A DNA stretch of 64,000 bases from Burkholderiaceae bacterium (GTDB lineage: Bacteria > Patescibacteriota > Saccharimonadia > Saccharimonadales > AQU-01). The translations under genes were made by a program, and so were the position numbers. Under the pieces are notes generated by a model. It ran no database searches and had not been told where the DNA came from. It worked only from the letters and a program-made list of their open reading frames with translations. Shown piece after piece: positions 1 through 64,000 of the stretch. The stretch lies in assembly GCA_043788365.1 (NCBI GenBank), contig JAYVTZ010000005.1, forward strand, positions 13,249-77,248. The letters run 5' to 3'. Numbering within the stretch: position 1 is the stretch's first letter; every line of letters starts with the position of its first letter.

Positions 1-902
1 GAGCACTCGAGATAGCCGCCGCCGGCTCGCATAACCTACTATTAAACGGACCGCCTGGCACCGGCAAAAGCATGCTAGCCAAGGCCCTACCCTCGATATT
101 ACCGGCCCTCAACCCTGAGGAAATGCTCGAGGTCACCCATATCCATAGTCTGTCAAACAAGCAATACGACACGATTATTAAAGATAGGCCTTTCCGCTCA
201 CCTCATCATAGCGCCAGCGACATCTCGATAATCGGTGGTGGTCAGTACCCACGCCCCGGTGAAATCAGCCTGGCACACAGGGGTATTTTATTTCTTGACG
301 AGTTGCCAGAGTTTGGTAGAGCGACAATTGAGGCCCTACGCCAACCGTTAGAAGATAAGGTCATAACTGTGTCGCGGGCGCGCGATAGCATTATCTTCCC
401 CGCCCACTTCATACTTGTGGCCACCGCCAACCCCTGTCCGTGCGGCTATTACGGGACATCTAAGGAATGTACTTGCATGCCTCATCAAATCACCAATTAC
501 CAACGTAAATTATCTGGGCCAATCATCGATCGAATTGACATGTATGTCGACGTTGATGAGATTGTCCACGCCAAACTACTAACTAGTGATGATCAGGAGT
601 CTAGTAGCGAAATTGCTAAACGAGTCGCCTCTGCCCGTGAACGTCAGGTCAAACGTTATAAGGCTACTACCAAAACCAACAGCGATATGACCAATCAAGA
701 TATCAAGAAAATTGGCTTACTATCACCCGAAGCCCTGGAACTGCTTAATCAAGCAGCTACGCGGTTGCAAATCTCGGCTCGGCATTATATGAAGTCAATA
801 AAAGTAGCCCGCACAATCGCCGACCTTGAGGGTTCCTCGCAGATTACTTCGGCTCATATGGCGGAGGCACTCCAATACCGTAAACGTACAGTCAGTTTTT
901 AG
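1..902 (+). CDS. comM: YifB/ComM-family Mg-chelatase-like AAA+ ATPase, C-terminal part (5' end outside window)
   Basis: The frame starting at nt 3 is open from the window edge and reads NGPPGTGKSMLAKA (Walker A) just upstream of the listed Met. ILFLDELPEF and a ChlI-like C-terminal region follow. Confidence 0.9.
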   Translation, partial: ALEIAAAGSHNLLLNGPPGTGKSMLAKALPSILPALNPEEMLEVTHIHSLSNKQYDTIIKDRPFRSPHHSASDISIIGGGQYPRPGEISLAHRGILFLDELPEFGRATIEALRQPLEDKVITVSRARDSIIFPAHFILVATANPCPCGYYGTSKECTCMPHQITNYQRKLSGPIIDRIDMYVDVDEIVHAKLLTSDDQESSSEIAKRVASARERQVKRYKATTKTNSDMTNQDIKKIGLLSPEALELLNQAATRLQISARHYMKSIKVARTIADLEGSSQITSAHMAEALQYRKRTVSF

Positions 903-963
903 TCCACCAGAGTGGACTGCACTTTGCCACTTTTGTCTCGGCAAAAGATGGCGCAAAAGCCGA

Positions 964-1121
964 GGGGCGGTGTCTGCTTCTTGATACAGTCTCTAGTCAA
1001 GCCTGACAACTGCCTGCGGAACTAGGCCCGCTCTATTACTTTGGGAGGGCGGGCCGTCAGACAATCCTCGGCTAATAGTTGTCAGTTTGACGAGACATGT
1101 ATCAGGAAGCAGCCAAGCCCC
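964..1121 (+). ncRNA. Candidate structured sRNA: 158-nt extended imperfect hairpin (identity unknown, 6S-like rod is one hypothesis)
   Basis: Hand-folded long-range pairings: 964-968/1117-1121, 974-981/1105-1112, 982-988/1098-1104, 989-993/1092-1096, 996-1000/1087-1091, 1003-1011/1077-1085, 1025-1031/1049-1055. An intrinsic terminator follows. The overlapping 60-aa ORF is unconvincing. Confidence 0.35.
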
Positions 1122-1137
1122 CTAAAAGACCATGGAT

Positions 1138-1165
1138 GCCCGCTGGGGGCGGGCAATTTATTAAA
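1138..1165 (+). terminator. Intrinsic terminator-like hairpin
   Basis: GCCCGC-TGGGG-GCGGGC stem-loop followed by AATTTATTAAATATT. Confidence 0.55.
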
Positions 1166-1206
1166 TATTCGTCATACCAATTTTTATAAAAATATCTACA
1201 TTAAAT

Positions 1207-1503
1207 CTATTTTTTATCTTTAGCTATTTTTAATGATACGAAAATATTTAGTGCAAATCCTAAACATAAAATAATAAAACTGGCAGTTATTAGAATGATG
1301 AAGTTATTATAATGTCTTTGTATTAACTCTATTAAACTTGTAATTGCTACAATTTTACTCAATACATCTACCATCCTATGAATCATAAGTGTTTTTTTCT
1401 TAATACCCACTGACTTTAGGAGCTTTTCTTCAAACTCCTTATCTAAAATGGGCCTAACATTACTATGTATTGAAGGTTCATTGTCCACATCTTTAGCTAA
1501 CAT
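1207..1503 (-). CDS. Hypothetical small protein with C-terminal transmembrane helix, in a very AT-rich islet
   Basis: 98-aa ORF with hydrophobic C-terminus (FIILITASFIILCLGFALNIFV). No recognisable family. Confidence 0.4.
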   Translation of the reverse strand: MLAKDVDNEPSIHSNVRPILDKEFEEKLLKSVGIKKKTLMIHRMVDVLSKIVAITSLIELIQRHYNNFIILITASFIILCLGFALNIFVSLKIAKDKK

Positions 1504-1676
1504 GATTCTTATTATAATAAATTAGTAGCAATAAATCATAACATTTAAATTAATATTGTATGTGCTTAGTGGGAGTTTTAATTGTTTTTAATAATATTTA
1601 TATTGCGCTAGAGTAAACTTAAACAAGTATAAAAATATCGAGGCGTCTTGTACTCTGTTAATATCTCTGTTATAAT

Positions 1677-2252
1677 GTGGCAAACCTAAATGATAGCAAG
1701 GAGAAGAATCTTATCGCTAAACCGACTCGTCTGAATCACTTAATTCAGGCGTCCCAGTTACGAGTTATCGACGAAGACGGCAAGTTAATTGGCGTTATGT
1801 CGAAAGGTGAAGCTTTGCGCGCGGCTGAAGAAGCCGGTCTGGACTTAGTGGAAATCTCCCCTGATGCCAGCCCACCAGTAGCGAAAATTGTCGATTGGGG
1901 CAAATTTAACTACCAACGCACCAAGCAACTCCAGAAGAACAAACGTAACGTTAAGGTAGTCGAGATTAAGCAGATGAGGTTTGGACTCAAGATCGGCGAG
2001 AACGATCTAGCCGTCAAGCTGCGTAAGGTTTCAAGCTTCTTAGAAGCTGGTCACAAGGTTAAAATCGGTGTTTGGTATAAGGGTCGTGAAATGGCTCACC
2101 AAGACTTGGGTTATAAACTTGCAGCCAAAGTGATCGAAATGTTTGGCGAATCAATCGTCGTCGAGCAAAATCCGTCACTCGCAGGGCGACAACTATCATT
2201 CGTAATAAGAGGTACTGGCAAGCCAATACCACCACTAAAGCAGGAGAAATAA
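1677..2252 (+). CDS. infC: Translation initiation factor IF-3
   Basis: Conserved IF-3 N- and C-domain sequence (LRVIDEDGKLIGV..., VKVVEIKQMRFGLKIGENDL...). The true start may be the in-frame ATC at 1713, preceded by AAGGAG at 1698-1703. Confidence 0.92.
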   Translation: MANLNDSKEKNLIAKPTRLNHLIQASQLRVIDEDGKLIGVMSKGEALRAAEEAGLDLVEISPDASPPVAKIVDWGKFNYQRTKQLQKNKRNVKVVEIKQMRFGLKIGENDLAVKLRKVSSFLEAGHKVKIGVWYKGREMAHQDLGYKLAAKVIEMFGESIVVEQNPSLAGRQLSFVIRGTGKPIPPLKQEK

Positions 2253-2447
2253 ATGCCAAAGCTTAAATCACACAGCGGCACCAAAGATCGCATCAAAGTT
2301 ACCAAGAACGGCAAAGTATTGCGCCGTCATTCAATGCGCAGTCACTTCCTGCAGAAGAAAAGTTCAGCACGCAAGCGTAAATTAGCTGGTACCGAACAGA
2401 TCGTTGGTAAGTTTGCCCGTAACATCAAGACAAGAATGGGAGTATAG
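2253..2447 (+). CDS. rpmI: 50S ribosomal protein L35
   Basis: MPKLKSHSGTKDRIKVT... is typical L35. It sits immediately after infC in the conserved infC-rpmI-rplT order. Confidence 0.95.
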   Translation: MPKLKSHSGTKDRIKVTKNGKVLRRHSMRSHFLQKKSSARKRKLAGTEQIVGKFARNIKTRMGV

Positions 2448-2792
2448 ATGAGAGTTAAAAGAGGCGTCACTAGTCACGCCAGACACCAGAAGATTCGCAA
2501 GGCAACCAAAGGCTTTACCCGTGGTAACCGTTCCAGCATCAAGCGCGGCCGACAAGCCGTTACTAAGGGTTTGCAACACGCTTACCGTGACCGTCGTAAC
2601 CGCAAACGCACCATGCGCCAAGTGTGGAATGCACGTATTAACGCCGCCGCTCGTCTAAACAACACTACTTACAGTCGTCTTATCGCCGCCCTAAAAGCTG
2701 CAAGCATTAATCTTGATCGTAAGATCCTAGCCGAACTATCTGTCAACGAGCCAAAGGCTTTTGAAGCTGTAGTCAAAGCTTCAGAGAAATAA
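2448..2792 (+). CDS. rplT: 50S ribosomal protein L20
   Basis: MRVKRGVTSHARHQKIRK... is typical L20. The start abuts the rpmI stop. Confidence 0.95.
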   Translation: MRVKRGVTSHARHQKIRKATKGFTRGNRSSIKRGRQAVTKGLQHAYRDRRNRKRTMRQVWNARINAAARLNNTTYSRLIAALKAASINLDRKILAELSVNEPKAFEAVVKASEK

Positions 2793-2794
2793 AT

Positions 2795-3031
2795 ATGACT
2801 AATGTTCCATCGGCCGAAGCTAGTCAGCCCAGTATTGAGCCCCCTAAAGAAGTGGTGACCGACTCAACAAGCCTTATGTTTGCCAGAGGATGGCTACGTT
2901 CTGCTGTCGAGCAAGGTGCAGTAACTGATCCTATGTTTAGAGGTCCGGAGACTAGTCCCTCAACTGATACCCAACAAGTCCGCCCCAACATCAGTTATTT
3001 AGCCCAGCGCTTCGGTGGCCTAACAAAATAA
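2795..3031 (+). CDS. Hypothetical small protein
   Basis: 78-aa ORF starting 3 nt after the rplT stop. No recognisable domain. Confidence 0.35.
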   Translation: MTNVPSAEASQPSIEPPKEVVTDSTSLMFARGWLRSAVEQGAVTDPMFRGPETSPSTDTQQVRPNISYLAQRFGGLTK

Positions 3032-3091
3032 AAACAGCTCTGCACCAGAGGCAAATTGGATATTTTATATTGTTTATGCTATAATACTTCG

Positions 3092-3620
3092 GTCAGATTA
3101 TTGACTGGTCGCGTCATTCGAAAGAATGCCGAGGAAAGTCCGGGCAACACAGGGATATACTGTCGCTAACGGCGACCGGGGGTAACCCCAGGGAAAGTGC
3201 CACAGAAACGAAACCGCCTAAGCAGCCTTAGGGCTGACGGTAAGGATGAAACGAGTGAGGTAAGAGCTCACAGCATCTCATGGTGACATGAGACGAAGGT
3301 AAACCCAGTACGTTGCAAGGAGATATGTCTCAAGGCGCTCCTTTTGGCTCAAGTTATTGGCTAGATGGTTGCTGATGAGTATTCACAGATTGGTTGGACA
3401 CGCCGCAGGCGTACCAAATTGGTACATCGAGGACGTGAACGAGCAAGCTGGGGATGCTCATCGGTGACCAGACCCATTAAGTTGAGCGGAAAGGAGCGCC
3501 ACAGGCGTCCCGCCGAGGCAATTCACAAAACCCGCTTGAGCCTAAGGGCAACTTTAGGCCTAGATAGATGATCAGTACTCATGTAAATGAGGACAGAACC
3601 CGGCTTACAGATAGTCTGAC
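3092..3620 (+). ncRNA. rnpB: RNase P RNA (bacterial type A-like, enlarged)
   Basis: Universal motifs GAGGAAAGTCCGGGC (3131-3145 region) and ACAGAACCCGGCTTA (3593-3607 region). GCTTGAGCC...CCTAGATAGATGA resembles the E. coli P15-P18 region. Terminal P1 pairing is GTCAGATTAT/ATAGTCTGAC. Confidence 0.85.
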
Positions 3621-3628
3621 AAAATATA

Positions 3629-3661
3629 TAAAAGCACCATCCCTAAAAGATGGTGCTTTTC
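3629..3661. terminator. Bidirectional intrinsic terminator between rnpB and the convergent CDS
   Basis: AGCACCATC (3633-3641) pairs with GATGGTGCT (3649-3657). Flanked by an A-run and a T-run. Confidence 0.7.
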
Positions 3662-4378
3662 TTATTCTTGTACAGCTTTGAGATCAGTATCATTCAAAAT
3701 ATCATTAACCATGCGGTCCGCTAAGCCGTTTAACTCTCTCGGCACATGTGTAAATGTGACTTTTTTAAAGCTTTTAACCTGTTCGACGATTGCCTGGTGT
3801 ATAGGCCATAAATCACGGTTTTTAATCTTAAAAATGCCCTTCATCTGATTGATCACTAATAGACTGTCTAGATGAACGTGAATTTCCCTAGCACCCCTTC
3901 TATGAGCCTCATCTAGTCCAAGCTTAAGCGCTTGGTATTCGGCCTGATTATTAGTGGTAACTCCGAGGTACAACCCATTTTTATAAATAACTTCGTCATT
4001 CATATCTAGTAGCACGAAACCACTGGCAGAGGGTCCAGGATTACCGCGCGAACCACCATCTGCGAACAATTTTATCTCTTTATTCTTACCAACTTCAGTT
4101 GGTACTAATGTTGTCTTTTGCTCAACGAATTTGGTCTGAATCAATCTGTTATAAGCTTGGTCAATTGTCTCAGCCAGGTGCCTGTCTTTGTTAGTTACGA
4201 CGTTGCCGGCCTCGTGTGTAGATAGCCAAATGCCAACTTTATTCCACTCATTTTGCCACTTCGGGTGGTGTTGCTGCTCCTCCGCTAACTCAGCCACAGC
4301 CTCCATAAACTTGAAGGCTTCGCGAAAGTTTTTGAAACTAAATTCTTTATATAGTTCGTTTTTATCTTCTTGCCACAT
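3662..4378 (-). CDS. Fusion protein: pterin-4a-carbinolamine dehydratase (PCD/DCoH)-like N-domain plus RNase HI-like C-domain
   Basis: N-terminus FKNFREAFKFMEAVAELAEEQQHHPKWQNEWNKVGIWLSTHEAG matches the PCD pattern. The C-terminus has RNase H DEDD-type motifs (FADGGSRGNPG, NNQAEYQAL, HLDSLLV, NGLADRMVND). Confidence 0.8.
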   Translation of the reverse strand: MWQEDKNELYKEFSFKNFREAFKFMEAVAELAEEQQHHPKWQNEWNKVGIWLSTHEAGNVVTNKDRHLAETIDQAYNRLIQTKFVEQKTTLVPTEVGKNKEIKLFADGGSRGNPGPSASGFVLLDMNDEVIYKNGLYLGVTTNNQAEYQALKLGLDEAHRRGAREIHVHLDSLLVINQMKGIFKIKNRDLWPIHQAIVEQVKSFKKVTFTHVPRELNGLADRMVNDILNDTDLKAVQE

Positions 4379-4410
4379 GGTGCTATCTTAGCAGATAGCA
4401 GTATATAGTT

Positions 4411-4453
4411 GCTAGTTTCTAGTAGCTCGTATAGCCCAAAACTAGGATACGAG
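4411..4453 (+). promoter_or_regulatory. Candidate structured leader upstream of queA (preQ1-I-like sequence features, unconfirmed)
   Basis: GCUAGUUUCUAG...AGCCCAAAACUAGG resembles the GGUUCUAG...CCC...AAAAAACUAAGG pattern of preQ1-I aptamers. Interleaved 7-nt complementarities at 4412-4418/4439-4445 and 4426-4432/4447-4453. Confidence 0.25.
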
Positions 4454-4479
4454 TATTAGTACTGGTAGAATATAACCTG

Positions 4480-5502
4480 ATGAAAATTAGTGACTACACC
4501 TACGAACTACCCGAAGAGCTAATTGCTCTAACGCCACCCGAAATCCGCGGCACTAGTCGCTTGCTGGTTCTTAATAAGTCATCAGGAGTCATGGAGCACA
4601 AGCATTACTATGACTTACATGAGTATATTGAGCCTGGCGACGTGGTGGTAATTAACGATACTAAGGTTATAAAAGCTAGACTTTTAGCCAAGAATAACAA
4701 GGGTCAGGACCGTGAACTATTGCTACTCGAGGAGCACGCCGGTAGCGACCCATATATCCGCAGAGCAATGTACCGCGGCACAATCAAAGTCAGTGAAGTA
4801 CTTACCGTCGGCGAGGCTAAGATATTAGTTGAAGAAGTTCTAGATGGTGGAATTACCAAGATCAGCAGTAAAACCAATCTGTTAGAGTTGGCTGAATTGG
4901 TCGGTAAAGTTCCCTTGCCACCCTACATGCACCGTGACGCTACCAAGGCCGACATCGAACGCTATCAAACTGTCTTTGCTCATCAACCCGGTTCGGTGGC
5001 AGCACCAACTGCTTCACTAAACTTTACCCACGAGCTCGAAAAAAAGATTTTAGCTCGCGGCGGCAAAATAGTTTATCTAACTCTGCATGTCGGTCTGGGC
5101 ACATTTTTACCAATTCGGGCTGACAATATCGAAGATCATGTCATGCATAGTGAGTATTTTGAAATCCCGAATGAGACACTCACGGCCATTCGCGAAGCCA
5201 AAAATTCGGGTCGCAAAATATTAGCCGTCGGCACAACAGTCGCCCGCACACTCGAATTTGCTGCTGATAAAATTTTGGATGATGCAGGAGACCTAAGTGG
5301 CGAGGCAAACATCTTTATTTACCCGGGCTACAAGTTCAAATTGGTAAATACCCTGCTGACCAACTTCCACGCTCCAAAATCGACAGTACTGATGTTGACC
5401 GCTGGGTTCGCAGGCTGGGACAACTTAAATCACGCCTACCATGAAGCAATCAAACAAAAATATGCCTTCCTGTCCTACGGCGACTCAATGCTAATAATCT
5501 AA
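4480..5502 (+). CDS. queA: S-adenosylmethionine:tRNA ribosyltransferase-isomerase
   Basis: Full-length QueA-like sequence (MKISDYTYELPEELIA..., VGTTVARTLE, FLSYGDSMLI). Confidence 0.95.
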   Translation: MKISDYTYELPEELIALTPPEIRGTSRLLVLNKSSGVMEHKHYYDLHEYIEPGDVVVINDTKVIKARLLAKNNKGQDRELLLLEEHAGSDPYIRRAMYRGTIKVSEVLTVGEAKILVEEVLDGGITKISSKTNLLELAELVGKVPLPPYMHRDATKADIERYQTVFAHQPGSVAAPTASLNFTHELEKKILARGGKIVYLTLHVGLGTFLPIRADNIEDHVMHSEYFEIPNETLTAIREAKNSGRKILAVGTTVARTLEFAADKILDDAGDLSGEANIFIYPGYKFKLVNTLLTNFHAPKSTVLMLTAGFAGWDNLNHAYHEAIKQKYAFLSYGDSMLII

Positions 5503-5510
5503 AGCCTCCT

Positions 5511-5547
5511 TTGCAAGGAGTCTCCTTGTTGCAAGGACTCTCCCTGC
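5511..5547 (+). repeat. Copy 1 of a conserved dual semi-palindrome element (two GCAAGGnnTCTCCyTG units, 18-bp spacing)
   Basis: TTGCAAGGAGTCTCCTTGTTGCAAGGACTCTCCCTGC. Near-identical architecture at 14115-14149 and 42580-42615. Confidence 0.65.
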
Positions 5548-5689
5548 AAAACTATGCTTTATGCCGATAAACACGCTTGCCTACCATTTATAATGTCGAT
5601 AAGTTAAAATACGGAGGTTATCTCCTGAGGTATCGGGAAGAGAGCCAGACAAAATGTATTCCATTTTGCCTGCGCGTTGAGAAAACCCG

Positions 5690-6043
5690 AAGGGGTGTCT
5701 CAAAGCCTAACAGGGTGTAGCTTAGTTGGTAAAGCGCTGGGCTGGGGTGAGAATTGCCTGGTGGCAGTTCGCAAGGAAATCTTCCGGTGCCAACTAGTTG
5801 GCACCAGTGAAGTTTCGGGGTCGCGGAACGTGACCCAGAGATCGGAAGTTAGCCAGGCGCGCAAGCCCTGGCGCTGTCTTCTCACCCTGACCAGGATTGA
5901 ATGTAAAAGTCCTTCCACAAACTAGGCCTTCTAGCTTTTACGCAGTTTGGGCGCTCTTCCGAGCATCGAAACGGAAGCGTACTCCTCGTACGCTGAGTAT
6001 CGAAGCACAGGAAAACACCCAAAATGTGCAAAGCTAGCAGGCC
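5690..6043 (+). ncRNA. Unassigned highly structured non-coding region (two domains); strand tentative
   Basis: Domain 1: tRNA-like 5' end (CAGGGTG-TA-GCTT-AGTTGGTA-AAGC, 5711-5735). Its 7-nt start is complementary to CACCCTG at 5883-5889, which is followed by ACCA. GGTGAGAA/TTCTCACC helix at 5746-5753/5879-5886. Perfect 20-nt palindrome at 5786-5805. Domain 2: long stem 5925-5953/6016-6043 enclosing two hairpins. No credible ORF. Confidence 0.4.
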
Positions 6044-6082
6044 AAAGAAAAAGCTTCAAGAAAACTTGAAGCTTTTAGTTTA
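6044..6082. terminator. Bidirectional intrinsic terminator
   Basis: AAGCTTCAAG-AAAA-CTTGAAGCTT perfect 10-bp stem, flanked by an A-run and a T-run. Confidence 0.7.
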
Positions 6083-6283
6083 GCCAGGAGGCCAACTTGA
6101 TTAACCCTTGTTATCAAGGTGGGTATCCGCACGTACCAACCACGGTTAGTACAAATATTAGATTCCCGTCAAATGAATATTGAGTAAATCATTTGATTGG
6201 CTGAAGGTTTAACCCTTCGTATCCCAGCCTACTCAATTATACCCCAAACTGCAAGCAATAATATAGTAATAATTATGAATAAA

Positions 6284-6934
6284 TTAGCCAAGTAACAGAT
6301 TGATAACGCTATTGTCGATTCTGACAATTACTTCACCTAATCCCGTCGACATAAATATAAACATGAAGATGATGATAATCATAAACCCGCTAGACTCTAG
6401 TCCATACATGACTCGTTGCAATGGTTCTGGCGCAAAAGCATAAAGTAGCCTCGAGCCGTCAAGTGGCGGAAATGGGATCATGTTAAAGACTGCTAAAGAA
6501 ACGTTCAAAACTACCACCATCAATAACACCTGGCCCGTTACTCCAGTAGCTAAGATTGACCAGAACCGTAGGAGTAGTGATGCGACAATCGCCAGGCTGA
6601 TATTTGTCAAAGGCCCAGCCACGCCAATAATTGCTACACCAAACTCATCATATTTGACACGGGAAGAGTTAAAAGGTACTGGTTTGGCGATAAAAAACGG
6701 TGGTAAGTGCGATAAGATAAGTACTATTGGCAAAATGATTGAAGTATAAAGATCGAGGTGTTTTAAGGGATTGAGCGTCAGTCTACCCTGTTCCTTGGCG
6801 GTAGAATCGCCCAGCCAATGAGCCGCAAAACCGTGCATCGCCTCATGTAGCCCTACTGAGAACAATAGCACTGGGATAAAAATTACGATATTTACTGAGT
6901 CAAAGAATCCATTCATACCCAAATAGTATAACAT
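6284..6934 (-). CDS. Site-2 protease family (peptidase M50) membrane metalloprotease
   Basis: HEAMHGFAAH (HExxH) in a polytopic membrane protein. A later PPLDGS motif is typical of M50. Confidence 0.85.
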   Translation of the reverse strand: MLYYLGMNGFFDSVNIVIFIPVLLFSVGLHEAMHGFAAHWLGDSTAKEQGRLTLNPLKHLDLYTSIILPIVLILSHLPPFFIAKPVPFNSSRVKYDEFGVAIIGVAGPLTNISLAIVASLLLRFWSILATGVTGQVLLMVVVLNVSLAVFNMIPFPPLDGSRLLYAFAPEPLQRVMYGLESSGFMIIIIFMFIFMSTGLGEVIVRIDNSVINLLLG

Positions 6935-6984
6935 CTTAGGACCAGGGTTGACCTACCGAGGCTTTTCCTGTAGAATAACACCTT

Positions 6985-7212
6985 ATGCAAGTATGTGATA
7001 TTACCGGTAAGGGCAAGCAATACGGCAACAACGTAAGCTTCTCTCAGAGACACACTAAGAAGGTATGGAAGCCAAACCTCCAGACCAAGACTGTTGTTAT
7101 TGATGGCAAAAAAGTTCGTTTGAAGGTCAGCACCCAGGGTATCCGTATCCTTAAAAAGCGTGGCCTACTTGTTAACCCTCACGCCAGCGTTAAAGCTGTA
7201 GCTGCTGAGTAG
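6985..7212 (+). CDS. rpmB: 50S ribosomal protein L28
   Basis: CDITGKGKQYGNNVSFSQRHTKKVWKPNLQ is typical L28. Confidence 0.95.
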   Translation: MQVCDITGKGKQYGNNVSFSQRHTKKVWKPNLQTKTVVIDGKKVRLKVSTQGIRILKKRGLLVNPHASVKAVAAE

Positions 7213-7238
7213 ACCGTAGACAATAGACCGTAGACAAG
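7210..7238. repeat. Left arm of heptad-array inverted repeat flanking the four-helix-bundle gene
   Basis: TAGACC GTAGACA ATAGACC GTAGACA AG. Matches the reverse complement of 7616-7645 at about 25 of 29 positions. Confidence 0.8.
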
Positions 7239-7607
7239 TTAGCCCTTCAGACGAAGGGCTTTTATTAATCCTACAAGTTGTTTATGAATTATCTCTGTTA
7301 GATTAGCTACTTCTTTAGCTTCTTCTAAGTTCAAGTAGCCTAAATCTTTTGATAATAGAATTTGGCTTTGAACTTCAGACACGGAGCCCAGTGATATACT
7401 ATAAAACTGGATTTTCTCTTTGAGTGATATTCTATTAAATCCCTCTGCAATGTTTGACGGAACGGATACAGATGCGCGGCGAACTTGATTCGTAAGCCCA
7501 AATTGCTCATCTTTTGGAAAATGCTGTGTAACTCTGTACACAAGTAAAGCTAACTTATGAGATTCCTGCCAAACATTTAAATCACTAAACTGTTTGCTAG
7601 TTGCCAT
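7239..7607 (-). CDS. Four-helix-bundle protein of the family typically encoded in 23S rRNA intervening sequences
   Basis: FSDLNVWQESHKLALLVYRVTQHFPKDEQFGLTNQVRRASVSVPSNIAEGFNR is the hallmark sequence of this family. Confidence 0.85.
   Translation of the reverse strand: MATSKQFSDLNVWQESHKLALLVYRVTQHFPKDEQFGLTNQVRRASVSVPSNIAEGFNRISLKEKIQFYSISLGSVSEVQSQILLSKDLGYLNLEEAKEVANLTEIIHKQLVGLIKALRLKG
7241..7266 (+). terminator. Intrinsic terminator of rpmB (lies inside the 3' end of the convergent CDS)
   Basis: AGCCCTTC-AGAC-GAAGGGCT followed by TTTTATT. Confidence 0.6.
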
Positions 7608-7615
7608 TGCCTTAC

Positions 7616-7645
7616 CTTGTCTACTGTCTATCGTCTACAGTCTAC
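7616..7645. repeat. Right arm of heptad-array inverted repeat
   Basis: CTTGTCTACTGTCTATCGTCTACAGTCTAC. Its reverse complement is GTAGACT GTAGACG ATAGACA GTAGACA AG. Confidence 0.8.
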
Positions 7646-8274
7646 CCCTGTCGTGTTAAGACGACAAGCTGCGTAACATCACTAATAAAATCAGCCGATT
7701 TTAGCTTCAGTTTCTCAACCGTTTCGCGCGGTTCCATGGCAAGTTCTTTGATAGCCGTTTCTAGATCCTGCTGAGGTACTGGGAAGTTGATAGCCTTATC
7801 GGCATAGTGGGTTGGGATGACCAATTTTGGCTCAATTTTCTTGATTAGTTTAAGCGCGCCAACTGGGTCGAGAGTATAGCCATTACCGCCAACTGGTACT
7901 AGTAAAACATCGACAGTGCCGATAGCTTCAAGTTGTTCGTCGCTGAGTTCTGGATAGATGTGACCGAGGCTAACTAGACTGACATCGTCAATAATCACTT
8001 TAAAAATCGTCGCTGAGGTCTTGCCGGCTTCGTCCATGTGGCTACGAGCGACAACGCCCTGAATCGATACGTCTGACACTTCATACTCACCGGGTTGATC
8101 GATGGCGACCTTAACATCTTGGGTTGGTAGTGGATGCTCAACGCTAAAGATGACGATATCGCCGGCTTTAGTAACTGATTTTAGGCCGAGCTCAGCAAGG
8201 TTATCGTCAATCGTGACGGTCGCCTTTTTACCAGTAATTTTGACACAGTTAGCTCCGTAAAATTGTAGATCCAT
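7642..8274 (-). CDS. MBL-fold metal-dependent hydrolase (UPF0173-like)
   Basis: N-terminus MDLQFYGANCVKITGKKATVTIDD and later VDVLLVPVGGNGYTLDP...VIPTHY are typical of this small beta-lactamase-fold family. Confidence 0.75.
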   Translation of the reverse strand: MDLQFYGANCVKITGKKATVTIDDNLAELGLKSVTKAGDIVIFSVEHPLPTQDVKVAIDQPGEYEVSDVSIQGVVARSHMDEAGKTSATIFKVIIDDVSLVSLGHIYPELSDEQLEAIGTVDVLLVPVGGNGYTLDPVGALKLIKKIEPKLVIPTHYADKAINFPVPQQDLETAIKELAMEPRETVEKLKLKSADFISDVTQLVVLTRQG

Positions 8275-8279
8275 TGTAT

Positions 8280-8891
8280 TTACTCCTTATCTTTTTTGTT
8301 AGCTGCAACTAGTTTGTCGACGATAATTTGCTTCTTGGCCGACATGACATTTGATAAAAATCTATCTTTGACTTCACGACGATAGTTAAAGTCGCTGAGC
8401 GTCATGACTGTAAAGCGTAGTTCCTTGCCCTCTTTTTCTTCAAGCTCGGCAATAAACTTAGTTAACTTAGTCTGATTAATATCACCAACGATTAATACAT
8501 CGGTGCCGCTAGCTTCGTCGCGGGTCAGTACACCAGTATAGATTGCATATTCAACGTTGCCAATGGCGTGAATCCCAGTCACATCTTCTTCAGGTGCATC
8601 GTTAGAGGCGGCCTTGGATTTCTTTTTTGGTGTGGTCGGAGTTCCAAAAATTGCCGATAAGGCCGCGTAATAATCGTAGTCCTGATTGACTTCATAATAT
8701 AGCCGATTATTGGTGCTGTCGGACGTAATAATGCCAATACTAAGTAGGTTTGCTAGTTCGCGCCTAACCGAGTTAATCTGCTCGTCAATTTTGCGCGTTA
8801 TCTCACGTACATAAAAAGACCGGTTCGGGTTACCGTAAAATAAGTTAAGTAGCTTAACACGCGTCTTTGACCCAAATAGTTGCTCAATCAT
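8280..8891 (-). CDS. Winged-helix (ArsR-like) transcriptional regulator-like protein
   Basis: N-terminus LFGSKTRVKLLNLFYGNPNRSFYVREITRKIDEQINSVRRELANL is a wHTH signature. Confidence 0.7.
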   Translation of the reverse strand: MIEQLFGSKTRVKLLNLFYGNPNRSFYVREITRKIDEQINSVRRELANLLSIGIITSDSTNNRLYYEVNQDYDYYAALSAIFGTPTTPKKKSKAASNDAPEEDVTGIHAIGNVEYAIYTGVLTRDEASGTDVLIVGDINQTKLTKFIAELEEKEGKELRFTVMTLSDFNYRREVKDRFLSNVMSAKKQIIVDKLVAANKKDKE

Positions 8892-9062
8892 GCTTCTATT
8901 GTAACAGACTACCTTGGCTTTACCACTCTATTTGTTCAACTATTTTATTACGGCTAACAGTGGTGATGCAGGCACTGAACACGATAGTTGATATATGCCT
9001 GTCGCCAAACATCGTCCTAGAACAAACAACTTATTTTTGAACAAATAGGCTATAGTTTAATA

Positions 9063-10277
9063 ATGCAAAGTGATGACTCAGCAAAAAAATTAAATCGTAA
9101 TATTACTCTTTTTGGTGTCTACAAAATATTTACAAAACGAGTTTTTATTCCACTTACAACTATTTATGCGACTCAGCAAGCCGGTCTCAATATCCAACAG
9201 ATTGGTTTCACTACAGCAATCGCATCAGTAACTAGCCTCCTGCTTGATACCACAACTGGCTACTGGGCAGATGTTCACGGGCGTAGAAAAAGTGCTCAAG
9301 TTGGTTCAATTGCCGCCGCACTGTCTACTCTTATGTATGTTTTTAGCACAAACTTCATAGGCATCCTATCGGCATCAATTGTTATGGCGATAGGCTATTC
9401 GTTTATGAATGGTGCAATTGAGGCATTAATCCACGATACTCTGGTTTCACTTGGCCAAGAAGGTAGCTATTCAAAAGTAGCTTCAAGAGCACAATCCTTA
9501 AGTTTAGTCATAAATGCCGTCTTCGTTAGTCTCGTGACCTTGCTTTACCCAATCGACAGGCGCTTACCTTTTGTTGTCGGTTTCTTGGCATACTGCTCGC
9601 TTTATATCGTTTCATCAATGTTTACAGAGCCTCACATAGTGCATGAAGTTACTCAGGTTAAACTCAACTTTATAAAAGCCGTCAGAATGCTTTTGACAAG
9701 GAATACTGGACTATTTTTCTTTTGTGTTGGTCTGGCCTACGCAGTATCTACGGGTACGACTGATGTATTCAACCTAGCATTAATTAAGCTGGGGATGCAG
9801 CCAAGATTCTTGGGCATTATATTCGGAGGCACAAGCCTTATTGGCGCCATACTAGGAATCTGGGTGCACAACCTCAAGCGGCTAAGCTTCAAACAATACG
9901 CAACATTCGATGTCACGATAAATTTGATGCCTTTTTTGGTGTATGGACTAGCCCGAAATCTGCCGCTGGCAATTTTAATATTTGTTATTAATTTTAGTTT
10001 TTGGCGTTATGAATCAATAATCTATCAACACTATGTGCTTGAGATTTATGGCACTAGTCGTTATAAAGCGACGATTGTATCACTTATGACAAACTTCCGC
10101 TCGCTTCATGAAATATGGATTGCCTTGGCAATAACCAGTGCCGCGAAACACTTCGGAATCCTGAATAGCATTGCCTACAGCTCGATATTTATTGTATTGT
10201 TCTTGCCCTTATTCTTGTTTTCAATCAGCCAGTTTTCTGCCCATGCTCGAGCCGATGTAAAATCGTTGGCCCAATAG
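9063..10277 (+). CDS. MFS-type transporter
   Basis: About 12 predicted hydrophobic segments. The DVHGRRK loop motif is typical of MFS. Confidence 0.8.
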   Translation: MQSDDSAKKLNRNITLFGVYKIFTKRVFIPLTTIYATQQAGLNIQQIGFTTAIASVTSLLLDTTTGYWADVHGRRKSAQVGSIAAALSTLMYVFSTNFIGILSASIVMAIGYSFMNGAIEALIHDTLVSLGQEGSYSKVASRAQSLSLVINAVFVSLVTLLYPIDRRLPFVVGFLAYCSLYIVSSMFTEPHIVHEVTQVKLNFIKAVRMLLTRNTGLFFFCVGLAYAVSTGTTDVFNLALIKLGMQPRFLGIIFGGTSLIGAILGIWVHNLKRLSFKQYATFDVTINLMPFLVYGLARNLPLAILIFVINFSFWRYESIIYQHYVLEIYGTSRYKATIVSLMTNFRSLHEIWIALAITSAAKHFGILNSIAYSSIFIVLFLPLFLFSISQFSAHARADVKSLAQ

Positions 10278-11095
10278 ATATCCTGACTACGCTTGAACCA
10301 GGTACGCTGGCGTTTCGCATATTGGCGCGTAGCGACAATTAGCGCTTGGCGCAGGTCCTCGTTGTCTTTTGGTACGCTCATGTGTTCATCCAGCCGACCG
10401 GCAATGACTTTGTAGCCAATTGCATCCCAATATGCCGGTGGGTATCCATATTTATTTATCACTGCCTTAACCTCGTCAATAAATCCATCTTCCAACATTT
10501 GATCTACCCTAACCTCTATTCGCTCACTTAATTCTTCTGTAGAGACATCAATGCCAATCAGGAGCGTATTTGGCCTAAGTTTTCTTGGCTGGCTTACCAT
10601 GCCGCCAGACTCTAGGGAGCGAATTAAGTGTCTTGGGTTTTGTAAGTTACTGGGCATGGTTATTCCCTTTTTAATTATTTCTGTTTGGAGATCTTCGACA
10701 GATTTTTTGGCAAGTCGTTTACGCAGTTCTGGGTCGGCAGCGTTACTAAACTCAAAATCAAAAATCACCGCATCAATATATAGTCCAGTGCCACCGACCA
10801 TTATCGGCATTTTGCCACGGCTGGTAATGTCATCTATCGCCTTATTGGCTAAAGTTTTAAACTCGGCCGCAGAAAATTGTTCATAAGGATCAATGACATC
10901 GAGTAGATGATGCCTCACCTCAGTTTGGTCTTGTTGACTCGGCTTGGCAGTGCCTATATTCATATCACGCCGAATAGTTTGTGAATCAGCACAAATAATC
11001 TCACCATAAAACTGTTTAGCTAGCTCCATAGCCAGCGCCGACTTTCCCGAGGCAGTTGGACCAACTACTACAATTAACGGCTTTATTTCGTTCAT
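10175..11095 (-). CDS. miaA: tRNA dimethylallyltransferase
   Basis: VVVGPTASGKSALAMELA P-loop, MVGGTGLYIDA, and YAKRQRTWFK. Confidence 0.92.
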   Translation of the reverse strand: MNEIKPLIVVVGPTASGKSALAMELAKQFYGEIICADSQTIRRDMNIGTAKPSQQDQTEVRHHLLDVIDPYEQFSAAEFKTLANKAIDDITSRGKMPIMVGGTGLYIDAVIFDFEFSNAADPELRKRLAKKSVEDLQTEIIKKGITMPSNLQNPRHLIRSLESGGMVSQPRKLRPNTLLIGIDVSTEELSERIEVRVDQMLEDGFIDEVKAVINKYGYPPAYWDAIGYKVIAGRLDEHMSVPKDNEDLRQALIVATRQYAKRQRTWFKRSQDIYWANDFTSARAWAENWLIENKNKGKNNTINIEL

Positions 11096-11706
11096 GTCTT
11101 AGCTATCTTAATGGATTTTCTATGAGGCGAGATCCGCAGCAAGCTATTGATGATAAGTGAGTGTGATATTTGAGTAATCGCCACGACAAGTGTTACGGCG
11201 TTATAGTTTCTTATAGATAGAATCAGTAAGATGCAGGCTACAAAATTTATTTCCCAAGCTAATTTACTCTCTGTTTCTGGGTCATGCCAACTTTTGTAAA
11301 TAACTGGGACAATCGCGATCCAATCAACCAATGTAAGTAAATAAACGGCGTTGCTGGCGCGTTTTGTAATCCACCAAACTATTAAACTTGTGACCGCTAA
11401 TAATACACTTACTGGGTCAAGAATCGACCATTTTCGGTAACCATACTTAATAGACAATGCAAATATTATTCCAGAAGCTAGTAGACCAGCCAGAATATAA
11501 GGTAGATTCGTCCTAACGCCAGCAAAATATGATGACAGCAAAAGCGATATACTAACTAAAGTCCAAATACCAGAAGAGGTAGTGCTGGGCTTAATCTTGC
11601 CTTTAAAGACCCCTATAATGATTGGCAAAAGCACTGTGAATTGCAGAATCCCAGATAGAGTTGCAAAAATGTTTGATAGGCTCATAGGCTGCCACCCGAC
11701 GACCAC
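11092..11706 (-). CDS. Hypothetical polytopic membrane protein
   Basis: 204-aa ORF with about 6 hydrophobic helices. 4-nt overlap with the miaA start. Confidence 0.6.
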   Translation of the reverse strand: MVVGWQPMSLSNIFATLSGILQFTVLLPIIIGVFKGKIKPSTTSSGIWTLVSISLLLSSYFAGVRTNLPYILAGLLASGIIFALSIKYGYRKWSILDPVSVLLAVTSLIVWWITKRASNAVYLLTLVDWIAIVPVIYKSWHDPETESKLAWEINFVACILLILSIRNYNAVTLVVAITQISHSLIINSLLRISPHRKSIKIAKT

Positions 11707-12005
11707 ATCTTAGAATTAATATCTACTTTAATATCATCTGCAAACAAATGACCTTCAGCTTCAAGAGCTTGTTTGTGTCCTTCAATCCCGCCGTAATACC
11801 CCTCAGCCAAACTACCGTCCTTTTTGACCACTCTCTGCCACGGCAAGTCAGTTGGTCCATTATGAGCAATACCCCCGACAATTCGAGCTGCCCGCGGGCT
11901 ACCACAAAGCGCCGCGATTTGACCATAAGTCATTACCCTGCCTTTTGGAATCTGCGCCACCAAGGCATAAACCCTGTCCCGAAAGCCGTTATCAACCTCT
12001 TTCAT
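11682..12005 (-). CDS. Alkyltransferase-like (ATL) protein, MGMT-family DNA-binding domain without the acceptor cysteine
   Basis: YGQIAALCGSPRAARIVGGIAHNG...PWQRVV. The PCHR active-site Cys is replaced by Trp, as in ATL proteins. Confidence 0.8.
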   Translation of the reverse strand: MKEVDNGFRDRVYALVAQIPKGRVMTYGQIAALCGSPRAARIVGGIAHNGPTDLPWQRVVKKDGSLAEGYYGGIEGHKQALEAEGHLFADDIKVDINSKMWSSGGSL

Positions 12006-12010
12006 GGGAG

Positions 12011-13855
12011 TTAAAATGAGGTCTTATTGACTCTTGATTTGGCTTCATTAGCGACCGTCGACAGAAATTCCTCTATGGCTACAGCTTTGTGCTCTGGCTG
12101 AACTTCCAAATCTTTGCGGATTCGCGGCATTAGGTCGCCACCGGCTAGTTCCTTCTCGCCAATGACTACCGTATAGGGTACTTTCCACATCTCGGCGGCG
12201 CGGATTTTCTTACCGACTGATTCGTTGTCGTTGTCGACTTCGACTCTTACACCTAGTTCGTTTGCCTTGTCAGCCATTTTCTTAGCAAACTCAACCGTCG
12301 CATCTTCCTGATTAACAGTAATCAGTCTGACCTGCTCGGGCGCTAGCCAAACCGGGAACTTACCAGCAGTGTGTTCGATGTAAACTGACAAAAATCGCTC
12401 AAACGAACCCAGTAGCGCCTTATGAATCATGACCGGCCGTTGCATCGAACCATCAGCGGCGGCATATTCTAATTGGAAGCGCTCCGGTTGAACAAAATCT
12501 AGCTGTTCGGTCGCCAATTGCCACTCACGGCCAAGGGCATCAGTCGCCATAATGTCGATTTTAGGACCATAGAAAGCTGCCTCACCGACACCTACAAAGT
12601 AATCAAGTTCGAGTTTCTTGGCGACGTCCTCAAGAGTTTTCTGGGCGCTATCCCAAAGGTCTTTCTCGCCTAAATATTTATCAGAATCGTCACGGAAACT
12701 TAGGCGGGCCCGCCACTTTAGTCCAAAGACTTTATACATATCCTGAATCATCGTCATGATAGATGTAAATTCCTCCTCAATCTGATCAACTCTACAAAAT
12801 ACGTGAGCGTCATCTTGAGTAGCACCACGTACTCTTGATAAGCCGTGTAGCTCACCATTCTTTTCGTCACGATAAACTACGGTGTTCTCCATGTATCTTA
12901 TCGGTAAATCACGGTAGCTTCGCGGCCTAGATGCGTAAATCTGGGTATGGTGCGGGCAATTCATCGGTTTCATCATGAACTCGTCATCAGACTCATAACT
13001 TGTGACCGTGAAACGTTCTGGATATTTGTCGAAGTGACCTGAAGTTTTATATAGATCAACCTTGGCAATATGAGGAATGGCAACTTTTTGATAACCGGCC
13101 TGCTTTTGCAATTCTTGCGAGAAAGCGCCAATCTCATCTCTTAAGATTGTGCCTCTAGGTGTAAATAACGGTAGTCCTGGTCCGACTAAATCTGAGAATA
13201 CAAACAAATCAAGCTCTTGACCCAGTTTGCGGTGATCACGCTTCTTGGCTTCTTCGAGCATTTCAAGATGAATTCTTAGTTCTTTTTCATTATTAAAGGC
13301 TATACCGTAAAGTCTCTGCATCTGAGCATTTTTGTCATTACCGCGCCAATAAGCACCACTCACACGCATTAATTTGAATGCCCCGACTTTACCGGTTGAT
13401 TCAAGGTGTGGACCTCGACATAGATCTGTAAAATCACCATTAGTATAGAAAGAAACTCTGTCTACTTGAGCTTCGCCGCCACTAATTGTACCCAGTTCAT
13501 CAGCGTCTAAATCCTTAGCAACCGTTGTTCCAGCCCTTTTGAGGTCATTTAACAGCTCTTCCTTATAAGGCTGGTGTTTTTCCTTCGCCCAGGCAATCGC
13601 CTCGTCTATCGGCTTTTCTGTGCGTTCAAACGGTTGATTATCAGCTATGACCTTCCTCATCTCGTCCTCAATCCGGCTGAGGTCCTCTTCTGAGATGCTT
13701 TGCTCGCCTAGATCAATATCATAATAAAAACCATGCTCAACCACTGGGCCAACGCCAAATTTAGCCTCTGGCCAAAGGTGTTGAACAGCCGTAGCGGTAA
13801 TATGCGCCAAACTATGTCTCATTGCATGTAAATTGTCATCTTGATTGTCTGCCAT
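12011..13855 (-). CDS. thrS: Threonyl-tRNA synthetase
   Basis: Full-length ThrRS-like sequence with second-additional-domain HxxxH (MRHSLAHITA), class II core (FRDE..., GATQDDAHVF), and anticodon-binding C-terminus. Confidence 0.95.
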   Translation of the reverse strand: MADNQDDNLHAMRHSLAHITATAVQHLWPEAKFGVGPVVEHGFYYDIDLGEQSISEEDLSRIEDEMRKVIADNQPFERTEKPIDEAIAWAKEKHQPYKEELLNDLKRAGTTVAKDLDADELGTISGGEAQVDRVSFYTNGDFTDLCRGPHLESTGKVGAFKLMRVSGAYWRGNDKNAQMQRLYGIAFNNEKELRIHLEMLEEAKKRDHRKLGQELDLFVFSDLVGPGLPLFTPRGTILRDEIGAFSQELQKQAGYQKVAIPHIAKVDLYKTSGHFDKYPERFTVTSYESDDEFMMKPMNCPHHTQIYASRPRSYRDLPIRYMENTVVYRDEKNGELHGLSRVRGATQDDAHVFCRVDQIEEEFTSIMTMIQDMYKVFGLKWRARLSFRDDSDKYLGEKDLWDSAQKTLEDVAKKLELDYFVGVGEAAFYGPKIDIMATDALGREWQLATEQLDFVQPERFQLEYAAADGSMQRPVMIHKALLGSFERFLSVYIEHTAGKFPVWLAPEQVRLITVNQEDATVEFAKKMADKANELGVRVEVDNDNESVGKKIRAAEMWKVPYTVVIGEKELAGGDLMPRIRKDLEVQPEHKAVAIEEFLSTVANEAKSRVNKTSF

Positions 13856-13860
13856 TTCTT

Positions 13861-14047
13861 GGCCTCCTTGTTTATAGAAATAAAAATCGCGCTAACTTTA
13901 GTCGTATGACATCTGTTATGCGCGTCTCGGGTCCGACATGATTGTCAGACGGTTCCACCGGACTTTCACTCATGATACTCGTGTTATCGCACACTGTAAC
14001 CGCTGGCGAAGCTCCATGGTTGGTGAGTCCACTTCAAAGCTTAAATA
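13861..14047 (-). promoter_or_regulatory. Candidate T-box riboswitch leader of thrS (Thr ACC specifier, antiterminator/terminator)
   Basis: In thrS sense: T-box core GUCCGGUGGAACCGUC. Antiterminator A1 13963-13958/13930-13924, 7-nt bulge UGGAACC 13957-13951, A2 13950-13944/13937-13931. Terminator CGCGCAUAAC...GUUAGCGCG + AUUUUUAUUU (13924-13878) lies just upstream of SD AAGGAGG. ACC followed by A sits in a hairpin loop at 14024-14021. Confidence 0.55.
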
Positions 14048-14114
14048 CAGTTTACCACAGTTACATAGTCTAAATTAAACCAATCGGAGGCTAAACACGC
14101 AGCGGTAAACTTCG

Positions 14115-14149
14115 TTGCAAGGTTTCTCCCTGCTACAAGGAGTATCCTC
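14115..14149 (+). repeat. Copy 2 of the conserved dual semi-palindrome element
   Basis: TTGCAAGGTTTCTCCCTGCTACAAGGAGTATCCTC. Same 18-bp unit spacing as copies 1 and 3. Confidence 0.65.
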
Positions 14150-14664
14150 ACTCTCTGTTGTTTTAAATTCACTTCCGGTACCAAGCCAAATAAAAAACTG
14201 GTTAAAAGTTCTCGCAATTACTTTCAACCAGTTAATCTTTTGTTTCTACCCTATTTTTGGGGCTCAAAAACACCTTTGCAAAACGTCACCTTCAGATAGC
14301 TTACCAGCATAAGTACTATAAGGCTAGTACTTTAGTGTTGTTTTTTATGCATTATTAACTGTTCATAAGTTTATCTCATATATGACAAGCTGTATTATCC
14401 TGCCACACTGCTTATGGTATATTCCGCCTGTTCTCTTAATTCAAAATTGCGACAGTTTGTTCGCTTTTTTATAAATCAGCCTTGATGATAAGGGGTAAAT
14501 CAGGTATATTTAACTTTGTCCTTGGTCTAACCCAATTGATTAAACCAAGCGAGCTCGCTCGCTGTTTGAGCAATTGAGAGGAGATGGCTTGATGTGATGA
14601 CAAGAATTGACGGGCAAATTTATTTTGCCGACGATTCAGTTATCGTACCATTACACATCGACGA

Positions 14665-14684
14665 GGGCGATTAGCTCATTTGGC
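14665..14684 (+). pseudogene. Orphan copy of the first 20 nt of tRNA-Val
   Basis: GGGCGATTAGCTCATTTGGC is identical to 14774-14793. An inverted 18-nt copy of the D-arm region lies at 14718-14735. Confidence 0.8.
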
Positions 14685-14773
14685 GTGGCACAAGCCACAA
14701 AATCAAAATGTGCGCCTGGCGCTCTAGCCAAATGATTTAACAACTACTTCAGTCAGCCTACCAGAGTAAATCT

Positions 14774-14850
14774 GGGCGATTAGCTCATTTGGCTAGAGCG
14801 CCACATTGACGTTGTGGAGGTGAAAGGTTCGAATCCTTTATCGCCCACCA
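14774..14850 (+). tRNA. tRNA-Val (anticodon GAC), CCA encoded
   Basis: Hand-folded cloverleaf: GGGCGAT/ATCGCCC acceptor, GCTC/GAGC D-stem, CCACA-TTGACGT-TGTGG anticodon arm, AAAGG-TTCGAAT-CCTTT T-arm, A73, CCA. Confidence 0.9.
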
Positions 14851-14859
14851 ATTAAAAAT

Positions 14860-14882
14860 CCACCGCTGCGGTGGTTTTTTAA
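14860..14882 (+). terminator. Intrinsic terminator after tRNA-Val
   Basis: CCACCG-CTG-CGGTGG followed by TTTTTT. Confidence 0.8.
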
Positions 14883-14918
14883 TTAGCGCATAACTGTTTA
14901 TATCTAACCCAGATCAAC

Positions 14919-15914
14919 TCAAGCATCAACCAGTGACTCTCTCACGGTATCCATTGCTAGTCCGTCATCTCCGTCATATAGGGCATCAATAATATTTCGC
15001 GTTCCGAGTATAAAGTCTTCGCTGCTGTATTGTTTTCTTCTCAATTCCCTATATAGACCTGGTGACAAATCATCAATTTTTCGCACGACAGCACGTAGTG
15101 ATTCTGTGTCTTTTCTTGCGTCAAGCATGGCATCGACAATTTCTGGGTCCTTGGCACCCATAAGCTCAATGCCATATGCGGCATGGCTTGGGACGCTGAG
15201 GTTAAACCCCCTACCATGACCCCGATATAAGTACCATCCGGGTTGTTGATGTTTTTCGCTCCCGAGCTCAACCACTTCAATTTTTTCTTGTTGTATTAGC
15301 CCCTCAGGTAGGCCAGCTGCGAGCCTTAAGTAGCGATTACTGAGCGTCTCAGCGATACCCTCTTCAAAGTAAGAACCAACAAACTGATTGCCCTTGCCCT
15401 GAACAGCCATTCCTATACGAGCCGCCTCAACAACTTTGCTTTCACCCTTTCCATGTAGAACGTATCGGCTTGAGCCAATCTCGTTGTTAGCATGTACAAG
15501 TTCGTGTATTAAGTTTGCCTCAGTAATCTCGGGGCCGCCATTCTTGTCTTCCATCGCCCTATCGCGTAACACATAGGCTAGGTCAGCGACGGGCATATAA
15601 GATCCGTTAATGTTTGGACCGATGTCTCTTCTTATGGTAGCCCCAAGCTCCTGCCTAAGGCTTGAGTCAATAACCACATAAGGCCTTATAGCCATACTAT
15701 GATCATTCAAAAACTTACTTACTCGCTCAATGTTCATGCCTGAGGTGTCGTTATCAAAATTAATCCGAACTCGCTGTCTCCTTTGTTCTGCTAACGATAG
15801 CGCAAAATCAATGTCAGCCCTACCTGCAGGCTGTATTTTTAAGGTCGTGTCATTACGCAACCACACTGAATAAACATCGGCCCCGCCCGACTCTAGTTCT
15901 GTCGGGCTAGGCAT
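14919..15914 (-). CDS. Hypothetical protein with HExxH zincin-like motif
   Basis: 331-aa ORF with NLIHELVHANNE. 8-nt overlap with the tgt stop suggests co-translation. Confidence 0.65.
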   Translation of the reverse strand: MPSPTELESGGADVYSVWLRNDTTLKIQPAGRADIDFALSLAEQRRQRVRINFDNDTSGMNIERVSKFLNDHSMAIRPYVVIDSSLRQELGATIRRDIGPNINGSYMPVADLAYVLRDRAMEDKNGGPEITEANLIHELVHANNEIGSSRYVLHGKGESKVVEAARIGMAVQGKGNQFVGSYFEEGIAETLSNRYLRLAAGLPEGLIQQEKIEVVELGSEKHQQPGWYLYRGHGRGFNLSVPSHAAYGIELMGAKDPEIVDAMLDARKDTESLRAVVRKIDDLSPGLYRELRRKQYSSEDFILGTRNIIDALYDGDDGLAMDTVRESLVDA

Positions 15915-17019
15915 TGTTCTGGTAACTCTCTGAAATCCTAGTCAAATAGCGAAGGTTATGGATAGAGGCCAGACTTCCGGCTAGTGGCTCACCAACCTTG
16001 AACTGATGTCTTAGAAAGGCTTTTGAAAAGCCCTTGGCGCAGGAGTAGCAGTCGCAACCAACTTGGATTGGTTCTGGGTCGTCGATATATTTGGCATTCG
16101 TAAGGTGTATCTGTTCGTCATCATCAGTCCAAACAGTGGCGTGGCGGGCGTTACGAGTTGGCAGAACGCAGTCGGCCATATCGATGCCATGCTCATAAGC
16201 AAAGCGTAAATCTGACGGTGTACCAACTCCTAATAAGAAGTGTGGCCTTTCGGGGTCATACAGTGGCGCTAGAGTCTCTAGGACTTTAAACATCTCGGCT
16301 TGTGGCTCGCCGACCGACAAACCGCCAATAGCGATACCATCAACATCAGTCGCCTGAACCATTTCGAGACTTCGCTTGCGTAGGTCTAAGTCAAGCCCAC
16401 CTTGAACAACGCCAAACAACAGCGGTCGTTCTGCCTCGCCTATACCGGTTGTTAGGCGCTTAAACTCTAGCGTACATCTATCTAGCCAGCGGTGAGTCCG
16501 CTCAAAGGCATCCAAAACATCGCCTGGCTTAACATTATCTAACCCAATCAAATGGTCGAAAGCCACAAACATATCTGATCCCAGTTCAAATTGTATTTGC
16601 ATTGATTTTTCAGGAGTAATTGTTCGGATTTCACCGGTGATGGGATGCTTAAAAGTCACTCCTTCTTCAGTCACTTTGGTGTGTTTGCCTAGCGAAAAGA
16701 CCTGAAATCCACCGGAATCCGTCAAGATTGGCCCTTGCCATTTGCCAAAGCTATGAACTCCACCTAGCTGGCTTATTACTGCTTCACCAGGCTGCAAATG
16801 CAAATGATAGGTGTTATTGAGGATGACTTGGATGCCAGTCGAAGCCACCTGTTCTGGCGTTAACGACTTAACGGCACCGCGAGTAGCGTCAGGCATAAAT
16901 GTGGGCGTCTTGAAGCTGCCAGCACGTGTATTAAATACACCACTACGGGCGTAAGCACTAGTTTTTTGATAAGCGAAACGGAACTTAGATTTATCCACTG
17001 GCATCATTACATTGTACAC
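15907..17019 (-). CDS. tgt: Queuine/preQ1 tRNA-ribosyltransferase
   Basis: Typical TGT sequence (LTDSGGFQVFSL, GIAIGGLSVGE, Zn site CDCYSC...H). Confidence 0.95.
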   Translation of the reverse strand: MYNVMMPVDKSKFRFAYQKTSAYARSGVFNTRAGSFKTPTFMPDATRGAVKSLTPEQVASTGIQVILNNTYHLHLQPGEAVISQLGGVHSFGKWQGPILTDSGGFQVFSLGKHTKVTEEGVTFKHPITGEIRTITPEKSMQIQFELGSDMFVAFDHLIGLDNVKPGDVLDAFERTHRWLDRCTLEFKRLTTGIGEAERPLLFGVVQGGLDLDLRKRSLEMVQATDVDGIAIGGLSVGEPQAEMFKVLETLAPLYDPERPHFLLGVGTPSDLRFAYEHGIDMADCVLPTRNARHATVWTDDDEQIHLTNAKYIDDPEPIQVGCDCYSCAKGFSKAFLRHQFKVGEPLAGSLASIHNLRYLTRISESYQNNA

Positions 17020-17094
17020 TACAAACAGATATGAGCATTGACCTTTTGTTGTAATTATGTTAACATAAGCAGGTTAAATGGGAGGCGCTCATAC

Positions 17095-17217
17095 TTGAGT
17101 ACCAAAGAAAGACCGCTTGAGGAGTTTAAGCTTTTCTATGAAGAGCTAAAATCTGCCAAGCCAGCCAGTCGTATACGACGCATTCGCCCGGTTTCTGCCT
17201 CTATAAAACGAGCGTAG
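17095..17217 (+). CDS. Candidate small ORF (40 aa, TTG start)
   Basis: GGAGG at 17081-17085 lies 9 nt upstream of the TTG. A strong terminator hairpin follows. Basic C-terminus (SRIRRIRPVSASIKRA). Below the ORF-track length cut-off. Confidence 0.3.
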   Translation: MSTKERPLEEFKLFYEELKSAKPASRIRRIRPVSASIKRA

Positions 17218-17232
17218 AGCCAGCGGATCTCC

Positions 17233-17268
17233 ACCCGGCCCTCGACAACGAGAGCCGGGTTTTCATTT
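17233..17268 (+). terminator. Intrinsic terminator
   Basis: ACCCGGC...GCCGGGT with inner CTCG/CGAG pairing, followed by TTTCATTT. Confidence 0.7.
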
Positions 17269-17328
17269 ATATAATAGACTTGTACCCCGAAAATCGACAA
17301 TTATCCACTAGCATTTTTAATTCCCATA

Positions 17329-17344
17329 TGACAATATGTTGTCA
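17329..17344. promoter_or_regulatory. NrdR-box-like palindrome overlapping the nrdR start codon
   Basis: TGACAATATGTTGTCA. The core matches the published NrdR box pattern aCwAtATaTwGt at 11 of 12 positions. Confidence 0.35.
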
Positions 17345-17772
17345 TGGTATGCCTATATTGTCAGAGCGAAACTAGTGTTGTTAATTCACGTTTACAGAGG
17401 CGCGCCAACCAAGTTTGGCGACGTCGTAAATGCCAAGTCTGTAAAAGCGTTTTTTCGACGTTAGAATCTGCTGACCTATCACTGTCGCTGTCTTTCCGAA
17501 CGTCGCAAAATAGTCATAACAATAAAACCTCTTTACAGCCCTTCCAACGCGACATTTTGTTTGCCAGTATTCTCGACTCATGCAAGCACCGTAAAACACC
17601 TGTCAGCGACGCTACGGCGCTCACAGGCACGATTTTAGGTCGGCTTAGACCCCATATGACTGGTGCAATCGTAGACCGTGATCAAGTCGTCAAAACTTGT
17701 TTACAGATCCTAAAACGCTTCGACAAAGCTGCGGCTGTTCACTACCAGGCTTTCCACCCTCTGAATATGTAA
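17344..17772 (+). CDS. nrdR: Transcriptional repressor NrdR
   Basis: N-terminal zinc ribbon CLYCQSETSVVNSR...RRRKCQVCKSVFST followed by an ATP-cone-sized domain. Confidence 0.85.
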   Translation: MVCLYCQSETSVVNSRLQRRANQVWRRRKCQVCKSVFSTLESADLSLSLSFRTSQNSHNNKTSLQPFQRDILFASILDSCKHRKTPVSDATALTGTILGRLRPHMTGAIVDRDQVVKTCLQILKRFDKAAAVHYQAFHPLNM

Positions 17773-17807
17773 CTAGTAGTTAGTAATTATAAACTAGAAG
17801 TTATTTA

Positions 17808-17919
17808 ACATTTGGCATTGACCATTTGTCATTTATTTAGTCAGGTGTCATTTGGTCATTGTAGCTTCAATGATAAATGCTATATGACAAAATAAATGGC
17901 AAATGCTAAATGGTAAATC
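17808..17919. repeat. Long imperfect AT-rich inverted repeat built from CATTTNN heptads (likely bidirectional terminator region)
   Basis: Left arm: CATTTGG CATTGAC CATTTGT CATTTAT... The reverse complement of the right arm aligns at roughly 75-80 percent over about 52 nt. Lies between convergent nrdR and the GT2 gene. Confidence 0.7.
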
Positions 17920-17925
17920 TGGCCG

Positions 17926-19551
17926 CTATTTATTCTTCACTGCCTTATCCGTCACTTCAAAAACACCTATGTAGCGCTTGAATGCCAGATGGGCTTGTGA
18001 GTTTATAGCTGCCATTGAATTAAACACTACACCAACGACAGGAGTTAATATCCACTGCCAAACGAAGCCAAAAGCCCGAACGCGTTTGTGGTGAGCTGGT
18101 CGCTTAGGCAGTGTCGCGATGCCGATATAGACCACAAACAGTAGCGCAACTACTGCGATTGTATTAATATTACTGACTACTTGAGGCAGTAGTTGGGCTT
18201 CGTAGCTATGATTGGAATGTCGATTAACAACAAGGGGTATCCAGCCTGACAGTAGTAACAGCGGCGCCGAGACTGCCCAGCCGACGTGAGACTCGAGCAG
18301 ACGACAAAACTTAAAGAAGGCGTCTAGTTTTGGAACTTTATTCTTGATAAAGAATGCTCGGGTCGCGACATAAGCTACGTCTGACGCACCATATGTCCAG
18401 CGCCGTATCTGTTTGAATTGCGACCTGGCCGTCTGTATTCTACCCCCAGCATAAACTGCATCCTGATAAATCGGCGCATACAGCGGCAGAACTTCGTGAT
18501 CGCCATCGAAGCGAAAGTAAGAGCGCCAGAACTGATGCCCGTCTTCGACAATCGTCCGGACACTCCAAAAATCCGTTTCAATCAGCGCATCCAGACCTTG
18601 GGCATGGGCCGAAAAATTACGCAGCGCGTGCGGCCGCATCGAGTTACCCATATGAAAATATGTATTCGATATCGCGCAAATACGCATAAGTGCCGGCACA
18701 TCCCAGATGTTATTGTTATACATAGCCGGTGGCTGGAACGATTTGTGTTTGCGATTCTCGGCCGAGATATAGACATACGATAAGATTGAAAAGAAGTTTT
18801 TGTCGGGTCGATTATCGGCATCCAGCACCGTGACAATGACCCTAGATGGATCAATTCCTGCTTTCTCAACCCACTGCGCTACTCGCCTTGCCGTCAGCGT
18901 GGCATTTGCGCCCTTGCCAGGAATTTCCCCAAATTCAACTTTGTGCTCAACAGCTTCTGCGTGATAAAACTTACTACTGTAAATTTTCAGAGTTTCAAGT
19001 GTTTCAGTCTTCTTCTGCTCACTGGCACGCTCTTCATAGGCTAAGAAAAACACTGTCTTACGATTGCTGAATCCGGCTGATTCGATGACGCTATCAATTG
19101 TCGGATGAATAATCGCTTGCGACTCGTTATAAGTAGCGATGATAACAACGTGATAAAGCTCTTCGGGCAACATGTCTAACAGACGTTTTTGGCTAAGTCG
19201 GATTAGGTTTTGGCTATGGGCTCTTAACATACTGACTTTAGAGTCCTTATAGCGCAGAATTGCCTCTTTCGGGTCATGAAAATCCAGTAGTAGAGCTTCC
19301 CAGTCAATCTTACGGGCCTGTTTTATCTTGCCATAGCCTTCAATAACCCGAAAAGACATTGCCGTCGCCCTGGCAAGCAGTATCAACATATAAATGATGA
19401 TAAAGAATGCCGCAGCACGAATATAGACTAGGCTAAGAACGATTGGTGTCAAAAAGAGTAATAACGACAGTAGCCCCGGCAAAATCTCAAAACAACGATA
19501 AATGTGACCTCGGTCCTCAGCATAAGGGATTTCGATGTCCTCTATTTTCAT
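17926..19551 (-). CDS. Membrane-embedded family 2 glycosyltransferase (processive synthase-like)
   Basis: VIIATYNES, VLDADNRP, and QIRRWTYGA (QxxRW) motifs with flanking transmembrane segments. Confidence 0.85.
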   Translation of the reverse strand: MKIEDIEIPYAEDRGHIYRCFEILPGLLSLLLFLTPIVLSLVYIRAAAFFIIIYMLILLARATAMSFRVIEGYGKIKQARKIDWEALLLDFHDPKEAILRYKDSKVSMLRAHSQNLIRLSQKRLLDMLPEELYHVVIIATYNESQAIIHPTIDSVIESAGFSNRKTVFFLAYEERASEQKKTETLETLKIYSSKFYHAEAVEHKVEFGEIPGKGANATLTARRVAQWVEKAGIDPSRVIVTVLDADNRPDKNFFSILSYVYISAENRKHKSFQPPAMYNNNIWDVPALMRICAISNTYFHMGNSMRPHALRNFSAHAQGLDALIETDFWSVRTIVEDGHQFWRSYFRFDGDHEVLPLYAPIYQDAVYAGGRIQTARSQFKQIRRWTYGASDVAYVATRAFFIKNKVPKLDAFFKFCRLLESHVGWAVSAPLLLLSGWIPLVVNRHSNHSYEAQLLPQVVSNINTIAVVALLFVVYIGIATLPKRPAHHKRVRAFGFVWQWILTPVVGVVFNSMAAINSQAHLAFKRYIGVFEVTDKAVKNK

Positions 19552-19554
19552 TGC

Positions 19555-19914
19555 TTAACCCTGTACTAACAATGCATTACTGACGATAACCGACAGCGTA
19601 GTCAAAATTAGTCCAAGCCACAGAATTGCCACTGAGTATTGTCGATGTAAGCGATAGGCTCTATAACCCAAAAATACAGTGAACAATAAAGTTATCACCA
19701 TAAAGACTACAAATGCCTGTATCTCTGAGGCATTCCCCATTTTAAAGGCACTAATACCGAGGTTAGCTCGCCACTGAACCGTATAGCTCTGGCTTCTACC
19801 GGTATCTAGCCTCAGTAAGGTCATTAAGCTACCAAGTATCGTCAGGAAACTACTAATGCTAATCAGTAACAGAACCATGCGATCGTGGAAATATTTTTGT
19901 TCGAAACTTGCCAT
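19555..19914 (-). CDS. Hypothetical small membrane protein
   Basis: 119-aa ORF with 3-4 hydrophobic helices. 3 nt downstream spacing to the GT2 gene suggests an operon. Confidence 0.6.
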   Translation of the reverse strand: MASFEQKYFHDRMVLLLISISSFLTILGSLMTLLRLDTGRSQSYTVQWRANLGISAFKMGNASEIQAFVVFMVITLLFTVFLGYRAYRLHRQYSVAILWLGLILTTLSVIVSNALLVQG

Positions 19915-20259
19915 TACACTATATTCTACACTTTATTTGTTCAAATTGGAGCAGTTTTATCTGTTAGTTCATTGGGATAAGCTAGTCGTATTGTGTTGTT
20001 CAGCCTCATTAGCTGGCCGTACTTCACTAGCAACAGGTATGCCTTCATGGCCCAATCCCCCTGAGGCAGCTAGACTGAGCATGCCCTTGCCTATCTCAAC
20101 TACTAAGTTCCAGGCACGATCCAATAAATTTGGCTTTGGGATTTGCAGATCAGGGCTTTTATCCATCATAATAATATACAACAAAAGTGGATTTTGTACT
20201 AAGTATCACTTCCTTAGATATACATGGCTAAGGAAGTTGGACAATTGACTGATTTGTGG

Positions 20260-21330
20260 CTATTTTTTCTCTTCGTCGGGTGAGGTTATAAATTTTAACT
20301 CAAGGCCAACCGTCTCAAACACTTCTTCAAAACCTTGCCCGTAGCTCCCGCCAGAACTACCTCGCGCTTGCTTCATTTTAGCCCAATCAGTCTTAGCAAA
20401 ATCCAACGAAGCTTGTGCCGACTCAGCAACCTGAGTAAATAATTCATGGGCGTTTGGATTAGCCTTCGTGTCACTAACTACTTCAAGCACTTGGTTCCAA
20501 TGTCTAGCGAGGTATGCAGACGAGGCATCTCTTTGCCACTTTGATGGACTATAACCTTCCTTGCCGGGCTCCCTAAATAAACCTATACTATCTGCCTGCA
20601 CGTACTCTTTTACATCCCCTTTCTGGGCGTGGTCATAGAGTTTACCGATCCTTTCGGTCTCTGCAGTATTAACCAACCCGATATGTTCTAGACTCGCAAC
20701 AATCCCTTTACCGTAAGCCAGTGTTTCGAGAGTTTCTGTAGACACAGTGGTGCTGTTAGCAATATCATCGGCAGTCTCTGTTATTAAACTATCGGCTAAA
20801 TATGTGGCGTTTTGTCGAAAATCGTCATCAACAAGGTCAGGATTTACTGTTAGAAGAAAATTAGTCAACTTACCGCCATCAGCAACTCCTAGTCTCACCT
20901 CGCCTATGGGTTGTTCCTTGCCTTCACTATGTACTGTCCCCTTTGTGCGCAATGGAGAAAGCCTAAGGCCAATCGCCTCTAGGACTGGAGCATTGGCAAC
21001 ACCAACAATTGAACGGGCCATCTGTTCTTCTTCAAATAGCGACGTCTTATCGCTATCAACAAAATCAACTGTTTGCTCAGCTTCTTCTTGAGTTGCGCCT
21101 GCATCGACTAAATCTTGGGTACGCTCTGCTTTCTGCACCCCCTCGATAACCGCCCGAGCCAATACTCTACCCAACGAAAACTGCTTATTGTGCTGATTAA
21201 TGCTTGCCATTGCCTCATTAAAAGCAATCACGTCTTGTGATTGAGGACTAAATTCTGGCGTTGTGGGCGTAGGTTCACTCATATTTTTTATACTGTTTAT
21301 TTTAGTTTTACTTAACCTATATTCTATCAT
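20260..21330 (-). CDS. Hypothetical protein
   Basis: 356-aa ORF, acidic, no recognisable motif. The start may be the internal Met (MSEPTP). Confidence 0.6.
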   Translation of the reverse strand: MIEYRLSKTKINSIKNMSEPTPTTPEFSPQSQDVIAFNEAMASINQHNKQFSLGRVLARAVIEGVQKAERTQDLVDAGATQEEAEQTVDFVDSDKTSLFEEEQMARSIVGVANAPVLEAIGLRLSPLRTKGTVHSEGKEQPIGEVRLGVADGGKLTNFLLTVNPDLVDDDFRQNATYLADSLITETADDIANSTTVSTETLETLAYGKGIVASLEHIGLVNTAETERIGKLYDHAQKGDVKEYVQADSIGLFREPGKEGYSPSKWQRDASSAYLARHWNQVLEVVSDTKANPNAHELFTQVAESAQASLDFAKTDWAKMKQARGSSGGSYGQGFEEVFETVGLELKFITSPDEEKK

Positions 21331-21421
21331 ATGCTTATGTGTTTGTCAATTTCTACTCTTCATTTGCCTCTCTAGACGACAGCAAACATGCAAATATTTC
21401 AATTTAGCCAGCTACAAGTCG

Positions 21422-22387
21422 TTAAAATAATCTGTTAAGTGAGTTAACTACGTTATCAAGATCAATGGTGTATTGCTGTCTTTGATCATCGTTAATAGGG
21501 TCGGTTGACGTGTGTAGGCGGAAGCAGAGATAGATAGCAGCAACTAATTTATCAAAAACTGTCCACATTTTAATCTTATCTTTATCGATTATGCCGCCGA
21601 CTGATTCATAGCCTGCATATAATGCCGCCTGCTCTTCCTCTGTCAGTACGATACGCCATTTACCGTTATTGAACTCAATATCATCCCAAAAGCCAGTTGC
21701 AAAGTCAGTCATCGGGTCACCAAAATCGCGCAGCTCCCAGTCAATTAGAAACACCTCGTCTTTATCATTAACAAGTAAATTCCCTGGAGTAATATCTTTG
21801 TGCAGCAAATGCTTACTATTATCAAAATTTAGTTTAGTTTGCTGATCATCAAGCCAAAGTTTGATTTTTTGAGCCAGTCTAGTTAGTCTAATATCTGGTA
21901 AGTCAGTCAAGATAGTTCTGGGTGAATAAAAATCACGGCAACACCAGGTTAAATACTGCCAAAGCTCAGTTTTACTACCTGTTACCTCGCCCTTATCGAC
22001 AATATCATGGTCTGGCGCTAATACCGAGTGTGTCCTAGCCAAGGTCACGCCCATTGACCTAAATTGGTCAACGCTCAGCCTCTTTGGTGCCTGCCCATCA
22101 ATAAAACTCTCGATTATCCAAGGCTTATCGATTGGTTCAGTCTTCCCTGAATAATAAACTAGCTTTGGCCCAACACTATCGGGAATGCGACCTATCGCAT
22201 CAGCTTCACGCGCAAGCCCACTCTCGTTGTCGTACTTCGCAATCCGTACACAATATTCATCACCAGAGACAGTTTTTACGCGGTAACCGACATTGAACTC
22301 ACCCTCCCCTAATCTGCCTACTTCTGCGGGGATTTCAAGGCCAGCGGCGGCCAATAACTTAGCTATTTCTAGTTTATCTTCGTCCAC
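21422..22387 (-). CDS. Phosphotransferase-family kinase (APH/choline kinase-like fold)
   Basis: LLHKDITPGNLLVND...VFLIDWELRDFGDP matches the catalytic loop and DFG-like motif of this family. Confidence 0.8.
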   Translation of the reverse strand: MDEDKLEIAKLLAAAGLEIPAEVGRLGEGEFNVGYRVKTVSGDEYCVRIAKYDNESGLAREADAIGRIPDSVGPKLVYYSGKTEPIDKPWIIESFIDGQAPKRLSVDQFRSMGVTLARTHSVLAPDHDIVDKGEVTGSKTELWQYLTWCCRDFYSPRTILTDLPDIRLTRLAQKIKLWLDDQQTKLNFDNSKHLLHKDITPGNLLVNDKDEVFLIDWELRDFGDPMTDFATGFWDDIEFNNGKWRIVLTEEEQAALYAGYESVGGIIDKDKIKMWTVFDKLVAAIYLCFRLHTSTDPINDDQRQQYTIDLDNVVNSLNRLF

Positions 22388-22525
22388 TTTATTAACATTA
22401 ACATATTTAGGAGACTTTACACCTTTGCTCCACCGGATAGCGTCGGGCTTGCGCGCCGGCTAACCTGCCCGCGATTTAGCAAAGTTAGCGAAATCGCTTT
22501 GCCGGTTCAAATCACTGGTGTCTCT

Positions 22526-22573
22526 CCAAAGTAAATGAGCCATCCCCTTTCGGGAATGACTCATTTACTTTGG
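22526..22573. other. Perfect-length 22-bp hairpin (GNRA loop on minus strand)
   Basis: CCAAAGTAAATGAGCCATCCCC-TTTC-GGGAATGACTCATTTACTTTGG. The minus-strand loop is GAAA. Confidence 0.8.
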
Positions 22574-22612
22574 CGGGATATCGAGTCGGTCTTCCGAACT
22601 GTAGCTACCCCC

Positions 22613-23359
22613 TTAAGCGCTCTTTAATGGGGATTGGCTAACGAATAGTCTCTTCACCACTGAGTCGGTAAATTGGAAGATATCTAGCACCATTTGTTCA
22701 TCTATGTGTTTCTTAGCCATTTGCCAGAGAAAAGGGTTGTCCTCGGCTTTTAGGTTGTATTTCTTAACGATTGTTTTAGTTTTAAGGTCGTATGCTGATG
22801 CTTCTGGCATGACAGCACCAGTAGTTATTTTTTTGATGTTGTAATGGAGGTAAGGATTGCGAACCTTGTTTTTAAAGGTTTTGAGTCTCTTTACCTCGTC
22901 AGGTTTAAATAGCTTGAGGCTTGCAGCTTCATCAATTACTTTGCCCAGTTCCATATTTTCAATTCTATCCCACTCTTTTTTGTCATATACTTCAACACCT
23001 TTAGTGTGGTCAACGATTGCGTGTTTAATGGCGAACTCTACTAGCACTGCTGATAGGGTTATCGCTGCACCGTTTAGGCCAAATAGTATGCACTCCACAA
23101 TTTCAGCGTAAAGACTTGTTATTGGTGGTAGGGCTATCTGTGGAGGTGCCGGAAGTTGCTTTACTAATTTTTTAGCTTGGTCTTGTCTGCCTTTAAAGAG
23201 TTGCTCAACATATTGCTCATTTGTAATTGGTTCTTTTTTGTCTAACTTAAGACCATCTTTGACCATTTGGTCGATTGTTTCGGGAGTGGCAACGAACTGG
23301 GTTGCGTCTTTAGCATATTTCCCCAAGAGTTCATTTATATCACTAGGATCATTAGCCAT
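22613..23359 (-). CDS. Hypothetical protein with HEPN-like RNxxxH motif
   Basis: 248-aa ORF, alpha-helical looking. KNKVRNPYLHYN contains R-N-x3-H as in HEPN RNase motifs. Confidence 0.6.
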   Translation of the reverse strand: MANDPSDINELLGKYAKDATQFVATPETIDQMVKDGLKLDKKEPITNEQYVEQLFKGRQDQAKKLVKQLPAPPQIALPPITSLYAEIVECILFGLNGAAITLSAVLVEFAIKHAIVDHTKGVEVYDKKEWDRIENMELGKVIDEAASLKLFKPDEVKRLKTFKNKVRNPYLHYNIKKITTGAVMPEASAYDLKTKTIVKKYNLKAEDNPFLWQMAKKHIDEQMVLDIFQFTDSVVKRLFVSQSPLKSA

Positions 23360-23367
23360 AGAACTCC

Positions 23368-23805
23368 TTATTCCACAGCGTTGCTATCATCTAATATATT
23401 GTGCTTAGTGGTAAAGCGTAGATAGTAACCAAACGGATCAGCAGTTCTAAAGTCCTTACTTCCCCAAGGGCGTAAAACTAATGGCTCGATAACATTGGCA
23501 ATGTCTTTAACCTCTTGATAATAAGAATCTATGTCATCAACCATGATGACTACCTCTACGCCGTAGCCTTTCATAGTTTCTTTAGGGAATCGCTTAAAGT
23601 AGGTTTGGTCATACACTGCGTTTGTACCTGACCAAAAACATAGGATTGTGCCATCTCTTTGTATTACTAGGTAACGCTTATCGGCTTCTGGTTTACGCTC
23701 CCAAACTACATCAAAACCTAGCTTAGAGTAGTAGTCTTTGACTGGTTTGAAGTCAGGAACATGAAGTTCAAGTTGTAAGTTGTTACTGGCTGGCTCACCA
23801 CTCAT
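23368..23805 (-). CDS. VOC-family protein (glyoxalase/bleomycin-resistance fold)
   Basis: LHVPDFKPVKDYYSKLGFDV...EVVIMVDDIDSYY...RPWGSKDFRTADPFGYYLRF is typical of this fold. Confidence 0.8.
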   Translation of the reverse strand: MSGEPASNNLQLELHVPDFKPVKDYYSKLGFDVVWERKPEADKRYLVIQRDGTILCFWSGTNAVYDQTYFKRFPKETMKGYGVEVVIMVDDIDSYYQEVKDIANVIEPLVLRPWGSKDFRTADPFGYYLRFTTKHNILDDSNAVE

Positions 23806-24743
23806 TTATTTACCCTATTTGGGAACTCGTTCTTTGTTGCACTGACCATGTTATCCGTCCATAGCACTACAGAATTATGCATTGATTCAAAGGTAGTCCA
23901 TGCGTATGAAGGTGCAGCCCAAACATTGCCCTCAAACTTAGTAAACTCATTTGGTTCGCCCTCAAAACCATAACCAAATAAATCACCTTTTGCCACCATA
24001 TCAAGTACCTTTTCTTGGTTGAATAAGCCGTGTGCAATGTCTATTAAGATTGCGGATTTCTTTATTGATTTAATGTGTTCATCGCTAATAAGTGCTAACG
24101 TTTCAGGGTTCTTAGCTGCCGTTGGGAATATTACGTCTGAGGTACTTAGTAACTGTTCAAGCTCAACTTTCTTGTAGGCTTCGTTGGTTGATGAGCGTGA
24201 CCAGTAGACAACATTCATACCAATGCCTTTACACGCTTCTGCAATAGCACTGCCGATATGTCCTAGACCAATGATGCCAGCAGTCTTACCTTTAAGCTGA
24301 ACACCACGATACTTCATAAAGTCTTTATCAAAATCCAGTGGGTAGTTGTCTTTAATAAGTCTTGGTGTTTGACGAGCCAAGTTAAACATCATCATGACTG
24401 CCCATTCTGCGACTGCTTGAGTAGAGAAGTTTACGATTTGGCAGATTGGTATATTCTTATTGTTAGCCGCATCTTGGTTAACCCACTCAAAACCGGTAGA
24501 AGCAATTAGTATCGCTTTCAAGTTGGGTATGTCTTTATAGTCATTACTGGTTAACTTCCAGCTAACGTAGTCAGGGTTAAGGCACAACAGCCGTTCCTCT
24601 TTACCCTCAAATAACTCTTTGCAGTTACTTAGCGGAGCAATCTCTTTTGTGACTACTAAATCAAGGCTGCTACCCTTTAACTTGCTTAGAAGCTCATCGG
24701 TAATAAGGTCGTCCCACAAGGGGTCAAATATAAATGCTTTCAT
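23802..24743 (-). CDS. D-isomer-specific 2-hydroxyacid dehydrogenase
   Basis: NAD-binding GKTAGIIGLGHIGSAIAE and a downstream catalytic region. 4-nt overlap with the VOC gene. Confidence 0.85.
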   Translation of the reverse strand: MKAFIFDPLWDDLITDELLSKLKGSSLDLVVTKEIAPLSNCKELFEGKEERLLCLNPDYVSWKLTSNDYKDIPNLKAILIASTGFEWVNQDAANNKNIPICQIVNFSTQAVAEWAVMMMFNLARQTPRLIKDNYPLDFDKDFMKYRGVQLKGKTAGIIGLGHIGSAIAEACKGIGMNVVYWSRSSTNEAYKKVELEQLLSTSDVIFPTAAKNPETLALISDEHIKSIKKSAILIDIAHGLFNQEKVLDMVAKGDLFGYGFEGEPNEFTKFEGNVWAAPSYAWTTFESMHNSVVLWTDNMVSATKNEFPNRVNK

Positions 24744-25123
24744 TATCCCTCCTTAAAGTAATTTTGCTCTGGATTTGTGAAATGCGTGAGCTTAAACATT
24801 TGTTTCATCTCTTCGGGTGTATTAAGCCTGACAATCTTGAATGTGCCTGACGTTACTTTCTTTATGTAGTCGTGTTCAATAGACTGTATAAAGCACAGTC
24901 CCCAGTAGACCCATTTTCCATCTACGTCTTCAACTAAGAAGTTTCTAACAGGAGGTACTTTATAAATGCGAATATCGGGCTTGGCCTGGAACTTAAATAC
25001 CTTACCACTCACTTCATCAATCGTGTAGGGTGTTTTAAGATGTGTCTCTAGGTCAAGTTCTGCTGGGAAGCCCTGTTCCTTAGTAATTCTCAAGGTATCG
25101 TTAATTTCAATAAAAGAACCCAT
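24743..25123 (-). CDS. Hypothetical protein
   Basis: 126-aa ORF, translationally coupled on both sides (1-nt overlaps). Confidence 0.6.
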   Translation of the reverse strand: MGSFIEINDTLRITKEQGFPAELDLETHLKTPYTIDEVSGKVFKFQAKPDIRIYKVPPVRNFLVEDVDGKWVYWGLCFIQSIEHDYIKKVTSGTFKIVRLNTPEEMKQMFKLTHFTNPEQNYFKEG

Positions 25124-26553
25124 TATTTAAACCAACCTTCCTTTCTAGCTTCCTCCAATGGCAGCATCTTTGTGCCAGCATAGGTTATGGTTTTTGCATT
25201 GCCGCTACTATCAAACTCGTAAAGTATCGTTTCGCCAGGCGAACTGTAGCCGCTTGCTTCGTCTATCTTTAAAGTCTTGCTATCAATAACCGACAACTTC
25301 TCGCATTGTTCAAAGTCGTCATTCCAGCCAGTTGGTTCTATTGCCATTAGTTTGTTGCCTACTGCAATTATGTCTGTTGCACCCCAGGTGCCATAGAATC
25401 TGCCCGTAAAGCTCTTGATGTCGCCCGTTTTATGCCTATCGGGTGTATCCTGCTGGAAGGTGTCAACAATGCTCAAAATGCCAGTAGTGGCCTTCTTAGC
25501 TAGACCTGCATTTGCGTTCGTGAGAGCAGTTATTACAAGCTGACGTTTAGCATCAAATTGAGTATTAGTTATAAAGCCAGGAAAGCCACCACTATGACCA
25601 TAGATAGCCCAGCCTTTCTTTTTGTAGTTAACCATGCCTAGCCCATACCGCTCCTTAGTAAACTTAGCTTTCCAGTAGCCATGCTGCATCTCACGCTTTG
25701 ATGTATCGCTTATTAACGCATCGTTGCCAAAGAAGTGGGCAGAAAAGTATTTACAAACATCTTCGGCCGTTGAATAAAAGCCAGTGGCTGACGACATTGC
25801 ATTGGTATCTATGTGGTCAAACACGCGACGATCTCTATTGAATAGTTCAATGCCATAACCAGTAGCTAGCGTTTTCCTGGATTTTGTGTCTAAGTCAGGT
25901 CCGGTAGACTTAAGCCCTAGTTTGTTAATTATGTTCTCGGTTACATACTGTCGGTAGCTTTTACCACTTACTGCTTCAATAAGTAGCCCAAGGTATGAAA
26001 AGCCAAAGTTGGAATACTTAAATTCTACGTTAGTATCGTAAATTAACTTTGCATTAGTAATGTACTGCTTAAGCTCGGCTTCATCAGGAAACTTCCGTAG
26101 CAGTTGCCAGTAGTTGGCATCCTCGCCATCTCGTATCACTCCAGCCGTGTGGTTTAGCAGTTGGCGAACAGTAACTTGGCTGATGCGTTTGTCTTTAGAT
26201 GACTTAAACCACTTTAGGTGCTGGCTAACGGTATCATCAAGCTGTAGCTTGCCAGCTTCTTTGAGTTGCATAATGGCAGTTGCTGTAAATGTTTTGGAAT
26301 GCGAAGCAATACGAAAGGTGTGACCAGCGGTCAACTTGTCTTTTTTGGCTACGTTGGCATAACCAAAAGCTTTGGAGTAGATGAGCTTATCGCCATGTTG
26401 GATAGCAACGCTCATAGCCGGAACACGGGAATTATCAAAGTTGAAAGTCAGCCAAGAATCTATATATTCAACAGCCACTTTGAGTTTTTGGGTATTTAAA
26501 CTTTCCATATATAGCATTATAAGGTGTTGCAGCCATTTTGAAAGCACGAGCAT
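25123..26553 (-). CDS. Serine hydrolase of the beta-lactamase / penicillin-binding fold
   Basis: SxxK motif in FRIASHSKTFTA, YSNFGF (YxN-like), and HSGG. The start is possibly the internal Met at 26508. Confidence 0.85.
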   Translation of the reverse strand: MLVLSKWLQHLIMLYMESLNTQKLKVAVEYIDSWLTFNFDNSRVPAMSVAIQHGDKLIYSKAFGYANVAKKDKLTAGHTFRIASHSKTFTATAIMQLKEAGKLQLDDTVSQHLKWFKSSKDKRISQVTVRQLLNHTAGVIRDGEDANYWQLLRKFPDEAELKQYITNAKLIYDTNVEFKYSNFGFSYLGLLIEAVSGKSYRQYVTENIINKLGLKSTGPDLDTKSRKTLATGYGIELFNRDRRVFDHIDTNAMSSATGFYSTAEDVCKYFSAHFFGNDALISDTSKREMQHGYWKAKFTKERYGLGMVNYKKKGWAIYGHSGGFPGFITNTQFDAKRQLVITALTNANAGLAKKATTGILSIVDTFQQDTPDRHKTGDIKSFTGRFYGTWGATDIIAVGNKLMAIEPTGWNDDFEQCEKLSVIDSKTLKIDEASGYSSPGETILYEFDSSGNAKTITYAGTKMLPLEEARKEGWFK

Positions 26554-26642
26554 AACACTGAATGTGGATATTGAACTTTCTTACCCATCATTGGTTATCT
26601 CTTTCTCTGTTATTATTAAAACAGCTAAGCGGGAGATGATTC

Positions 26643-27593
26643 ATGGGTTGGTTCAGCAAGAAAAAGACAGTGCCTAAAATAACTGTCGAGATAAATGGTA
26701 AACCAGTCCAACCTAAACGTCCGCCACTGCCAACTCCTAAAGGTATAAATATTGTCCCGGACTTCAATTTACTTAAGTCCGTCTACCAAAATAACCAGAA
26801 CTTCGGCGAAATGGACACGGTTGCAATGGTCAAAGAAGTTAACCCTCACGCTGACACGTCAACTTGCCCATACTGTGGGGTGAAGCACGACTTTGTAGCT
26901 AAACGGGCGCGTAAGTGTCCAGACTGTGGCAAAAACATGGTTGTTAGAAGTGGGTTCTTTTTAACAGACGATCAAGTTGAAAAGTTTCAATCTAAAATGC
27001 AGGGCTTCTATGACAAGCAGAACGCCGAAACCAGACTGGCAACTGAGTTAAAGACCATTCAAGACGCTCAACTTAGCAAAGACCTTACCCGTCTCTACCT
27101 TGGCTTTGCCGAGGGCTTTCGTAGAGCTGCAAAGCTAGATAACCAAAAAGATATTGAAGGCTTCGACTATTGGGATAGGTCATGGCGATATTACAACCAA
27201 GCTCGTGTAGAAGATGTTAACTCAAATCAGTATTTCAATCAGCAATCTAGTATTTCATCTGCTATGTGCGAAGCGTTAATAGATAGAGCCTTAACCAAGC
27301 AATCAGGCGATAGTCGCAACAAGACACTAAAAACTGCTCTGCAATTGCTACTAACATCAATTGCCGAAAGCCAAAAGTACAATGACGGAATGTCTACCGG
27401 AACGTGGGTTTACGAGAGGTCTAAGTTGTTAATGCGAGAATCAGGTGCTGACAATAATGACCTCCTGCAAGCTGGTGAAAGAGTCGCTAAGTCTTTACGG
27501 CTTAGTGGTTCGCTACTAAATAGGTTCAACGCATCTCTGAAAGCCATTCAAGACTACGAGTTGTTTGGCGATGTCCAGTTATTTAGTTATTAA
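26643..27593 (+). CDS. Hypothetical protein with zinc-ribbon
   Basis: CPYCGVKHDFVAKRARKCPDCGKNM followed by a helical domain. SD-like GGGAGA upstream. Confidence 0.6.
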   Translation: MGWFSKKKTVPKITVEINGKPVQPKRPPLPTPKGINIVPDFNLLKSVYQNNQNFGEMDTVAMVKEVNPHADTSTCPYCGVKHDFVAKRARKCPDCGKNMVVRSGFFLTDDQVEKFQSKMQGFYDKQNAETRLATELKTIQDAQLSKDLTRLYLGFAEGFRRAAKLDNQKDIEGFDYWDRSWRYYNQARVEDVNSNQYFNQQSSISSAMCEALIDRALTKQSGDSRNKTLKTALQLLLTSIAESQKYNDGMSTGTWVYERSKLLMRESGADNNDLLQAGERVAKSLRLSGSLLNRFNASLKAIQDYELFGDVQLFSY

Positions 27594-27680
27594 GTCCAAC
27601 TCAACTGAGCTACTAGGTTGGCACGTCAGCCCCACAGAGGCGGTGTGTGCGGTTTTAAGGGGCCGAGGGGCATCATTCTA

Positions 27681-27770
27681 GGTCTGATGGCTCATCTGGC
27701 GCTAAAAGCCACACTATTGGGCAAATGTTGTAATTCTCTAATGTTTTCGGTATTGCGCCAATGATTTACT
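27681..27770 (+). repeat. tRNA-Val 5'-like segment homologous to the region upstream of tRNA-Val
   Basis: GGTCTGATGGCTCATCTGGC (14 of 20 identical to tRNA-Val nt 1-20). Shared blocks AGCCACA, AAATGT, and CCAA(A)TGATTTA appear in the same order as 14665-14741. Confidence 0.55.
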
Positions 27771-28339
27771 ATAGAGGTATGGGACGAGGCTATCGGATAA
27801 GTAAGAACGTGGCAGAAGACTGCTTTAAGTTGTCCATTTTTGAGATGCGCCAGAATGGTTTCTTCACAAAATTCTTTAGTGGTGATATAGCGTGGCTAGC
27901 AGATGGTAAAAGAAGCTCAGTAGTTGCTCGTTTAGAGCCAGTAGGAGATGCCTTGCAATTGCGTTTGTTATATACACAAACTGACCATAAGACAGGTCAG
28001 AAGCAGGAATTTAACTACATCATTAACCTCACAACTACACCCTGTAACTTCGGCGATCTACGTTATTGGTTTGTATGCCCAATATCTAAGAATGGTATCA
28101 AGTGTAACAGGCGGGTTGGTGTGCTGTATAAAGGCGGGGACTACTTTGGTTGTCGCCACTGCTACAACCTTAGCTATAGGTCGTGTAACAAGAACCCCCG
28201 CTTTAGGGGCTTACCTTGGCGAGACTACTCTAGGGAAGACAAGGTAGAAGAACTATATAAGCGTATGAAGACTAAATACTATGCTGGTAAACCGACTAAA
28301 ACTTATAGGCGGATACTCCAGCTCCAACATATGATGTGA
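27761..28339 (+). CDS. Hypothetical Cys-rich protein (CxxC...CxxC zinc-finger-like, family common on mobile elements)
   Basis: TPCNFGDLRYWFVCP...CNRRVGVLYKGGDYFGCRHCYNLSYRS pattern. Confidence 0.6.
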   Translation: MIYYRGMGRGYRISKNVAEDCFKLSIFEMRQNGFFTKFFSGDIAWLADGKRSSVVARLEPVGDALQLRLLYTQTDHKTGQKQEFNYIINLTTTPCNFGDLRYWFVCPISKNGIKCNRRVGVLYKGGDYFGCRHCYNLSYRSCNKNPRFRGLPWRDYSREDKVEELYKRMKTKYYAGKPTKTYRRILQLQHMM

Positions 28340-28369
28340 TACCGTTAACCTTAATTTTGGCTATCTGGT

Positions 28370-29575
28370 TCAAGGAGTGTTTTTTAAGTCAGTAATATCA
28401 CCCAAAGCGTTGGCCAAGCCCTTTTGTACGCGTTGAGTAAAAACATCAAGCTGGGCTGAATTTATCTCTTGTATTTGCCAAGAGCTAGCTTCTGTACCCC
28501 ATTGTCGCAAGTCTTGGTCTGCTTGGCTCATGTCTCCCTTCCAGGCAACTAAGGCATCAGGTGTTGAGCCATGATAGTACAGCTTATTAGCAGCGTCTAA
28601 AGCCTTTGAATAGCTGGCATAGGAATTGTTTGTAAACTGACTGTTGAAGTTACTAAGTCTGGAAGCGGGTGAAGTAGAGTCGTTATTCAAGGCATAAAGA
28701 GCAGCAGTGGAATCAGGGTATTGTTGAGTCCCAATTGATTCTTGGCCTTGTTGAAGGAGGCTCAAGTAGAAATTTGTACTAGTTGCCAGTAAGTCAATCG
28801 CTCCAGACCTTGCATCAGCCTTTGCCTTAGCTTGGGCATCAGCTTGGGCCTTTTGGTCTGCGGCATCCTTTTGCTGTTGAGCAAGTTCATCTGCTTTTTG
28901 CTGAGCAGCATCAGCTTCTTGTTGTTTTTTCTTGTCGGCTGAGTCCTGTGCTTGCTTGGCTAATTCGGCTGTCGTATAGCGATGTACTGTTATGGTTTGC
29001 TGGGTAACCCTGTTGTTAGTGCCACGAGCAACTATAGTTATTTGGTTATCGCCTTGAGCTAGGGTTAGCTGCGTATTCAGATGACCATTATTACCTACGT
29101 TTACTGGCTTGCCGTTTATAGTTACGGCGGCGTTATCAGGCGTTATATCAGCCACCAGAGCGTACTGGCTACCACTAATGGCTGCTGTTGAACTCTTTAT
29201 GTTAATTGTTGGTGGAGCAAATACTACTGCTAGGATAAATACTCCTACTATTCCAACTGTACCTAGCCCTGATATAACAAACTTTGGAGTTTTACCCCAG
29301 TCCATATAGCGCCACATGAGATAGAGGCCAACGGGAAAGAACAGAATTAGTAGTGCGATAGTGGCTGGTTTGGTGTGCAGAAGCCTTCTGATCTTATCTC
29401 TTATATGTTCAACCCGATCGCCAACTATTCGTTTTGGCAGGAAGTAAGTGATAACCAAGCCCAAAATAGCTAAGTACCATAAGTTAATAATTACTATAAG
29501 TGCTGCTATGGCGAGAATGCCCGTAAGAATCTTGTGTCTTTTAAACCATTTGCCGTCCTTTTTCTCCTTGGACAT
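28370..29575 (-). CDS. Hypothetical membrane protein with Ig-like segment and Q/A/K/D coiled-coil
   Basis: N-terminal transmembrane helices and the KKKQQEADAAQQKADELAQQQKDAADQKAQADAQAKAKADA repeat-like region. Confidence 0.6.
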   Translation of the reverse strand: MSKEKKDGKWFKRHKILTGILAIAALIVIINLWYLAILGLVITYFLPKRIVGDRVEHIRDKIRRLLHTKPATIALLILFFPVGLYLMWRYMDWGKTPKFVISGLGTVGIVGVFILAVVFAPPTINIKSSTAAISGSQYALVADITPDNAAVTINGKPVNVGNNGHLNTQLTLAQGDNQITIVARGTNNRVTQQTITVHRYTTAELAKQAQDSADKKKQQEADAAQQKADELAQQQKDAADQKAQADAQAKAKADARSGAIDLLATSTNFYLSLLQQGQESIGTQQYPDSTAALYALNNDSTSPASRLSNFNSQFTNNSYASYSKALDAANKLYYHGSTPDALVAWKGDMSQADQDLRQWGTEASSWQIQEINSAQLDVFTQRVQKGLANALGDITDLKNTP

Positions 29576-29678
29576 AGTCGTCTCTCCTTGTATATGGATT
29601 TAGTTGGTATTTCACGGCAACCAAAAAGCCTGCCGCTAAGCGATGACTTGCGCCACCCATACCAGTTTCCCGATATGA

Positions 29679-29724
29679 CCATATACAACAGTGAACCTAA
29701 CGACAGGCTGTTTGTTGTATATGG
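29679..29724. promoter_or_regulatory. 12-bp perfect inverted repeat in a divergent promoter region (candidate operator)
   Basis: CCATATACAACA (29679-29690) pairs with TGTTGTATATGG (29713-29724), with additional inner complementarity. Confidence 0.45.
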
Positions 29725-29852
29725 GTTTATGGCCATGCCCACTAAGTAGGTTTAGGTCATACTAACTTTTAACACTTTGTGTGTTACCCAGAGTATAAAC
29801 CACAAACGTACTCCTTAGCTATATCTGTAGTGTAGAATTTAGGTACACGACC

Positions 29853-30788
29853 ATGATAAATATTAGCGACAACCAGCCAGATGATTCAGCAATTGATGAG
29901 GAATTTGAGATTTTAAGTTCTGCGCTTTTAGCTCAAGAGATAAAAGATAAAGAGACGACCGGTAAAGTAATACGCCTAGAACGAGAGGAACCTAGCCATC
30001 ACCCTAAAAACGACCTAGCTAACGCTCTCAGGCATCATCTCAAAGAAGATCAAGAAGCTATCCTTGAACATGATGATATAGATTCAGACTACGAACACGC
30101 AGGAGCTAGAGACTTTAGCCCATTTGGCCTAGACCCACACAGAGATAAATTACTTCATTATCTAGATGATAAGCATATTATTAGCCTTACACCCCATATT
30201 GAACAAGAAGAGGTTCCTTGGGGTGGTACTCACTATGACGTGGTTCAGTTTTACGAAGTTAGCGTTAATGCAAAGAAATTTGCCAGCTATTATTTAGAGA
30301 CTATCAAGAAAGCAGAGACGTATATTGATGCGTACATAAAACAAAGGGTTAGCAACGATAAAATTTCCGCAAAGTCTACGGATAAAGTGCAGTCCCAAAA
30401 AGAGCAAGAACGTTACGTCAGTGACACTACTTATACTATTTCGTTAAGGTTAATTCAAAGAACATTAATTCTATACATACATGACAATAAAACCAACATT
30501 AGAGTGAAGTACTTTAAGACTAAGAGCGGCAACAACTTAAATGCTTGCCAGGTGCTGTGTGGACGTAAAAAGCGCCACCTAACAAAAGAGGAATTGGGCA
30601 TTAAAGAAGCTAAATCCACAGTCAAAGACCTTGGGAATACCTTGGGTCTTAAAGGTCCCTTGAGGGAACTATTCTATGTGTTTGACACCAAAGCACAAAC
30701 AGCGCTTCTAAATGATACAGTCAAGATAAATGGTGTCGAATTAGAGAATCTCGTAAAATACTGCAACACGCATTTTCGCCCTCGCTAG
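29853..30788 (+). CDS. Hypothetical protein (acidic N-terminus)
   Basis: 311-aa ORF, no recognisable motif. Confidence 0.55.
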   Translation: MINISDNQPDDSAIDEEFEILSSALLAQEIKDKETTGKVIRLEREEPSHHPKNDLANALRHHLKEDQEAILEHDDIDSDYEHAGARDFSPFGLDPHRDKLLHYLDDKHIISLTPHIEQEEVPWGGTHYDVVQFYEVSVNAKKFASYYLETIKKAETYIDAYIKQRVSNDKISAKSTDKVQSQKEQERYVSDTTYTISLRLIQRTLILYIHDNKTNIRVKYFKTKSGNNLNACQVLCGRKKRHLTKEELGIKEAKSTVKDLGNTLGLKGPLRELFYVFDTKAQTALLNDTVKINGVELENLVKYCNTHFRPR

Positions 30789-30886
30789 AGAGTTTGAGAG
30801 ATTTATAACAGGTTAGAGAATAGCCTGTTTTTTATTTGTGGAGCTATTGAGAGTATTTGAAAAAACAGTACCGCGTAATGTAGCTC

Positions 30887-31399
30887 ATGAGCATACATGA
30901 CCAACAAGCAATAGCTAAATACTTTACCCACCCGCCAGTCCTATATATAGGTGGGCTTGGACAAGTATTTTCACTTCAAGCTGGAATACTGCTAAGCCAA
31001 TTACTTTTTTGGCATGGGTTAGGGGTACGCAAGGACGGCTATATTTATAAGACTGCTGACGAGCTTCGTTCTGAACTTGGTATGAGTCGCAGCAATCAGG
31101 AAACCGCTATAAAACAATTAGTCGAGTGTGGGGTTCTTGAATATAAACTAGCGCAAGTACCAGCTCGAAAACACTTCAAGTTAAACATAGCAAGGCTACA
31201 TGAGTTGCTTCCAAGTTTGAAGAGAACCAGCAAACTGAATTATCCAAATCCCCCACGCTACTATGTTGGAAACGTGCAAACTATTACAGAGAATACACAG
31301 GAGACTACTACAAAGAATACTTTACCGAAAATTGATAAAAATAATTTCTTAAAAGAGCGCAGCAAACTCATAAACAGTAAATCAGCCAAACCTCCTTAG
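30887..31399 (+). CDS. Hypothetical protein with winged-helix-like segment (replication/organiser-like, speculative)
   Basis: YKTADELRSELGMSRSNQETAIKQLVECGVLEYK resembles an HTH/wHTH. Confidence 0.5.
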   Translation: MSIHDQQAIAKYFTHPPVLYIGGLGQVFSLQAGILLSQLLFWHGLGVRKDGYIYKTADELRSELGMSRSNQETAIKQLVECGVLEYKLAQVPARKHFKLNIARLHELLPSLKRTSKLNYPNPPRYYVGNVQTITENTQETTTKNTLPKIDKNNFLKERSKLINSKSAKPP

Positions 31400-31453
31400 A
31401 CGACTAATGGACTAACTACTTATTTGATAACTAATTGAAAAGGACTTACTAAG

Positions 31454-32251
31454 ATGAAAGAACTCACAAAGGCTATCGCATTTTGCCGAGTAGCAACAAA
31501 AGAACACAAAGACGAATTACTAAATTACCAAAAACAGCAAATAGAAAAATACGCCAAACAGCACAATATCGAGATTGTGAAATATTGGGAAGCAGTCGGT
31601 TCGGGCCAGTGCGCCTTAGCAGAAATGCATAGGTTCTGCGAAACCTTTGAGGATATTGTGTACCTTTGCGTTACTAGACCCGACCGCATCTCGCGGTCGC
31701 ACGAAGAGTATCTTTACTGGATAACCAATTTTTGGAATTTGGGCATACAACTTACATTCGCGAAAAGCCAACGAACAGTAGATACTGACGATTTCTTGTT
31801 AGAGGAGATGTGGCGAATGCAGGGTGTTTACAACGCACGCATGATGTCTGCGTCCGTAAAACGCGGGATGCATCAAAAAGTCGCACAAGGCTTAACTCTG
31901 TGCAAACCACCTCTGGGATACCAGACCACAACTGTAAGCGGTCTGTTTACGCAAGACAAACTTGGTAAGCAAATGAAAACCGTCTTGCACGATATCGCTA
32001 TCGAATCTGTGTCTTTCAAAAAGGGCTACGAGCAATTAAGCAAAGCCATTAAGCAGCGCACCGGTAAACCATTAAGTAGAGGTCAGTTCAGTCGACTACT
32101 ACGCAACGTGTACTACACGGGTCGAGTGCAGTACGGTGGCCAGCAGCATCCTGGCAAACACTTACCGCTACTTAGCGAAGAGCAGCGAAACAAGGTTGAA
32201 CAGCTCTTTGAAGCAAGTGAGCTAGGACATAAACAGGTAATGAACCAGTAA
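31454..32251 (+). CDS. Serine-recombinase-like protein lacking the nucleophile serine (truncated large-recombinase architecture)
   Basis: AFCRVATKEH in place of the YxRVS(T/S)xxQ motif (Ser to Ala). PDRISRS matches the DRLxR motif. A recombinase-domain-like region (PPLGY...YYTGRV) is present but no zinc-ribbon/coiled-coil tail. Confidence 0.7.
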   Translation: MKELTKAIAFCRVATKEHKDELLNYQKQQIEKYAKQHNIEIVKYWEAVGSGQCALAEMHRFCETFEDIVYLCVTRPDRISRSHEEYLYWITNFWNLGIQLTFAKSQRTVDTDDFLLEEMWRMQGVYNARMMSASVKRGMHQKVAQGLTLCKPPLGYQTTTVSGLFTQDKLGKQMKTVLHDIAIESVSFKKGYEQLSKAIKQRTGKPLSRGQFSRLLRNVYYTGRVQYGGQQHPGKHLPLLSEEQRNKVEQLFEASELGHKQVMNQ

Positions 32252-32265
32252 TTCTCTTGTAGATA

Positions 32266-32487
32266 TTGCTGTTACCTACGGAAGTTGCCATGAAAGCTAG
32301 TGCCGAACCTAATTACGAAAAGCTACGCCTCATACTTGAGCGTCAGCTTGGTAAAACGGTGTCGTTAGAATATGCAATCGGCACTGGCAATTTCCTGGTA
32401 AACGTGTACGAAATACTGCTATACGATGATGAGGTAACAGATGAGATTGATGGTAACATCACAGACGGTAAATACAATGAACCCTGA
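32266..32487 (+). CDS. Hypothetical small protein
   Basis: 73-aa ORF between the two recombinase genes. Overlaps the likely start of the next gene by 11 nt. Confidence 0.4.
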   Translation: MLLPTEVAMKASAEPNYEKLRLILERQLGKTVSLEYAIGTGNFLVNVYEILLYDDEVTDEIDGNITDGKYNEP

Positions 32488-34075
32488 AATAAACAAAAAA
32501 TGCATAGTATTGGCTCGTGTGTCGAGCAAAGCCCAAGAAGAAGAGGGCTACTCATTAGACGCTCAGGAAAAGTTTTTGAAAGACTATGCAAAGAAAAAGC
32601 ACTTTGATGTAGTGCGAGTATTCAGCTTTGCCGAAACCGCATCTAAAGACAAACGGCGTAAAATGTTTGCTGAAATGATGAAGTATCTAACCCAAAGAGA
32701 GCCTATTCACCTTATAGTTGAGAAAGTTGACAGGTTAACTCGCAACTCACGGGATGCCCTAGATGTTGATGAATGGTTAGCGGCAAATGGTGACCGTCAA
32801 CTGCACCTTGTGAAAAATGGCTTAGTGCTGCACAAACACTCCTCATCGCAGGACAGGTTTGTCTGGGATATTTATGTGGCCTTATCAAAGCAATACGTTA
32901 ATAACCTACGCGAGGAAGTATATAAGGGACGCATGGAAAAGCTGGCGCAAGGTTGGCTACCAGGTAGTCCGCCTTATGGCTGGATAACGGTTGGCGACAA
33001 AGGCAAAAAGATTCATGCACCTGTACCCGAAAAGATACGACTAGTTAAAAAACTGATGGAAAAATATCTAGAGCCAGGCCAATCACTGACATCTATGACA
33101 GCGGAAGCCAAGAGAATTGGTATGCGCAATGATAAAGGTAACCCGTATGGTCGTTCTGCCATAACCGATAATATCCTCAAGAATCCCTTCTACATTGGCA
33201 TCAATCACTGGGATGGCATTGACTACCCTGGCAAACAGGATAAGGTTATTAGTATAGAATTGTTTAATAAGGTTCAAGCTAAAATGCACCGTAAGTCACC
33301 ACCCAAATACCAGAAACATGATCCTGACTTCAAGGGTGTTATGCTCTGTCCCGACTGCAACGGTGTAATTACATGGGAACCCCAGAAAGGTGACTGGTAC
33401 GGCCATTGCGTTAAGTCTCGTGGCTGTCCAAAGAAGGTATGGGCAAGACAGGACAGAGTTGAGGAACAGTTATTCAAGCACTTCGAGAAGTTATTATGCC
33501 CAAGCCAGGAAATAGCTGAATGGATAATAGAATCACTGAAAGCCAAGCACCAGGACAATATGTACGACTACTCAACGTCTGTTGACCTACTCCGTGATGA
33601 TCATGACCGCAAGAAACGCCAGCTTGACCTCTTATACGAGGATAGGCTTAGTGAGCGTATTACTCCTGAGCGCTATGATGAACTGTATAAAAAAGTTGAG
33701 CAGGAGCAAAAAGATATAGAGGGTAACATCAATAGCCTTGCCGATACTGGCCGCAACCAGCTTAAAACAGGTATAGACGTTCTGGAGAAGTCTCAGCAAG
33801 CTGCTAAGGTATATGCCACTAAGTCACCAGAGGCTAAGCGGAAGCTACTCAGTGAGCTGTTTGATGTACTTTATCTTGATGGTCCTACCCTAAACGTTAC
33901 CTATAACCGCTATACAGAGGCGATTTCGGAAAGGGTCAAAAAGCACAACATGGTCGAACGTCAATTCCGAACCCACAAAAAAGCCCCCAGTAACGGGGGT
34001 AATTCGGAGCTTACTGAAGCTCTACGTACGGTTTGGCGGGCTCGACCGGATTTGAACCGGCGATCTCCTCCGTGA
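32477..34075 (+). CDS. Large serine recombinase (integrase)
   Basis: VLARVSSKAQEEEGYSLDAQ catalytic motif, VDRLTRN, recombinase domain (PPYGW), zinc ribbon CPDCNG...HC...C, and coiled-coil tail. The start is taken at MNPEINKK (the ORF track lists 32441). The last 42 nt are antisense to tRNA-Asp. Confidence 0.9.
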   Translation: MNPEINKKCIVLARVSSKAQEEEGYSLDAQEKFLKDYAKKKHFDVVRVFSFAETASKDKRRKMFAEMMKYLTQREPIHLIVEKVDRLTRNSRDALDVDEWLAANGDRQLHLVKNGLVLHKHSSSQDRFVWDIYVALSKQYVNNLREEVYKGRMEKLAQGWLPGSPPYGWITVGDKGKKIHAPVPEKIRLVKKLMEKYLEPGQSLTSMTAEAKRIGMRNDKGNPYGRSAITDNILKNPFYIGINHWDGIDYPGKQDKVISIELFNKVQAKMHRKSPPKYQKHDPDFKGVMLCPDCNGVITWEPQKGDWYGHCVKSRGCPKKVWARQDRVEEQLFKHFEKLLCPSQEIAEWIIESLKAKHQDNMYDYSTSVDLLRDDHDRKKRQLDLLYEDRLSERITPERYDELYKKVEQEQKDIEGNINSLADTGRNQLKTGIDVLEKSQQAAKVYATKSPEAKRKLLSELFDVLYLDGPTLNVTYNRYTEAISERVKKHNMVERQFRTHKKAPSNGGNSELTEALRTVWRARPDLNRRSPP

Positions 34076-34109
34076 CAGGGAGGCATGTTAACCACTACAC
34101 CACGAGCCC
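34034..34109 (-). tRNA. tRNA-Asp (anticodon GTC), CCA encoded
   Basis: Reverse complement folds as GGGCTCG/CGAGCCC acceptor, CCTCC-CTGTCAC-GGAGG anticodon arm, GCCGG-TTCAAAT-CCGGT T-arm, G73, CCA. Confidence 0.9.
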
Positions 34110-34329
34110 TCGTCGATGTGTAACGGTGGGGTAACTGAACCGCCGGCAAAACAAGTTTGACCGTCAGTTCTAGTTACCCCACCAAGCCATCTCCTCCCGA
34201 TTTCGAGAATCCTCTCTCGAAATCGATGAAGACAAGCCAAAGCTCGACCAGAGTATACTAGCAAATTACACCTGTTTATGCAACGCTTGTTATCTGTTAG
34301 AATAATCAAGTCGCCAATGTTTTAGACTA

Positions 34330-34404
34330 GCCGAAGTAGCTCAGTGGTAGAGCAGTACTTTCGTAAAGTAAAGGTCGCGGGTCCAACTCCCGCCTTCGGC
34401 TCCA
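34330..34404 (+). tRNA. tRNA-Thr (anticodon CGT), CCA encoded; unusual T-loop TCCAACT
   Basis: GCCGAAG/CTTCGGC acceptor, GCTC/GAGC D-stem, anticodon loop TTCGTAA, T-arm GCGGG-TCCAACT-CCCGC (C at position 55), U73. Confidence 0.85.
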
Positions 34405-34407
34405 GAA

Positions 34408-34481
34408 GCGGGTATAGTTTAGTGGTAAAACGTATCCTTCCCAAGGATGAGTCGAGAGTTCGATTCCCTCTACCCGCACCA
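34408..34481 (+). tRNA. tRNA-Gly (anticodon CCC), CCA encoded
   Basis: GCGGGTA/TACCCGC acceptor, anticodon loop TTCCCAA, T-arm GAGAG-TTCGATT-CCCTC (one A:C mismatch). Confidence 0.85.
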
Positions 34482-34482
34482 A

Positions 34483-35145
34483 CTAAACAACTTGAATTCG
34501 AGACAAATCAATCGTCGCTGGGCTCACTGCCTCCAGTTGCCTAACTAGAGCACTAGCGGCTCGATGAGGCATATTAGTAAACTTAGCTAAAACCAGCTCG
34601 GCCTCTGGTGTTGCCTTAGGAGTGTTGACCCTAGTGTCATTAAATTCATTGCTAACTGCCTGCCTCTCGCCTCTTATAACTAGTCCTTCAGGGTAAGCGT
34701 CAGTCGGTACATCTTCGATTACAGCGACTGCCCTAAGTAGACCGCTCTGGCCTTTCCTGAGCGTAAATCTATTTATAGCCAGCCCATCTAGTCCGTGAGT
34801 AGCTAACATGCCATCGGTATGCCGTGAAGCGACTACATCCTCAACCACTCTTTCTTCTTGTCGGCGATATAGTGGGTAGCGAGTTAAGACACCCGACAAA
34901 AAATCGGCTTGCATATAGCTGATAGAGGTATCACGAGTTATGAGCTGCCATGGCTTAGTGCTTTCGTCTATTGTTGACTTGATTACATCGGCGGTTGGAC
35001 CCTGAGCGACCCTCCCAATATGGTGGGTTGTGCTGAATCCTGGACGGCGACCAGATCGAAATTCTTGCCTTCTAAGATACCTTTCATGCATGGCTTGACC
35101 ACGCTGTACTTGATTTGCCTTGTGGGGGTTGTGTGAATGATTCAT
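34483..35145 (-). CDS. Hypothetical protein
   Basis: 220-aa ORF, basic His-rich N-terminus, no recognisable motif. Confidence 0.55.
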   Translation of the reverse strand: MNHSHNPHKANQVQRGQAMHERYLRRQEFRSGRRPGFSTTHHIGRVAQGPTADVIKSTIDESTKPWQLITRDTSISYMQADFLSGVLTRYPLYRRQEERVVEDVVASRHTDGMLATHGLDGLAINRFTLRKGQSGLLRAVAVIEDVPTDAYPEGLVIRGERQAVSNEFNDTRVNTPKATPEAELVLAKFTNMPHRAASALVRQLEAVSPATIDLSRIQVV

Positions 35146-35182
35146 CCAAAGAATTTTAATCTAGATTTGTAATTTTGCAAGC

Positions 35183-35650
35183 ATGAGCATAATGCCGCCT
35201 TACATCTTGAAGTTTGCTATAATTACGCACATGGCAGTTTCTAATAGTAAAAAAATTAAGGCAGTGGTTTTTGATTACGGTGGTGTCATATTCAAAAATC
35301 TTTATTGGCATAATGACATGTTTCATTTGGCTCGTGATCTACGCGCCAAGGGCTATAAAACGGCAATCTTATCAAATATGCTAAGGCCGATTGCTTTGGT
35401 GGCAAAAGCACTACCCACAACCAAGGAATTCTCACCAATCGTGATATCAGCGGACGTTGGTACGTCTAAACCGCGACCGGAAATTTATAAGATACTGCTG
35501 GATAGAATTAAACTAAACCCCGAAGAATGTCTATTTATTGATGATCGACCAGAAAATTTGAAGACAGCTGATTCACTCGGCATTCAAACTCTGCGTGTTA
35601 GGCGACCAAAGACGGCCGTGCTAGAAATAAGAGAATTACTAGGAGTGTAA
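35183..35650 (+). CDS. HAD-superfamily hydrolase (subfamily IA-like)
   Basis: VVFDYGGVIF (motif I), ILSN (motif II), SADVGTSKP, and FIDDRPENL (motif IV). The start is more likely the Met at 35231. Confidence 0.8.
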   Translation: MSIMPPYILKFAIITHMAVSNSKKIKAVVFDYGGVIFKNLYWHNDMFHLARDLRAKGYKTAILSNMLRPIALVAKALPTTKEFSPIVISADVGTSKPRPEIYKILLDRIKLNPEECLFIDDRPENLKTADSLGIQTLRVRRPKTAVLEIRELLGV

Positions 35651-35658
35651 GGCTTGTT

Positions 35659-35874
35659 ATGGCTAGTTCAAACGAGACAGGTAAAGCTAGTTTAGCCGAA
35701 CGAGCGGCTCGTTTAGCCCGTAATGTAAATATTGTTGGGGGGATTGCCCTACTTGGACTTTCAATTATTGCGCCAGCTGCGGCGGCAGCCAATTATATTA
35801 CAGGTGCAAAATTCGCGACTCTAGGTGCTGGCGCAAGTGAGGGCGCCCGGCGTGTAGCTAAAAAATCAAAGTAG
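35659..35874 (+). CDS. Hypothetical small Ala/Gly-rich membrane protein
   Basis: 71-aa ORF with one hydrophobic segment. Confidence 0.4.
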   Translation: MASSNETGKASLAERAARLARNVNIVGGIALLGLSIIAPAAAAANYITGAKFATLGAGASEGARRVAKKSK

Positions 35875-35887
35875 ACGAGACAAGTTA

Positions 35888-36259
35888 TTATAAATTGCCT
35901 TGGTTGCCGCGCTGCGAGTCTTCTTCGGCTATAGCCACACTAATTTCTGCATAATCGCCTAATAGGCGATTGGCTACGGCTAAGAAATTACCAGTGTGAG
36001 GAGGTTCCGCTTCAACTGCGCTAGTTGCATTTCTAAAAAACCGAGTTAGAGGGTCACCACCGTTTTCTTGAGATGGAATCATCGCAGAAAAGATAGCGCC
36101 TCCTACTCTGATAACACGATCAAACTTCTCTCGATCAGACGGCACTACTGTATTTGGGATGCCGTCTACAGGCTGCAGGTCTTTAACGGCCTTTTCGAGC
36201 CTTAAAAGCTCGATTACATAATCTGGCGCTGGCGTGTGTTTACTTTTATCTGAACTCAT
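35888..36259 (-). CDS. Hypothetical protein
   Basis: 123-aa ORF, no motif recognised. Confidence 0.5.
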   Translation of the reverse strand: MSSDKSKHTPAPDYVIELLRLEKAVKDLQPVDGIPNTVVPSDREKFDRVIRVGGAIFSAMIPSQENGGDPLTRFFRNATSAVEAEPPHTGNFLAVANRLLGDYAEISVAIAEEDSQRGNQGNL

Positions 36260-36338
36260 AACTATCTATTCTAACATATTATATATTTTTTAGCAATACT
36301 AATATTCATACGTTTATATCTGTTACAATAAGATGTAA

Positions 36339-37636
<1,298 letters not shown>

Positions 37637-37637
<1 letters not shown>

Positions 37638-38260
37638 TGGCCTTTTTAGTACTGGTTAGGCATGGTCAATCAGAATGGAATGCTCTAGGTCTATGGACCG
37701 GCTGGCAAGATATTGAACTAACTGAAGCTGGACGAAAAGAGGCCCGATTGGCGGCTGAACACCTACGTGATATCGAACTTCATAAAGCCCATACATCGGA
37801 ACTAAAAAGAGCTCAACAAACGCTTGAAGAAATAAAAGAAGCACTTGGGCATGCAAAGCTTGAAACTGTCGCCCATGCGGCCATGAATGAGCGACATTAT
37901 GGCGACTATACAGCTAAAAATAAGTGGGATATCCAAAAAGAAATTGGTGATGAGGAGTTTCAGAAGCTGCGCCGTAACTGGGACCATCCGATTCCCAACG
38001 GTGAGACACTAAAGGACGTACACGCCCGGGCCATTCCCTATTACCAAGAACATATCGAAACTGATCTTAAGGCCGGCAAAAATATTATCATTTCTGGACA
38101 CGGCAACACGCTTCGGGCGCTGATGAAGCACTTAGAAGAAGTAGCCGACGACAAGGTCCACGAGCTCGAGATTGGGACAGGCCAAGTGCTAGTCTATGAA
38201 ATTAACGAGGATGGCAAGGTTATTAGTAAACAAATTCGCTCAGGCGGTGGTAAAGCCTAG
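37637..38260 (+). CDS. gpmA: 2,3-bisphosphoglycerate-dependent phosphoglycerate mutase (histidine phosphatase family)
   Basis: LVRHGQSEWN catalytic motif and SGHGNTLRAL. The start overlaps the eno stop. Confidence 0.9.
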
Positions 38261-39330
38261 ACTTTTATATAAGTCGAAGAGTGTTGCTTGGACTTTAATT
38301 CGTTTAGAAATGTGTTTATGTCTTTTAATTTGATAACAATGTGGGCGGCGTGAATTTTGTCGCCTTGATTTTCAATATTTTTAACTATCTCTAGAGTAAA
38401 ACCAGTATTTATAATATCGGATGTCTGACCTGGTGATAATTTGAAGAGTTCGTTCGTGACCTGCGGGGGAATGTCACGATTAGATTTATCGACCAACTGT
38501 CCATAATCGCCACCACTGCCCTTTGTTGCTTGGTCATCACTATATTTCAAAACTATCGCAACAAAATCTGCGCCGCTTTTTAGGTCTCCCAGCGCCAGTT
38601 TAGCTCGGTCGTTAGCTGCCACATCAAGAGCGGCAACAACTTTTTGAACGAGTAGTTGTTGCTTTAACTCACGCTTAAAATCACCAACCGACCAACCAAA
38701 GTTATCACGAATGACGTCTTCAAAGCCTTTTTCGTTAGCTCCCAACCGATTTTGATTACGTACCAATATATACAAATCATCAAGTTCTCGGTCGCTGACT
38801 GATATCTTATTTTTGGCCGCCAACTGCTTGACCAGGGCATCATTTATCACCTTATCGAGTGCGCGCTTTTTATAGTCTTCTAGCTGTCTCTTATCATCAC
38901 CAGAGTTTAAGTCCTTTTTTTGTTGCGTCTGATAATAATGAATGTAGTGTCTAAGCTCAAAAAGATAGTTCTCATAAGCTACGAACCTTGAGCCTGTCCT
39001 AGCTACTGGATATGGAATAACCTTAGTAACACCGTACATAAAGTCACTGTTCGACTTGTAATAATAGAGCTCGGCCGTGATTATGCTAAAAAATATAACC
39101 ACTGCAGCTACGAACAAACCGCTAGATATGAGCACGATTCTGTGTTTAGAGTGTTGAAGTGGATAGATATACTTACGAGCCCGCGACAAAACCTTTTCAC
39201 GGTGCTCAGCTACGGTCTCATTAGTAATTCTAAGGACGTCGTTGACTTCTGCCTGTATCTTGTCTTGTCGTGACAATCGTTTACGAAGCTTGGGTGCGAA
39301 TGATTTAATCTTGGTCAGTTTCTGCTTCAT
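38257..39330 (-). CDS. Membrane-anchored parvulin-type peptidyl-prolyl isomerase (PrsA/SurA-like)
   Basis: N-terminal transmembrane helix. C-terminal PPIC-like region DFVAIVLKYSDDQATKGSGGDYGQL...GFTLEIVK. Confidence 0.7.
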   Translation of the reverse strand: MKQKLTKIKSFAPKLRKRLSRQDKIQAEVNDVLRITNETVAEHREKVLSRARKYIYPLQHSKHRIVLISSGLFVAAVVIFFSIITAELYYYKSNSDFMYGVTKVIPYPVARTGSRFVAYENYLFELRHYIHYYQTQQKKDLNSGDDKRQLEDYKKRALDKVINDALVKQLAAKNKISVSDRELDDLYILVRNQNRLGANEKGFEDVIRDNFGWSVGDFKRELKQQLLVQKVVAALDVAANDRAKLALGDLKSGADFVAIVLKYSDDQATKGSGGDYGQLVDKSNRDIPPQVTNELFKLSPGQTSDIINTGFTLEIVKNIENQGDKIHAAHIVIKLKDINTFLNELKSKQHSSTYIKV

Positions 39331-39874
39331 CTAGGGTCTCGTTGCTCACTATTGGGAACGGCTTGGTCGTTATTCCCTTGTCTCTTAATATCTTTAAAAT
39401 CTTTTTTGAAATCTCGGCCGGATGATGAATATCGTGTATGACTAGGTCGCCGACGTAAGTCTGCATCATTATTGTACCAAATCCCAGCAGTGTTTCCTGA
39501 AATCCAGCTATCTGATAGTTAACCATCTGAATCTGAGGCAATGTCAGGTCGACTACTGTTCGGTGAAACAGACCTTTTTGGGTAATTTGAATCAAGCGCT
39601 GGTCGGTAACGATGAATACACTATAGTGCCAAGCCACCCAATGAGGAAAGAAAATTAAGATACTGAGGATTACACCACCAGCCAGTCCACCAAAAAAGTA
39701 CGAGAATTCTGGCTTGATAAGTGATGGTATCGTACCTAACAGTAGCGCTAGCATGCCGTAGACCAAACCTTTGCGCATGACTACAGGGTGTTTGCGAAAC
39801 AGGAATAAGACTTCTTCGTCGTCAAACTGGTCTTCGAAGTGCTTATACTTGCCGTCTTTAGTTTTTTTTGCCAT
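39305..39874 (-). CDS. Membrane protein with bacterial PH (YdbS/YdbT-like) domain
   Basis: Two transmembrane helices followed by VFIVTDQRLIQITQKGLFHRTVVDLTL, typical of bPH_2. Confidence 0.6.
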   Translation of the reverse strand: MAKKTKDGKYKHFEDQFDDEEVLFLFRKHPVVMRKGLVYGMLALLLGTIPSLIKPEFSYFFGGLAGGVILSILIFFPHWVAWHYSVFIVTDQRLIQITQKGLFHRTVVDLTLPQIQMVNYQIAGFQETLLGFGTIMMQTYVGDLVIHDIHHPAEISKKILKILRDKGITTKPFPIVSNETLDEAETDQD

Positions 39875-40297
39875 AACTACTGTCTATTTTAACACTTATA
39901 AGCTGGGTTTATGCGTAGCGGGTTACTTTTTGTGTTTTCTAGCTTTAATAACTATTATAATGACTAACCATAACCTTAGAAAAAAGCCGAAAAGTAACAT
40001 AATTGTTAGGTCGGGTCTTATTCTACTCCAATAGTCACATGGACCAACATCAGGGTTTAATCGACATTCTAAATGCGGCCCCTTAACTAACTCAAAAACC
40101 GTTACTAGTCCAATACTTATAAAAAGTACTATTGGAACTGCTCTAATTGAGAATCTTTAAACTTCTTTAAATTTAAAATCCAACCAGATAGCGAAAACTA
40201 TGAAAACCAATTCAATCATAATTATTAAAAGTCTGCCGAGACTCAGGGTGAAAATTGTAAACTTTATCAAATATCTGTTTACGCGTATAGTTAGGGA

Positions 40298-41590
40298 ATG
40301 GATGAAATTTCTAGTCCTGAGCCTGAACAAAAACCTGATGTACAAGAGCCAGACTCAACCTTACCAAATATAAATATAACTCCATCTCAGCGCGTAAAAA
40401 AACGCAAATTTCTAATAATTGGCATCATCATACTTTTGATAATTTGCATAGTGGCTCTAGGATACTTGCTAATGAACAAATCGAAACCTGCAGTCAAGAA
40501 TCCTATTATATTACAAGCCTCACAAGCTGTTACCAAAGAAGAAACACTGCCGACAGGACCTCAGAATATAGTCTATTCTTTTTCCGAGGGAGCAGACAAA
40601 CCGACTTCCATTTATTGGTATCCGGTCGGAGGTGGTGAGCGCACCGAAAGCAAGAAATTTTCTATACCGAACCATACATTCCCGTCTGCAGTGAGCGGCC
40701 AACAGATTGCCTTTGAAGTTGATGCCCAAGACGGTAGTAAAGATCCCTTAGCAATTTGGTACAGCTCAGATAACGGCAAAACTTTCAAACAAATATTTAC
40801 TGGTACAGATTCTGATCCATATTTTAAGGGCGGACAAATCACCAGTTTAATTTTCTCTGGTGATGGTAAGGCCCTCGCCTTTGGTTACCTTGTTGCAAAT
40901 AAAAACACTGTAAAGTCCATCGATCTAGCAACAAATAATATAATTGATCTTTATACCGGCAAATATCGTGGTGTCTTTTTGGCGGCTTATGACCGCGCCA
41001 GCAAACAATTAATTTATTCTGAAGGCTGTTACAACTGTGACGGCGGTAATAATTTCACCTACTATATAAATAACCTGACTAACGCTAAAGTGACAACCTT
41101 ACTTACCACGACATCGGGCTCATTTCAAATTGCCGTCAGACCGGATTTTAAAGAAATGACGGTAATTCATGGCTCAGACGATAAATTTTTAGACAATGGA
41201 ATTCCCTCAAATTTCACCTCTCCATATGACATCAGCCTATACTCTCTTCCAGATGGGAAAGAAACAAAGATCACGTCTGTAGGTGAAAAACCGAAATCAA
41301 TCGCCGAAGCTTACCCATACGTAACAGTGGGATATAGTACTGACCGCACTACGCCGTTCTACGCAATTGACAAAAAACTGTACCAAATCAAATCCGGCAA
41401 ACCGAACTTAACTTTAGAGGTCAATAACCCATTTATCGGTATCTACTACATATCTGATACTAGTATTATTTTCAGTAGTGGTACCTATGTGAGTAATAGT
41501 GTCGTTAGCTATAATCCAACAGATAAGACTAATAAAACTCTACTCAAGGCAGACCTAAACGAGACAATCATCGGAGTCACCACAAGATAA
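40298..41590 (+). CDS. Hypothetical membrane-anchored protein with beta-rich ectodomain
   Basis: 430-aa ORF with one N-terminal transmembrane helix. No motif recognised. Confidence 0.55.
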   Translation: MDEISSPEPEQKPDVQEPDSTLPNINITPSQRVKKRKFLIIGIIILLIICIVALGYLLMNKSKPAVKNPIILQASQAVTKEETLPTGPQNIVYSFSEGADKPTSIYWYPVGGGERTESKKFSIPNHTFPSAVSGQQIAFEVDAQDGSKDPLAIWYSSDNGKTFKQIFTGTDSDPYFKGGQITSLIFSGDGKALAFGYLVANKNTVKSIDLATNNIIDLYTGKYRGVFLAAYDRASKQLIYSEGCYNCDGGNNFTYYINNLTNAKVTTLLTTTSGSFQIAVRPDFKEMTVIHGSDDKFLDNGIPSNFTSPYDISLYSLPDGKETKITSVGEKPKSIAEAYPYVTVGYSTDRTTPFYAIDKKLYQIKSGKPNLTLEVNNPFIGIYYISDTSIIFSSGTYVSNSVVSYNPTDKTNKTLLKADLNETIIGVTTR

Positions 41591-41674
41591 TTCACTACGA
41601 TTATGTGTATTAACAAGAAAGAACCTTTCGGTCAACGATCAGGTTCGAAAGTTGAGCGAACATAGCGAACTTAA

Positions 41675-41693
41675 TGGTGCCCCCGAGAGGAAT
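41675..41693 (-). pseudogene. Orphan copy of the 3'-terminal 19 nt of tRNA-Arg
   Basis: TGGTGCCCCCGAGAGGAAT is identical to 41853-41871, 178 bp away in direct orientation. Confidence 0.8.
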
Positions 41694-41820
41694 ATTACCT
41701 CAGGCCAAGATGCGAGATGCATCATGGCTTCAGTATATAATTTTCAAAAAGAAAGTTACTTTTCATGAAAATTATCGAACCTTTTACGGTTCGAGACTCG
41801 CTATGCGAGCCCACCAAGTA

Positions 41821-41850
41821 AATGACCCGCTCTAAAGAGCGGGTCATTTA
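41821..41850 (-). terminator. Hairpin immediately downstream of tRNA-Arg
   Basis: AAATGACCCGCTC-TAAA-GAGCGGGTCATTT perfect 13-bp stem. Confidence 0.6.
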
Positions 41851-41852
41851 CT

Positions 41853-41927
41853 TGGTGCCCCCGAGAGGAATCGAACCTCTAGCTTCTCCTTAGGACGGAA
41901 TTATTTTATCCATTGAACTACGGGGGC
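41853..41927 (-). tRNA. tRNA-Arg (anticodon CCT), CCA encoded; weak D-stem
   Basis: Reverse complement folds as GCCCCCG/CGGGGGC acceptor, T-arm AGAGG-TTCGATT-CCTCT, anticodon loop GTCCTAA. D-stem pairing is poor. Confidence 0.75.
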
Positions 41928-41959
41928 GTGCCCATATTTTAACACTACAAGATGAATAA

Positions 41960-42472
41960 TTACTTTTTGGTAGATTTTGTCTGAGTGTAGACCTCATGAA
42001 CGGTCTCGTAATCAAATAACTCTGCCTCACTAAACCAGTGTTTAATTTCTTGTGCGGCTTCTTTTTCGTCACCAGAAGCATGAATTAAATTCGGAATGCC
42101 GATACCCTCTTTGTCGGCGTGGCCGTAGCTCATATGAGCATAGTCACCTCTTATGGTACCTGGTAGTGAAGATTTTGGCTCGGTCGTACCAACCATTTTT
42201 CTAACCAAAGTTACGGCTTCAACCCCTTCAAGAACCATGGTAATAACCGGGCTCTCTTGCATCATGCCCATAGTGACGTCAAAAACTTTTTGCCCACGTC
42301 GCGTCACTAGGCCACTAATGCCTTCGTAGTGGTGGTGAAAGTGAGCCTCGTCTGGTTTTACCATCTTAGCGGCCACTATTTTGAGTCCAACTTTTTCAAA
42401 GCGCGCCAAAATCTCACCAACAATACCTCGTTTAATTGCATCTGGTTTGAATATAATTAGTGTTCGTTCCAT
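41960..42472 (-). CDS. ndk: Nucleoside diphosphate kinase
   Basis: ERTLIIFKPDAIKRGIVGEI..., GTIRGDYA, NLIHASG (active-site His). Confidence 0.9.
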   Translation of the reverse strand: MERTLIIFKPDAIKRGIVGEILARFEKVGLKIVAAKMVKPDEAHFHHHYEGISGLVTRRGQKVFDVTMGMMQESPVITMVLEGVEAVTLVRKMVGTTEPKSSLPGTIRGDYAHMSYGHADKEGIGIPNLIHASGDEKEAAQEIKHWFSEAELFDYETVHEVYTQTKSTKK

Positions 42473-42579
42473 ATAATCCTTGTTTACTTGCCTAGTTACA
42501 ATTTTAACAGATGTGGTGGCAAAGCTCTAACCTTTTCAAGGCCTTTCCATGTAACAGGTTTAAAGCACCGGTTCGCTAC

Positions 42580-42615
42580 TTGCAAGGTTTCTCCCTGTAG
42601 CAAGGAGTCTCCCTC
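42580..42615 (+). repeat. Copy 3 of the conserved dual semi-palindrome element
   Basis: TTGCAAGGTTTCTCCCTGTAGCAAGGAGTCTCCCTC, between divergent ndk and the xerC-like gene. Confidence 0.65.
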
Positions 42616-42680
42616 TCGAATATTTTATTATTATCTGCCTCTTGTGTCGTACAATAAGGTTATGTTGATGAGTAATTACG

Positions 42681-43595
42681 ATGTTATTTAGCAAAGCCAA
42701 GACTGATTACCTAGAATATCTAGAGATTGAGCAAAATCGCTCTCAGAAAACAATCGCCAATTACGACCATTACCTAACTCGCCTACTCGATTTTGCCGGT
42801 GAAATTAAGGTCAGCGACATCAACCCTGAACTCGTCAGAAAGTGGCGACTATGGCTCAACCGGCTTGGTACTAATACCGCTGACGAACTCCAAAAATCGA
42901 CCCAGAATTATCACTTGATAGCTCTGCGTAGTTTTTTAAAATTCTGTGCTAAATGTGATATCCCTGCCCTTACCGCTGACAAGATTGAACTGGCAAGAAC
43001 TGTACGCAAACAAGTAACGTTTCTAAACGAAGAAGAGCTTGATCGTTTATTCACCCAACCAGATCTTAATAAAATGTCCGGGCTACGCGACCGGGCTATT
43101 TTAGAGCTACTGTTTAGTAGCGGGCTACGCGTTTCTGAACTAGTTAGCCTCGATAAAGACCAGATTAACCTAAAACGGCGTGAATTTATGGTTAGAGGTA
43201 AGGGCCAAAAAGACCGCCCGATATTTATAAGCCCCGTCGCTGCAAAATGGCTGACTCATTACCTAGAAAAGAGAGAGGACAACGCCAAGCCACTTTTTGT
43301 TCGCTACAGTGGCAGTAAAAAAGTCGATCTCAGTGGCAACTTCCACCGCTTAACAGCTAGAAGCATTCAAAGATTAGTTGCCCGCTATGCCCTATTAGCT
43401 GGTATAACCAAACACGTTAGTCCGCACACTTTAAGACACAGCTTTGCAACTGACCTTCTAATGAATGGGGGTGACCTAAGAGCCGTTCAGGCCATGCTTG
43501 GGCACAGCAATATTGCCACTACCCAAATCTATACCCATGTTACCGATCCTCATCTAAGAGCAATACACGAGAAGTTCCACCGTAAAGAACCGTAA
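42681..43595 (+). CDS. xerC: Tyrosine recombinase XerC/XerD family
   Basis: RDRAILELLFSSGLRVSEL, HTLRHSFATDLL, and LGHSNIATTQIYTHV (R-H-R-Y catalytic residues). Confidence 0.9.
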   Translation: MLFSKAKTDYLEYLEIEQNRSQKTIANYDHYLTRLLDFAGEIKVSDINPELVRKWRLWLNRLGTNTADELQKSTQNYHLIALRSFLKFCAKCDIPALTADKIELARTVRKQVTFLNEEELDRLFTQPDLNKMSGLRDRAILELLFSSGLRVSELVSLDKDQINLKRREFMVRGKGQKDRPIFISPVAAKWLTHYLEKREDNAKPLFVRYSGSKKVDLSGNFHRLTARSIQRLVARYALLAGITKHVSPHTLRHSFATDLLMNGGDLRAVQAMLGHSNIATTQIYTHVTDPHLRAIHEKFHRKEP

Positions 43596-43619
43596 ATCAT
43601 AAAACAACGGCCTAAAGGA

Positions 43620-44726
43620 TTAGTTTAAGCCACACTCGGTATCTGTCGTGGCTAGTGTACTACTGATTTTTATTCGTTTACAGATATTTGAGGCGGCCGC
43701 GACAGCAAAGTCAGGTGTTAAGTAGTTTGGAGCCGCAGAACTACTGACACTTATTCGTTTTACAACGTCTGCCGATCTGGCCGTGACGTCAACTACTATT
43801 TGTCCCTTGCCCTGGACTTGGCTCAAATTTATAGCCAGCCCAGCATTATTTTGCGGGGTTACAACTATCGAGGCACTCCTATAGACCGGCCTAATTCGTA
43901 AATAAAAATCATTGCCCGGTGGCACGGTTAGCGTTGCCCGGCAAAACTTTGGCTGGTTTGGTGTAGCATCATCACAGGCGCCATAAATAAGCTCACCTTT
44001 GTGATCGTCTGCCGGGTTACTAAAGGTAGTGGTAGCGCCAGGCACACTCTTGGGGTAAAGGAAGTAGACTTGGCTTGCTGCCAATAAACTGTCGGCAGAA
44101 TTACCAGCGGTCGACCAAGGCACGACCTCTACCTGTAAGACAGACGGCCAGCCACTTGGCCAGCCAGTTGCAGGTGTAAAGTTCGTACCATCCGGTGGGT
44201 AGCTTGGAGCCGAACCGACAGTATCTTGCCAAGCAATTTCGATCTGACTAATCGGCTCGGCTGGGTTAGCGGGCTGAAGATGAGCGATCTGAGAGGCAGT
44301 TGGACTGACGGCACTATACGCTAGCGAGAAGTTAGATGTATCCACAATCAAACAAGTGATTGTGGCATTATTGCCTGTTGGTAGGCCTGTAAAATAACTC
44401 GTGGCATGGCTGGCATCATATTCTTGTAGTTTCGTAAGAGTAGACTTGGCAGTTGAAGTTGTCGTGCAGGTACCGTTATCACTCTTAAGCGCATCAACGG
44501 TTGCACCATTATTTAGGGCTGCAAGTACTGTATTTATGGCCGACTCGGCTGCATAGTAGGCTTGAGTGCTTAATTCACGGTCTAGCGTCTGGCGTTGCTC
44601 ACGAGAAATAATTTGTGAGTAAGTTATAACAACTATTGTCATTATAAGCATAATTATCATCGACACTAGAATAGAGACTAGGCCGCTTTGATTTGTTTTA
44701 AGATTTTTATGCTTCATTCCCATCAC
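43620..44726 (-). CDS. Pilus-associated protein with PilX-N-like hydrophobic N-terminus
   Basis: NQSGLVSILVSMIIMLIMTIVVITYSQII followed by a Thr/Ser-rich domain. Last gene of the minor-pilin block. Confidence 0.6.
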   Translation of the reverse strand: MMGMKHKNLKTNQSGLVSILVSMIIMLIMTIVVITYSQIISREQRQTLDRELSTQAYYAAESAINTVLAALNNGATVDALKSDNGTCTTTSTAKSTLTKLQEYDASHATSYFTGLPTGNNATITCLIVDTSNFSLAYSAVSPTASQIAHLQPANPAEPISQIEIAWQDTVGSAPSYPPDGTNFTPATGWPSGWPSVLQVEVVPWSTAGNSADSLLAASQVYFLYPKSVPGATTTFSNPADDHKGELIYGACDDATPNQPKFCRATLTVPPGNDFYLRIRPVYRSASIVVTPQNNAGLAINLSQVQGKGQIVVDVTARSADVVKRISVSSSAAPNYLTPDFAVAAASNICKRIKISSTLATTDTECGLN

Positions 44727-44742
44727 TTCTTCCTGACATCTA

Positions 44743-45447
44743 TTATATGCGCTTTTGAACTATTGTCGACAGTTCAGCGACGGCACAAAATTGTGTGCCG
44801 GCATTCTTGCCGCTCCTACACTTTAAATCGGCTTTTGGTGGGTTTGAGGTTAGGCCAGTAGTTATAGGGGATGTCGTCCTTGAACAATCGGATGCGATTG
44901 ACGGGCTACATATTAGAGTTCCTTCTCCATAAATTACTTTTACGTTAATAATGTATAGACTACCAGAGGTATCTAGTGCCACGCTAAGCGTTGCTAGCCG
45001 CATGTTAGCCGGTACCAACTCTCTCTGGTTGCTGGCCACAAAGCCAGCGCTAGTCATATCTGACGACACACCACTACTGCAAGTTGCTGGTATGTCTCTA
45101 ATCAAAACATGCGGGACTCTATCAGGATTGACGTTACCAACATCATCAGTAAGCTGCTTGCCTAAGATGTAGCTATAGCGCTCGGTGCCGGCACAAAATG
45201 ACGATATTGATGCCGTTGTACTGGTTGGGGTTACTGGGCCATAACTAAATTGTATCGAGTGTGACACTTCCGACATTATCTCTCGCGCTGCCTCTTGCGT
45301 CTGGGCAGTCAGTATTCCTTTGTAGTAGACCCTACCAATTTGGATGGACATGGTTGCAAGAATAGTCAGAAATACAGAGAATACACTAGTAGTAATCAAT
45401 AGCTCGATTAGCGTAAAGCCTTTTGAATTAGTTCCTAGTTTAGTCAT
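44743..45447 (-). CDS. Prepilin-type N-terminal cleavage/methylation domain protein (minor pilin, PilW-like position)
   Basis: KGFTLIELLITTSVFSVFL class III signal. Confidence 0.75.
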   Translation of the reverse strand: MTKLGTNSKGFTLIELLITTSVFSVFLTILATMSIQIGRVYYKGILTAQTQEAAREIMSEVSHSIQFSYGPVTPTSTTASISSFCAGTERYSYILGKQLTDDVGNVNPDRVPHVLIRDIPATCSSGVSSDMTSAGFVASNQRELVPANMRLATLSVALDTSGSLYIINVKVIYGEGTLICSPSIASDCSRTTSPITTGLTSNPPKADLKCRSGKNAGTQFCAVAELSTIVQKRI

Positions 45448-45448
45448 A

Positions 45449-45952
45449 TTAGTATACCGAGTACTTTAATACGACCTCGTCATTACCACCGCCGCCGGCT
45501 CGCTGCCATCTAACCCGAATAGTGAAGTTATGGTCGGTTACCGTCGTTCGACTAATCCATTGATAGTACTTTAGCCCAGTGCTAGTAGAAATACAGGCCG
45601 CCGGATATGGGTTTGGCGAACCGAGCGTATCGGCGGTTGGACTAAGGTTTGGTGCAACTGGGATTTCAACAACTTTTTTGTTGGCCAAAGGGTTCAAAAT
45701 ATCAATGCATAGATTGGTAGTAGTGCCGCCAACCGTGAAACCTACGGTACTAGCGTAGACCCTGAGTGCCTCTGCTTGTGATTCGGCCAATTTAATAGCG
45801 GCGATGCGCTCCTGAGACCGTCTAGAGCCAGTTAAGCTACGATTGGCTGTCGTATACACCGCTGCTAGTACCAGTGAAGTCAGGGCTAGAGCAATCAAAA
45901 GTTCAACAATAGTATCGCCCTGCTCTAGTAATTTTCGTCTGTTCATATACAC
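45449..45952 (-). CDS. Prepilin-type minor pilin (PilV-like position)
   Basis: QGDTIVELLIALALTSLVLAAV. Confidence 0.7.
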   Translation of the reverse strand: MYMNRRKLLEQGDTIVELLIALALTSLVLAAVYTTANRSLTGSRRSQERIAAIKLAESQAEALRVYASTVGFTVGGTTTNLCIDILNPLANKKVVEIPVAPNLSPTADTLGSPNPYPAACISTSTGLKYYQWISRTTVTDHNFTIRVRWQRAGGGGNDEVVLKYSVY

Positions 45953-46779
45953 ACCCCCGTACCCATATTAATGATTGTATTTAATTGACGTCCATTGCTA
46001 CCAATTATAACGTCGGCGTGATACTTGGGGTTAGTTGCTGCTTCCTGTAGACATACTCGGAAGCCGTTCTTTGGGTTCTTGAGGCCATTTATAGTGGCGA
46101 GCGCTGTTGATAATGTCCAGTCAGGTAAAGTAGGGCTAGTGAGCGGTATTAGATCTGCCTGAATGTCGCCGCTATTAAGGTTATTGCCGCCGGCACCACC
46201 GTAAGCACCAAAGGTTGATGCCAATATTAAGCCGGTAGCTGTTGGTGCAGGCACAGTCCCGCTGCCATCGTCGTAAGATACGCTTCCGACAACTGTGCCA
46301 TAGGCTAAATTTTCGGTAATTGCGTCGACCGATGCGTTGGGAACAGGCACTGGTGCGGCCTCAACGACGTTTACTACGTTTTTGGCTACTCCAGATGAGT
46401 TTGTAGTTTTTTCCTTGCCGGCAAGCGTTTGAACCTGATAACTAGAGGAGCCAACCGTAAATTGTATTTCTTGACCGATCACGATACAGCCAGTGTTAGC
46501 TCCCTGTGCAGCCGCGCCCAGCGTAAAAGTTATCGGTGTCGTGCTTAAGGAGTCGGTACTACAAGTAAAGTTAGTCGTAGTCTTAAAATAGCCGGTTGCT
46601 GCGTCGTTGGCTAGATCGCTTAGTCTCGACTTAAAGTTCTGAACCGACTGCGTGAACTGCGTTTTCGACTGCTGACCATTGAGCATCGTGCCGGCAATCA
46701 CAAACATACCTGTCGTTATGGACAAAAATAACAGGATTTCAATAATAGTAAAGCCTTTGGCATTCATCCCTGTTCTCAT
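45943..46779 (-). CDS. Prepilin-type minor pilin
   Basis: KGFTIIEILLFLSITTGMFV. Confidence 0.7.
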   Translation of the reverse strand: MRTGMNAKGFTIIEILLFLSITTGMFVIAGTMLNGQQSKTQFTQSVQNFKSRLSDLANDAATGYFKTTTNFTCSTDSLSTTPITFTLGAAAQGANTGCIVIGQEIQFTVGSSSYQVQTLAGKEKTTNSSGVAKNVVNVVEAAPVPVPNASVDAITENLAYGTVVGSVSYDDGSGTVPAPTATGLILASTFGAYGGAGGNNLNSGDIQADLIPLTSPTLPDWTLSTALATINGLKNPKNGFRVCLQEAATNPKYHADVIIGSNGRQLNTIINMGTGVCI

Positions 46780-46828
46780 TAACTTTAGTATAGCATAAGC
46801 TTGATACTAAATTCGGAATCTTGTACCG

Positions 46829-47725
46829 CTAACTAATCCCAATCAGACGTGAATACCAGCTAATAATATTTGTGCCAAATAGGAAAACGATGACAGCCGC
46901 CATCATCAGGAACGGACCGAATGGTATGTGTCGACTAGGCTTAAACTTGCCCGACAGCAACATCGGTATAGCGACAAGCGTGCCTAGACATGAGGCTATA
47001 AATATAAACAGTAAGGCCTCGAATGGACCACCAACAATCAGCCCCAACATAAACCCAAGCTTTACGTCGCCGCCGCCAATCCATTTGCCGTCAGAAAGCT
47101 GGAAAAGTAGATAGAATATGCCGCCGCCAACCAGTAAACCGTATAATGACCTTAGGACAACGTGCAGCCCGTTATCCGACAGAATGGCCAGGTAAAATAC
47201 CTGTATAACAGCTAGGGCTATCATCGGATAAACTAGTTTATTCGGGAGTAAATACCACTTCAGGTCATAGACTGATAAGGCTAAAAAGCCGACCAAAAAC
47301 AACAGCCAAAACCCAAATAAGACAGCGTGAGAGCCGCCCCAGCCCAACGGCCAATTGAGGTATGAGACGACAAACAAAAGCGGCATTATGAGTTCGGTTG
47401 TCGGCGTATCGGCAAACCTTACCTTACAATAGCGACACTTACCCCAAAGCTGTAGCCAACTGAACACGGGAATTAGGTCTTTGGCAGCTAACTGATGCTT
47501 GCAGTTGGGGCACATCGACCGACCGGTTAGAATGGACAAGTCAGGTGAGCTGACAGTTGACGCTAGAGAGTTATGAGTTTTCGAAGCTTTAGACTTTCTG
47601 ACATTCGACTTTTGGCTATCTGACGCTTGTTCGTGCATACGCCAAATTAAAGCATTAACAAAGCTACCAAAACAAGCACCAACAAATACTAGGAAAATTA
47701 TAATCATTACCGTTAATAGTACCAT
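46829..47725 (-). CDS. pilD: Prepilin peptidase (A24 family)
   Basis: N-terminal Cys motifs CPNCKHQL...CRYC, polytopic body, and GGGDVKL catalytic Asp region. Confidence 0.9.
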   Translation of the reverse strand: MVLLTVMIIIFLVFVGACFGSFVNALIWRMHEQASDSQKSNVRKSKASKTHNSLASTVSSPDLSILTGRSMCPNCKHQLAAKDLIPVFSWLQLWGKCRYCKVRFADTPTTELIMPLLFVVSYLNWPLGWGGSHAVLFGFWLLFLVGFLALSVYDLKWYLLPNKLVYPMIALAVIQVFYLAILSDNGLHVVLRSLYGLLVGGGIFYLLFQLSDGKWIGGGDVKLGFMLGLIVGGPFEALLFIFIASCLGTLVAIPMLLSGKFKPSRHIPFGPFLMMAAVIVFLFGTNIISWYSRLIGIS

Positions 47726-47758
47726 ACAAATAAACAGACCCTGTTTCCAGGGTCTGTT
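47726..47758 (-). terminator. Intrinsic (probably partial) terminator after pilA
   Basis: AACAGACCCTG-TTTC-CAGGGTCTGTT 11-bp stem. The minus strand continues TTATTTGT. Confidence 0.7.
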
Positions 47759-47790
47759 GTTTGGCTTTGTTTAATACTCTGTTAAGAGAT

Positions 47791-48336
47791 TTAACCTTGG
47801 CACTGTTGTGCGTAAACGTTTGCGCCTGTTTCGATTTCGTAGACGACTGCAATGCTACGAGGAGAACCAGCGACGGTTGCACCACCAGCTGCACAGTCAG
47901 ATCCAGGATAGATGACTGCATAGTCGTGAGCACGATCAATGAATACGCCTGCTGCCTGCACTGTAGCAGCAGCACCGATACCAACACTACCAACCGTAAG
48001 AGGTTGTGCGGCAGCAACGTTAGCAACATTGTAAAAGCCGACTTTAGTCTGAGCTGTTGGCGAACCAGCAGTTGGGTTAGCAATCGTCAGTACACCGTTA
48101 GCAAGTGTTGGTTGCGTGCCAATTACTGGCAATAGACCATTGTTATTAGTCGAGTACTCATTAACGGCTGACAAAATGTTAGCAACGTCAGTCTTACGCT
48201 GTTGGTTACGTGAGTTACGCTGCAATGCAGGTACGGCCAAGAAGACAATCAACATGATTAGACCGGCAATTGATAGCACGATCAAAACTTCGATGATTGT
48301 GAATCCTTCAGTTCGTTTCTTTAAATTTTTAAACAT
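47791..48336 (-). CDS. pilA: Major type IV pilin
   Basis: KRTEGFTIIEVLIVLSIAGLIMLIVFLAVPALQRN class III signal plus a hydrophobic alpha-1 helix. A terminator follows. Confidence 0.85.
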   Translation of the reverse strand: MFKNLKKRTEGFTIIEVLIVLSIAGLIMLIVFLAVPALQRNSRNQQRKTDVANILSAVNEYSTNNNGLLPVIGTQPTLANGVLTIANPTAGSPTAQTKVGFYNVANVAAAQPLTVGSVGIGAAATVQAAGVFIDRAHDYAVIYPGSDCAAGGATVAGSPRSIAVVYEIETGANVYAQQCQG

Positions 48337-48453
48337 TTGTTACGCCCCCCTAAATTATTATTTATGCTTATGGTTTTTATAATACGGCTGTCACGGATAA
48401 AATGCAATGCTAGACTTATCCACAGGTCATCTGTTGGTGGCGTCAAAATCTTG

Positions 48454-49674
48454 CTAGTGGACAATTGACTGCCCAGCTAGGCCATAGATTGGTAAAAGTA
48501 CGGCTGCAACAATGACAAAGGCCATGACACCAAGCAAGACCATCAAAACTGGCTCGATGATAGTTGAAATGGCCTTAACCTGGTCATCAACTTCTTTCTC
48601 ATAGTATTCAGCGGTTTTTTCAAGCATCTTTTCGATCGCACCCGACTGCTCACCAATCCTAAGCATATTTGGTACTAACGGCAGGAAGTTCTTGTCGCCC
48701 AGGATTGCCTCTGATAATGCACGACCACCGCGTACTTTTTCGATAGCTTTGGCGATTGAAGCCGAAATATTGACGTTATTGATAGCTTGGGCGGTAATCT
48801 CGAGGACTTTTATAAGCGGCACGCCACTGGCAACTAGAGTCGTAGCAGTTCTAGCAAACCGCGCCATATATAATTTCATAAATAGTGGACCGAAAGGCCA
48901 AGCCTTCATCTTAATGGTATCAAAGACCTTCTTACCGACCACACTTCTAGACCACCTAGAAGTTAGAACTATCATTAGAATGACGAGAATTATTACCATC
49001 CACCAGAACTTAATAATCAGGTGTGACATACCGAGTAAAATCGTCGTGACGGCAGGTAATTTTGCGCCTTGGATGCCGGAATAGAGCACTTCTACCTGTG
49101 GCAAGACTTTGACAAGCATAAATGCTAACACCGCAAACATGACTACGATGACAATTGCTGGATATATAAGTGCGCCACGGACTTTGCGTACAATCTCAGC
49201 GTCTTTCTCTTGCTGATTGGCCAGCCGCTCAAGAGTCATATCTAGCGTACCTGAGGTTTCACCGGCGGCCACTAAGCTAACATATACTTGATTAAAGACT
49301 CTTTCGTGCTTGCCAAGAGCATCTGACAAAGTTTGACCGGCTTCAATGTCGCTGATAACCTTACCGATTACGGCCCTTAGGGGCTTATTAGTAATTTGAT
49401 CAGCTACGCTCCTGAGTGACTGAACCAAAGGCATACCAGCACCAACTAGGGTTGATAATTGGCGTGAGAATAATATCCTGTCTTTAGTCGGGACTTTGTT
49501 ACGGAAACGCGACACCGAGGTTTGTCCGGCCTCACGCTGTAGTACGATGTCAACTGGCGATAGACCCTCTTTAGCGATAAGTTGAGCAGCCGCGCCCTCA
49601 CTTTCGGCCTCAACGACCGACTTAATCTTTTGGCCAGTGACTCGGTCTCTGGCGGTGTATTTATAGGTCATCAT
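48454..49674 (-). CDS. pilC: Type IV pilus platform protein (GspF/PilC family)
   Basis: Two GspF-like repeats (FSRQLSTLVGAGMPLVQSL and FARTATTLVASGVPLIKVL). Confidence 0.9.
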   Translation of the reverse strand: MMTYKYTARDRVTGQKIKSVVEAESEGAAAQLIAKEGLSPVDIVLQREAGQTSVSRFRNKVPTKDRILFSRQLSTLVGAGMPLVQSLRSVADQITNKPLRAVIGKVISDIEAGQTLSDALGKHERVFNQVYVSLVAAGETSGTLDMTLERLANQQEKDAEIVRKVRGALIYPAIVIVVMFAVLAFMLVKVLPQVEVLYSGIQGAKLPAVTTILLGMSHLIIKFWWMVIILVILMIVLTSRWSRSVVGKKVFDTIKMKAWPFGPLFMKLYMARFARTATTLVASGVPLIKVLEITAQAINNVNISASIAKAIEKVRGGRALSEAILGDKNFLPLVPNMLRIGEQSGAIEKMLEKTAEYYEKEVDDQVKAISTIIEPVLMVLLGVMAFVIVAAVLLPIYGLAGQSIVH

Positions 49675-49693
49675 AGCTGAACTCCATAATGAC

Positions 49694-49802
49694 AGGAACT
49701 AGGAACTAGGAAATAGGAAATAGTAGTGTCGTAGTTGGCTAAATCTATCTTTTTAATTCTCTTCATACTAATTGCTAGTTCCTATCTACTAGTTACTAGT
49801 TA
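49694..49802. repeat. Inverted repeat with heptad-array arms in the pilT-pilC intergenic region
   Basis: Left arm: AGGAACT AGGAACT AGGAAAT AGGAAAT AG (49694-49724). The reverse complement of 49774-49802 is TAACTAG TAACTAG TAGATAGGAACTAGC, about 24 of 28 complementary. Confidence 0.75.
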
Positions 49803-50870
49803 TCCTCTCATCAATCGATCTAGCTCTTCAATATCGACGGCATAGGTACGGGCCTCATCATAACTAACGGTGCCATTATGAATCAGGCTCACTAATGTCT
49901 TGTCCATTGATTGCATACCGTATTCGGCGCCAGTCTGGATAACAGCCTCAAGCTGGTGACTCTTGCCTTCACGAATGATATTACGGACTGCGGGCGTGAC
50001 GACTAAAATTTCGGAAGCGACCGTTCTACCACCGCCAATCGTAGGTATAAGGCGCTGCGAACAGATGGCCATTAAAATGTTAGACAATTGGGCACGGATT
50101 TGTGGTTGTTGATGCGGCGGAAAGACGTCAACCATACGGTCGATACTTTGGGCTGCCGAGTTGGTGTGAAGCGTTGTTAGGACCAGATGACCGGTTTCAG
50201 CAATTGTGATGGCTGATGATATTGTCTCGAGATCACGCATCTCACCAATCAAAACGACGTCTGGGTCCTCACGTAAGGCCGAACGCAGCGCTGCCGAAAA
50301 GGAATAGGTGTCGTAGTGAACTTCGCGCTGCACAATAACTGAGCGCTTCGATTTATGAGTAAACTCAATCGGGTCCTCAATCGTTAAAATATGGGCCGGT
50401 CGCTCTTCATTAATTTTATTTATAATGGCGGCCTGAGTCGTAGACTTGCCCGAGCCAGTTGGGCCAGTCACTAAGACCAGTCCTCTTGGATAATTAGCAA
50501 AGGTATTAACCACCTCAGGCAGACCTAGGTCTTCAATCGTTTTTATTTCATTAGGGATTAGTCTGAGAGCAGCCGCCAAGTTACCGCGTTCGTGAAAGGC
50601 GTTAACACGAAATCGCCCAAGGTCACCAAAAGCAAAGCTAAAGTCAAATTCTTTGTCTTTTAGTAATATTTGTTTCTGGTCTTCGTCTAAGATAGCAAAA
50701 AGCAGTAGCTCAACAGTCTCTTCTGTTAACGGCGGCATCTGTGGTACGGCTACGAGTGAACCGTCCACACGTAACATCGGTGGAATACCAACCTGCAGAT
50801 GAAGGTCAGAGGCCTTCTTTTTGATAACATCTTCTAGCAATATTTCAATTTTTGGTTGGTTTTGCATCAA
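49800..50870 (-). CDS. pilT: Twitching-motility retraction ATPase
   Basis: GLVLVTGPTGSGKSTT Walker A, VVLIGEMRD, TGHLVLTTLHTNSAAQSIDR. Confidence 0.9.
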   Translation of the reverse strand: MMQNQPKIEILLEDVIKKKASDLHLQVGIPPMLRVDGSLVAVPQMPPLTEETVELLLFAILDEDQKQILLKDKEFDFSFAFGDLGRFRVNAFHERGNLAAALRLIPNEIKTIEDLGLPEVVNTFANYPRGLVLVTGPTGSGKSTTQAAIINKINEERPAHILTIEDPIEFTHKSKRSVIVQREVHYDTYSFSAALRSALREDPDVVLIGEMRDLETISSAITIAETGHLVLTTLHTNSAAQSIDRMVDVFPPHQQPQIRAQLSNILMAICSQRLIPTIGGGRTVASEILVVTPAVRNIIREGKSHQLEAVIQTGAEYGMQSMDKTLVSLIHNGTVSYDEARTYAVDIEELDRLMRG

Positions 50871-50936
50871 AAATTTCCTCCTGAGATTGTAGGAACTAGT
50901 TTTTGCATCTTTTGTTTAATTACTAGTTTTTGACTG

Positions 50937-52808
50937 CTAGTTGCTATTCTCATCGGTTTTGCCCCCCTCTTCTTCATGCTTTTGTGTTTCATTGGTTTCG
51001 GCTGCTGCGACGCGGTTAACTTCGTTAATCGTAGTAGTGCCCGCGAGTGCCTTCAGGTAGCCGTCTTGTCTCATCGTAACCATCCCCTGTTCTTCTTCGG
51101 CAGCTTTTTGGATTTCAGAGCTTGTCGAGCGCTTGAGGATTAAATCCTGAATCTTGTCGGTAACTTCAAAAACCTCATACAGCCCCATACGACCTTTATA
51201 GCCGCCAGGGGTTTCAGGAGTATCTTTACCCTTATACAAAGTATAAGCACTATCACCCCTTAGTGGCAAGCTTTCATAGCCGATGTCCTCGGCTACTTTC
51301 GGCATTTCAAGCGCCGTTGTTGGTAGTAAATTACCAATCGCACTCTGTATAGCATTGGTTTCGACCTTATCAGATTGATAAACTTCTTTATTAGTGCCAA
51401 GACGACGAACCAATCTTTGACCAATGATAGTTCGCACCGTACTGGCAATCAAGAATGGCTCGATACCCATATCCAAAAGTCTTGGTAGGATACCGGCAGC
51501 CGAGTTGGTATGTAGGGTCGAGAAAACAAGGTGTCCGGTTAGGGCGGCTTGAACGGCCAAGGTTGCCGTTTCCTTATCACGAATTTCTCCAACCATGATG
51601 ACGTTCGGGTCTTGGCGTAGGATTGACCTAAGGCCTGAGGCAAATGTTAAACCGACCTCACTGTTGACCTGAATCTGATTGATACCGTCCATCTTGTACT
51701 CAACCGGGTCTTCAAGTGTGACAATATTTATGGCGTCACTTTTGATTTCTTGAATCAGCGCATAGAGTGAGGTCGACTTACCAGAACCGGTCGGTCCACT
51801 GGTTAGAATCATGCCATTGGTTTGCTTTAAGCCATTATGGATGGTGCGTAGCGCTCGGCCGTGATAGCCCATTTCTGCCAAATTTAGGCTGGTACCGCTT
51901 TTATCCAACAAACGAATAACAACTTGTTCGCCCCAAACTACTGGCGATATGGCAATACGAAGGTCGATATCCTTACCAGATACCTTGATAGTAAACTGAC
52001 CGTCTTGAGGTATTCGGTGCTCATCAATCTTTAGATTGGATAAAATTTTTATACGTGACACAAGCGGCGGCTCGGTGCTTTTTGGTAGCTTCATGATTTC
52101 TCTAAGTACGCCGTCAATTCTAGCTCTAATTTTAAGCTCTTTCTCGAGTGGCTCAATGTGTATGTCACTAGCCCTATTCTTGGCGGCAAACTCCAAAATA
52201 GCCGACAGCGCCTTACTGATCGGTGAGTCCTGAACAATTGTCTTAATTGTTTTGGGCTTGTCTTTATCTTTGTCTTTGTCCTTATCCTTATCTGATCCCT
52301 GAGTAACTTCCGTATCTGACTGCTTAGCACCACTATTAAAAGCCCCCATGACGTCTTCGTTAAGGTCTTTTTTGTACTGCAGTAAGACATTTCGGATACC
52401 CTCTTCACTGGCGGCATAGACCTTTAACGGACGACCAATTTTGTTAGACAAAAAGTCCACCGCCTGGACGTTATCGGCGTCAAGCATGGCCACGACAAGT
52501 CGATTCTGCATCTCACCCAAAGGTACTGACATATATCTCTCGGCCACCTCTTCTGGCAGCAGCGCTAGTATATCTTGATTAACTTTAGCCTCTAGTAAAT
52601 TTACGTAAGGTAGTTTTGTTACTTGGGCAATGGTCTTTGTCAGAACTTCGTTAGTAATTACCCCACCACTAGTCATGGCGCTGAAGAGAGGCACCTTTTT
52701 AGCATCTGCCTGTGTCTTTAGCGCACCTAATTGCTCTGTAGAAATGACACCACTAGACACCAGCTTGTCTTCAACTTGTTTCTGGACTTCTGCAGAAAGG
52801 ACGCTCAT
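50937..52808 (-). CDS. pilB: Type IV pilus assembly ATPase (GspE/PilB family) with DK-repeat linker
   Basis: GMILTSGPTGSGKSTSLY, IMVGEIRDKETA, TGHLVFSTLHTN. DKDKDKDKDKDK low-complexity insert. Confidence 0.9.
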   Translation of the reverse strand: MSVLSAEVQKQVEDKLVSSGVISTEQLGALKTQADAKKVPLFSAMTSGGVITNEVLTKTIAQVTKLPYVNLLEAKVNQDILALLPEEVAERYMSVPLGEMQNRLVVAMLDADNVQAVDFLSNKIGRPLKVYAASEEGIRNVLLQYKKDLNEDVMGAFNSGAKQSDTEVTQGSDKDKDKDKDKDKPKTIKTIVQDSPISKALSAILEFAAKNRASDIHIEPLEKELKIRARIDGVLREIMKLPKSTEPPLVSRIKILSNLKIDEHRIPQDGQFTIKVSGKDIDLRIAISPVVWGEQVVIRLLDKSGTSLNLAEMGYHGRALRTIHNGLKQTNGMILTSGPTGSGKSTSLYALIQEIKSDAINIVTLEDPVEYKMDGINQIQVNSEVGLTFASGLRSILRQDPNVIMVGEIRDKETATLAVQAALTGHLVFSTLHTNSAAGILPRLLDMGIEPFLIASTVRTIIGQRLVRRLGTNKEVYQSDKVETNAIQSAIGNLLPTTALEMPKVAEDIGYESLPLRGDSAYTLYKGKDTPETPGGYKGRMGLYEVFEVTDKIQDLILKRSTSSEIQKAAEEEQGMVTMRQDGYLKALAGTTTINEVNRVAAAETNETQKHEEEGGKTDENSN

Positions 52809-52822
52809 TTAAACACGTCTCC

Positions 52823-53071
52823 CTAATTTGTAGGCTTAAATGGTTTTGGATTATTATCTTCGCCAATTTGAATGACTTTTGTCGGATCAATCGAATCAGT
52901 ATTAAAATACTTAACGTCTGGCTGAACAAAACCGGCGCTGATTGGGGGCACGATTTCAACTTTGTCCTGGCGATTCTTCGGCGACGAAATCAGTAAATTC
53001 GATAAAAGCAGTGACGCTATAGCCGATATTACCACCACCACCACTATGATTGTTATGTCTTTCTGCTTCAT
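52823..53071 (-). CDS. Small membrane protein in pilus operon (PilP-position)
   Basis: 82-aa ORF with an N-terminal transmembrane helix. 4-nt overlap with the upstream gene. Confidence 0.5.
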   Translation of the reverse strand: MKQKDITIIVVVVVISAIASLLLSNLLISSPKNRQDKVEIVPPISAGFVQPDVKYFNTDSIDPTKVIQIGEDNNPKPFKPTN

Positions 53072-53742
53072 TGTATGACCTTGGTCGTTATAGTTAATGA
53101 TTTACCCGGCTGATAGTATGTTTTTGCACTGAGGTTAAGTGACATATCGTTATCGGACCCAGACAAATTCATATTTAATATCTGAATCGGTCGAATGGAT
53201 TTTTGCAGCGTATCTATGACGGTTTGCACGGCCTGATAGTCACCACCAACCGCAATCGAAAACGGTATTACGACGGCTCCAACGCTTTGTGCTAAACCAG
53301 TATGGGGCTTTAATTGATTAAGCTCGTCGTCCGTACCGGTAATGCCAGTTATTTTTACTCCCTTAATGTTCAGTATTTTCTCTAAGCTGGATGCTAACGC
53401 TGGGAAATCGTACTGACTCGGTAAGGCATCAAGTATTATCTTGGCATTATCGCCATCACGGTCGCCCTTGCCGTCCTTTTTACCGCCGATTATATTGACG
53501 TCTTGGCCAACAAAATCTTCGTAAGTCGTAACTAACTTCTTGATTGCGGCGTCGTTTGCCTTCAACTGATCACGAGCCGTCTCTTTGCCCACAATCACAT
53601 TTTGCTGATAAGCCCTCTGGCCTAGTAGCGCCCTAGAACCAACTATAGAGAAAACAATCACAGCCGAAGCCGCAGAAATCATAATGATTACATTGGTGTT
53701 AGCTTTGTTAATAGTCAGTCGTTTAGGTGAAAATTTAATCAT
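53068..53742 (-). CDS. PilO-like pilus assembly protein
   Basis: Single transmembrane helix plus coiled-coil, in the position between pilN and pilB. Confidence 0.6.
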   Translation of the reverse strand: MIKFSPKRLTINKANTNVIIMISAASAVIVFSIVGSRALLGQRAYQQNVIVGKETARDQLKANDAAIKKLVTTYEDFVGQDVNIIGGKKDGKGDRDGDNAKIILDALPSQYDFPALASSLEKILNIKGVKITGITGTDDELNQLKPHTGLAQSVGAVVIPFSIAVGGDYQAVQTVIDTLQKSIRPIQILNMNLSGSDNDMSLNLSAKTYYQPGKSLTITTKVIQ

Positions 53743-54422
53743 GGTTTTGCCTTTGTATCTATTGGTGCCTGGAATAGTGCGGTTGGTTTTTCAGTTTCGC
53801 TACGAGTACTGATTATCTTTGGAACGACAAGGTCCAGCGTCGTCTTACTGTCAAATATTTTTGGGTCAAAAATACTATCGATAGAATAGCTACTCGATTT
53901 TTCAGCCCGCAAAAAATTGGATAATACAGTCGAAGAAAAAGCTTTAGTGGTATTGGTCTGATCTTTGACCTTATAGGTTGTAAATTTAAGGGTGTCGACA
54001 AATTTATTGACTGTGCTGATAGAATCGGCGCCACCAGATATAGATAGCGTATTTGTGGCGAAATCAATCTGGATTTTTGATATCGAGACTTGATTTGGCG
54101 TAATGGCGGTAATATAAGTGAACAACCGACTAGCGACCGGTTTTTGGTCATGAAGAGTAGTTAGCCCTGTTAACTGATTTTGAATTGTAAGGACTTTGTT
54201 TAGATCCTGAACATTTCTGAGCTGCTTATCGTATTTTGCAATATCTTTTTCGACATCAGTTATGTGTTTTTTCTGAGCAAAATTAACAAAGATAAATAAC
54301 AGTATTAGTACCGTTAGGGCTACGGCGGCACTAAGTAGCGACCCGAGCATGACTAGTCTTTTTAGTCGCTTCGCCCTAATCAGCTGCAGTTTTATATCTG
54401 GTAGTAGGTTGAACTGTATCAT
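53739..54422 (-). CDS. pilN: PilN-like pilus assembly protein
   Basis: MIQFNLLPDIKLQLIRAKRLKR followed by a transmembrane helix, the typical PilN N-terminus. Confidence 0.7.
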   Translation of the reverse strand: MIQFNLLPDIKLQLIRAKRLKRLVMLGSLLSAAVALTVLILLFIFVNFAQKKHITDVEKDIAKYDKQLRNVQDLNKVLTIQNQLTGLTTLHDQKPVASRLFTYITAITPNQVSISKIQIDFATNTLSISGGADSISTVNKFVDTLKFTTYKVKDQTNTTKAFSSTVLSNFLRAEKSSSYSIDSIFDPKIFDSKTTLDLVVPKIISTRSETEKPTALFQAPIDTKAKP

Positions 54423-55462
54423 TCAATGCGCTCCGCAAGACCAGCCGCAACACCAAAATGGTTCGAAACTGCCAATAGTTCATTTTGTCTTTCGGCTGGG
54501 AATGACACGTTACGCCACGAGTTGCCTATCTCAGTGCTGATACCAAACTTATTAGCAATAAATAGCGGGAATTCTGGTAGTACCGAAGCCGCACCAGTCA
54601 CAATAATGCGTTCGATTCTGCTATTTGCACCGTAACGAGCTAAGAAAAACTTGATAGACTTCTCGATTTCAACCACGAGCGAATCAACCGTACCAGCGAT
54701 GGCATTGTAAATTTGGCCTTCAAGTTTATCTTTGTTGAGGCCAAACTTAAAAACAAATTGTTGGGCTTGTTTGTCGTCGATATTTAAGTTCTGAGCTGCG
54801 GTGCGGACCATGACTTCAGCACCAGTCAAGATTGACCTAGTTAGCCTCGGGCCGCCATTAACACTAATTACTATGTCAGTGCTCTTATTACCGATGTCTA
54901 TAACCATTTGTGGACCAGTAGCACCGATTGGAATCATTGCCCTAGCAAGTGCTAAATTATCAGGCTCGAATGATATTACATTTAGCCCACTGGCCTCTAG
55001 TAATTCTAGTCTTTGTTCAACAAATGAGTTGGCCACGCTTGATAACAATATTTCAACTTTGTTCTTGTCCTTGGGTGAGTCACCAAGTAATGCCCAGTCA
55101 ATCTTGGACTCGGCGATTGGGGTTGGGATTAAAGAATCAGCCTGGTAACGGATCGACTTAGAAAGTTCCTTGGGCGAAAGCCTGTCAATGTCTACTACAG
55201 TCGTAAACACCTTCTGCGACGGTATGCCAACGGCTACATTCTTGGTACTCACTCTAGCTTGACCTAGTAGGTCATGGACAGCCTGGACGACCTTCTGTTG
55301 GTCGGCTTTGGCATCACTCATCGAGATTCGACTATCGAGCGGAACATAGGCGTATTTTGTCAGTGTCTTGACGGGTCCATTGCCGCCCAGCTGAACTAGC
55401 CTTATGGCAGTTGTGCCCATATCAAGTCCGAAAAATTCAGATACCCCACTCAAGATGCTCAT
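54419..55462 (-). CDS. pilM: Type IV pilus assembly protein PilM (actin-like ATPase fold)
   Basis: GLDMGTTAIRLVQL..., IDIGNKSTDIVI, VTGAASVLPEF. Confidence 0.85.
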   Translation of the reverse strand: MSILSGVSEFFGLDMGTTAIRLVQLGGNGPVKTLTKYAYVPLDSRISMSDAKADQQKVVQAVHDLLGQARVSTKNVAVGIPSQKVFTTVVDIDRLSPKELSKSIRYQADSLIPTPIAESKIDWALLGDSPKDKNKVEILLSSVANSFVEQRLELLEASGLNVISFEPDNLALARAMIPIGATGPQMVIDIGNKSTDIVISVNGGPRLTRSILTGAEVMVRTAAQNLNIDDKQAQQFVFKFGLNKDKLEGQIYNAIAGTVDSLVVEIEKSIKFFLARYGANSRIERIIVTGAASVLPEFPLFIANKFGISTEIGNSWRNVSFPAERQNELLAVSNHFGVAAGLAERIE

Positions 55463-55519
55463 ATTATGCTAATTATAGCATAAGCACTGATGTTAAAAAC
55501 AGGTTTCTTGTGTCTGTTT

Positions 55520-58500
55520 TTAAAGGACTGGCGGTAAGCCCGTAAAGTTATCCAGTTTAGTTGTACCCGTAGTCAAATTCAGGGCTTTTTGATTTGGTGT
55601 GGCAATCCAGAATGATGGGTCAAAAATAAACTTTTCGGCTGGATTGGTCGATGTCGAGTTCTCTGCCGCCGGTGCAACACCAACACCACCATGAGTACGC
55701 TGGAACTTAATATTCTGAGCCGTAAAGGCGCCACGAATTGTGAGTTCGTTGTCACAGCTAGTGGCTTTAACGGCATCAGGGATAGAGTTGAACTTACTAG
55801 TACAGGTTAGGATATTGCCACCGGCGTTAGCAACCGGCAATGTAGCCGGGCAATACTTAACCGGTAAGGCTATAAACCAGCCATCTACCTCCGTAACGTT
55901 CTTATCGATAAAGATATTGCCACAGACAACCATGGTGAAGTACGGAATATCAGACGGCTGAGCCCATAGCGTGGCCGGGTATTTAATATCGCTCAGGATT
56001 TCCACATCACCATCAACGAAGGTGGTTACATTATGGTTCAAGGTAACAACATTCGGAGCCACGTTAGTATTTGGCGCCGAAGGTGCTCCATAAACCACTG
56101 GGTAGGCCGAAATCGCATAACAGTGGTCGGATGACGATAAATATGTCTGGTCGCTAATCTCACCACAACCGCTGGTCCCCTTGCCGCTACTACTGTTAGT
56201 ACTGGCATCAATATCTATCTGTGGCGTTCCGGCTAGGTTAGTTATCTGAATAAGTCTAAGCTCATTCTTATTGGTATTATTTGCTATGTGCTTTATTGTC
56301 GTCGGGTCGCGCAAATCGTTCCAATAGTTGGGGATACAAGCGACTCCACCAAAGTTACCGCCGAGTGGGGCTCCTGCCAAGTTATTGTTAGCAAAGGTTA
56401 GTCCTGTCGGCGACAGTGGCGTGCTAGTACGCAGCGTCGCCGAGGCAAACCCATCAATTATACCGTTAGCTACAGCGGCATATTGTGTAGATGCACCTCT
56501 CCAGCTACCATCGCTTAGAGTCTTTCCAGAAGTCTTAAGTATGCCACTCCCGCCGGCAACACAAGCACCAGTGGTGCTGACAAATTCAGCACCCGACCTG
56601 ACATCGCCACCAAAGACTTTGAAGTATGGCCGCTTGATTACATTAATTGTGCCGGTGCAAACCTTAGACGGCACTGGGAATGGTACTGGTACTGGTGTTG
56701 GTGACGGCACTGGTGTTGATTTTGGAGCACTCTTTGGGGTTGGAGTGTTCTTGACGTTAGCGGGAGTAGTTTTTGGCGTGGCACCAGTCGGTGTGGCCTT
56801 TGGTGTACCGGTTTGTGGGGGTGGTGAACTCTTTGGAGTAGCAGTTGGTGTTGGGGTGCCTTTCGGCGTAGTGACTGGGGTTGGGGCTGGGGTACCACCA
56901 CCGCCACTTACACCAAGCACCGCCGGAACTGACACCGTCCAGGTTACTGGTACTTGGGCCGGTGCTCCAGGCATGGTTGCAGTTATATTAGAACTAGTCG
57001 CCGATTGTCCACCGACAAGCGGTGGCACTGGTACAACCGTAGGATTAGGTGCAATAGCAGCGCCATTTACCGTCACTGAGACCTGTGCATCAGTAATATC
57101 AGTGTTAGTTGAGAACCCTACCACCAAATTTGTCAATGTATCGCCAACGTCGGCATCAGTAGGAGTGACGTTACCACAAACAATCGGTGAAATCGGCGTA
57201 ACTTCATACTTACCACTACATATATCTGTCGCCCAGCCTACCCCAGGTATGACTAGTCCCCAATTAAAGTCGACGTCGTGCTGATATTTATTCGGTGCAA
57301 ACATATCATACGCAGCTAAAGGACCATTTGTGGTTGATTTAGTGGCCGTCAAGAATGTCAGTGTCCCATCCGCCGCAATCGGACCACCCGCCCGTAAATA
57401 GGATTTATCACTTGATGTTAGTAGATAGTTGGTGATGTCTCCCGAAGGCACCTCATTACCCCAACCAATATCGTTAACACCTATGGTGTAGCCATTGGCA
57501 TTAGCAACAGGCACACTGAAGCCGATTTTGTCGCCAGGGTGGATAACAGTCGGATCGGCGGCATTGGTTATACTAAATACCGTAACATTTCCGCAACTTG
57601 GTATTGGTCCGCAGTCATATGATGCCGCCGGACCAGTCCCCGCCATCAATACCTGCAGTGAGTTCACGTCTCCGACTCCCGTCACGTTGGCAATATAGGC
57701 CGACGTACTAACTATGGTCGTCGTTCCACCAGGAACATTATTACCTCCTGGGAAGTACCAAGTGTCATCATTGCCACCATCAATTAATAGTCCGGGCGGT
57801 GGCACTTTCCAGCCAAGATGCGCACCTGTCTTCCTATCAACCTCTTCAAGTGTTACTCTCATATTATTTTGATAATTGCCGTGATCGGCATCATAGATGG
57901 CGACGTGACCCTGTATAACTGAGCCTAGACTACAGTTACTGGCAAAGGCAATTGTTTCGTTCCACTCTATCCCGCTCGCATTCCAAGCATCGATGGTTGA
58001 GTAGGCCACGCCAGTTTGCGGACATGAAAATGGATAAGTTGTCAGTTCACACACTCCTGGGTATAGCGACTGATTCAATACACCAATTAATACACCTGGG
58101 TTCTGTCCGTCGAGCCGATAATGGTTAACATACCAGCTCCAGCCATCAGGATGAGGCCTTATCGCTTGGCCAACAAATAAGTATATTAATCTGTCTTTAT
58201 CAACCAGCGTTGGTGATGCTGTAAAGGTATAGTCTATGTCTGGTGAGGTGGCACAGCTAGCATCATCAGAAGATTTTAGGGCACCAACTAGCCCCTTCGC
58301 GGTTTTGTCAGGATTGAGAGAAAGAAAACTAAACCAGGTGGTTGCCGTATAGCCATAGGTCACTCTGCCAGCAGGTCTATCTGCTGCCGTGGAGTCACAA
58401 GCATCTGTTATTCTGATTGTAATGTTTGTGCCGGCTTGGGCGACTGGCACATAGACTGCAATGTAGTTCATCGCACCCTTCATGCATCTTGTCGTGTCTG

Positions 58501-58711
58501 TCGAACAAAGCTCGTTAAGCGTCCAAGTAGCACGAGGCGTCCCATTGGCATTTGTGCTATTTGTCTGGTCTGGATATGAGGGCGAGGCATAACCACCAGC
58601 GGCGTGAGCAGAGTGAGTAAACATTAGCAACCAAAAAGATATCAGCGCTAAACTAAGTGGAAGAAAGCTCAATCTCTTACTGATATTACCTGCCGGCATT
58701 TGCACCCCCAA
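55520..58711 (-). CDS. Large secreted protein (1063 aa) with Pro/Thr/Lys-rich linker, directly upstream of pilM
   Basis: Signal-like N-terminus ending HSAHAAGG. ~80-aa linker TPAPTPVTTPKGTPTPTATPKSSPPPQTGTPKATP... Confidence 0.8.
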   Translation of the reverse strand: MGVQMPAGNISKRLSFLPLSLALISFWLLMFTHSAHAAGGYASPSYPDQTNSTNANGTPRATWTLNELCSTDTTRCMKGAMNYIAVYVPVAQAGTNITIRITDACDSTAADRPAGRVTYGYTATTWFSFLSLNPDKTAKGLVGALKSSDDASCATSPDIDYTFTASPTLVDKDRLIYLFVGQAIRPHPDGWSWYVNHYRLDGQNPGVLIGVLNQSLYPGVCELTTYPFSCPQTGVAYSTIDAWNASGIEWNETIAFASNCSLGSVIQGHVAIYDADHGNYQNNMRVTLEEVDRKTGAHLGWKVPPPGLLIDGGNDDTWYFPGGNNVPGGTTTIVSTSAYIANVTGVGDVNSLQVLMAGTGPAASYDCGPIPSCGNVTVFSITNAADPTVIHPGDKIGFSVPVANANGYTIGVNDIGWGNEVPSGDITNYLLTSSDKSYLRAGGPIAADGTLTFLTATKSTTNGPLAAYDMFAPNKYQHDVDFNWGLVIPGVGWATDICSGKYEVTPISPIVCGNVTPTDADVGDTLTNLVVGFSTNTDITDAQVSVTVNGAAIAPNPTVVPVPPLVGGQSATSSNITATMPGAPAQVPVTWTVSVPAVLGVSGGGGTPAPTPVTTPKGTPTPTATPKSSPPPQTGTPKATPTGATPKTTPANVKNTPTPKSAPKSTPVPSPTPVPVPFPVPSKVCTGTINVIKRPYFKVFGGDVRSGAEFVSTTGACVAGGSGILKTSGKTLSDGSWRGASTQYAAVANGIIDGFASATLRTSTPLSPTGLTFANNNLAGAPLGGNFGGVACIPNYWNDLRDPTTIKHIANNTNKNELRLIQITNLAGTPQIDIDASTNSSSGKGTSGCGEISDQTYLSSSDHCYAISAYPVVYGAPSAPNTNVAPNVVTLNHNVTTFVDGDVEILSDIKYPATLWAQPSDIPYFTMVVCGNIFIDKNVTEVDGWFIALPVKYCPATLPVANAGGNILTCTSKFNSIPDAVKATSCDNELTIRGAFTAQNIKFQRTHGGVGVAPAAENSTSTNPAEKFIFDPSFWIATPNQKALNLTTGTTKLDNFTGLPPVL

Positions 58712-59201
58712 AGTCGCTCTGCTTGGCCTCGCCTAGCGCGACTTTAATCTCGAAGTCGTAATAAGCTTTTTCGTCGCTAACAAGAGTTGCGCCTGCGAGT
58801 AATTTATCTGCACCATCTTTACAACCGCCTGATGCGGCAGTATCTTTGTTGTTTGCAAGTGCCGCCTGTATACAAATAGAGTAGGCTTCTATACGCGTAG
58901 CGACCGAGAGTCCAGTATCGTCATAAATAGCTTTAACTTGTTTGATTGCTTCTTGATACTTCTTAGCATCTAAGCTTGCCTGTTCGATTGCAACATCGGC
59001 CTGCCCAGCGAGCTCTTTACTCATTGGGGCGTTCTGCTTCCTCAGGTCAATCAGTGATAGCGCTTGGCTAGTTTGAGTGGACGAGATCGTAGTCACAGGT
59101 TTACGGTGTGAATTGGCAATAAGTATCGTTAAAGTCGCAACCAAAGCAATAGCGAATAGTACGCCAATTACCCAATACCGCCATTTCTTAAGCATATACA
59201 T
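58686..59201 (-). CDS. Hypothetical membrane-anchored protein
   Basis: 171-aa ORF with an N-terminal transmembrane helix. Overlaps the next gene by 26 nt. Confidence 0.55.
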   Translation of the reverse strand: MYMLKKWRYWVIGVLFAIALVATLTILIANSHRKPVTTISSTQTSQALSLIDLRKQNAPMSKELAGQADVAIEQASLDAKKYQEAIKQVKAIYDDTGLSVATRIEAYSICIQAALANNKDTAASGGCKDGADKLLAGATLVSDEKAYYDFEIKVALGEAKQSDFGGANAGR

Positions 59202-59252
59202 AATATAGCAGATTATAAATTGAAGTGACAGTGTCTGAAAAGTAATATTTTT

Positions 59253-60164
59253 CTAGTGAAGCTGGGGGTTTATTTCCTGCTTATCGTGACGCCGTGCTAT
59301 CAGGGCAACCCCACCTACAGCAGCAGCCGTTACTAGCCCTGCTAAAATTATCCCGAGCTCATGACTGTCAGTACTTTCTGGACTAGATGATTGCCCCGTT
59401 CCAGCGGCAATCAACCTAAGCGTGCTTGATGTAGCGACCGAAGTATTATCAAGCTCAGTAACTGAAGCGCTATCCGGCACAACCTGCTCTGTACTTGGTG
59501 CGTTTGTTGGGGATGGGGTAATCGCTACTTCTGTTGGGGCTGGAGTGGTCGGTGTGACGTCATAGATTGAAGCAAGGCTTTTGCTAAAACCGTCGGGACT
59601 AGTTGATAGGGCTATGATTGTCTGCTCGCCTGTTAGTGTGGCAGGGTCTAGCCCACGCGCTAACATGTCTGCTTTGACCTCGGTCAAGCCTGCCTCGCCA
59701 ATACCAGGGCTGTGGTCATTGGCTTCATACCCCATTGACACAATCTCACCGGTATCAATGTTGTACGTAACTGAAAAGCCATCGCCGTCCTCGTCTCTTT
59801 GTCCAAGGTGTGGTTGCGTAGTAGTCGTGACAGCAGGCCTTGGTTTAGGCGGGGTATTACCTTGGCCAGGTCCAGGGGGCCTTTGGCCTGGCGGTAGGGG
59901 CAGATATACCGCACAACCAATAAATACACCATTTATATATTCTGGCACGTTTATCCCAGTACAGTCACTAGGATCAAGGGCACTAGCCTTTGAATTCATG
60001 CCAAAAGTTGCAACCCCAACCATCCCAAGTCCAACAGCCGTCTTTAACCAAGATCTTTTATCATGCAGAGGAGCTAACTCTTGGACAGATAAATTCTGAG
60101 TACCAGCTGGTATAAATTCAAAGCCACTTGCTGCTTCGCTTGTTGCTAATCGTGGATCCACCAT
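59253..60164 (-). CDS. Hypothetical secreted Pro-rich protein with C-terminal membrane anchor
   Basis: PLPPGQRPPGPGQGNTPPKPRP segment. C-terminal hydrophobic helix followed by RRHDK. Confidence 0.6.
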   Translation of the reverse strand: MVDPRLATSEAASGFEFIPAGTQNLSVQELAPLHDKRSWLKTAVGLGMVGVATFGMNSKASALDPSDCTGINVPEYINGVFIGCAVYLPLPPGQRPPGPGQGNTPPKPRPAVTTTTQPHLGQRDEDGDGFSVTYNIDTGEIVSMGYEANDHSPGIGEAGLTEVKADMLARGLDPATLTGEQTIIALSTSPDGFSKSLASIYDVTPTTPAPTEVAITPSPTNAPSTEQVVPDSASVTELDNTSVATSSTLRLIAAGTGQSSSPESTDSHELGIILAGLVTAAAVGGVALIARRHDKQEINPQLH

Positions 60165-60330
60165 AATACCCTCACTCTCAAAGCCACATTATATTCCAAT
60201 TTAATTATTCAATTATTGGCTTATATAAGTCAAACAACTTACTATAAATTACTACATTTAGTCAACTGGGGTTCTGTTTTGCATCGATTTGATATATATA
60301 AGCTACCTTATCTGTTAAAATGGCTAGTAC

Positions 60331-61419
60331 ATGAGTTCACTATCTATAGGCATTGTCGGTCTACCAAATGTTGGCAAAAGCACTCTATTTAACGCTTTAA
60401 CTGATAACAATGTGTTGGCGGCAAACTACCCTTTTGCAACGATTGAGCCCAATACTGGGATTGTGCCGATTCCTGATGAACGACTTCTCAAGTTGGTCGA
60501 ACTTTACTCGGCTAAAAAAATCGTTCCGGCCACAGTAACTTTTGTCGACATCGCTGGGCTGGTTGCTGGTGCCTCGACTGGCGAAGGCCTTGGCAACCAA
60601 TTCTTAAGTCATATCCGTAGTACTAACGCGATAGTTCATGTTGTTCGCGCCTTCAGTGATGCTAATGTTCTTCATGTTGACGAGCAGCACGATCCTAAAA
60701 AAGATATTGATGTTATCAACACCGAGCTTATTTTGGCAGATTTGCAAACAGTCGAAAAACGCCTACCCCGTCTCGACAAAGAGGCTCGTATCAATCCAAA
60801 GCTGAAACCAACCTACGATGCCCTAGTTGAAGTAAATAAAGTTTTAAACGATGGTGAACTTATTTCTGCAAAACCAGAACTGCTTAAATCCGACTACGAA
60901 CTTCTAGCTGACTTGCAGTTAATTACAGCCAAATCCGTAATCTATGCTTTTAATGTTGATGAAGTGACTTTGGCTGATGACTCCAAAAAACAAGAACTCT
61001 CAAAGCTAGTCGAGCCTGCTAAGGCATTATTCATATGTGCAAAACTTGAGAGCGAACTTCGCGGGCTCGATGAAGCCGACCGAACAGAATTGTTAGAAAG
61101 TTATGGCCAGCATGAGTCTGGGTTAGTCCAATTAATCCACACTGCCTATGATGTACTTGGCCTACAGAGCTACCTAACGGCTGGTGAACAAGAAGTTCGG
61201 GCTTGGACAATTCATAAAGGTGATACTGCACCACAAGCAGCAGGTGTTATTCATGGCGACTTTGAGCGCGGCTTTATCGCTGCCCAAATAGTTGATTATA
61301 ATGACCTAATATCGGCTGGGTCAGAACAAAACGCGAAGGCCGCTGGCAAAGTTCGTACTGAAGGTAAAACTTATGTCATGCGGCCTGACGACGTTGTTGA
61401 ATTTCGATTTAATGTCTAG
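60331..61419 (+). CDS. ychF: Ribosome-binding ATPase YchF
   Basis: IGIVGLPNVGKSTLFNALT, DIAGLV, and a TGS-like C-terminus. Confidence 0.95.
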   Translation: MSSLSIGIVGLPNVGKSTLFNALTDNNVLAANYPFATIEPNTGIVPIPDERLLKLVELYSAKKIVPATVTFVDIAGLVAGASTGEGLGNQFLSHIRSTNAIVHVVRAFSDANVLHVDEQHDPKKDIDVINTELILADLQTVEKRLPRLDKEARINPKLKPTYDALVEVNKVLNDGELISAKPELLKSDYELLADLQLITAKSVIYAFNVDEVTLADDSKKQELSKLVEPAKALFICAKLESELRGLDEADRTELLESYGQHESGLVQLIHTAYDVLGLQSYLTAGEQEVRAWTIHKGDTAPQAAGVIHGDFERGFIAAQIVDYNDLISAGSEQNAKAAGKVRTEGKTYVMRPDDVVEFRFNV

Positions 61420-61427
61420 GTTGGTGG

Positions 61428-61889
61428 TTAGGGTTCAATAACACGCAATACAGTTGGAACGGAAAATCTCTCAACACCGTTGGCATTAGATATCTGAGTT
61501 GTAACCTCGAGAATCTTAGCTGCACAAGCAAGAACTTCTGGAGAATCTGGTCCAGCAAAAGAACCTTCTGCTCGAAGGGTACTAAAAGCGTAGTCAGTAG
61601 CTCTGTCGGCCAATTTTTGACCAGAGGCTAGCTCAATTGTCTTGGTTTCAGGCCCAACTTCACAAAATATTCGAGGGTCAAGTTTACTTTTATCTATGGT
61701 GTCATTGACGATAGTATTTGGAGTTTTGTCACGATTTGAACTGTGCACAGAATCTACCACAGAATGGCCGTTATTACCTGCTGCGAGAAATCCAGCACCC
61801 GAGAGTGCGGCGACAGCTGTCATGGCAGTTGTTACTTTAGCAGTTCTTGACATACGATTTTTAGAACTAGACTGTGGTTCGTGGTTCAT
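61428..61889 (-). CDS. Hypothetical secreted protein
   Basis: 153-aa ORF with a signal/anchor-like N-terminus. Confidence 0.5.
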   Translation of the reverse strand: MNHEPQSSSKNRMSRTAKVTTAMTAVAALSGAGFLAAGNNGHSVVDSVHSSNRDKTPNTIVNDTIDKSKLDPRIFCEVGPETKTIELASGQKLADRATDYAFSTLRAEGSFAGPDSPEVLACAAKILEVTTQISNANGVERFSVPTVLRVIEP

Positions 61890-61961
61890 GATTATCCTTT
61901 ATTAAGAATCAAGTATCACTATACAGTAAATATGTGTTTTTGTCAAGAAAGACTTTGACTA

Positions 61962-64000
61962 TTACGTGCTTAGAGCGATGATGTAACCCCAGGTGTATTT
62001 GTCGACTATACCTGTAGCGCTTAGGCCAAACCTAGTTTGATATTGCTTGATTGCCGAAACTGTAGGAGCATCCATAACTCCGTTAATCGTAACAAGACAA
62101 TTGCACCATGCCGGTCCAATGTTTTGATGATTCAAGCGCCATTGTAAGTTCTTAACACAATCACCTGTCGAAGTACTTATTAAGTTGGCATAGTAAAGAC
62201 CGCTTATCAAAGTACATGCGTATGGTGGTGGAGTATTAAGCACACGAAAACCTTTTGTAGACACTGGCTGGGTGTTCATACCATTAAAATCAAGCGTGCT
62301 CAAAGAACAGGAGAACAGGTTATAGTAGGTCCATATACATGTGGCTTGATCGCCCATCAGTGTATTGCCAGGATCAGGGACATCATGAGGAAATCCTAAA
62401 TTATGCAAATACTCATGCACGGCCACTCCAGACATAGTGTTAACACCTGTAATTAAGGACGAACACATAGCGGTAAATCCGTTAAAGTTAACATGGATAT
62501 TGCCTGGTTGTTGGCCCCAGCCGCACGCATTACCGTTTTTACCATTAATTAGCTCTGGAAGAAAAACCCCGGTATACCAATCAGTTCTATTGAGGGCAGT
62601 GTTTTTGGCTAAATTATCAATAATTGGCTGGCTATTGCCATCACATGTATTGGCCGGCAGCGTGGGTTGATTGCACAGTTGCGGTACGGTTTGGCTTACA
62701 GTTGTTCTTTGAATGTCGGCAACGTTAATGGTGCCGTATTGAGTAAGATTTCGGGATAAATATTGTTGCATTTCTTCAGCAACCAATCCGTAATTAAGCA
62801 TACCCGGCGTGCCAGCGTCGGCCGTATTTACTACCATTATTCTGTAAGGTACATTTATTGCCCCCTTGGTAACGCAATAGATACTAATTGGGCAGCTGCA
62901 CTTGCCGTTGACTGAATTGTTAGCATTTTTGTCGGTTGAGGTGCCGTTATAGCAGGTCGATGGGTATGTTGCGATTGCTTTAAAACCAGTACCTACGGTT
63001 GGTACTGGGGTTGGAGTACCCTTTGGGGTGGCTGTTGGTGCTGGGGTTGGGGTTGGGGAGGATTTTGGTGTCGATGCAGCCGATATTGTCGTTCCAGAAG
63101 AAGCTTGCCCGAATCCAGTAATTTGTGCGGCAAAGTTAGTTGATGCAGCTCGAGCGCCCGGGTATTCAAAAGTAACTCTTAGGTAATAGCTTGCATAATT
63201 ATTCTTAAGATTCAAAGAGTTGAGCCCTTTGCTCCTTAAAAAGTTATACAACTTACCTGCCGCCTGCCCTGTTATGGTAAGTGACTGCGTATCTAGTGAC
63301 TTTTGTGATGCCACACCAGCATCGATCAGAAAGGCTTGTTTTTCGGCGAGAGTAGTAACATTCTCAGGATAGACAACTGCTCCGAAGTACTGAGCTATAG
63401 TCTGTTCGTTTTGTTTAAGTACTTGTTCTAGCGAGGCTGGAGCAGCTAGGAATGATGGCCAATTATCTTTGGTATCAAAACTACCATGGAGTACGCGAAT
63501 AGTCATATTGGCTATTTCTGGTACGAACTCTTTGCCTGACTGCTGGCAGACGTTCTTGATGTCTTGATGCACCTTCACCGAGGCTTGCTTGGCTGGCGAG
63601 TCAGGTGTATCGGCCGAAATATTATGGGTGCTTAGGCTATTGACGTCGTAAACACGAAGACTAGTACCTTCGTCATTGTGTGTGCTCTCGCTTGTTGTCT
63701 TAAATTTGGCTTTCTGGTCCTTAATATCTCCACTAACCTTAGTGGCGTCTCCTGCGGTTGACTTGACTATCTTGAAGATTGGAAGTTCGTCACCAACTGG
63801 ATCATTGATGCTACACATTACTGTGCCTTCGTTAAACATACGACCGTCTAACCTTAAGGTACTGTCGTCTTGTGGCGGCCTTTGGTAGTCATCAGGGACT
63901 TCTTTAGTTTTATCTGTGTTTTTCTTGGCAGGTACTTCAGTGATAGCATCAGCGGCGAGTGGTGTGTCGTAGAGGTCTGTTGAGGTTAAGGCTTTGGCGT
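61962..64000 (-). CDS. Secreted metzincin-like zinc protease with Pro/Thr linker and C-terminal peptidoglycan-binding domain (5' end may lie outside window)
   Basis: VAVHEYLHNLGFPHD (HExxHxxGxxH/D). C-terminal DAPTVSAIKQYQTRFGLSATGIVDKYTWGYI (PG_binding_1-like). By my hand translation the reading frame stays open upstream of the listed Met to the window edge. Confidence 0.8.
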   Translation of the reverse strand, partial: AKALTSTDLYDTPLAADAITEVPAKKNTDKTKEVPDDYQRPPQDDSTLRLDGRMFNEGTVMCSINDPVGDELPIFKIVKSTAGDATKVSGDIKDQKAKFKTTSESTHNDEGTSLRVYDVNSLSTHNISADTPDSPAKQASVKVHQDIKNVCQQSGKEFVPEIANMTIRVLHGSFDTKDNWPSFLAAPASLEQVLKQNEQTIAQYFGAVVYPENVTTLAEKQAFLIDAGVASQKSLDTQSLTITGQAAGKLYNFLRSKGLNSLNLKNNYASYYLRVTFEYPGARAASTNFAAQITGFGQASSGTTISAASTPKSSPTPTPAPTATPKGTPTPVPTVGTGFKAIATYPSTCYNGTSTDKNANNSVNGKCSCPISIYCVTKGAINVPYRIMVVNTADAGTPGMLNYGLVAEEMQQYLSRNLTQYGTINVADIQRTTVSQTVPQLCNQPTLPANTCDGNSQPIIDNLAKNTALNRTDWYTGVFLPELINGKNGNACGWGQQPGNIHVNFNGFTAMCSSLITGVNTMSGVAVHEYLHNLGFPHDVPDPGNTLMGDQATCIWTYYNLFSCSLSTLDFNGMNTQPVSTKGFRVLNTPPPYACTLISGLYYANLISTSTGDCVKNLQWRLNHQNIGPAWCNCLVTINGVMDAPTVSAIKQYQTRFGLSATGIVDKYTWGYIIALST

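Follow-up and report, generated by a model that had tools for sequence, protein, structure and literature searches.

The leader of thrS in the window (the whole 64,000-nt stretch of DNA that was analysed) is probably a T-box-family riboswitch which senses uncharged tRNA-Thr and attenuates the transcription of thrS, with a compact architecture typical of the candidate phyla radiation (CPR). The T-box-like leader lies on the minus strand at 14042-13878, directly upstream of thrS (12011-13855), and is composed, from 5' to 3', of a K-turn hairpin with the Thr codon ACC and an A in its loop, a small domain proposed to be a pseudoknot, two helices separated by the bulge UGGAACC, and a hairpin with a U-tract. 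A T-box antiterminator and an ACC codon with its conserved purine in a terminal loop had been read here in a first-pass annotation made from the sequence alone. Both were found to be conserved across several CPR lineages, in 37 leaders of thrS, and the helices flanking the bulge covaried. The strings quoted in that annotation were all present at their places when the minus strand was re-read.

Locus and layout of the leader

The features of the locus, in the order of transcription, and the tRNA gene of the window are the following.

14049-14059, minus strand: promoter-like extended -10 element TGTGGTAAACT, about 7 nt before Stem I, recognised by its sequence
14009-14042, minus strand: ultrashort Stem I, 34 nt, with a K-turn, the 4-bp helix GUGG/CCAU and the 9-nt terminal loop ACUCACCAA
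14024-14022 and 14021, minus strand: specifier Thr codon ACC and the purine A, within the loop ACUCACCAA (14028-14020)
13969-14008, minus strand: linker domain of about 40 nt between Stem I and the T-box, a proposed H-type pseudoknot
14008-14006 / 13990-13988, minus strand: proposed pseudoknot helix S1, CGC/GCG, with compensation across loci
14000-13996 / 13978-13974, minus strand: linker hairpin GUUAC/GUAUC, 5 of 5 pairs covarying
13994-13991 / 13984-13981, minus strand: extension of the linker hairpin, GUGU/ACAC
13964-13973, minus strand: purine-rich linker AUGAGUGAAA (family consensus AAGAGUAAA), conserved alignment columns
13924-13963, minus strand: T-box/antiterminator, composed of A1, the 7-nt bulge and A2
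13963-13958 / 13930-13924, minus strand: helix A1, GUCCGG/CCGAGAC, with A13927 bulged
13957-13951, minus strand: bulge UGGAACC, 7 nt
13950-13943 / 13938-13931, minus strand: helix A2, GUCUGAC(A)/(U)GUCGGAC, i.e. GUCUGACA/UGUCGGAC, with the loop AUCA
13878-13924, minus strand: intrinsic terminator, stem CGCGC-A-UAAC...GUUA-GCGCG (13924-13888) with an inner GUC/GAC hairpin
13887-13878, minus strand: terminator tail A-UUUUUAUUU, the U-tract UUUUUAUUU at 13886-13878
13869-13863, minus strand: Shine-Dalgarno (SD) sequence AAGGAGG, outside the hairpin
13855-13853, minus strand: start codon ATG of thrS, from the sequence and the ORF list
12011-13855, minus strand: thrS, the regulated gene, encoding ThrRS of 614 aa (Pfam tRNA_SAD, tRNA-synt_2b and HGTP_anticodon)
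34330-34404, plus strand: tRNA-Thr(CGU) with U73 and an encoded CCA

The ThrRS of the window was up to 80% identical to the ThrRS of Saccharimonadales/Saccharibacteria MAGs, and more distant ThrRS sequences were found in other CPR lineages. The motif TGnTAtACT stands in the relatives at the same distance from Stem I as the -10 element of the window, and the transcript is predicted to start at about 14043-14045, a few nt 5' of Stem I. The spacer between the U-tract and the SD is 8 nt, CUAUAAAC.

Conservation and covariation in related thrS loci

By ThrRS similarity, 80 thrS loci were fetched, which gave 81 sources with the window included (616 kb, counting both strands). The covariance model R1 was built from 16 aligned leaders and contains the lower and upper helices of Stem I, the linker hairpin, A1 and A2. 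It detected a single match per source in 37 of the 81 sources, always immediately upstream of thrS and on the thrS strand, and no further matches in the 616 kb. With the filters off, the leader of the window scored 98.9 bits and the next best match in the window 10.9 bits. The 17 Saccharimonadia-type leaders outside the seed scored 49-91 bits. Among the R1 matches are a MAG labelled Daviesbacteria (L062) and one labelled Kaiserbacteria (L072, with a marginal score). The Dojkabacteria-labelled locus L063, which has GUGGAACC upstream of thrS, was not among the R1 matches.

The alignment of related leaders for compensatory changes, proposed in the first-pass annotation as a check, bore out the structure. 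In the 37-sequence alignment, 91.6% of the cells were paired compared with 30-41% when the partners were slid, changes on both sides were seen at 22 of 24 pairs, and none of 500 shuffles reached the observed values. This alignment favours the structure because it was fitted to the model; the 16-sequence seed, aligned with MAFFT only, gave the same picture, with 87.7% of the cells paired (31-37% after sliding by 1-3 columns) and both-side changes at 22 of 27 pairs. RNAalifold independently recovered Stem I, the linker hairpin and A2.

The distribution of the element is patchy. A simple scan located G-UGGAACC some 100 nt 5' of the start of thrS in approximately half of the loci, including L062, L063 and L072, and about half of the related thrS loci are without the element, the close relatives L002-L004, L006 and L008 among them. 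The bare motif is not above chance, since chance alone would give about 1.06 copies of the nonamer GGTGGNACC per window, and the second GGTGGTACC at 56891-56899 of the minus strand, inside a Pro/Thr-rich ORF of 1063 aa, was dismissed as a chance match. The whole assembled element is more than chance.

Among the ten large ORFs that were checked with Pfam, out of the 21 ORFs of at least 330 aa in the window, no aaRS gene other than thrS was found. Metagenomes were scanned with the narrow pattern AAGTCCGGTGGBACC...CCGAGAC for a non-A bulge position, which would correspond to other amino acids. The six matches all came from organisms of about 57-71% GC and none from the CPR, and no member of the class with another specificity was obtained. 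Four of these matches look like chance matches in coding regions; the other two (L081, L083) come from an unrelated organism of high GC content, where they are part of a leader with a weak likeness to a T-box.

The covariance search with the Rfam T-box family, the other check that had been proposed, came out negative. RF00230 gave no match in the window at the gathering score nor at E<=10 on 801 nt, where the same search still gave an 11-bit match to an unrelated family. It gave no match in 20 related loci at the gathering score nor in 8 loci at E<=10, a total of 28 loci, and Rfam 15 contained no family matching the leader region. Since the conservation between orthologous leaders is strong, the silence of Rfam was taken as a limit of the model and not as evidence against the element. 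The first-pass annotation was to be given up if the lack of a covariance-model hit coincided with the lack of conservation in orthologous leaders; both the bulge and the ACC loop are retained in orthologous leaders despite the Rfam result, so the two did not coincide. TBDB employed RF00230 together with a class II model; this second model was run on the reference genomes of Actinobacteria and on those RF00230 hits in which Stem I is truncated (PMC7778990). A full-text search with incomplete literature coverage returned no paper joining the T-box with Saccharibacteria, the candidate phyla radiation or Patescibacteria.

Stem I and the specifier loop

The sequence of Stem I is AAGC-UUU-GA-A-GUGG-ACUCACCAA-CCAU-G-GA-GCUU. 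The hairpin had been described earlier as AAGCUU/GAGCUU and GUGG/CCAU stems presenting ACC. It is present at 14042-14009 with its upper helix as described, and its lower part is a K-turn rather than a 6-bp stem. The parts of this predicted K-turn are the C-stem AAGC/GCUU, the 3-nt bulge UUU and the tandem G.A/A.G pairs, in the arrangement and orientation known from the base of the T-box Stem I. The GA dinucleotides were near-invariant (about 33 of 37 leaders). All 8 pairs of Stem I showed compensatory changes, and 94-99% of their cells were paired.

The codon in the loop was ACC in 34 leaders and ACU in two (L040, L056) and is therefore always a Thr codon. The base 3' of it was A, replaced by G in two leaders. 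The specifier thus matches the gene and is followed by a purine as in known T-boxes, and it stands in a terminal, not an internal, loop. The distal platform of Stem I (AG bulge and distal loop), which the first-pass annotation could not locate, is absent from the whole family: in all Saccharimonadia-type members Stem I, of 34 nt, ends in the specifier loop, and as nothing lies distal to this loop there is no platform for the tRNA elbow. Such a platform does not define the wider T-box family, since the known short-Stem-I T-boxes are also without one.

The linker domain

Directly after Stem I, 3-6 nt, usually CGU, are complementary to the loop of the linker hairpin, usually ACG-UAA (CGUAA/CGAUAA). 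The compensated variants of this S1 pairing were CGU/ACG, CGC/GCG in the window and L017, CUUGC/GCAAG in L016, CUAG/CUAG in L014 and L058, AUACC/GGUAU in L010 and CGUCU/AGACG in L022. With short helices and crude region boundaries, the per-sequence shuffle test reached no significance for the pseudoknot in most sequences, which is why the pseudoknot is termed "proposed". The H-type pseudoknot is thus supported, short of proof, by the compensation between species. The linker loop of the window, GCGAUAA (family CG(U/A)(U/A)A), is F-box-like; the F-box of the M. tuberculosis ileS leader is CGUCA (PMC11297988).

A Stem II helix with an S-turn was not found in the leader. A Stem III-like hairpin was inserted between AAGAG and AAGUC in L001, L007, L022, L035, L046 and L054; it is optional across the family, and the window copy has none.

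The antiterminator and the tRNA-Thr match

As in T-boxes, UGGN is located in a 7-nt bulge between A1 and A2, and both helices covary. The stretch GGUGGAACCG occurs unchanged within the T-box 14-mer AGGGUGGNACCGCG (PMC11297988), of which it covers 10 contiguous positions. The elements listed in the first-pass annotation, an A1 of 6 bp with one bulged A, a 7-nt bulge and an A2 of 7 bp, were all recovered, with the refinement that A2 can extend to 8 bp. Its description as canonical-looking applies to the antiterminator and does not hold for the remainder of the leader.

In A1 and A2, 9 of 11 pairs were changed on both sides (5 of 7 in A1 and 4 of 4 in A2). The sequence of A2 was highly variable between the loci, yet it was paired in every one of them. 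The forms of A1 included GUC-CGG/CCG(A)GAC, GUCGAGG/CCGAGAC with tandem G.A, G(A)UUUCGG/CCGAAAC, GCA(C)UCGG/CCGAUGC and GUCUGG/CCAGAC. The bulge read UGGAAC in nearly all leaders examined and UGGGAC in L064, with the variants UGGAACA in L017, L043 and L050 and UGGAAAC in L079. RNAalifold placed A1 in a register where the invariant UGG of the bulge is paired with CCG; the classical register was kept because the outer pairs of A1 covary in it.

The bulge UGGA is complementary to U73-C-C-A. The earlier prediction of a U73 discriminator was confirmed for the tRNA-Thr at 34330-34404, the anticodon of which is CGU. All three tRNA-Thr genes seen (window, L038, L039) carry U73-CCA, so that the variable bulge base is complementary to their discriminator, and all three have the anticodon CGU. 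For this reason tRNA-Thr(CGU), which is not an isoacceptor for ACC, is not the predicted ligand. The ligand is predicted to be tRNA-Thr(GGU), which reads ACC and ACU and would carry U73 as well. A tRNA-Thr(GGU) gene was absent from the window and from the 60 loci scanned for tRNA genes.

The terminator and the mode of control

The terminator described in the first-pass annotation, with a tail that ends 8 nt before the SD, is present as described. A consensus terminator scan missed it because its loop is longer than 8 nt. Of the 39 leaders folded, nearly all had a hairpin with a U-tract 3' of the antiterminator; the U-tract detection misplaced the fold window in L035, L040 and L058, the downstream sequence of which also shows both elements. 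The SD lies outside all these helices, and the expression platform was therefore considered transcriptional and not an SD sequestrator.

In most leaders, 4-7 of the 7 nucleotides of the A1 3' strand were paired in the terminator fold. The overlap was complete in the distant L051, L052, L055, L063, L064 and L075, where, as in textbook T-boxes, the 5' arm of the terminator is the entire 3' strand of the antiterminator. In leaders of the Saccharimonadia type the two structures share about 4-5 nt, because the conserved GAGAC within CCGAGAC has its pairing partner, GUCU(U/C) or G-UUUU, at the terminator base. An overlap of about 1 nt had been noted earlier as a caveat; this is correct for the strong stem of the window, where the single shared pair is C13924-G13888, and the overlap amounts to 4-5 pairs in the family. 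Beyond the bulged A13887, the weak pairs A-U, G.U, A-U and G.U follow in the window, formed by GAGA (13928-13925) with the first Us.

The minimum-energy structure of the window leader contained A1, A2 and the terminator minus its bottom C-G pair, with -28.6 kcal/mol; A2 with the full extended terminator had -25.4 kcal/mol. The antiterminator and the truncated terminator can thus coexist, and since they jointly form the minimum-energy state the thermodynamic switch of the window copy is weak. The switch would probably act kinetically, via the last pair or pairs beside the U-tract. Intrinsic termination is most sensitive to exactly these bottom pairs.

A genuine T-box whose window copy is weak or decayed would have the same properties: its terminator would be largely independent of tRNA, or A1 would be constitutive, and thrS would be expressed at a fixed level. 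Such a decay would account for a strong terminator stem that shares only C13924 with A1 and for an energy minimum in which both structures are present. It would also fit the A-UUUU which follows the 3' arm of the terminator in the window compared with UCUU in the relatives, as well as the G-C pairs in the GAGAC:GUCU(C/U) overlaps of L005, L007, L027 and L057. However, every conserved T-box position is intact in the window, in line with its score of 98.9 bits. The GUUUU-type weak overlap also occurs in L001, L019, L022 and L036, which indicates a recurrent design rather than a one-off defect, and the pairs that would be exchanged are those which matter most for termination. Decay of the window copy was thus judged unlikely.

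Control of translation, with the hairpin and U-tract not used for termination, as in the actinobacterial T-boxes with a short Stem I, was judged to be less probable still. The ultrashort-Stem-I T-boxes described previously all act on translation (PMC7583486), and an SD might be masked in L051 and L052, where the 3' arm of the hairpin (GGGGG) is located some 10 nt 5' of the start codon. In the window, in contrast, no leader segment is complementary to the SD, which is unpaired and located past the U-tract, whereas in class II T-boxes it is sequestered by an alternative helix; a U-tract directly follows the hairpin in nearly all leaders folded.

The thrS gene of E. coli is autoregulated via leader hairpins which mimic the anticodon arm of tRNA-Thr. 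In view of this precedent, and as the element was restricted to thrS in the loci searched, the hairpin could be a protein operator through which ThrRS binds and represses its own leader, the T-box resemblance being incidental; but this is hardly credible, as the loop holds the codon ACC/ACU and not an anticodon-like GGU or CGU, an operator leaves no role for the invariant UGGAACC between covarying helices nor for the match to U73-CCA, and the platform is a terminator and not an SD-proximal operator.

Proposed mechanism

With good confidence the element can be regarded as a tRNA-Thr-sensing relative of the T-box, whereas the exact mechanism of attenuation in the window copy is proposed with lower confidence, because the strand exchange is minimal. 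Transcription would begin at the site predicted above, and Stem I would fold into the K-turn and the 4-bp helix, the structure supported by the covariation, displaying ACC-A in the terminal loop. By analogy with known T-boxes, the anticodon of tRNA-Thr(GGU) would pair with ACC. The pseudoknot and the purine-rich linker would lead to the T-box, where the bulge 5'-UGGA-3', complementary to the end of the tRNA, is expected to bind U73-C-C-A when the tRNA is uncharged. This pairing would stabilise A1 (GUCCGG/CCGAGAC) and withhold GAGAC from the base of the terminator, and RNA polymerase would read into thrS. With charged tRNA, A1 would not be stabilised, the terminator would close fully, and transcription would stop at 13886-13878, before the SD. 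In canonical T-boxes the exchange is more extensive; in the CPR leader it would be confined to the lowest 4-5 pairs of the terminator, and the upper hairpin would form in both states.

The element was classified as a T-box and a new structural variant because the bulge, the specifier, the K-turn and the discriminator match were all found, and the platform and an Rfam score were not.

Discussion

The nearest known relatives of the leader are the actinobacterial ileS T-boxes with an ultrashort Stem I, reportedly described by Sherwood, Grundy and Henkin in 2015. The structures of the M. tuberculosis and Nocardia farcinica ileS T-boxes are summarised in PMC7583486 and PMC11297988. These T-boxes share with the CPR leader a K-turn at the base of a Stem I of about 34 nt, the specifier at the apex, the lack of an elbow platform, the UGGN bulge between two helices and apparently the limitation to one regulated aaRS gene per genome. 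Their decoding and discriminator domains are separated by a pseudoknot that contains a CGU-type "F-box", and a pseudoknot of this kind is proposed for the CPR leader. In contrast, the ileS T-boxes are translational and hide the SD, whereas the CPR leader has an intrinsic terminator and a free SD. They possess a long Stem II, the S-turn of which clamps the codon-anticodon helix and is described as essential with a truncated Stem I; the CPR leader has no such Stem II and only about 40 nt between Stem I and the T-box. The amino acids (Ile and Thr) and the phyla are different as well.

The Bacillus subtilis thrS/thrZ T-box (RF00230) has in common with the CPR leader the gene, the logic of the ACC specifier, the T-box bulge and the antiterminator/terminator principle, and its read-through on uncharged tRNA-Thr is the logic proposed here. 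A long Stem I with an AG bulge and a distal loop platform, Stem II, IIA/B and Stem III are present only in the B. subtilis leaders, where the 5' arm of the terminator is the whole 3' half of the antiterminator; they are found by RF00230, whereas the CPR leader is not. The minimal transcriptional glyQS T-box is compact and without Stem II, similarly to the CPR leader. However, glyQS has kept the long Stem I with a platform that is required for function (PMC7583486), and it has no IIA/B pseudoknot. The CPR leader is the reverse of it, without the platform and with a (proposed) pseudoknot. The translational operator of E. coli thrS likewise uses recognition features of tRNA-Thr in the leader of the same gene, but there ThrRS binds to a mimic of the anticodon arm, control is exerted at the ribosome binding site, and a T-box bulge is lacking.

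We tentatively consider it possible that these leaders represent a T-box class of the CPR's own, which acts co-transcriptionally without the elbow platform or the S-turn clamp of Stem II, with an exchange limited to the final few terminator pairs. According to a review from 2020, the long Stem I platform is in general indispensable for transcriptional T-boxes but dispensable for translational ones (PMC7583486). If such a class exists, transcriptional T-boxes do not all depend on the elbow contact, and the combination of an ultrashort Stem I with a terminator offers a natural test of the view that the platform is needed for fast capture of the tRNA (PMC7583486). The span for decoding and sensing is about 120 nt in the window and about 93 nt in L051. 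On the same premise, no natural tRNA-sensing switch would be smaller than this element, which might represent a reduced or an early form of the T-box family. As a very small predicted tRNA-binding RNA, the compact leader may also be of use for structural or engineering work.

Gene regulation in the CPR is almost uncharted. This compact class of leaders escapes the standard annotation model, and model R1 provides a means to annotate it. The leader would extend T-box control to the candidate phyla radiation, with its typical form in Saccharimonadia and related forms in Microgenomates- and Parcubacteria-type MAGs.

A second conserved unit upstream of thrS

A second conserved unit, designated X, is situated just upstream of the promoter-like extended -10 of the T-box, the candidate tRNA-Thr-sensing leader of thrS. 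Its parts in the window are as follows.

14186-14345, minus strand: X, the whole unit
14329-14312, minus strand: promoter-like DNA TACTAGCCTTATAGTACT, at the start of X
from 14290, minus strand: conserved 5' part of the RNA, GGUGACGUUUUG-CAAAGGUGUUUUU, 3' of the promoter-like DNA
about 14235-14188, minus strand: intrinsic terminator with a UGCGAGA loop

The promoter-like DNA, whose sequence TACTAGCCTTATAGTACT occurs only once in the window, is followed by the conserved 5' part of the RNA, a hairpin and the intrinsic terminator, in that order. The search of the X region against Rfam gave no match.

X was present in at least 25 related thrS loci, in every case on the strand of thrS. In those of them lacking a T-box it was located directly upstream of thrS, in the window X and the T-box are arranged in tandem, and in three loci from relatives (L013, L023 and L054) X was fused to the T-box leader. 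In two others, L005 and L012, X and thrS are separated by an insertion of 1.3-1.6 kb, which suggests that X is an independent small RNA gene adjoining tRNA-Val.

The UGCGAGA sequence was a very frequent loop of terminator hairpins in this clade, in the related loci as well as in the window (examples: window 14216-14210 and the terminators of L007, L022 and L027). It corresponds to a GAGA tetraloop closed by a C-G pair and is common to the terminators of the T-boxes and of X.

T-box-like leaders in distant loci

On the 5' side of thrS, at a distance of about 100-230 nt, the more distant CPR loci L064, L072, L074 and L075 also carry the Thr specifier ACC in the loop (CUACCAA) that ends a hairpin. 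The specifier hairpin appears to lie within a multi-branch junction closed by ACAGAnnUU/AAUCUGU, and the terminator of these leaders overlaps the antiterminator fully. The antiterminator bulge of L064 is UGGG, which would predict that the tRNA has either C73 or a U73 that forms a G.U pair with the bulge.

A weak T-box-like leader, AAAAAGUCCGG-UGGGACC-...-CCGAGAC, was detected by a pattern scan in L081 (283-371) and L083, metagenome contigs of about 70% GC from an unrelated high-GC organism. Its score with R1, the covariance model built from 16 related thrS leaders, was 17.6 bits.

Other structured RNAs

Two further structured RNAs were matched in the window.

3093-3623, plus strand: class A RNase P RNA (score 237 bits)
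29642-29758, minus strand: LOOT RNA, RF03000 (80.4 bits, well over the gathering score)

The RNase P RNA is 531 nt long due to an insertion of about 209 nt, compared with the 46 nt expected by the model. LOOT RNA is a structured RNA for which, to our knowledge, no function has been described, and it is carried by this Saccharibacteria genome.

Follow-up and report, generated by a model that had tools for sequence, protein, structure and literature searches.

Actinomycete elements of the pSAM2/SLP1 type are integrative plasmids that enter tRNA genes by means of tyrosine integrases, and in the myxophage Mx8 the C-terminus of the integrase IntP is altered upon integration at tRNA-Asp. The integrases of Mx8 and SSV extend across attP (PMC4383910). 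According to a survey of 2015, large serine recombinases (LSRs) were not known to target tRNA genes.

The DNA analysed here is a stretch of 64 kb (hereafter the window), and the host of the element that it carries is a Saccharibacteria (CPR) genome. Our results indicate that positions 22578-34040 very probably form a single integrative element of 11,463 bp, which its LSR inserted into the chromosome at the tRNA-Asp 3' end. An earlier note had proposed an integrative element of about 11.5 kb with a large serine recombinase at this tRNA; the observation is confirmed and its interpretation is supported, each of the refuting outcomes that the note named having turned out in its favour.

The recombinase gene and its tRNA target

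The LSR (532 aa; 32477..34075, plus strand) was recognized by its Pfam Resolvase and Recombinase domains and by its homologues. It is full length, with intact domains, conserved catalytic residues and every residue invariant in the family, including W520 and four cysteines in the alignment. Its similarity to characterised LSRs is low (88 bits with NCBIfam CcrB, for a cut-off of 900), and its PDB matches, obtained by profile search only, concern the catalytic domains only. As reported earlier, the gene ends 42 nt inside the opposite-strand tRNA-Asp(gtc) (34034..34109, minus strand), which is intact by the tRNA call and scores 68.2 bits with the Rfam tRNA model. The stop codon TGA (34073-34075) overlaps the anticodon, the final 13 codons are antisense tRNA-Asp, and the codon of Trp520 (TGG, 34034-34036), at the proposed crossover, is the antisense of the tRNA CCA. 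Since the LSR ORF spans attP, the last 12-19 residues of the protein would change on integration: the tail of the excised form would read ...VWR-DIESVFRTVATPLSAL, encoded via the P' arm, and that of the integrated form ...VWR-ARPDLNRRSPP.

This arrangement recurs in the family. Among 63 metagenome LSR loci with enough downstream sequence, about two-thirds abut tRNA-Asp, Trp, Gln or Asn likewise; the LSR ORF overlaps an opposite-strand tRNA in 21 of the 63, and the tRNA lies 71-82 nt past the stop in another 21. The protein tails of the family are antisense tRNA.

Boundaries and attachment sites

The boundaries of the element are fixed by three independent lines of evidence, namely empty sites, circular relatives and other integrated relatives. 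In the Saccharimonas relatives L011, L015/L016 and L018, an identical tRNA-Asp is directly followed by the homologue of window 22420-22577, hairpin included. L011, a Ca. Saccharimonas MAG (CALRGT010000002.1), has a 100% identical tRNA-Asp that leads straight into the counterpart of window 22577-22427, and a breakpoint exactly at the shared core, with synteny extending over the enolase, HAD, tRNA-Gly and tRNA-Thr genes to one side and over those for the 119-aa and 541-aa proteins to the opposite side. The arrangement is the same in L018 and in L015 plus L016, two contigs that overlap at the tRNA. The uninterrupted site that the earlier note had suggested looking for is thus present in relatives, with synteny on both flanks, and the tRNA-Asp sequence, 100% identical to that of the empty-site genomes, is unchanged by the insertion.

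Circular forms of 6.7 kb (L009) and 5.5 kb (L008) occur among the relatives, and the arms of their attP match window 34000-34040 and 22578-22606. Indeed, L009 and L010 are each 6845 bp long with a 127-bp terminal overlap and are mutually rotated by 29 bp, while L008 has 5578 bp and a 77-bp terminal overlap. Their attP corresponds to the two ends of the window's element fused, which bears out the earlier attL/attR assignment. Besides, L005 (7.9 kb) and L020 (5.2 kb) are integrated, with both ends present and the same attL/attR design. In attL, the native tRNA downstream hairpin is followed by the core and then by the element's P' arm. The hairpin forms the chromosomal B arm (22521..22568, unstranded), an imperfect, terminator-like inverted repeat that is the pre-insertion tRNA-Asp downstream flank in the empty-site genomes; the P' arm (22578..22606, plus strand; ATATCGAGTCGGTCTTCCGAAC...) is the left end of the element and matches attP of L009 and L008 and attL of L005 and L020. 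In attR, the P arm (34000..34031, plus strand) lies within the LSR coding sequence, matches attP of L009 and attR of L004, L005, L020 and L022, and is followed by the core and by the tRNA acceptor and T-arm, which constitute the B' arm. Both junctions are therefore hybrid sites.

By repeat search, the 9-mer core TTTGGCGGG is present where two copies had been claimed, at 22569..22577 and 34032..34040 on the plus strand. Taken alone, the 9-mer is weak evidence: it occurs a third time within the enolase gene (36376-36384, minus strand), chance would yield 0.41 copies, and 3 copies turned up in 1 of 100 shuffles. The stronger statistic comes from a 30-nt position matrix covering the core and the P' arm, trained on six sites, five from relatives and one from the window itself: its sole match of at least 12 bits on both strands of the 64 kb is the training-set site at 22570 (41.7 bits), and it recovers one untrained site, attL of L020, at 39.1 bits. 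When attL is compared with attR for the window, L005 and L020, the common identity shrinks to TGGCGGG, and partner sites are identical over just 7-9 bp. On these sequence grounds, the crossover is placed inside TGGCGGG, the antisense of the tRNA acceptor end and CCA, and not at a given dinucleotide, the dyad symmetry of attP being weak with an odd-numbered centre.

The hairpin outward of the left core copy (22521-22578) had been described as perfect over 22 bp; it is imperfect, with 27-nt arms that are 85% complementary and a 12-bp perfect core. The earlier note saw in it the original tRNA terminator. A hairpin of this kind is the native flank of tRNA-Asp in the empty-site genomes, and a native hairpin also adjoins the tRNA in L012; a terminator scan makes no call on the window's copy. 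The proposed replacement is a terminator-like hairpin with a T-run inside the LSR ORF (33974..33999, minus strand, that of the tRNA), which lies 35 nt past the tRNA-Asp 3' end and is kept in L004, L005, L009 and L020.

Gene content of the element

The leftmost genes form a variable cargo block of five (22613..26553, minus strand; Pfam, NCBIfam) that encodes a 248-aa unknown protein, a glyoxalase/VOC protein (145 aa), a D-2-hydroxyacid dehydrogenase (313 aa), a 126-aa unknown protein and a beta-lactamase-fold serine hydrolase (476 aa). This block is missing from empty sites and from related elements, and an 87%-identical hydrolase in L100 adjoins a different, tRNA-Pro-linked LSR. The cargo also includes a 316-aa zinc-ribbon protein (26643..27593, plus strand; weak Pfam zinc-ribbon matches) with a weak homologue inside the L005 element. 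The module shared with L004 starts with a 192-aa Cys-rich protein (27761..28339, plus strand; DNA homology from 27629), homologues of which adjoin LSR genes in L004, L094 and L095. It is followed by a 401-aa membrane protein (28370..29575, minus strand) with a Pfam Ig-like (Glucodextran_B) domain and a Q/A/K-rich stretch; its homologue in L004 is 70% identical. A LOOT RNA (Rfam RF03000; 29642..29758, minus strand; 80.4 bits for a gathering score of 46.4) lies in the divergent intergenic region upstream of this gene, and is also found above the gathering score and at the same position in L004, L005 and L008. Rfam lists this motif as a candidate sRNA only, and no link to such elements was found in the literature searched.

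On the plus strand, a 311-aa protein (29853..30788) without a family match in Pfam, PHROGs or NCBIfam precedes a 170-aa protein (30887..31399), 75% identical in L004. The latter had been labelled a wHTH protein and is instead a replication-initiator O-like/DnaD-like protein (phrog_9773, E=4.9e-26); the remainder of the earlier inventory, i.e. a pair of serine-recombinase genes, proteins with a zinc ribbon or rich in cysteine, and five genes in a block on the minus strand, stands. The second recombinase is a truncated paralogue of 265 aa (31454..32251, plus strand; Pfam Resolvase and partial Recombinase) that is probably not catalytic, judging from the alanine aligned with the nucleophile serine position. 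Finally, a 65-aa helical protein (32290..32487, plus strand; tblastn and alignment) overlaps the LSR start by 11 nt. Its ORF, with tblastn matches in L004, L005, L008, L009 and L020, is the sole non-LSR gene found in all Asp-type elements examined that have enough LSR-upstream sequence. Its AF2 model is of low confidence (pLDDT 56.5), and we can only guess that it might be a directionality factor or a regulator.

Proposed mechanism

In the model that we propose, LSR dimers would bind attP on the circular form as well as attB, composed of the last ~20 bp of tRNA-Asp and the T-rich side of its terminator. Strand exchange would occur at a 2-bp crossover within TGGCGGG, and the TGG antisense to CCA, or a position adjoining it, is the probable point. 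Integration would displace the tRNA's own terminator by 11.5 kb, and the element hairpin and T-run, antisense within the LSR ORF, may substitute for it. It would also place the LSR gene and the tRNA in convergent transcription, and integrase expression may thereby be damped once the element is integrated. A directionality factor would be required for excision, a candidate being the conserved 65-aa ORF that is coupled to the start of the LSR gene. The circular form is probably replicated via the 170-aa O-like/DnaD-like initiator, with the LOOT RNA in its divergent control region, and the 22.6-27.6 kb region would be exchangeable cargo. Since Tra, relaxase and FtsK-like transfer genes were not found in the element, spread between cells may follow other routes, such as natural transformation.

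Alternative explanations

It is conceivable, if rather unlikely, that the boundaries are correct and that the element is a fixed relic without excision or transfer. The integrated form alone has been seen, as contigs 100% identical to the window in two public samples; those of both samples run straight through attL, and no same-strain empty-site or circle junction was seen among the matching public contigs. Besides, transfer genes were not found and the second recombinase is degenerate. However, no family-invariant residue is missing from the full-length LSR, both att sites score on par with those of circular relatives, and neither the small partner ORF nor the replication initiator is disrupted. 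In nature the family is also clearly active, as illustrated by its circles, differing cargo and differing tRNAs.

A mobile element confined to the conserved module (~27.6-34.0 kb), with chromosomal neighbours, namely the zinc-ribbon gene and the block of five, at 22.6-27.6 kb, is very improbable. The cargo genes are of an ordinary Saccharimonadia type with many chromosomal-looking homologues, and DNA homology with L004, the closest related element, extends only from 27629 rightwards, to 34.1 kb; yet L004 too has at least 5 kb of unrelated genes left of its shared module. Because L004 shares just 27.63-34.1 kb, and the matrix scan finds no P' site in the 10 kb upstream of the L004 LSR, the left arm as a whole is not a conserved unit. 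The matrix scan of the window reveals no att-like site at 26.6 or 27.6 kb, the only core plus P' site being at 22570. The 27.6-kb break therefore represents an internal boundary between the conserved module and variable cargo, and the alternative left junction near 26.6 kb that the earlier note had considered was not recovered. Moreover, at empty sites the tRNA is joined to the counterpart of 22577 rather than of 27600. The compositional profile requested as a check displays a modest shift over the element, with a GC content of 0.424 versus 0.445 in the flanks and a tetranucleotide distance of z = 1.7-2.35 for 5-kb segments between 22 and 33 kb, the deviation rising already from ~22 kb.

A small prophage or phage satellite is an even more remote prospect. 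Its LSR and O-like initiator do match phage protein families, but neither phage structural nor conjugation genes were detected in the element, with no capsid, terminase, tail or lysis family among 10 proteins compared with PHROGs or 13 with Pfam; its relatives measure merely 5.2-7.9 kb, and IMG/VR contains no relatives of the LSR or of attP. Least credible of all is a classical tRNA island with a crossover further inside the tRNA, at its T-loop or anticodon loop, and a displaced, decayed tRNA-Asp 3' part at 22578-22606: the LSR stop codon does overlap the anticodon, and the T-arm/acceptor resemblance behind the earlier note's tRNA echo is real, but this stretch is a conserved P' half-site of the element rather than a tRNA fragment (in circles it directly continues the 3' end of the LSR gene, and it is conserved among elements), attP-tRNA identity ends after 7-9 bp, the earlier stop codon in L004 makes the read-through depth into the tRNA incidental, and no tyrosine recombinase was found within the element (Pfam).

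Comparison with known systems

An LSR-inserted element at tRNA-Asp, our preferred reading, shares with phiC31, Bxb1, A118, TP901-1, SCCmec CcrAB and XisF the Resolvase and Recombinase domains and a four-Cys zinc ribbon. As in phiC31-type elements, att sites are short with a crossover identity of a few bp and hybrid attL/attR, the integrase gene adjoins attP and a separate directionality factor is expected. In contrast to these, the target is a tRNA 3' end instead of a protein-coding gene or intergenic site, insertion does not disrupt the target gene, and the integrase ORF extends across attP.

Insertion at a tRNA 3' end with preservation of the tRNA and an abutting integrase gene is reminiscent of tyrosine-integrase tRNA islands (Islander-type; Hudson et al.), as are the small replicon, replication gene and variable cargo of tRNA-integrating islands and integrative plasmids. 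However, the recombinase is of the serine family, the core spans 7-9 bp only without a long duplicated tRNA segment, and Tra, relaxase or FtsK-like transfer genes were not found. Finally, the location of attP inside the integrase ORF and the alteration of the C-terminal end upon integration parallel the Mx8 IntP and the SSV-type archaeal integrases, with tRNA-Asp as the target in both Mx8 and the window. Those enzymes are tyrosine recombinases, and the SSV integrase gene is split in two, whereas the LSR of the window would swap just its last 12-19 residues.

A serine recombinase gene that reads into tRNA-Asp

By ARAGORN, tRNA-Asp(gtc) occupies minus-strand positions 34034-34109, and the plus-strand ORF facing it, whose start homologues indicate at 32477, stops at 34075, 42 nt within the tRNA, just as the earlier note had described; its TGA stop codon overlaps the anticodon. 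The 532-aa product carries Resolvase and Recombinase domains in Pfam (catalytic domain PF00239, E=3.2e-18; Recombinase domain PF07508, E=2e-10), and PF13408 is annotated in many of its homologues. Residues R14, S16, Q20, D85, R86 and R89 are invariant among 29 homologues, S16 aligning with S10 of gamma-delta resolvase, as are the zinc-ribbon cysteines C291, C294 and C311, with C317 nearly so. The protein also has the region (~340-440) where members of the class carry a coiled-coil motif, which is embedded in the zinc-ribbon domain and controls directionality. By these domains and conserved residues, the protein is a large serine recombinase (LSR), or serine integrase. The codon of Trp520 is invariant in the 29 homologues, diverse as they are.

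Homologues number 893 at E<=1e-5, and those with a named source are mostly Saccharimonadales/Saccharibacteria. In the PDB, a profile search matched catalytic domains only and a single-sequence search gave no match; neither the LSR nor attP had a relative in IMG/VR. Looking up the exact LSR protein also gave no match, the Logan contig stopping within the gene.

Recombinase tails locate the attachment sites

The 9-mer TTTGGCGGG, proposed in the earlier note to bound the element, is indeed present at 22569 and 34032, but it is unconvincing on its own because 0.41 copies are expected by chance. A third copy, on the minus strand at the beginning of the enolase gene (36376-36384), is regarded as fortuitous since its surroundings are not att-like. 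A naive longest-repeat search of the tRNA end even chose a spurious 9-mer at 6681, and 9-mers therefore cannot carry the boundary argument. No longer direct repeat rose above chance-level matches in a search of 18-40 kb.

The boundaries were settled mainly by the C-terminal tails of LSR homologues. The close clade ends in ...ALRTVW-RA-RPDSNRRSPP, the antisense translation of the tRNA-Asp 3' end in which Trp is TGG, antisense of CCA, and the tails of more distant homologues are other tRNAs translated in antisense. A minority diverge just past W-R-A/G into ...(I/L)ESDFRT..., and the window read onward from the left 9-mer gives L-W-R-D-I-E-S-V-F-R-T-V-A, the motif of these minority tails. The contigs of two minority-tail proteins are circular. 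The relatives L009 and L010 are each 6845 bp with a 127-bp terminal overlap and a 29-bp mutual rotation between two databases, and L008 is 5578 bp with a 77-bp terminal overlap. The LSR ORF of the circular relatives passes through ...ACGGTTTGGCGGG joined to GTTTAGAGTCGGATTTCCGAA... (attP) into the P' arm, giving the tails ...WRG-LESDFR and ...WRA-IESDFRTVAV, and integrated copies run into the tRNA with the tail ...WRA-RPDSNRRSPP. Because the left half of this attP matches window 34019-34040 and its right half matches 22578-22599, the two window junctions are the halves of an attP. The circular relatives thereby confirm that the ends are attL (core 22569-22577, then P' arm 22578-22606) and attR (P arm 34000-34031, core 34032-34040, with the tRNA as B' arm). 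The inserted DNA, counted with one copy of the core, measures 11,463 bp (22578-34040); the predicted attP junction of the window element is ...GCTCTACGTACGGTTTGGCGGGATATCGAGTCGGTCTTCC..., and the predicted repaired attB after its excision is ...GACTCATTTACTTTGGCGGGCTCGACCGGATTTG....

Two details of the earlier description had to be revised at the left end. The hairpin outside the left core copy, thought to be perfect over 22 bp, is imperfect (22521-22578, 85% complementarity), and the tRNA-like stretch inward of this copy, read as an echo of tRNA-Asp, belongs to the element past the core.

Two related elements, L005 (7.9 kb) and L020 (5.2 kb), are integrated at tRNA-Asp with both ends present, the attL of L005 running from terminator hairpin through TTGGCGGGC to P' arm. 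A position matrix of core plus P' arm was trained on six sites, one from the window itself and five from L005, L008 and L009. It found the attL of L020 at 39.1 bits, although this site is outside the training set; across both strands of the 64-kb window its sole match is at 22570 (41.7 bits, a training site), and it has no match in the empty-site loci. All four sites, attP, attB, attL and attR, were recovered from the window and its relatives, with identity confined to 7-9 bp.

Other boundaries fared less well. Homology to the related element L004 begins at ~27.6 kb, which made this a conceivable left boundary, and the overlap of the LSR stop codon with the anticodon suggested exchange within the anticodon loop. 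Both ideas were rejected, as 27.6 kb lacks any displaced half of the tRNA and the C-terminal tails point to 22569. Public Logan contigs that match the window at 100% identity break at 28861, 34007 and 34197 (L002 and L003 stop at 28861, L007 covers 28834-34007 and L001 begins at 34197). Rather than element boundaries, these breaks more plausibly reflect a repetitive coding stretch and k-mers of the tRNA region that other strains share. The break at 28861 falls in a repetitive Q/A/K-coding stretch, the piece 34008-34196 (tRNA-Asp plus 88 nt upstream) seems common to other strains in the sample, and L002 and L003 run across attL unbroken.

Crossover at the CCA end and empty sites

The identity shared by attL and attR is TTTGGCGGG in the window and TTGGCGGGC in L005, and since it shrinks to TGGCGGG in L020 (ATGG in attL vs TTGG in attR), the exchange must take place inside this heptamer. 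TGGCGGG corresponds, in antisense, to CCA, the discriminator and three acceptor bases, so the tRNA is unaltered; tRNA-Asp at the insertion is intact and has the same sequence as in the empty-site genomes. Both P' and the tRNA arm B' have, by eye, TCGA..CGG..GAAC, with GAAC lying 5 bp farther from the core in P'. Rutherford et al. are said to have found in 2013 that the outer half-site motif of serine integrases lies ~5 bp farther out in attP than in attB, a difference that the P'/B' spacing suggestively fits. Dyad symmetry between P and P' is weak and centred on a single base.

The 5' 48 nt of the window tRNA-Asp, searched against GTDB genomes, returned eight loci. In the genome represented by L011, a 100% identical tRNA-Asp is followed directly by a homologue of window 22577-22427 (74.7% identity); the locus is flanked by enolase, HAD, tRNA-Gly and tRNA-Thr to one side and, to the other, by the 119-aa and 541-aa genes. 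The same arrangement is found in L015 and L016 (one MAG) and in L018, and these genomes thus display the uninterrupted tRNA-Asp site that had been envisaged for related genomes. In L012, another of these loci, a native hairpin adjoins tRNA-Asp. The native hairpin of the window tRNA-Asp is now displaced to 22521-22568. Composition is in modest agreement, with a GC fraction of 0.424 in the element vs 0.445 in the flanks, and the largest tetranucleotide deviation of the window covers 22-33 kb (z up to 2.35). The integrative element is real, and the interpretation given in the earlier note is right.

The surroundings of the site are themselves variable. Related genomes show rearranged gene order around the tRNA-Asp/Thr/Gly cluster: tRNA-Thr has an inverted orientation (window 34330-34404 vs L004 11766-11841), the 119-aa and 541-aa genes lie on the opposite side of the cluster in L004 (window 17926-19914 vs L004 12142-14016), and tRNA-Asp abuts a SurA-like gene in L005. 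The LSR element is attached to tRNA-Asp in every arrangement. Beside the tRNA-Asp terminator in the left chromosomal flank, a conserved non-coding sequence of ~100 nt (…CGACCGGATAGCGTCGGGCTTGCGCGCCGGCTAACC…GCCGGTTCAAATC…; window 22427-22520, plus strand) recurs in the empty-site genomes at L011 ~4935-5050, L018 ~4240-4340 and, as a tandem duplicate, L016 5453-5546 and 5596-5710. It has a predicted multi-stem fold with a few compensatory changes, gave no Rfam match and no ARAGORN call, and may represent either a small RNA not described before or the leader of the APH-family gene.

Consequences of an open reading frame across attP

From the junctions, the window LSR tail is predicted to switch from ...VWRDIESVFRTVATPLSAL when excised to ...VWRARPDLNRRSPP when integrated, the predicted variants being ...DIESVFRTVATPLSAL and ...ARPDLNRRSPP, respectively. 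The sequence past Trp520 is probably not functional, since an earlier stop codon shortens the tRNA-encoded tail in L004, and a regulatory role for the tail swap is speculation.

A terminator-like hairpin with a T-run lies on the tRNA strand at 33974-33999, 35 nt past the tRNA end and within the LSR ORF, and is kept in relatives. It is encoded antisense in the conserved LSR peptide ...K(N/K)TPxNGG... and could terminate tRNA-Asp transcription. As this putative terminator lies within a conserved peptide, the stretch may be under dual constraint as protein and terminator.

Genes and RNA of the element

Two genes, and no others, are common to all Asp-type elements examined with enough sequence upstream of the LSR: the LSR itself and a 65-aa ORF that overlaps the LSR start. 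The 65-aa ORF is a candidate directionality factor; its AF2 model is poor (pLDDT 56.5). A right-hand module (27.63-34.0 kb) is common to L004 and contains a Cys-rich protein, a membrane protein, a 311-aa unknown protein and a replication-initiator O-like/DnaD-like protein (phrog_9773, E=4.9e-26). The shorter serine-recombinase paralogue recognized by Pfam (31454-32251, plus strand; L004 8610-9077) has Ala in place of the nucleophilic Ser, with RVAT in the window and RTAS in L004 vs RVSS in the LSR, and retains the downstream D-R-x-x-R residues; judged from these motifs, it is probably a non-catalytic paralogue.

Within the right-hand module, the LOOT RNA (RF03000), an orphan candidate sRNA, scores 80.4 bits at window 29642-29758 (minus strand) against an Rfam gathering threshold of 46.4. 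Also on the minus strand, it occurs at L004 6607-6727, L005 7593-7710 and L008 1325-1434, that is, in four tRNA-Asp-type LSR elements and always in a divergent intergenic region just upstream of a leftward gene. It was not detected in L009, L020 or eight further LSR loci scanned (Trp-, Gln- or Asn-type, or tRNA-less).

The left-hand 5 kb holds the cargo: a VOC/glyoxalase protein, a D-2-hydroxyacid dehydrogenase, a beta-lactamase-fold hydrolase and a zinc-ribbon protein. None of the cargo genes reaches a curated family cut-off in the family scans, and PADLOC and NCBIfam returned nothing useful for those of unassigned function. Among the proteins scanned with Pfam, PHROGs, NCBIfam and PADLOC, there is no virion, relaxase or secretion gene. 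An 87%-identical copy of the hydrolase gene lies in L100, a locus of GCA_964561555.1, 1.3 kb from the start of a different, 569-aa LSR; DNA homology is confined to that one gene, which fits exchangeable cargo. That LSR (L100 6236-7964) reads 58 nt into an opposite-strand tRNA-Pro(tgg), and the left end of its element could not be placed. In L099, no LSR gene is called at the equivalent position.

The circular relative L009 has two complete core+P' sites besides attP, at 2670-2699 and 3245-3274 (39.7 and 46.9 bits; the matrix was trained on both). Both sites follow closely on the 3' end of a minus-strand gene, and the left arm of each is unrelated, a layout resembling a cassette array of fossil attL sites. 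The window element has no such extra core+P' site.

A family-wide pattern

Scanning JGI metagenome contigs with an LSR profile gave 80 loci, 63 of them with enough downstream sequence. The LSR ORF overlaps an opposite-strand tRNA in 21 of the 63, and in a further 21, all from a shorter ~496-aa clade, the opposite-strand tRNA begins 71-82 nt past the stop. The tRNAs are Asp (3), Trp (17), Gln (about 19) and Asn (3), and several of the remaining loci have attP-like tails. The short clade (L032-L097, 21 loci) ends in ...LIGGKI and lies near tRNA-Gln or tRNA-Trp with strikingly constant spacing; its attP is probably just downstream of the ORF, not inside. Repeats of the tRNA end (11-14 nt) occur 4.5-6.7 kb upstream in three short-clade loci.

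Implications

To our knowledge, the mobile DNA of Saccharibacteria has barely been described and genetic tools are scarce. This work provides mapped attP, attB, attL and attR together with small natural circular replicons (5.5-6.7 kb) for this group, and the LSRs with their att sites are candidates for tools that insert DNA stably at a conserved and harmless locus. The orphan LOOT RNA motif gains a defined genomic setting, and accessory genes (serine hydrolase, 2-hydroxyacid dehydrogenase, VOC protein) travel between reduced genomes on such elements.

A broader reading, which we consider rather unlikely as a whole, is that the element belongs to a large and so far undescribed family of small integrative plasmids, carried by Saccharibacteria and other CPR bacteria, whose serine integrases evolved to use the CCA/acceptor end of tRNA genes (Asp, Trp, Gln, Asn) as attB, with crossover in their own invariant Trp codon. 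If it were true, integration would rewrite the integrase C-terminus and set the gene antisense to the tRNA, a built-in sensor of integration state for directionality or expression. Likewise, the extra attL-like sites in one circular relative would represent an integron-like collection of gene cassettes, and the LOOT RNA would be a replication or copy-number control RNA of these elements.

Comparison with known systems

Attachment at tRNA genes is usually ascribed to tyrosine integrases. As of Hudson et al. 2015 (PMC4383910), only tyrosine-family integrases were known to target them, and the Mx8 and SSV integrases are named there as extending across attP. Site-specific serine recombinases are described as inserting within genes and disrupting them in a review of integrative mobilizable elements (PMC5704250), and tRNA is absent from the main text of the large LSR survey of Durrant et al., in which targets are grouped by protein-coding genes (PMC10083194). 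The window element breaks this rule, with a whole serine-integrase clade at tRNA genes, non-disruptive and with 7-9 bp of identity at the CCA/acceptor end; island finders should therefore treat serine recombinases beside tRNAs differently. Literature on Saccharibacteria/Patescibacteria and serine recombinases offered nothing relevant, and no description of such elements was found in the searchable literature: neither a serine integrase that takes a tRNA 3' end as its target, nor an integrase ORF crossing attP at an invariant Trp/CCA codon, nor a large CPR-associated family of such small replicons. Earlier sightings at database level are possible, and large-scale databases may already list serine integrases that target tRNA genes.

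Both the enzyme family and the general logic of the element are already known. Short att sites with minimal central identity and hybrid attL/attR are typical of the LSR class and are found here, and the window LSR family shares with Mx8 IntP a crossover within the integrase reading frame, so that the C-terminus differs between integrated and excised states. Like an integrative plasmid or mobilizable element with its own replication initiator, the window element has a phrog_9773 match, and circular relatives exist. An integrative mobilizable element would in addition have a relaxase/oriT or an FtsK-like transfer gene, none of which appears in the Pfam, PHROGs and NCBIfam scans, and a prophage would have virion structural, packaging and lysis genes, absent here from PHROGs and Pfam results. 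Tyrosine-integrase islands of the Islander type duplicate a long 3' stretch of the tRNA, whereas the window element duplicates 9 bp only and has no Phage_integrase domain in 22.5-34.1 kb; in both, the target tRNA is restored after insertion.
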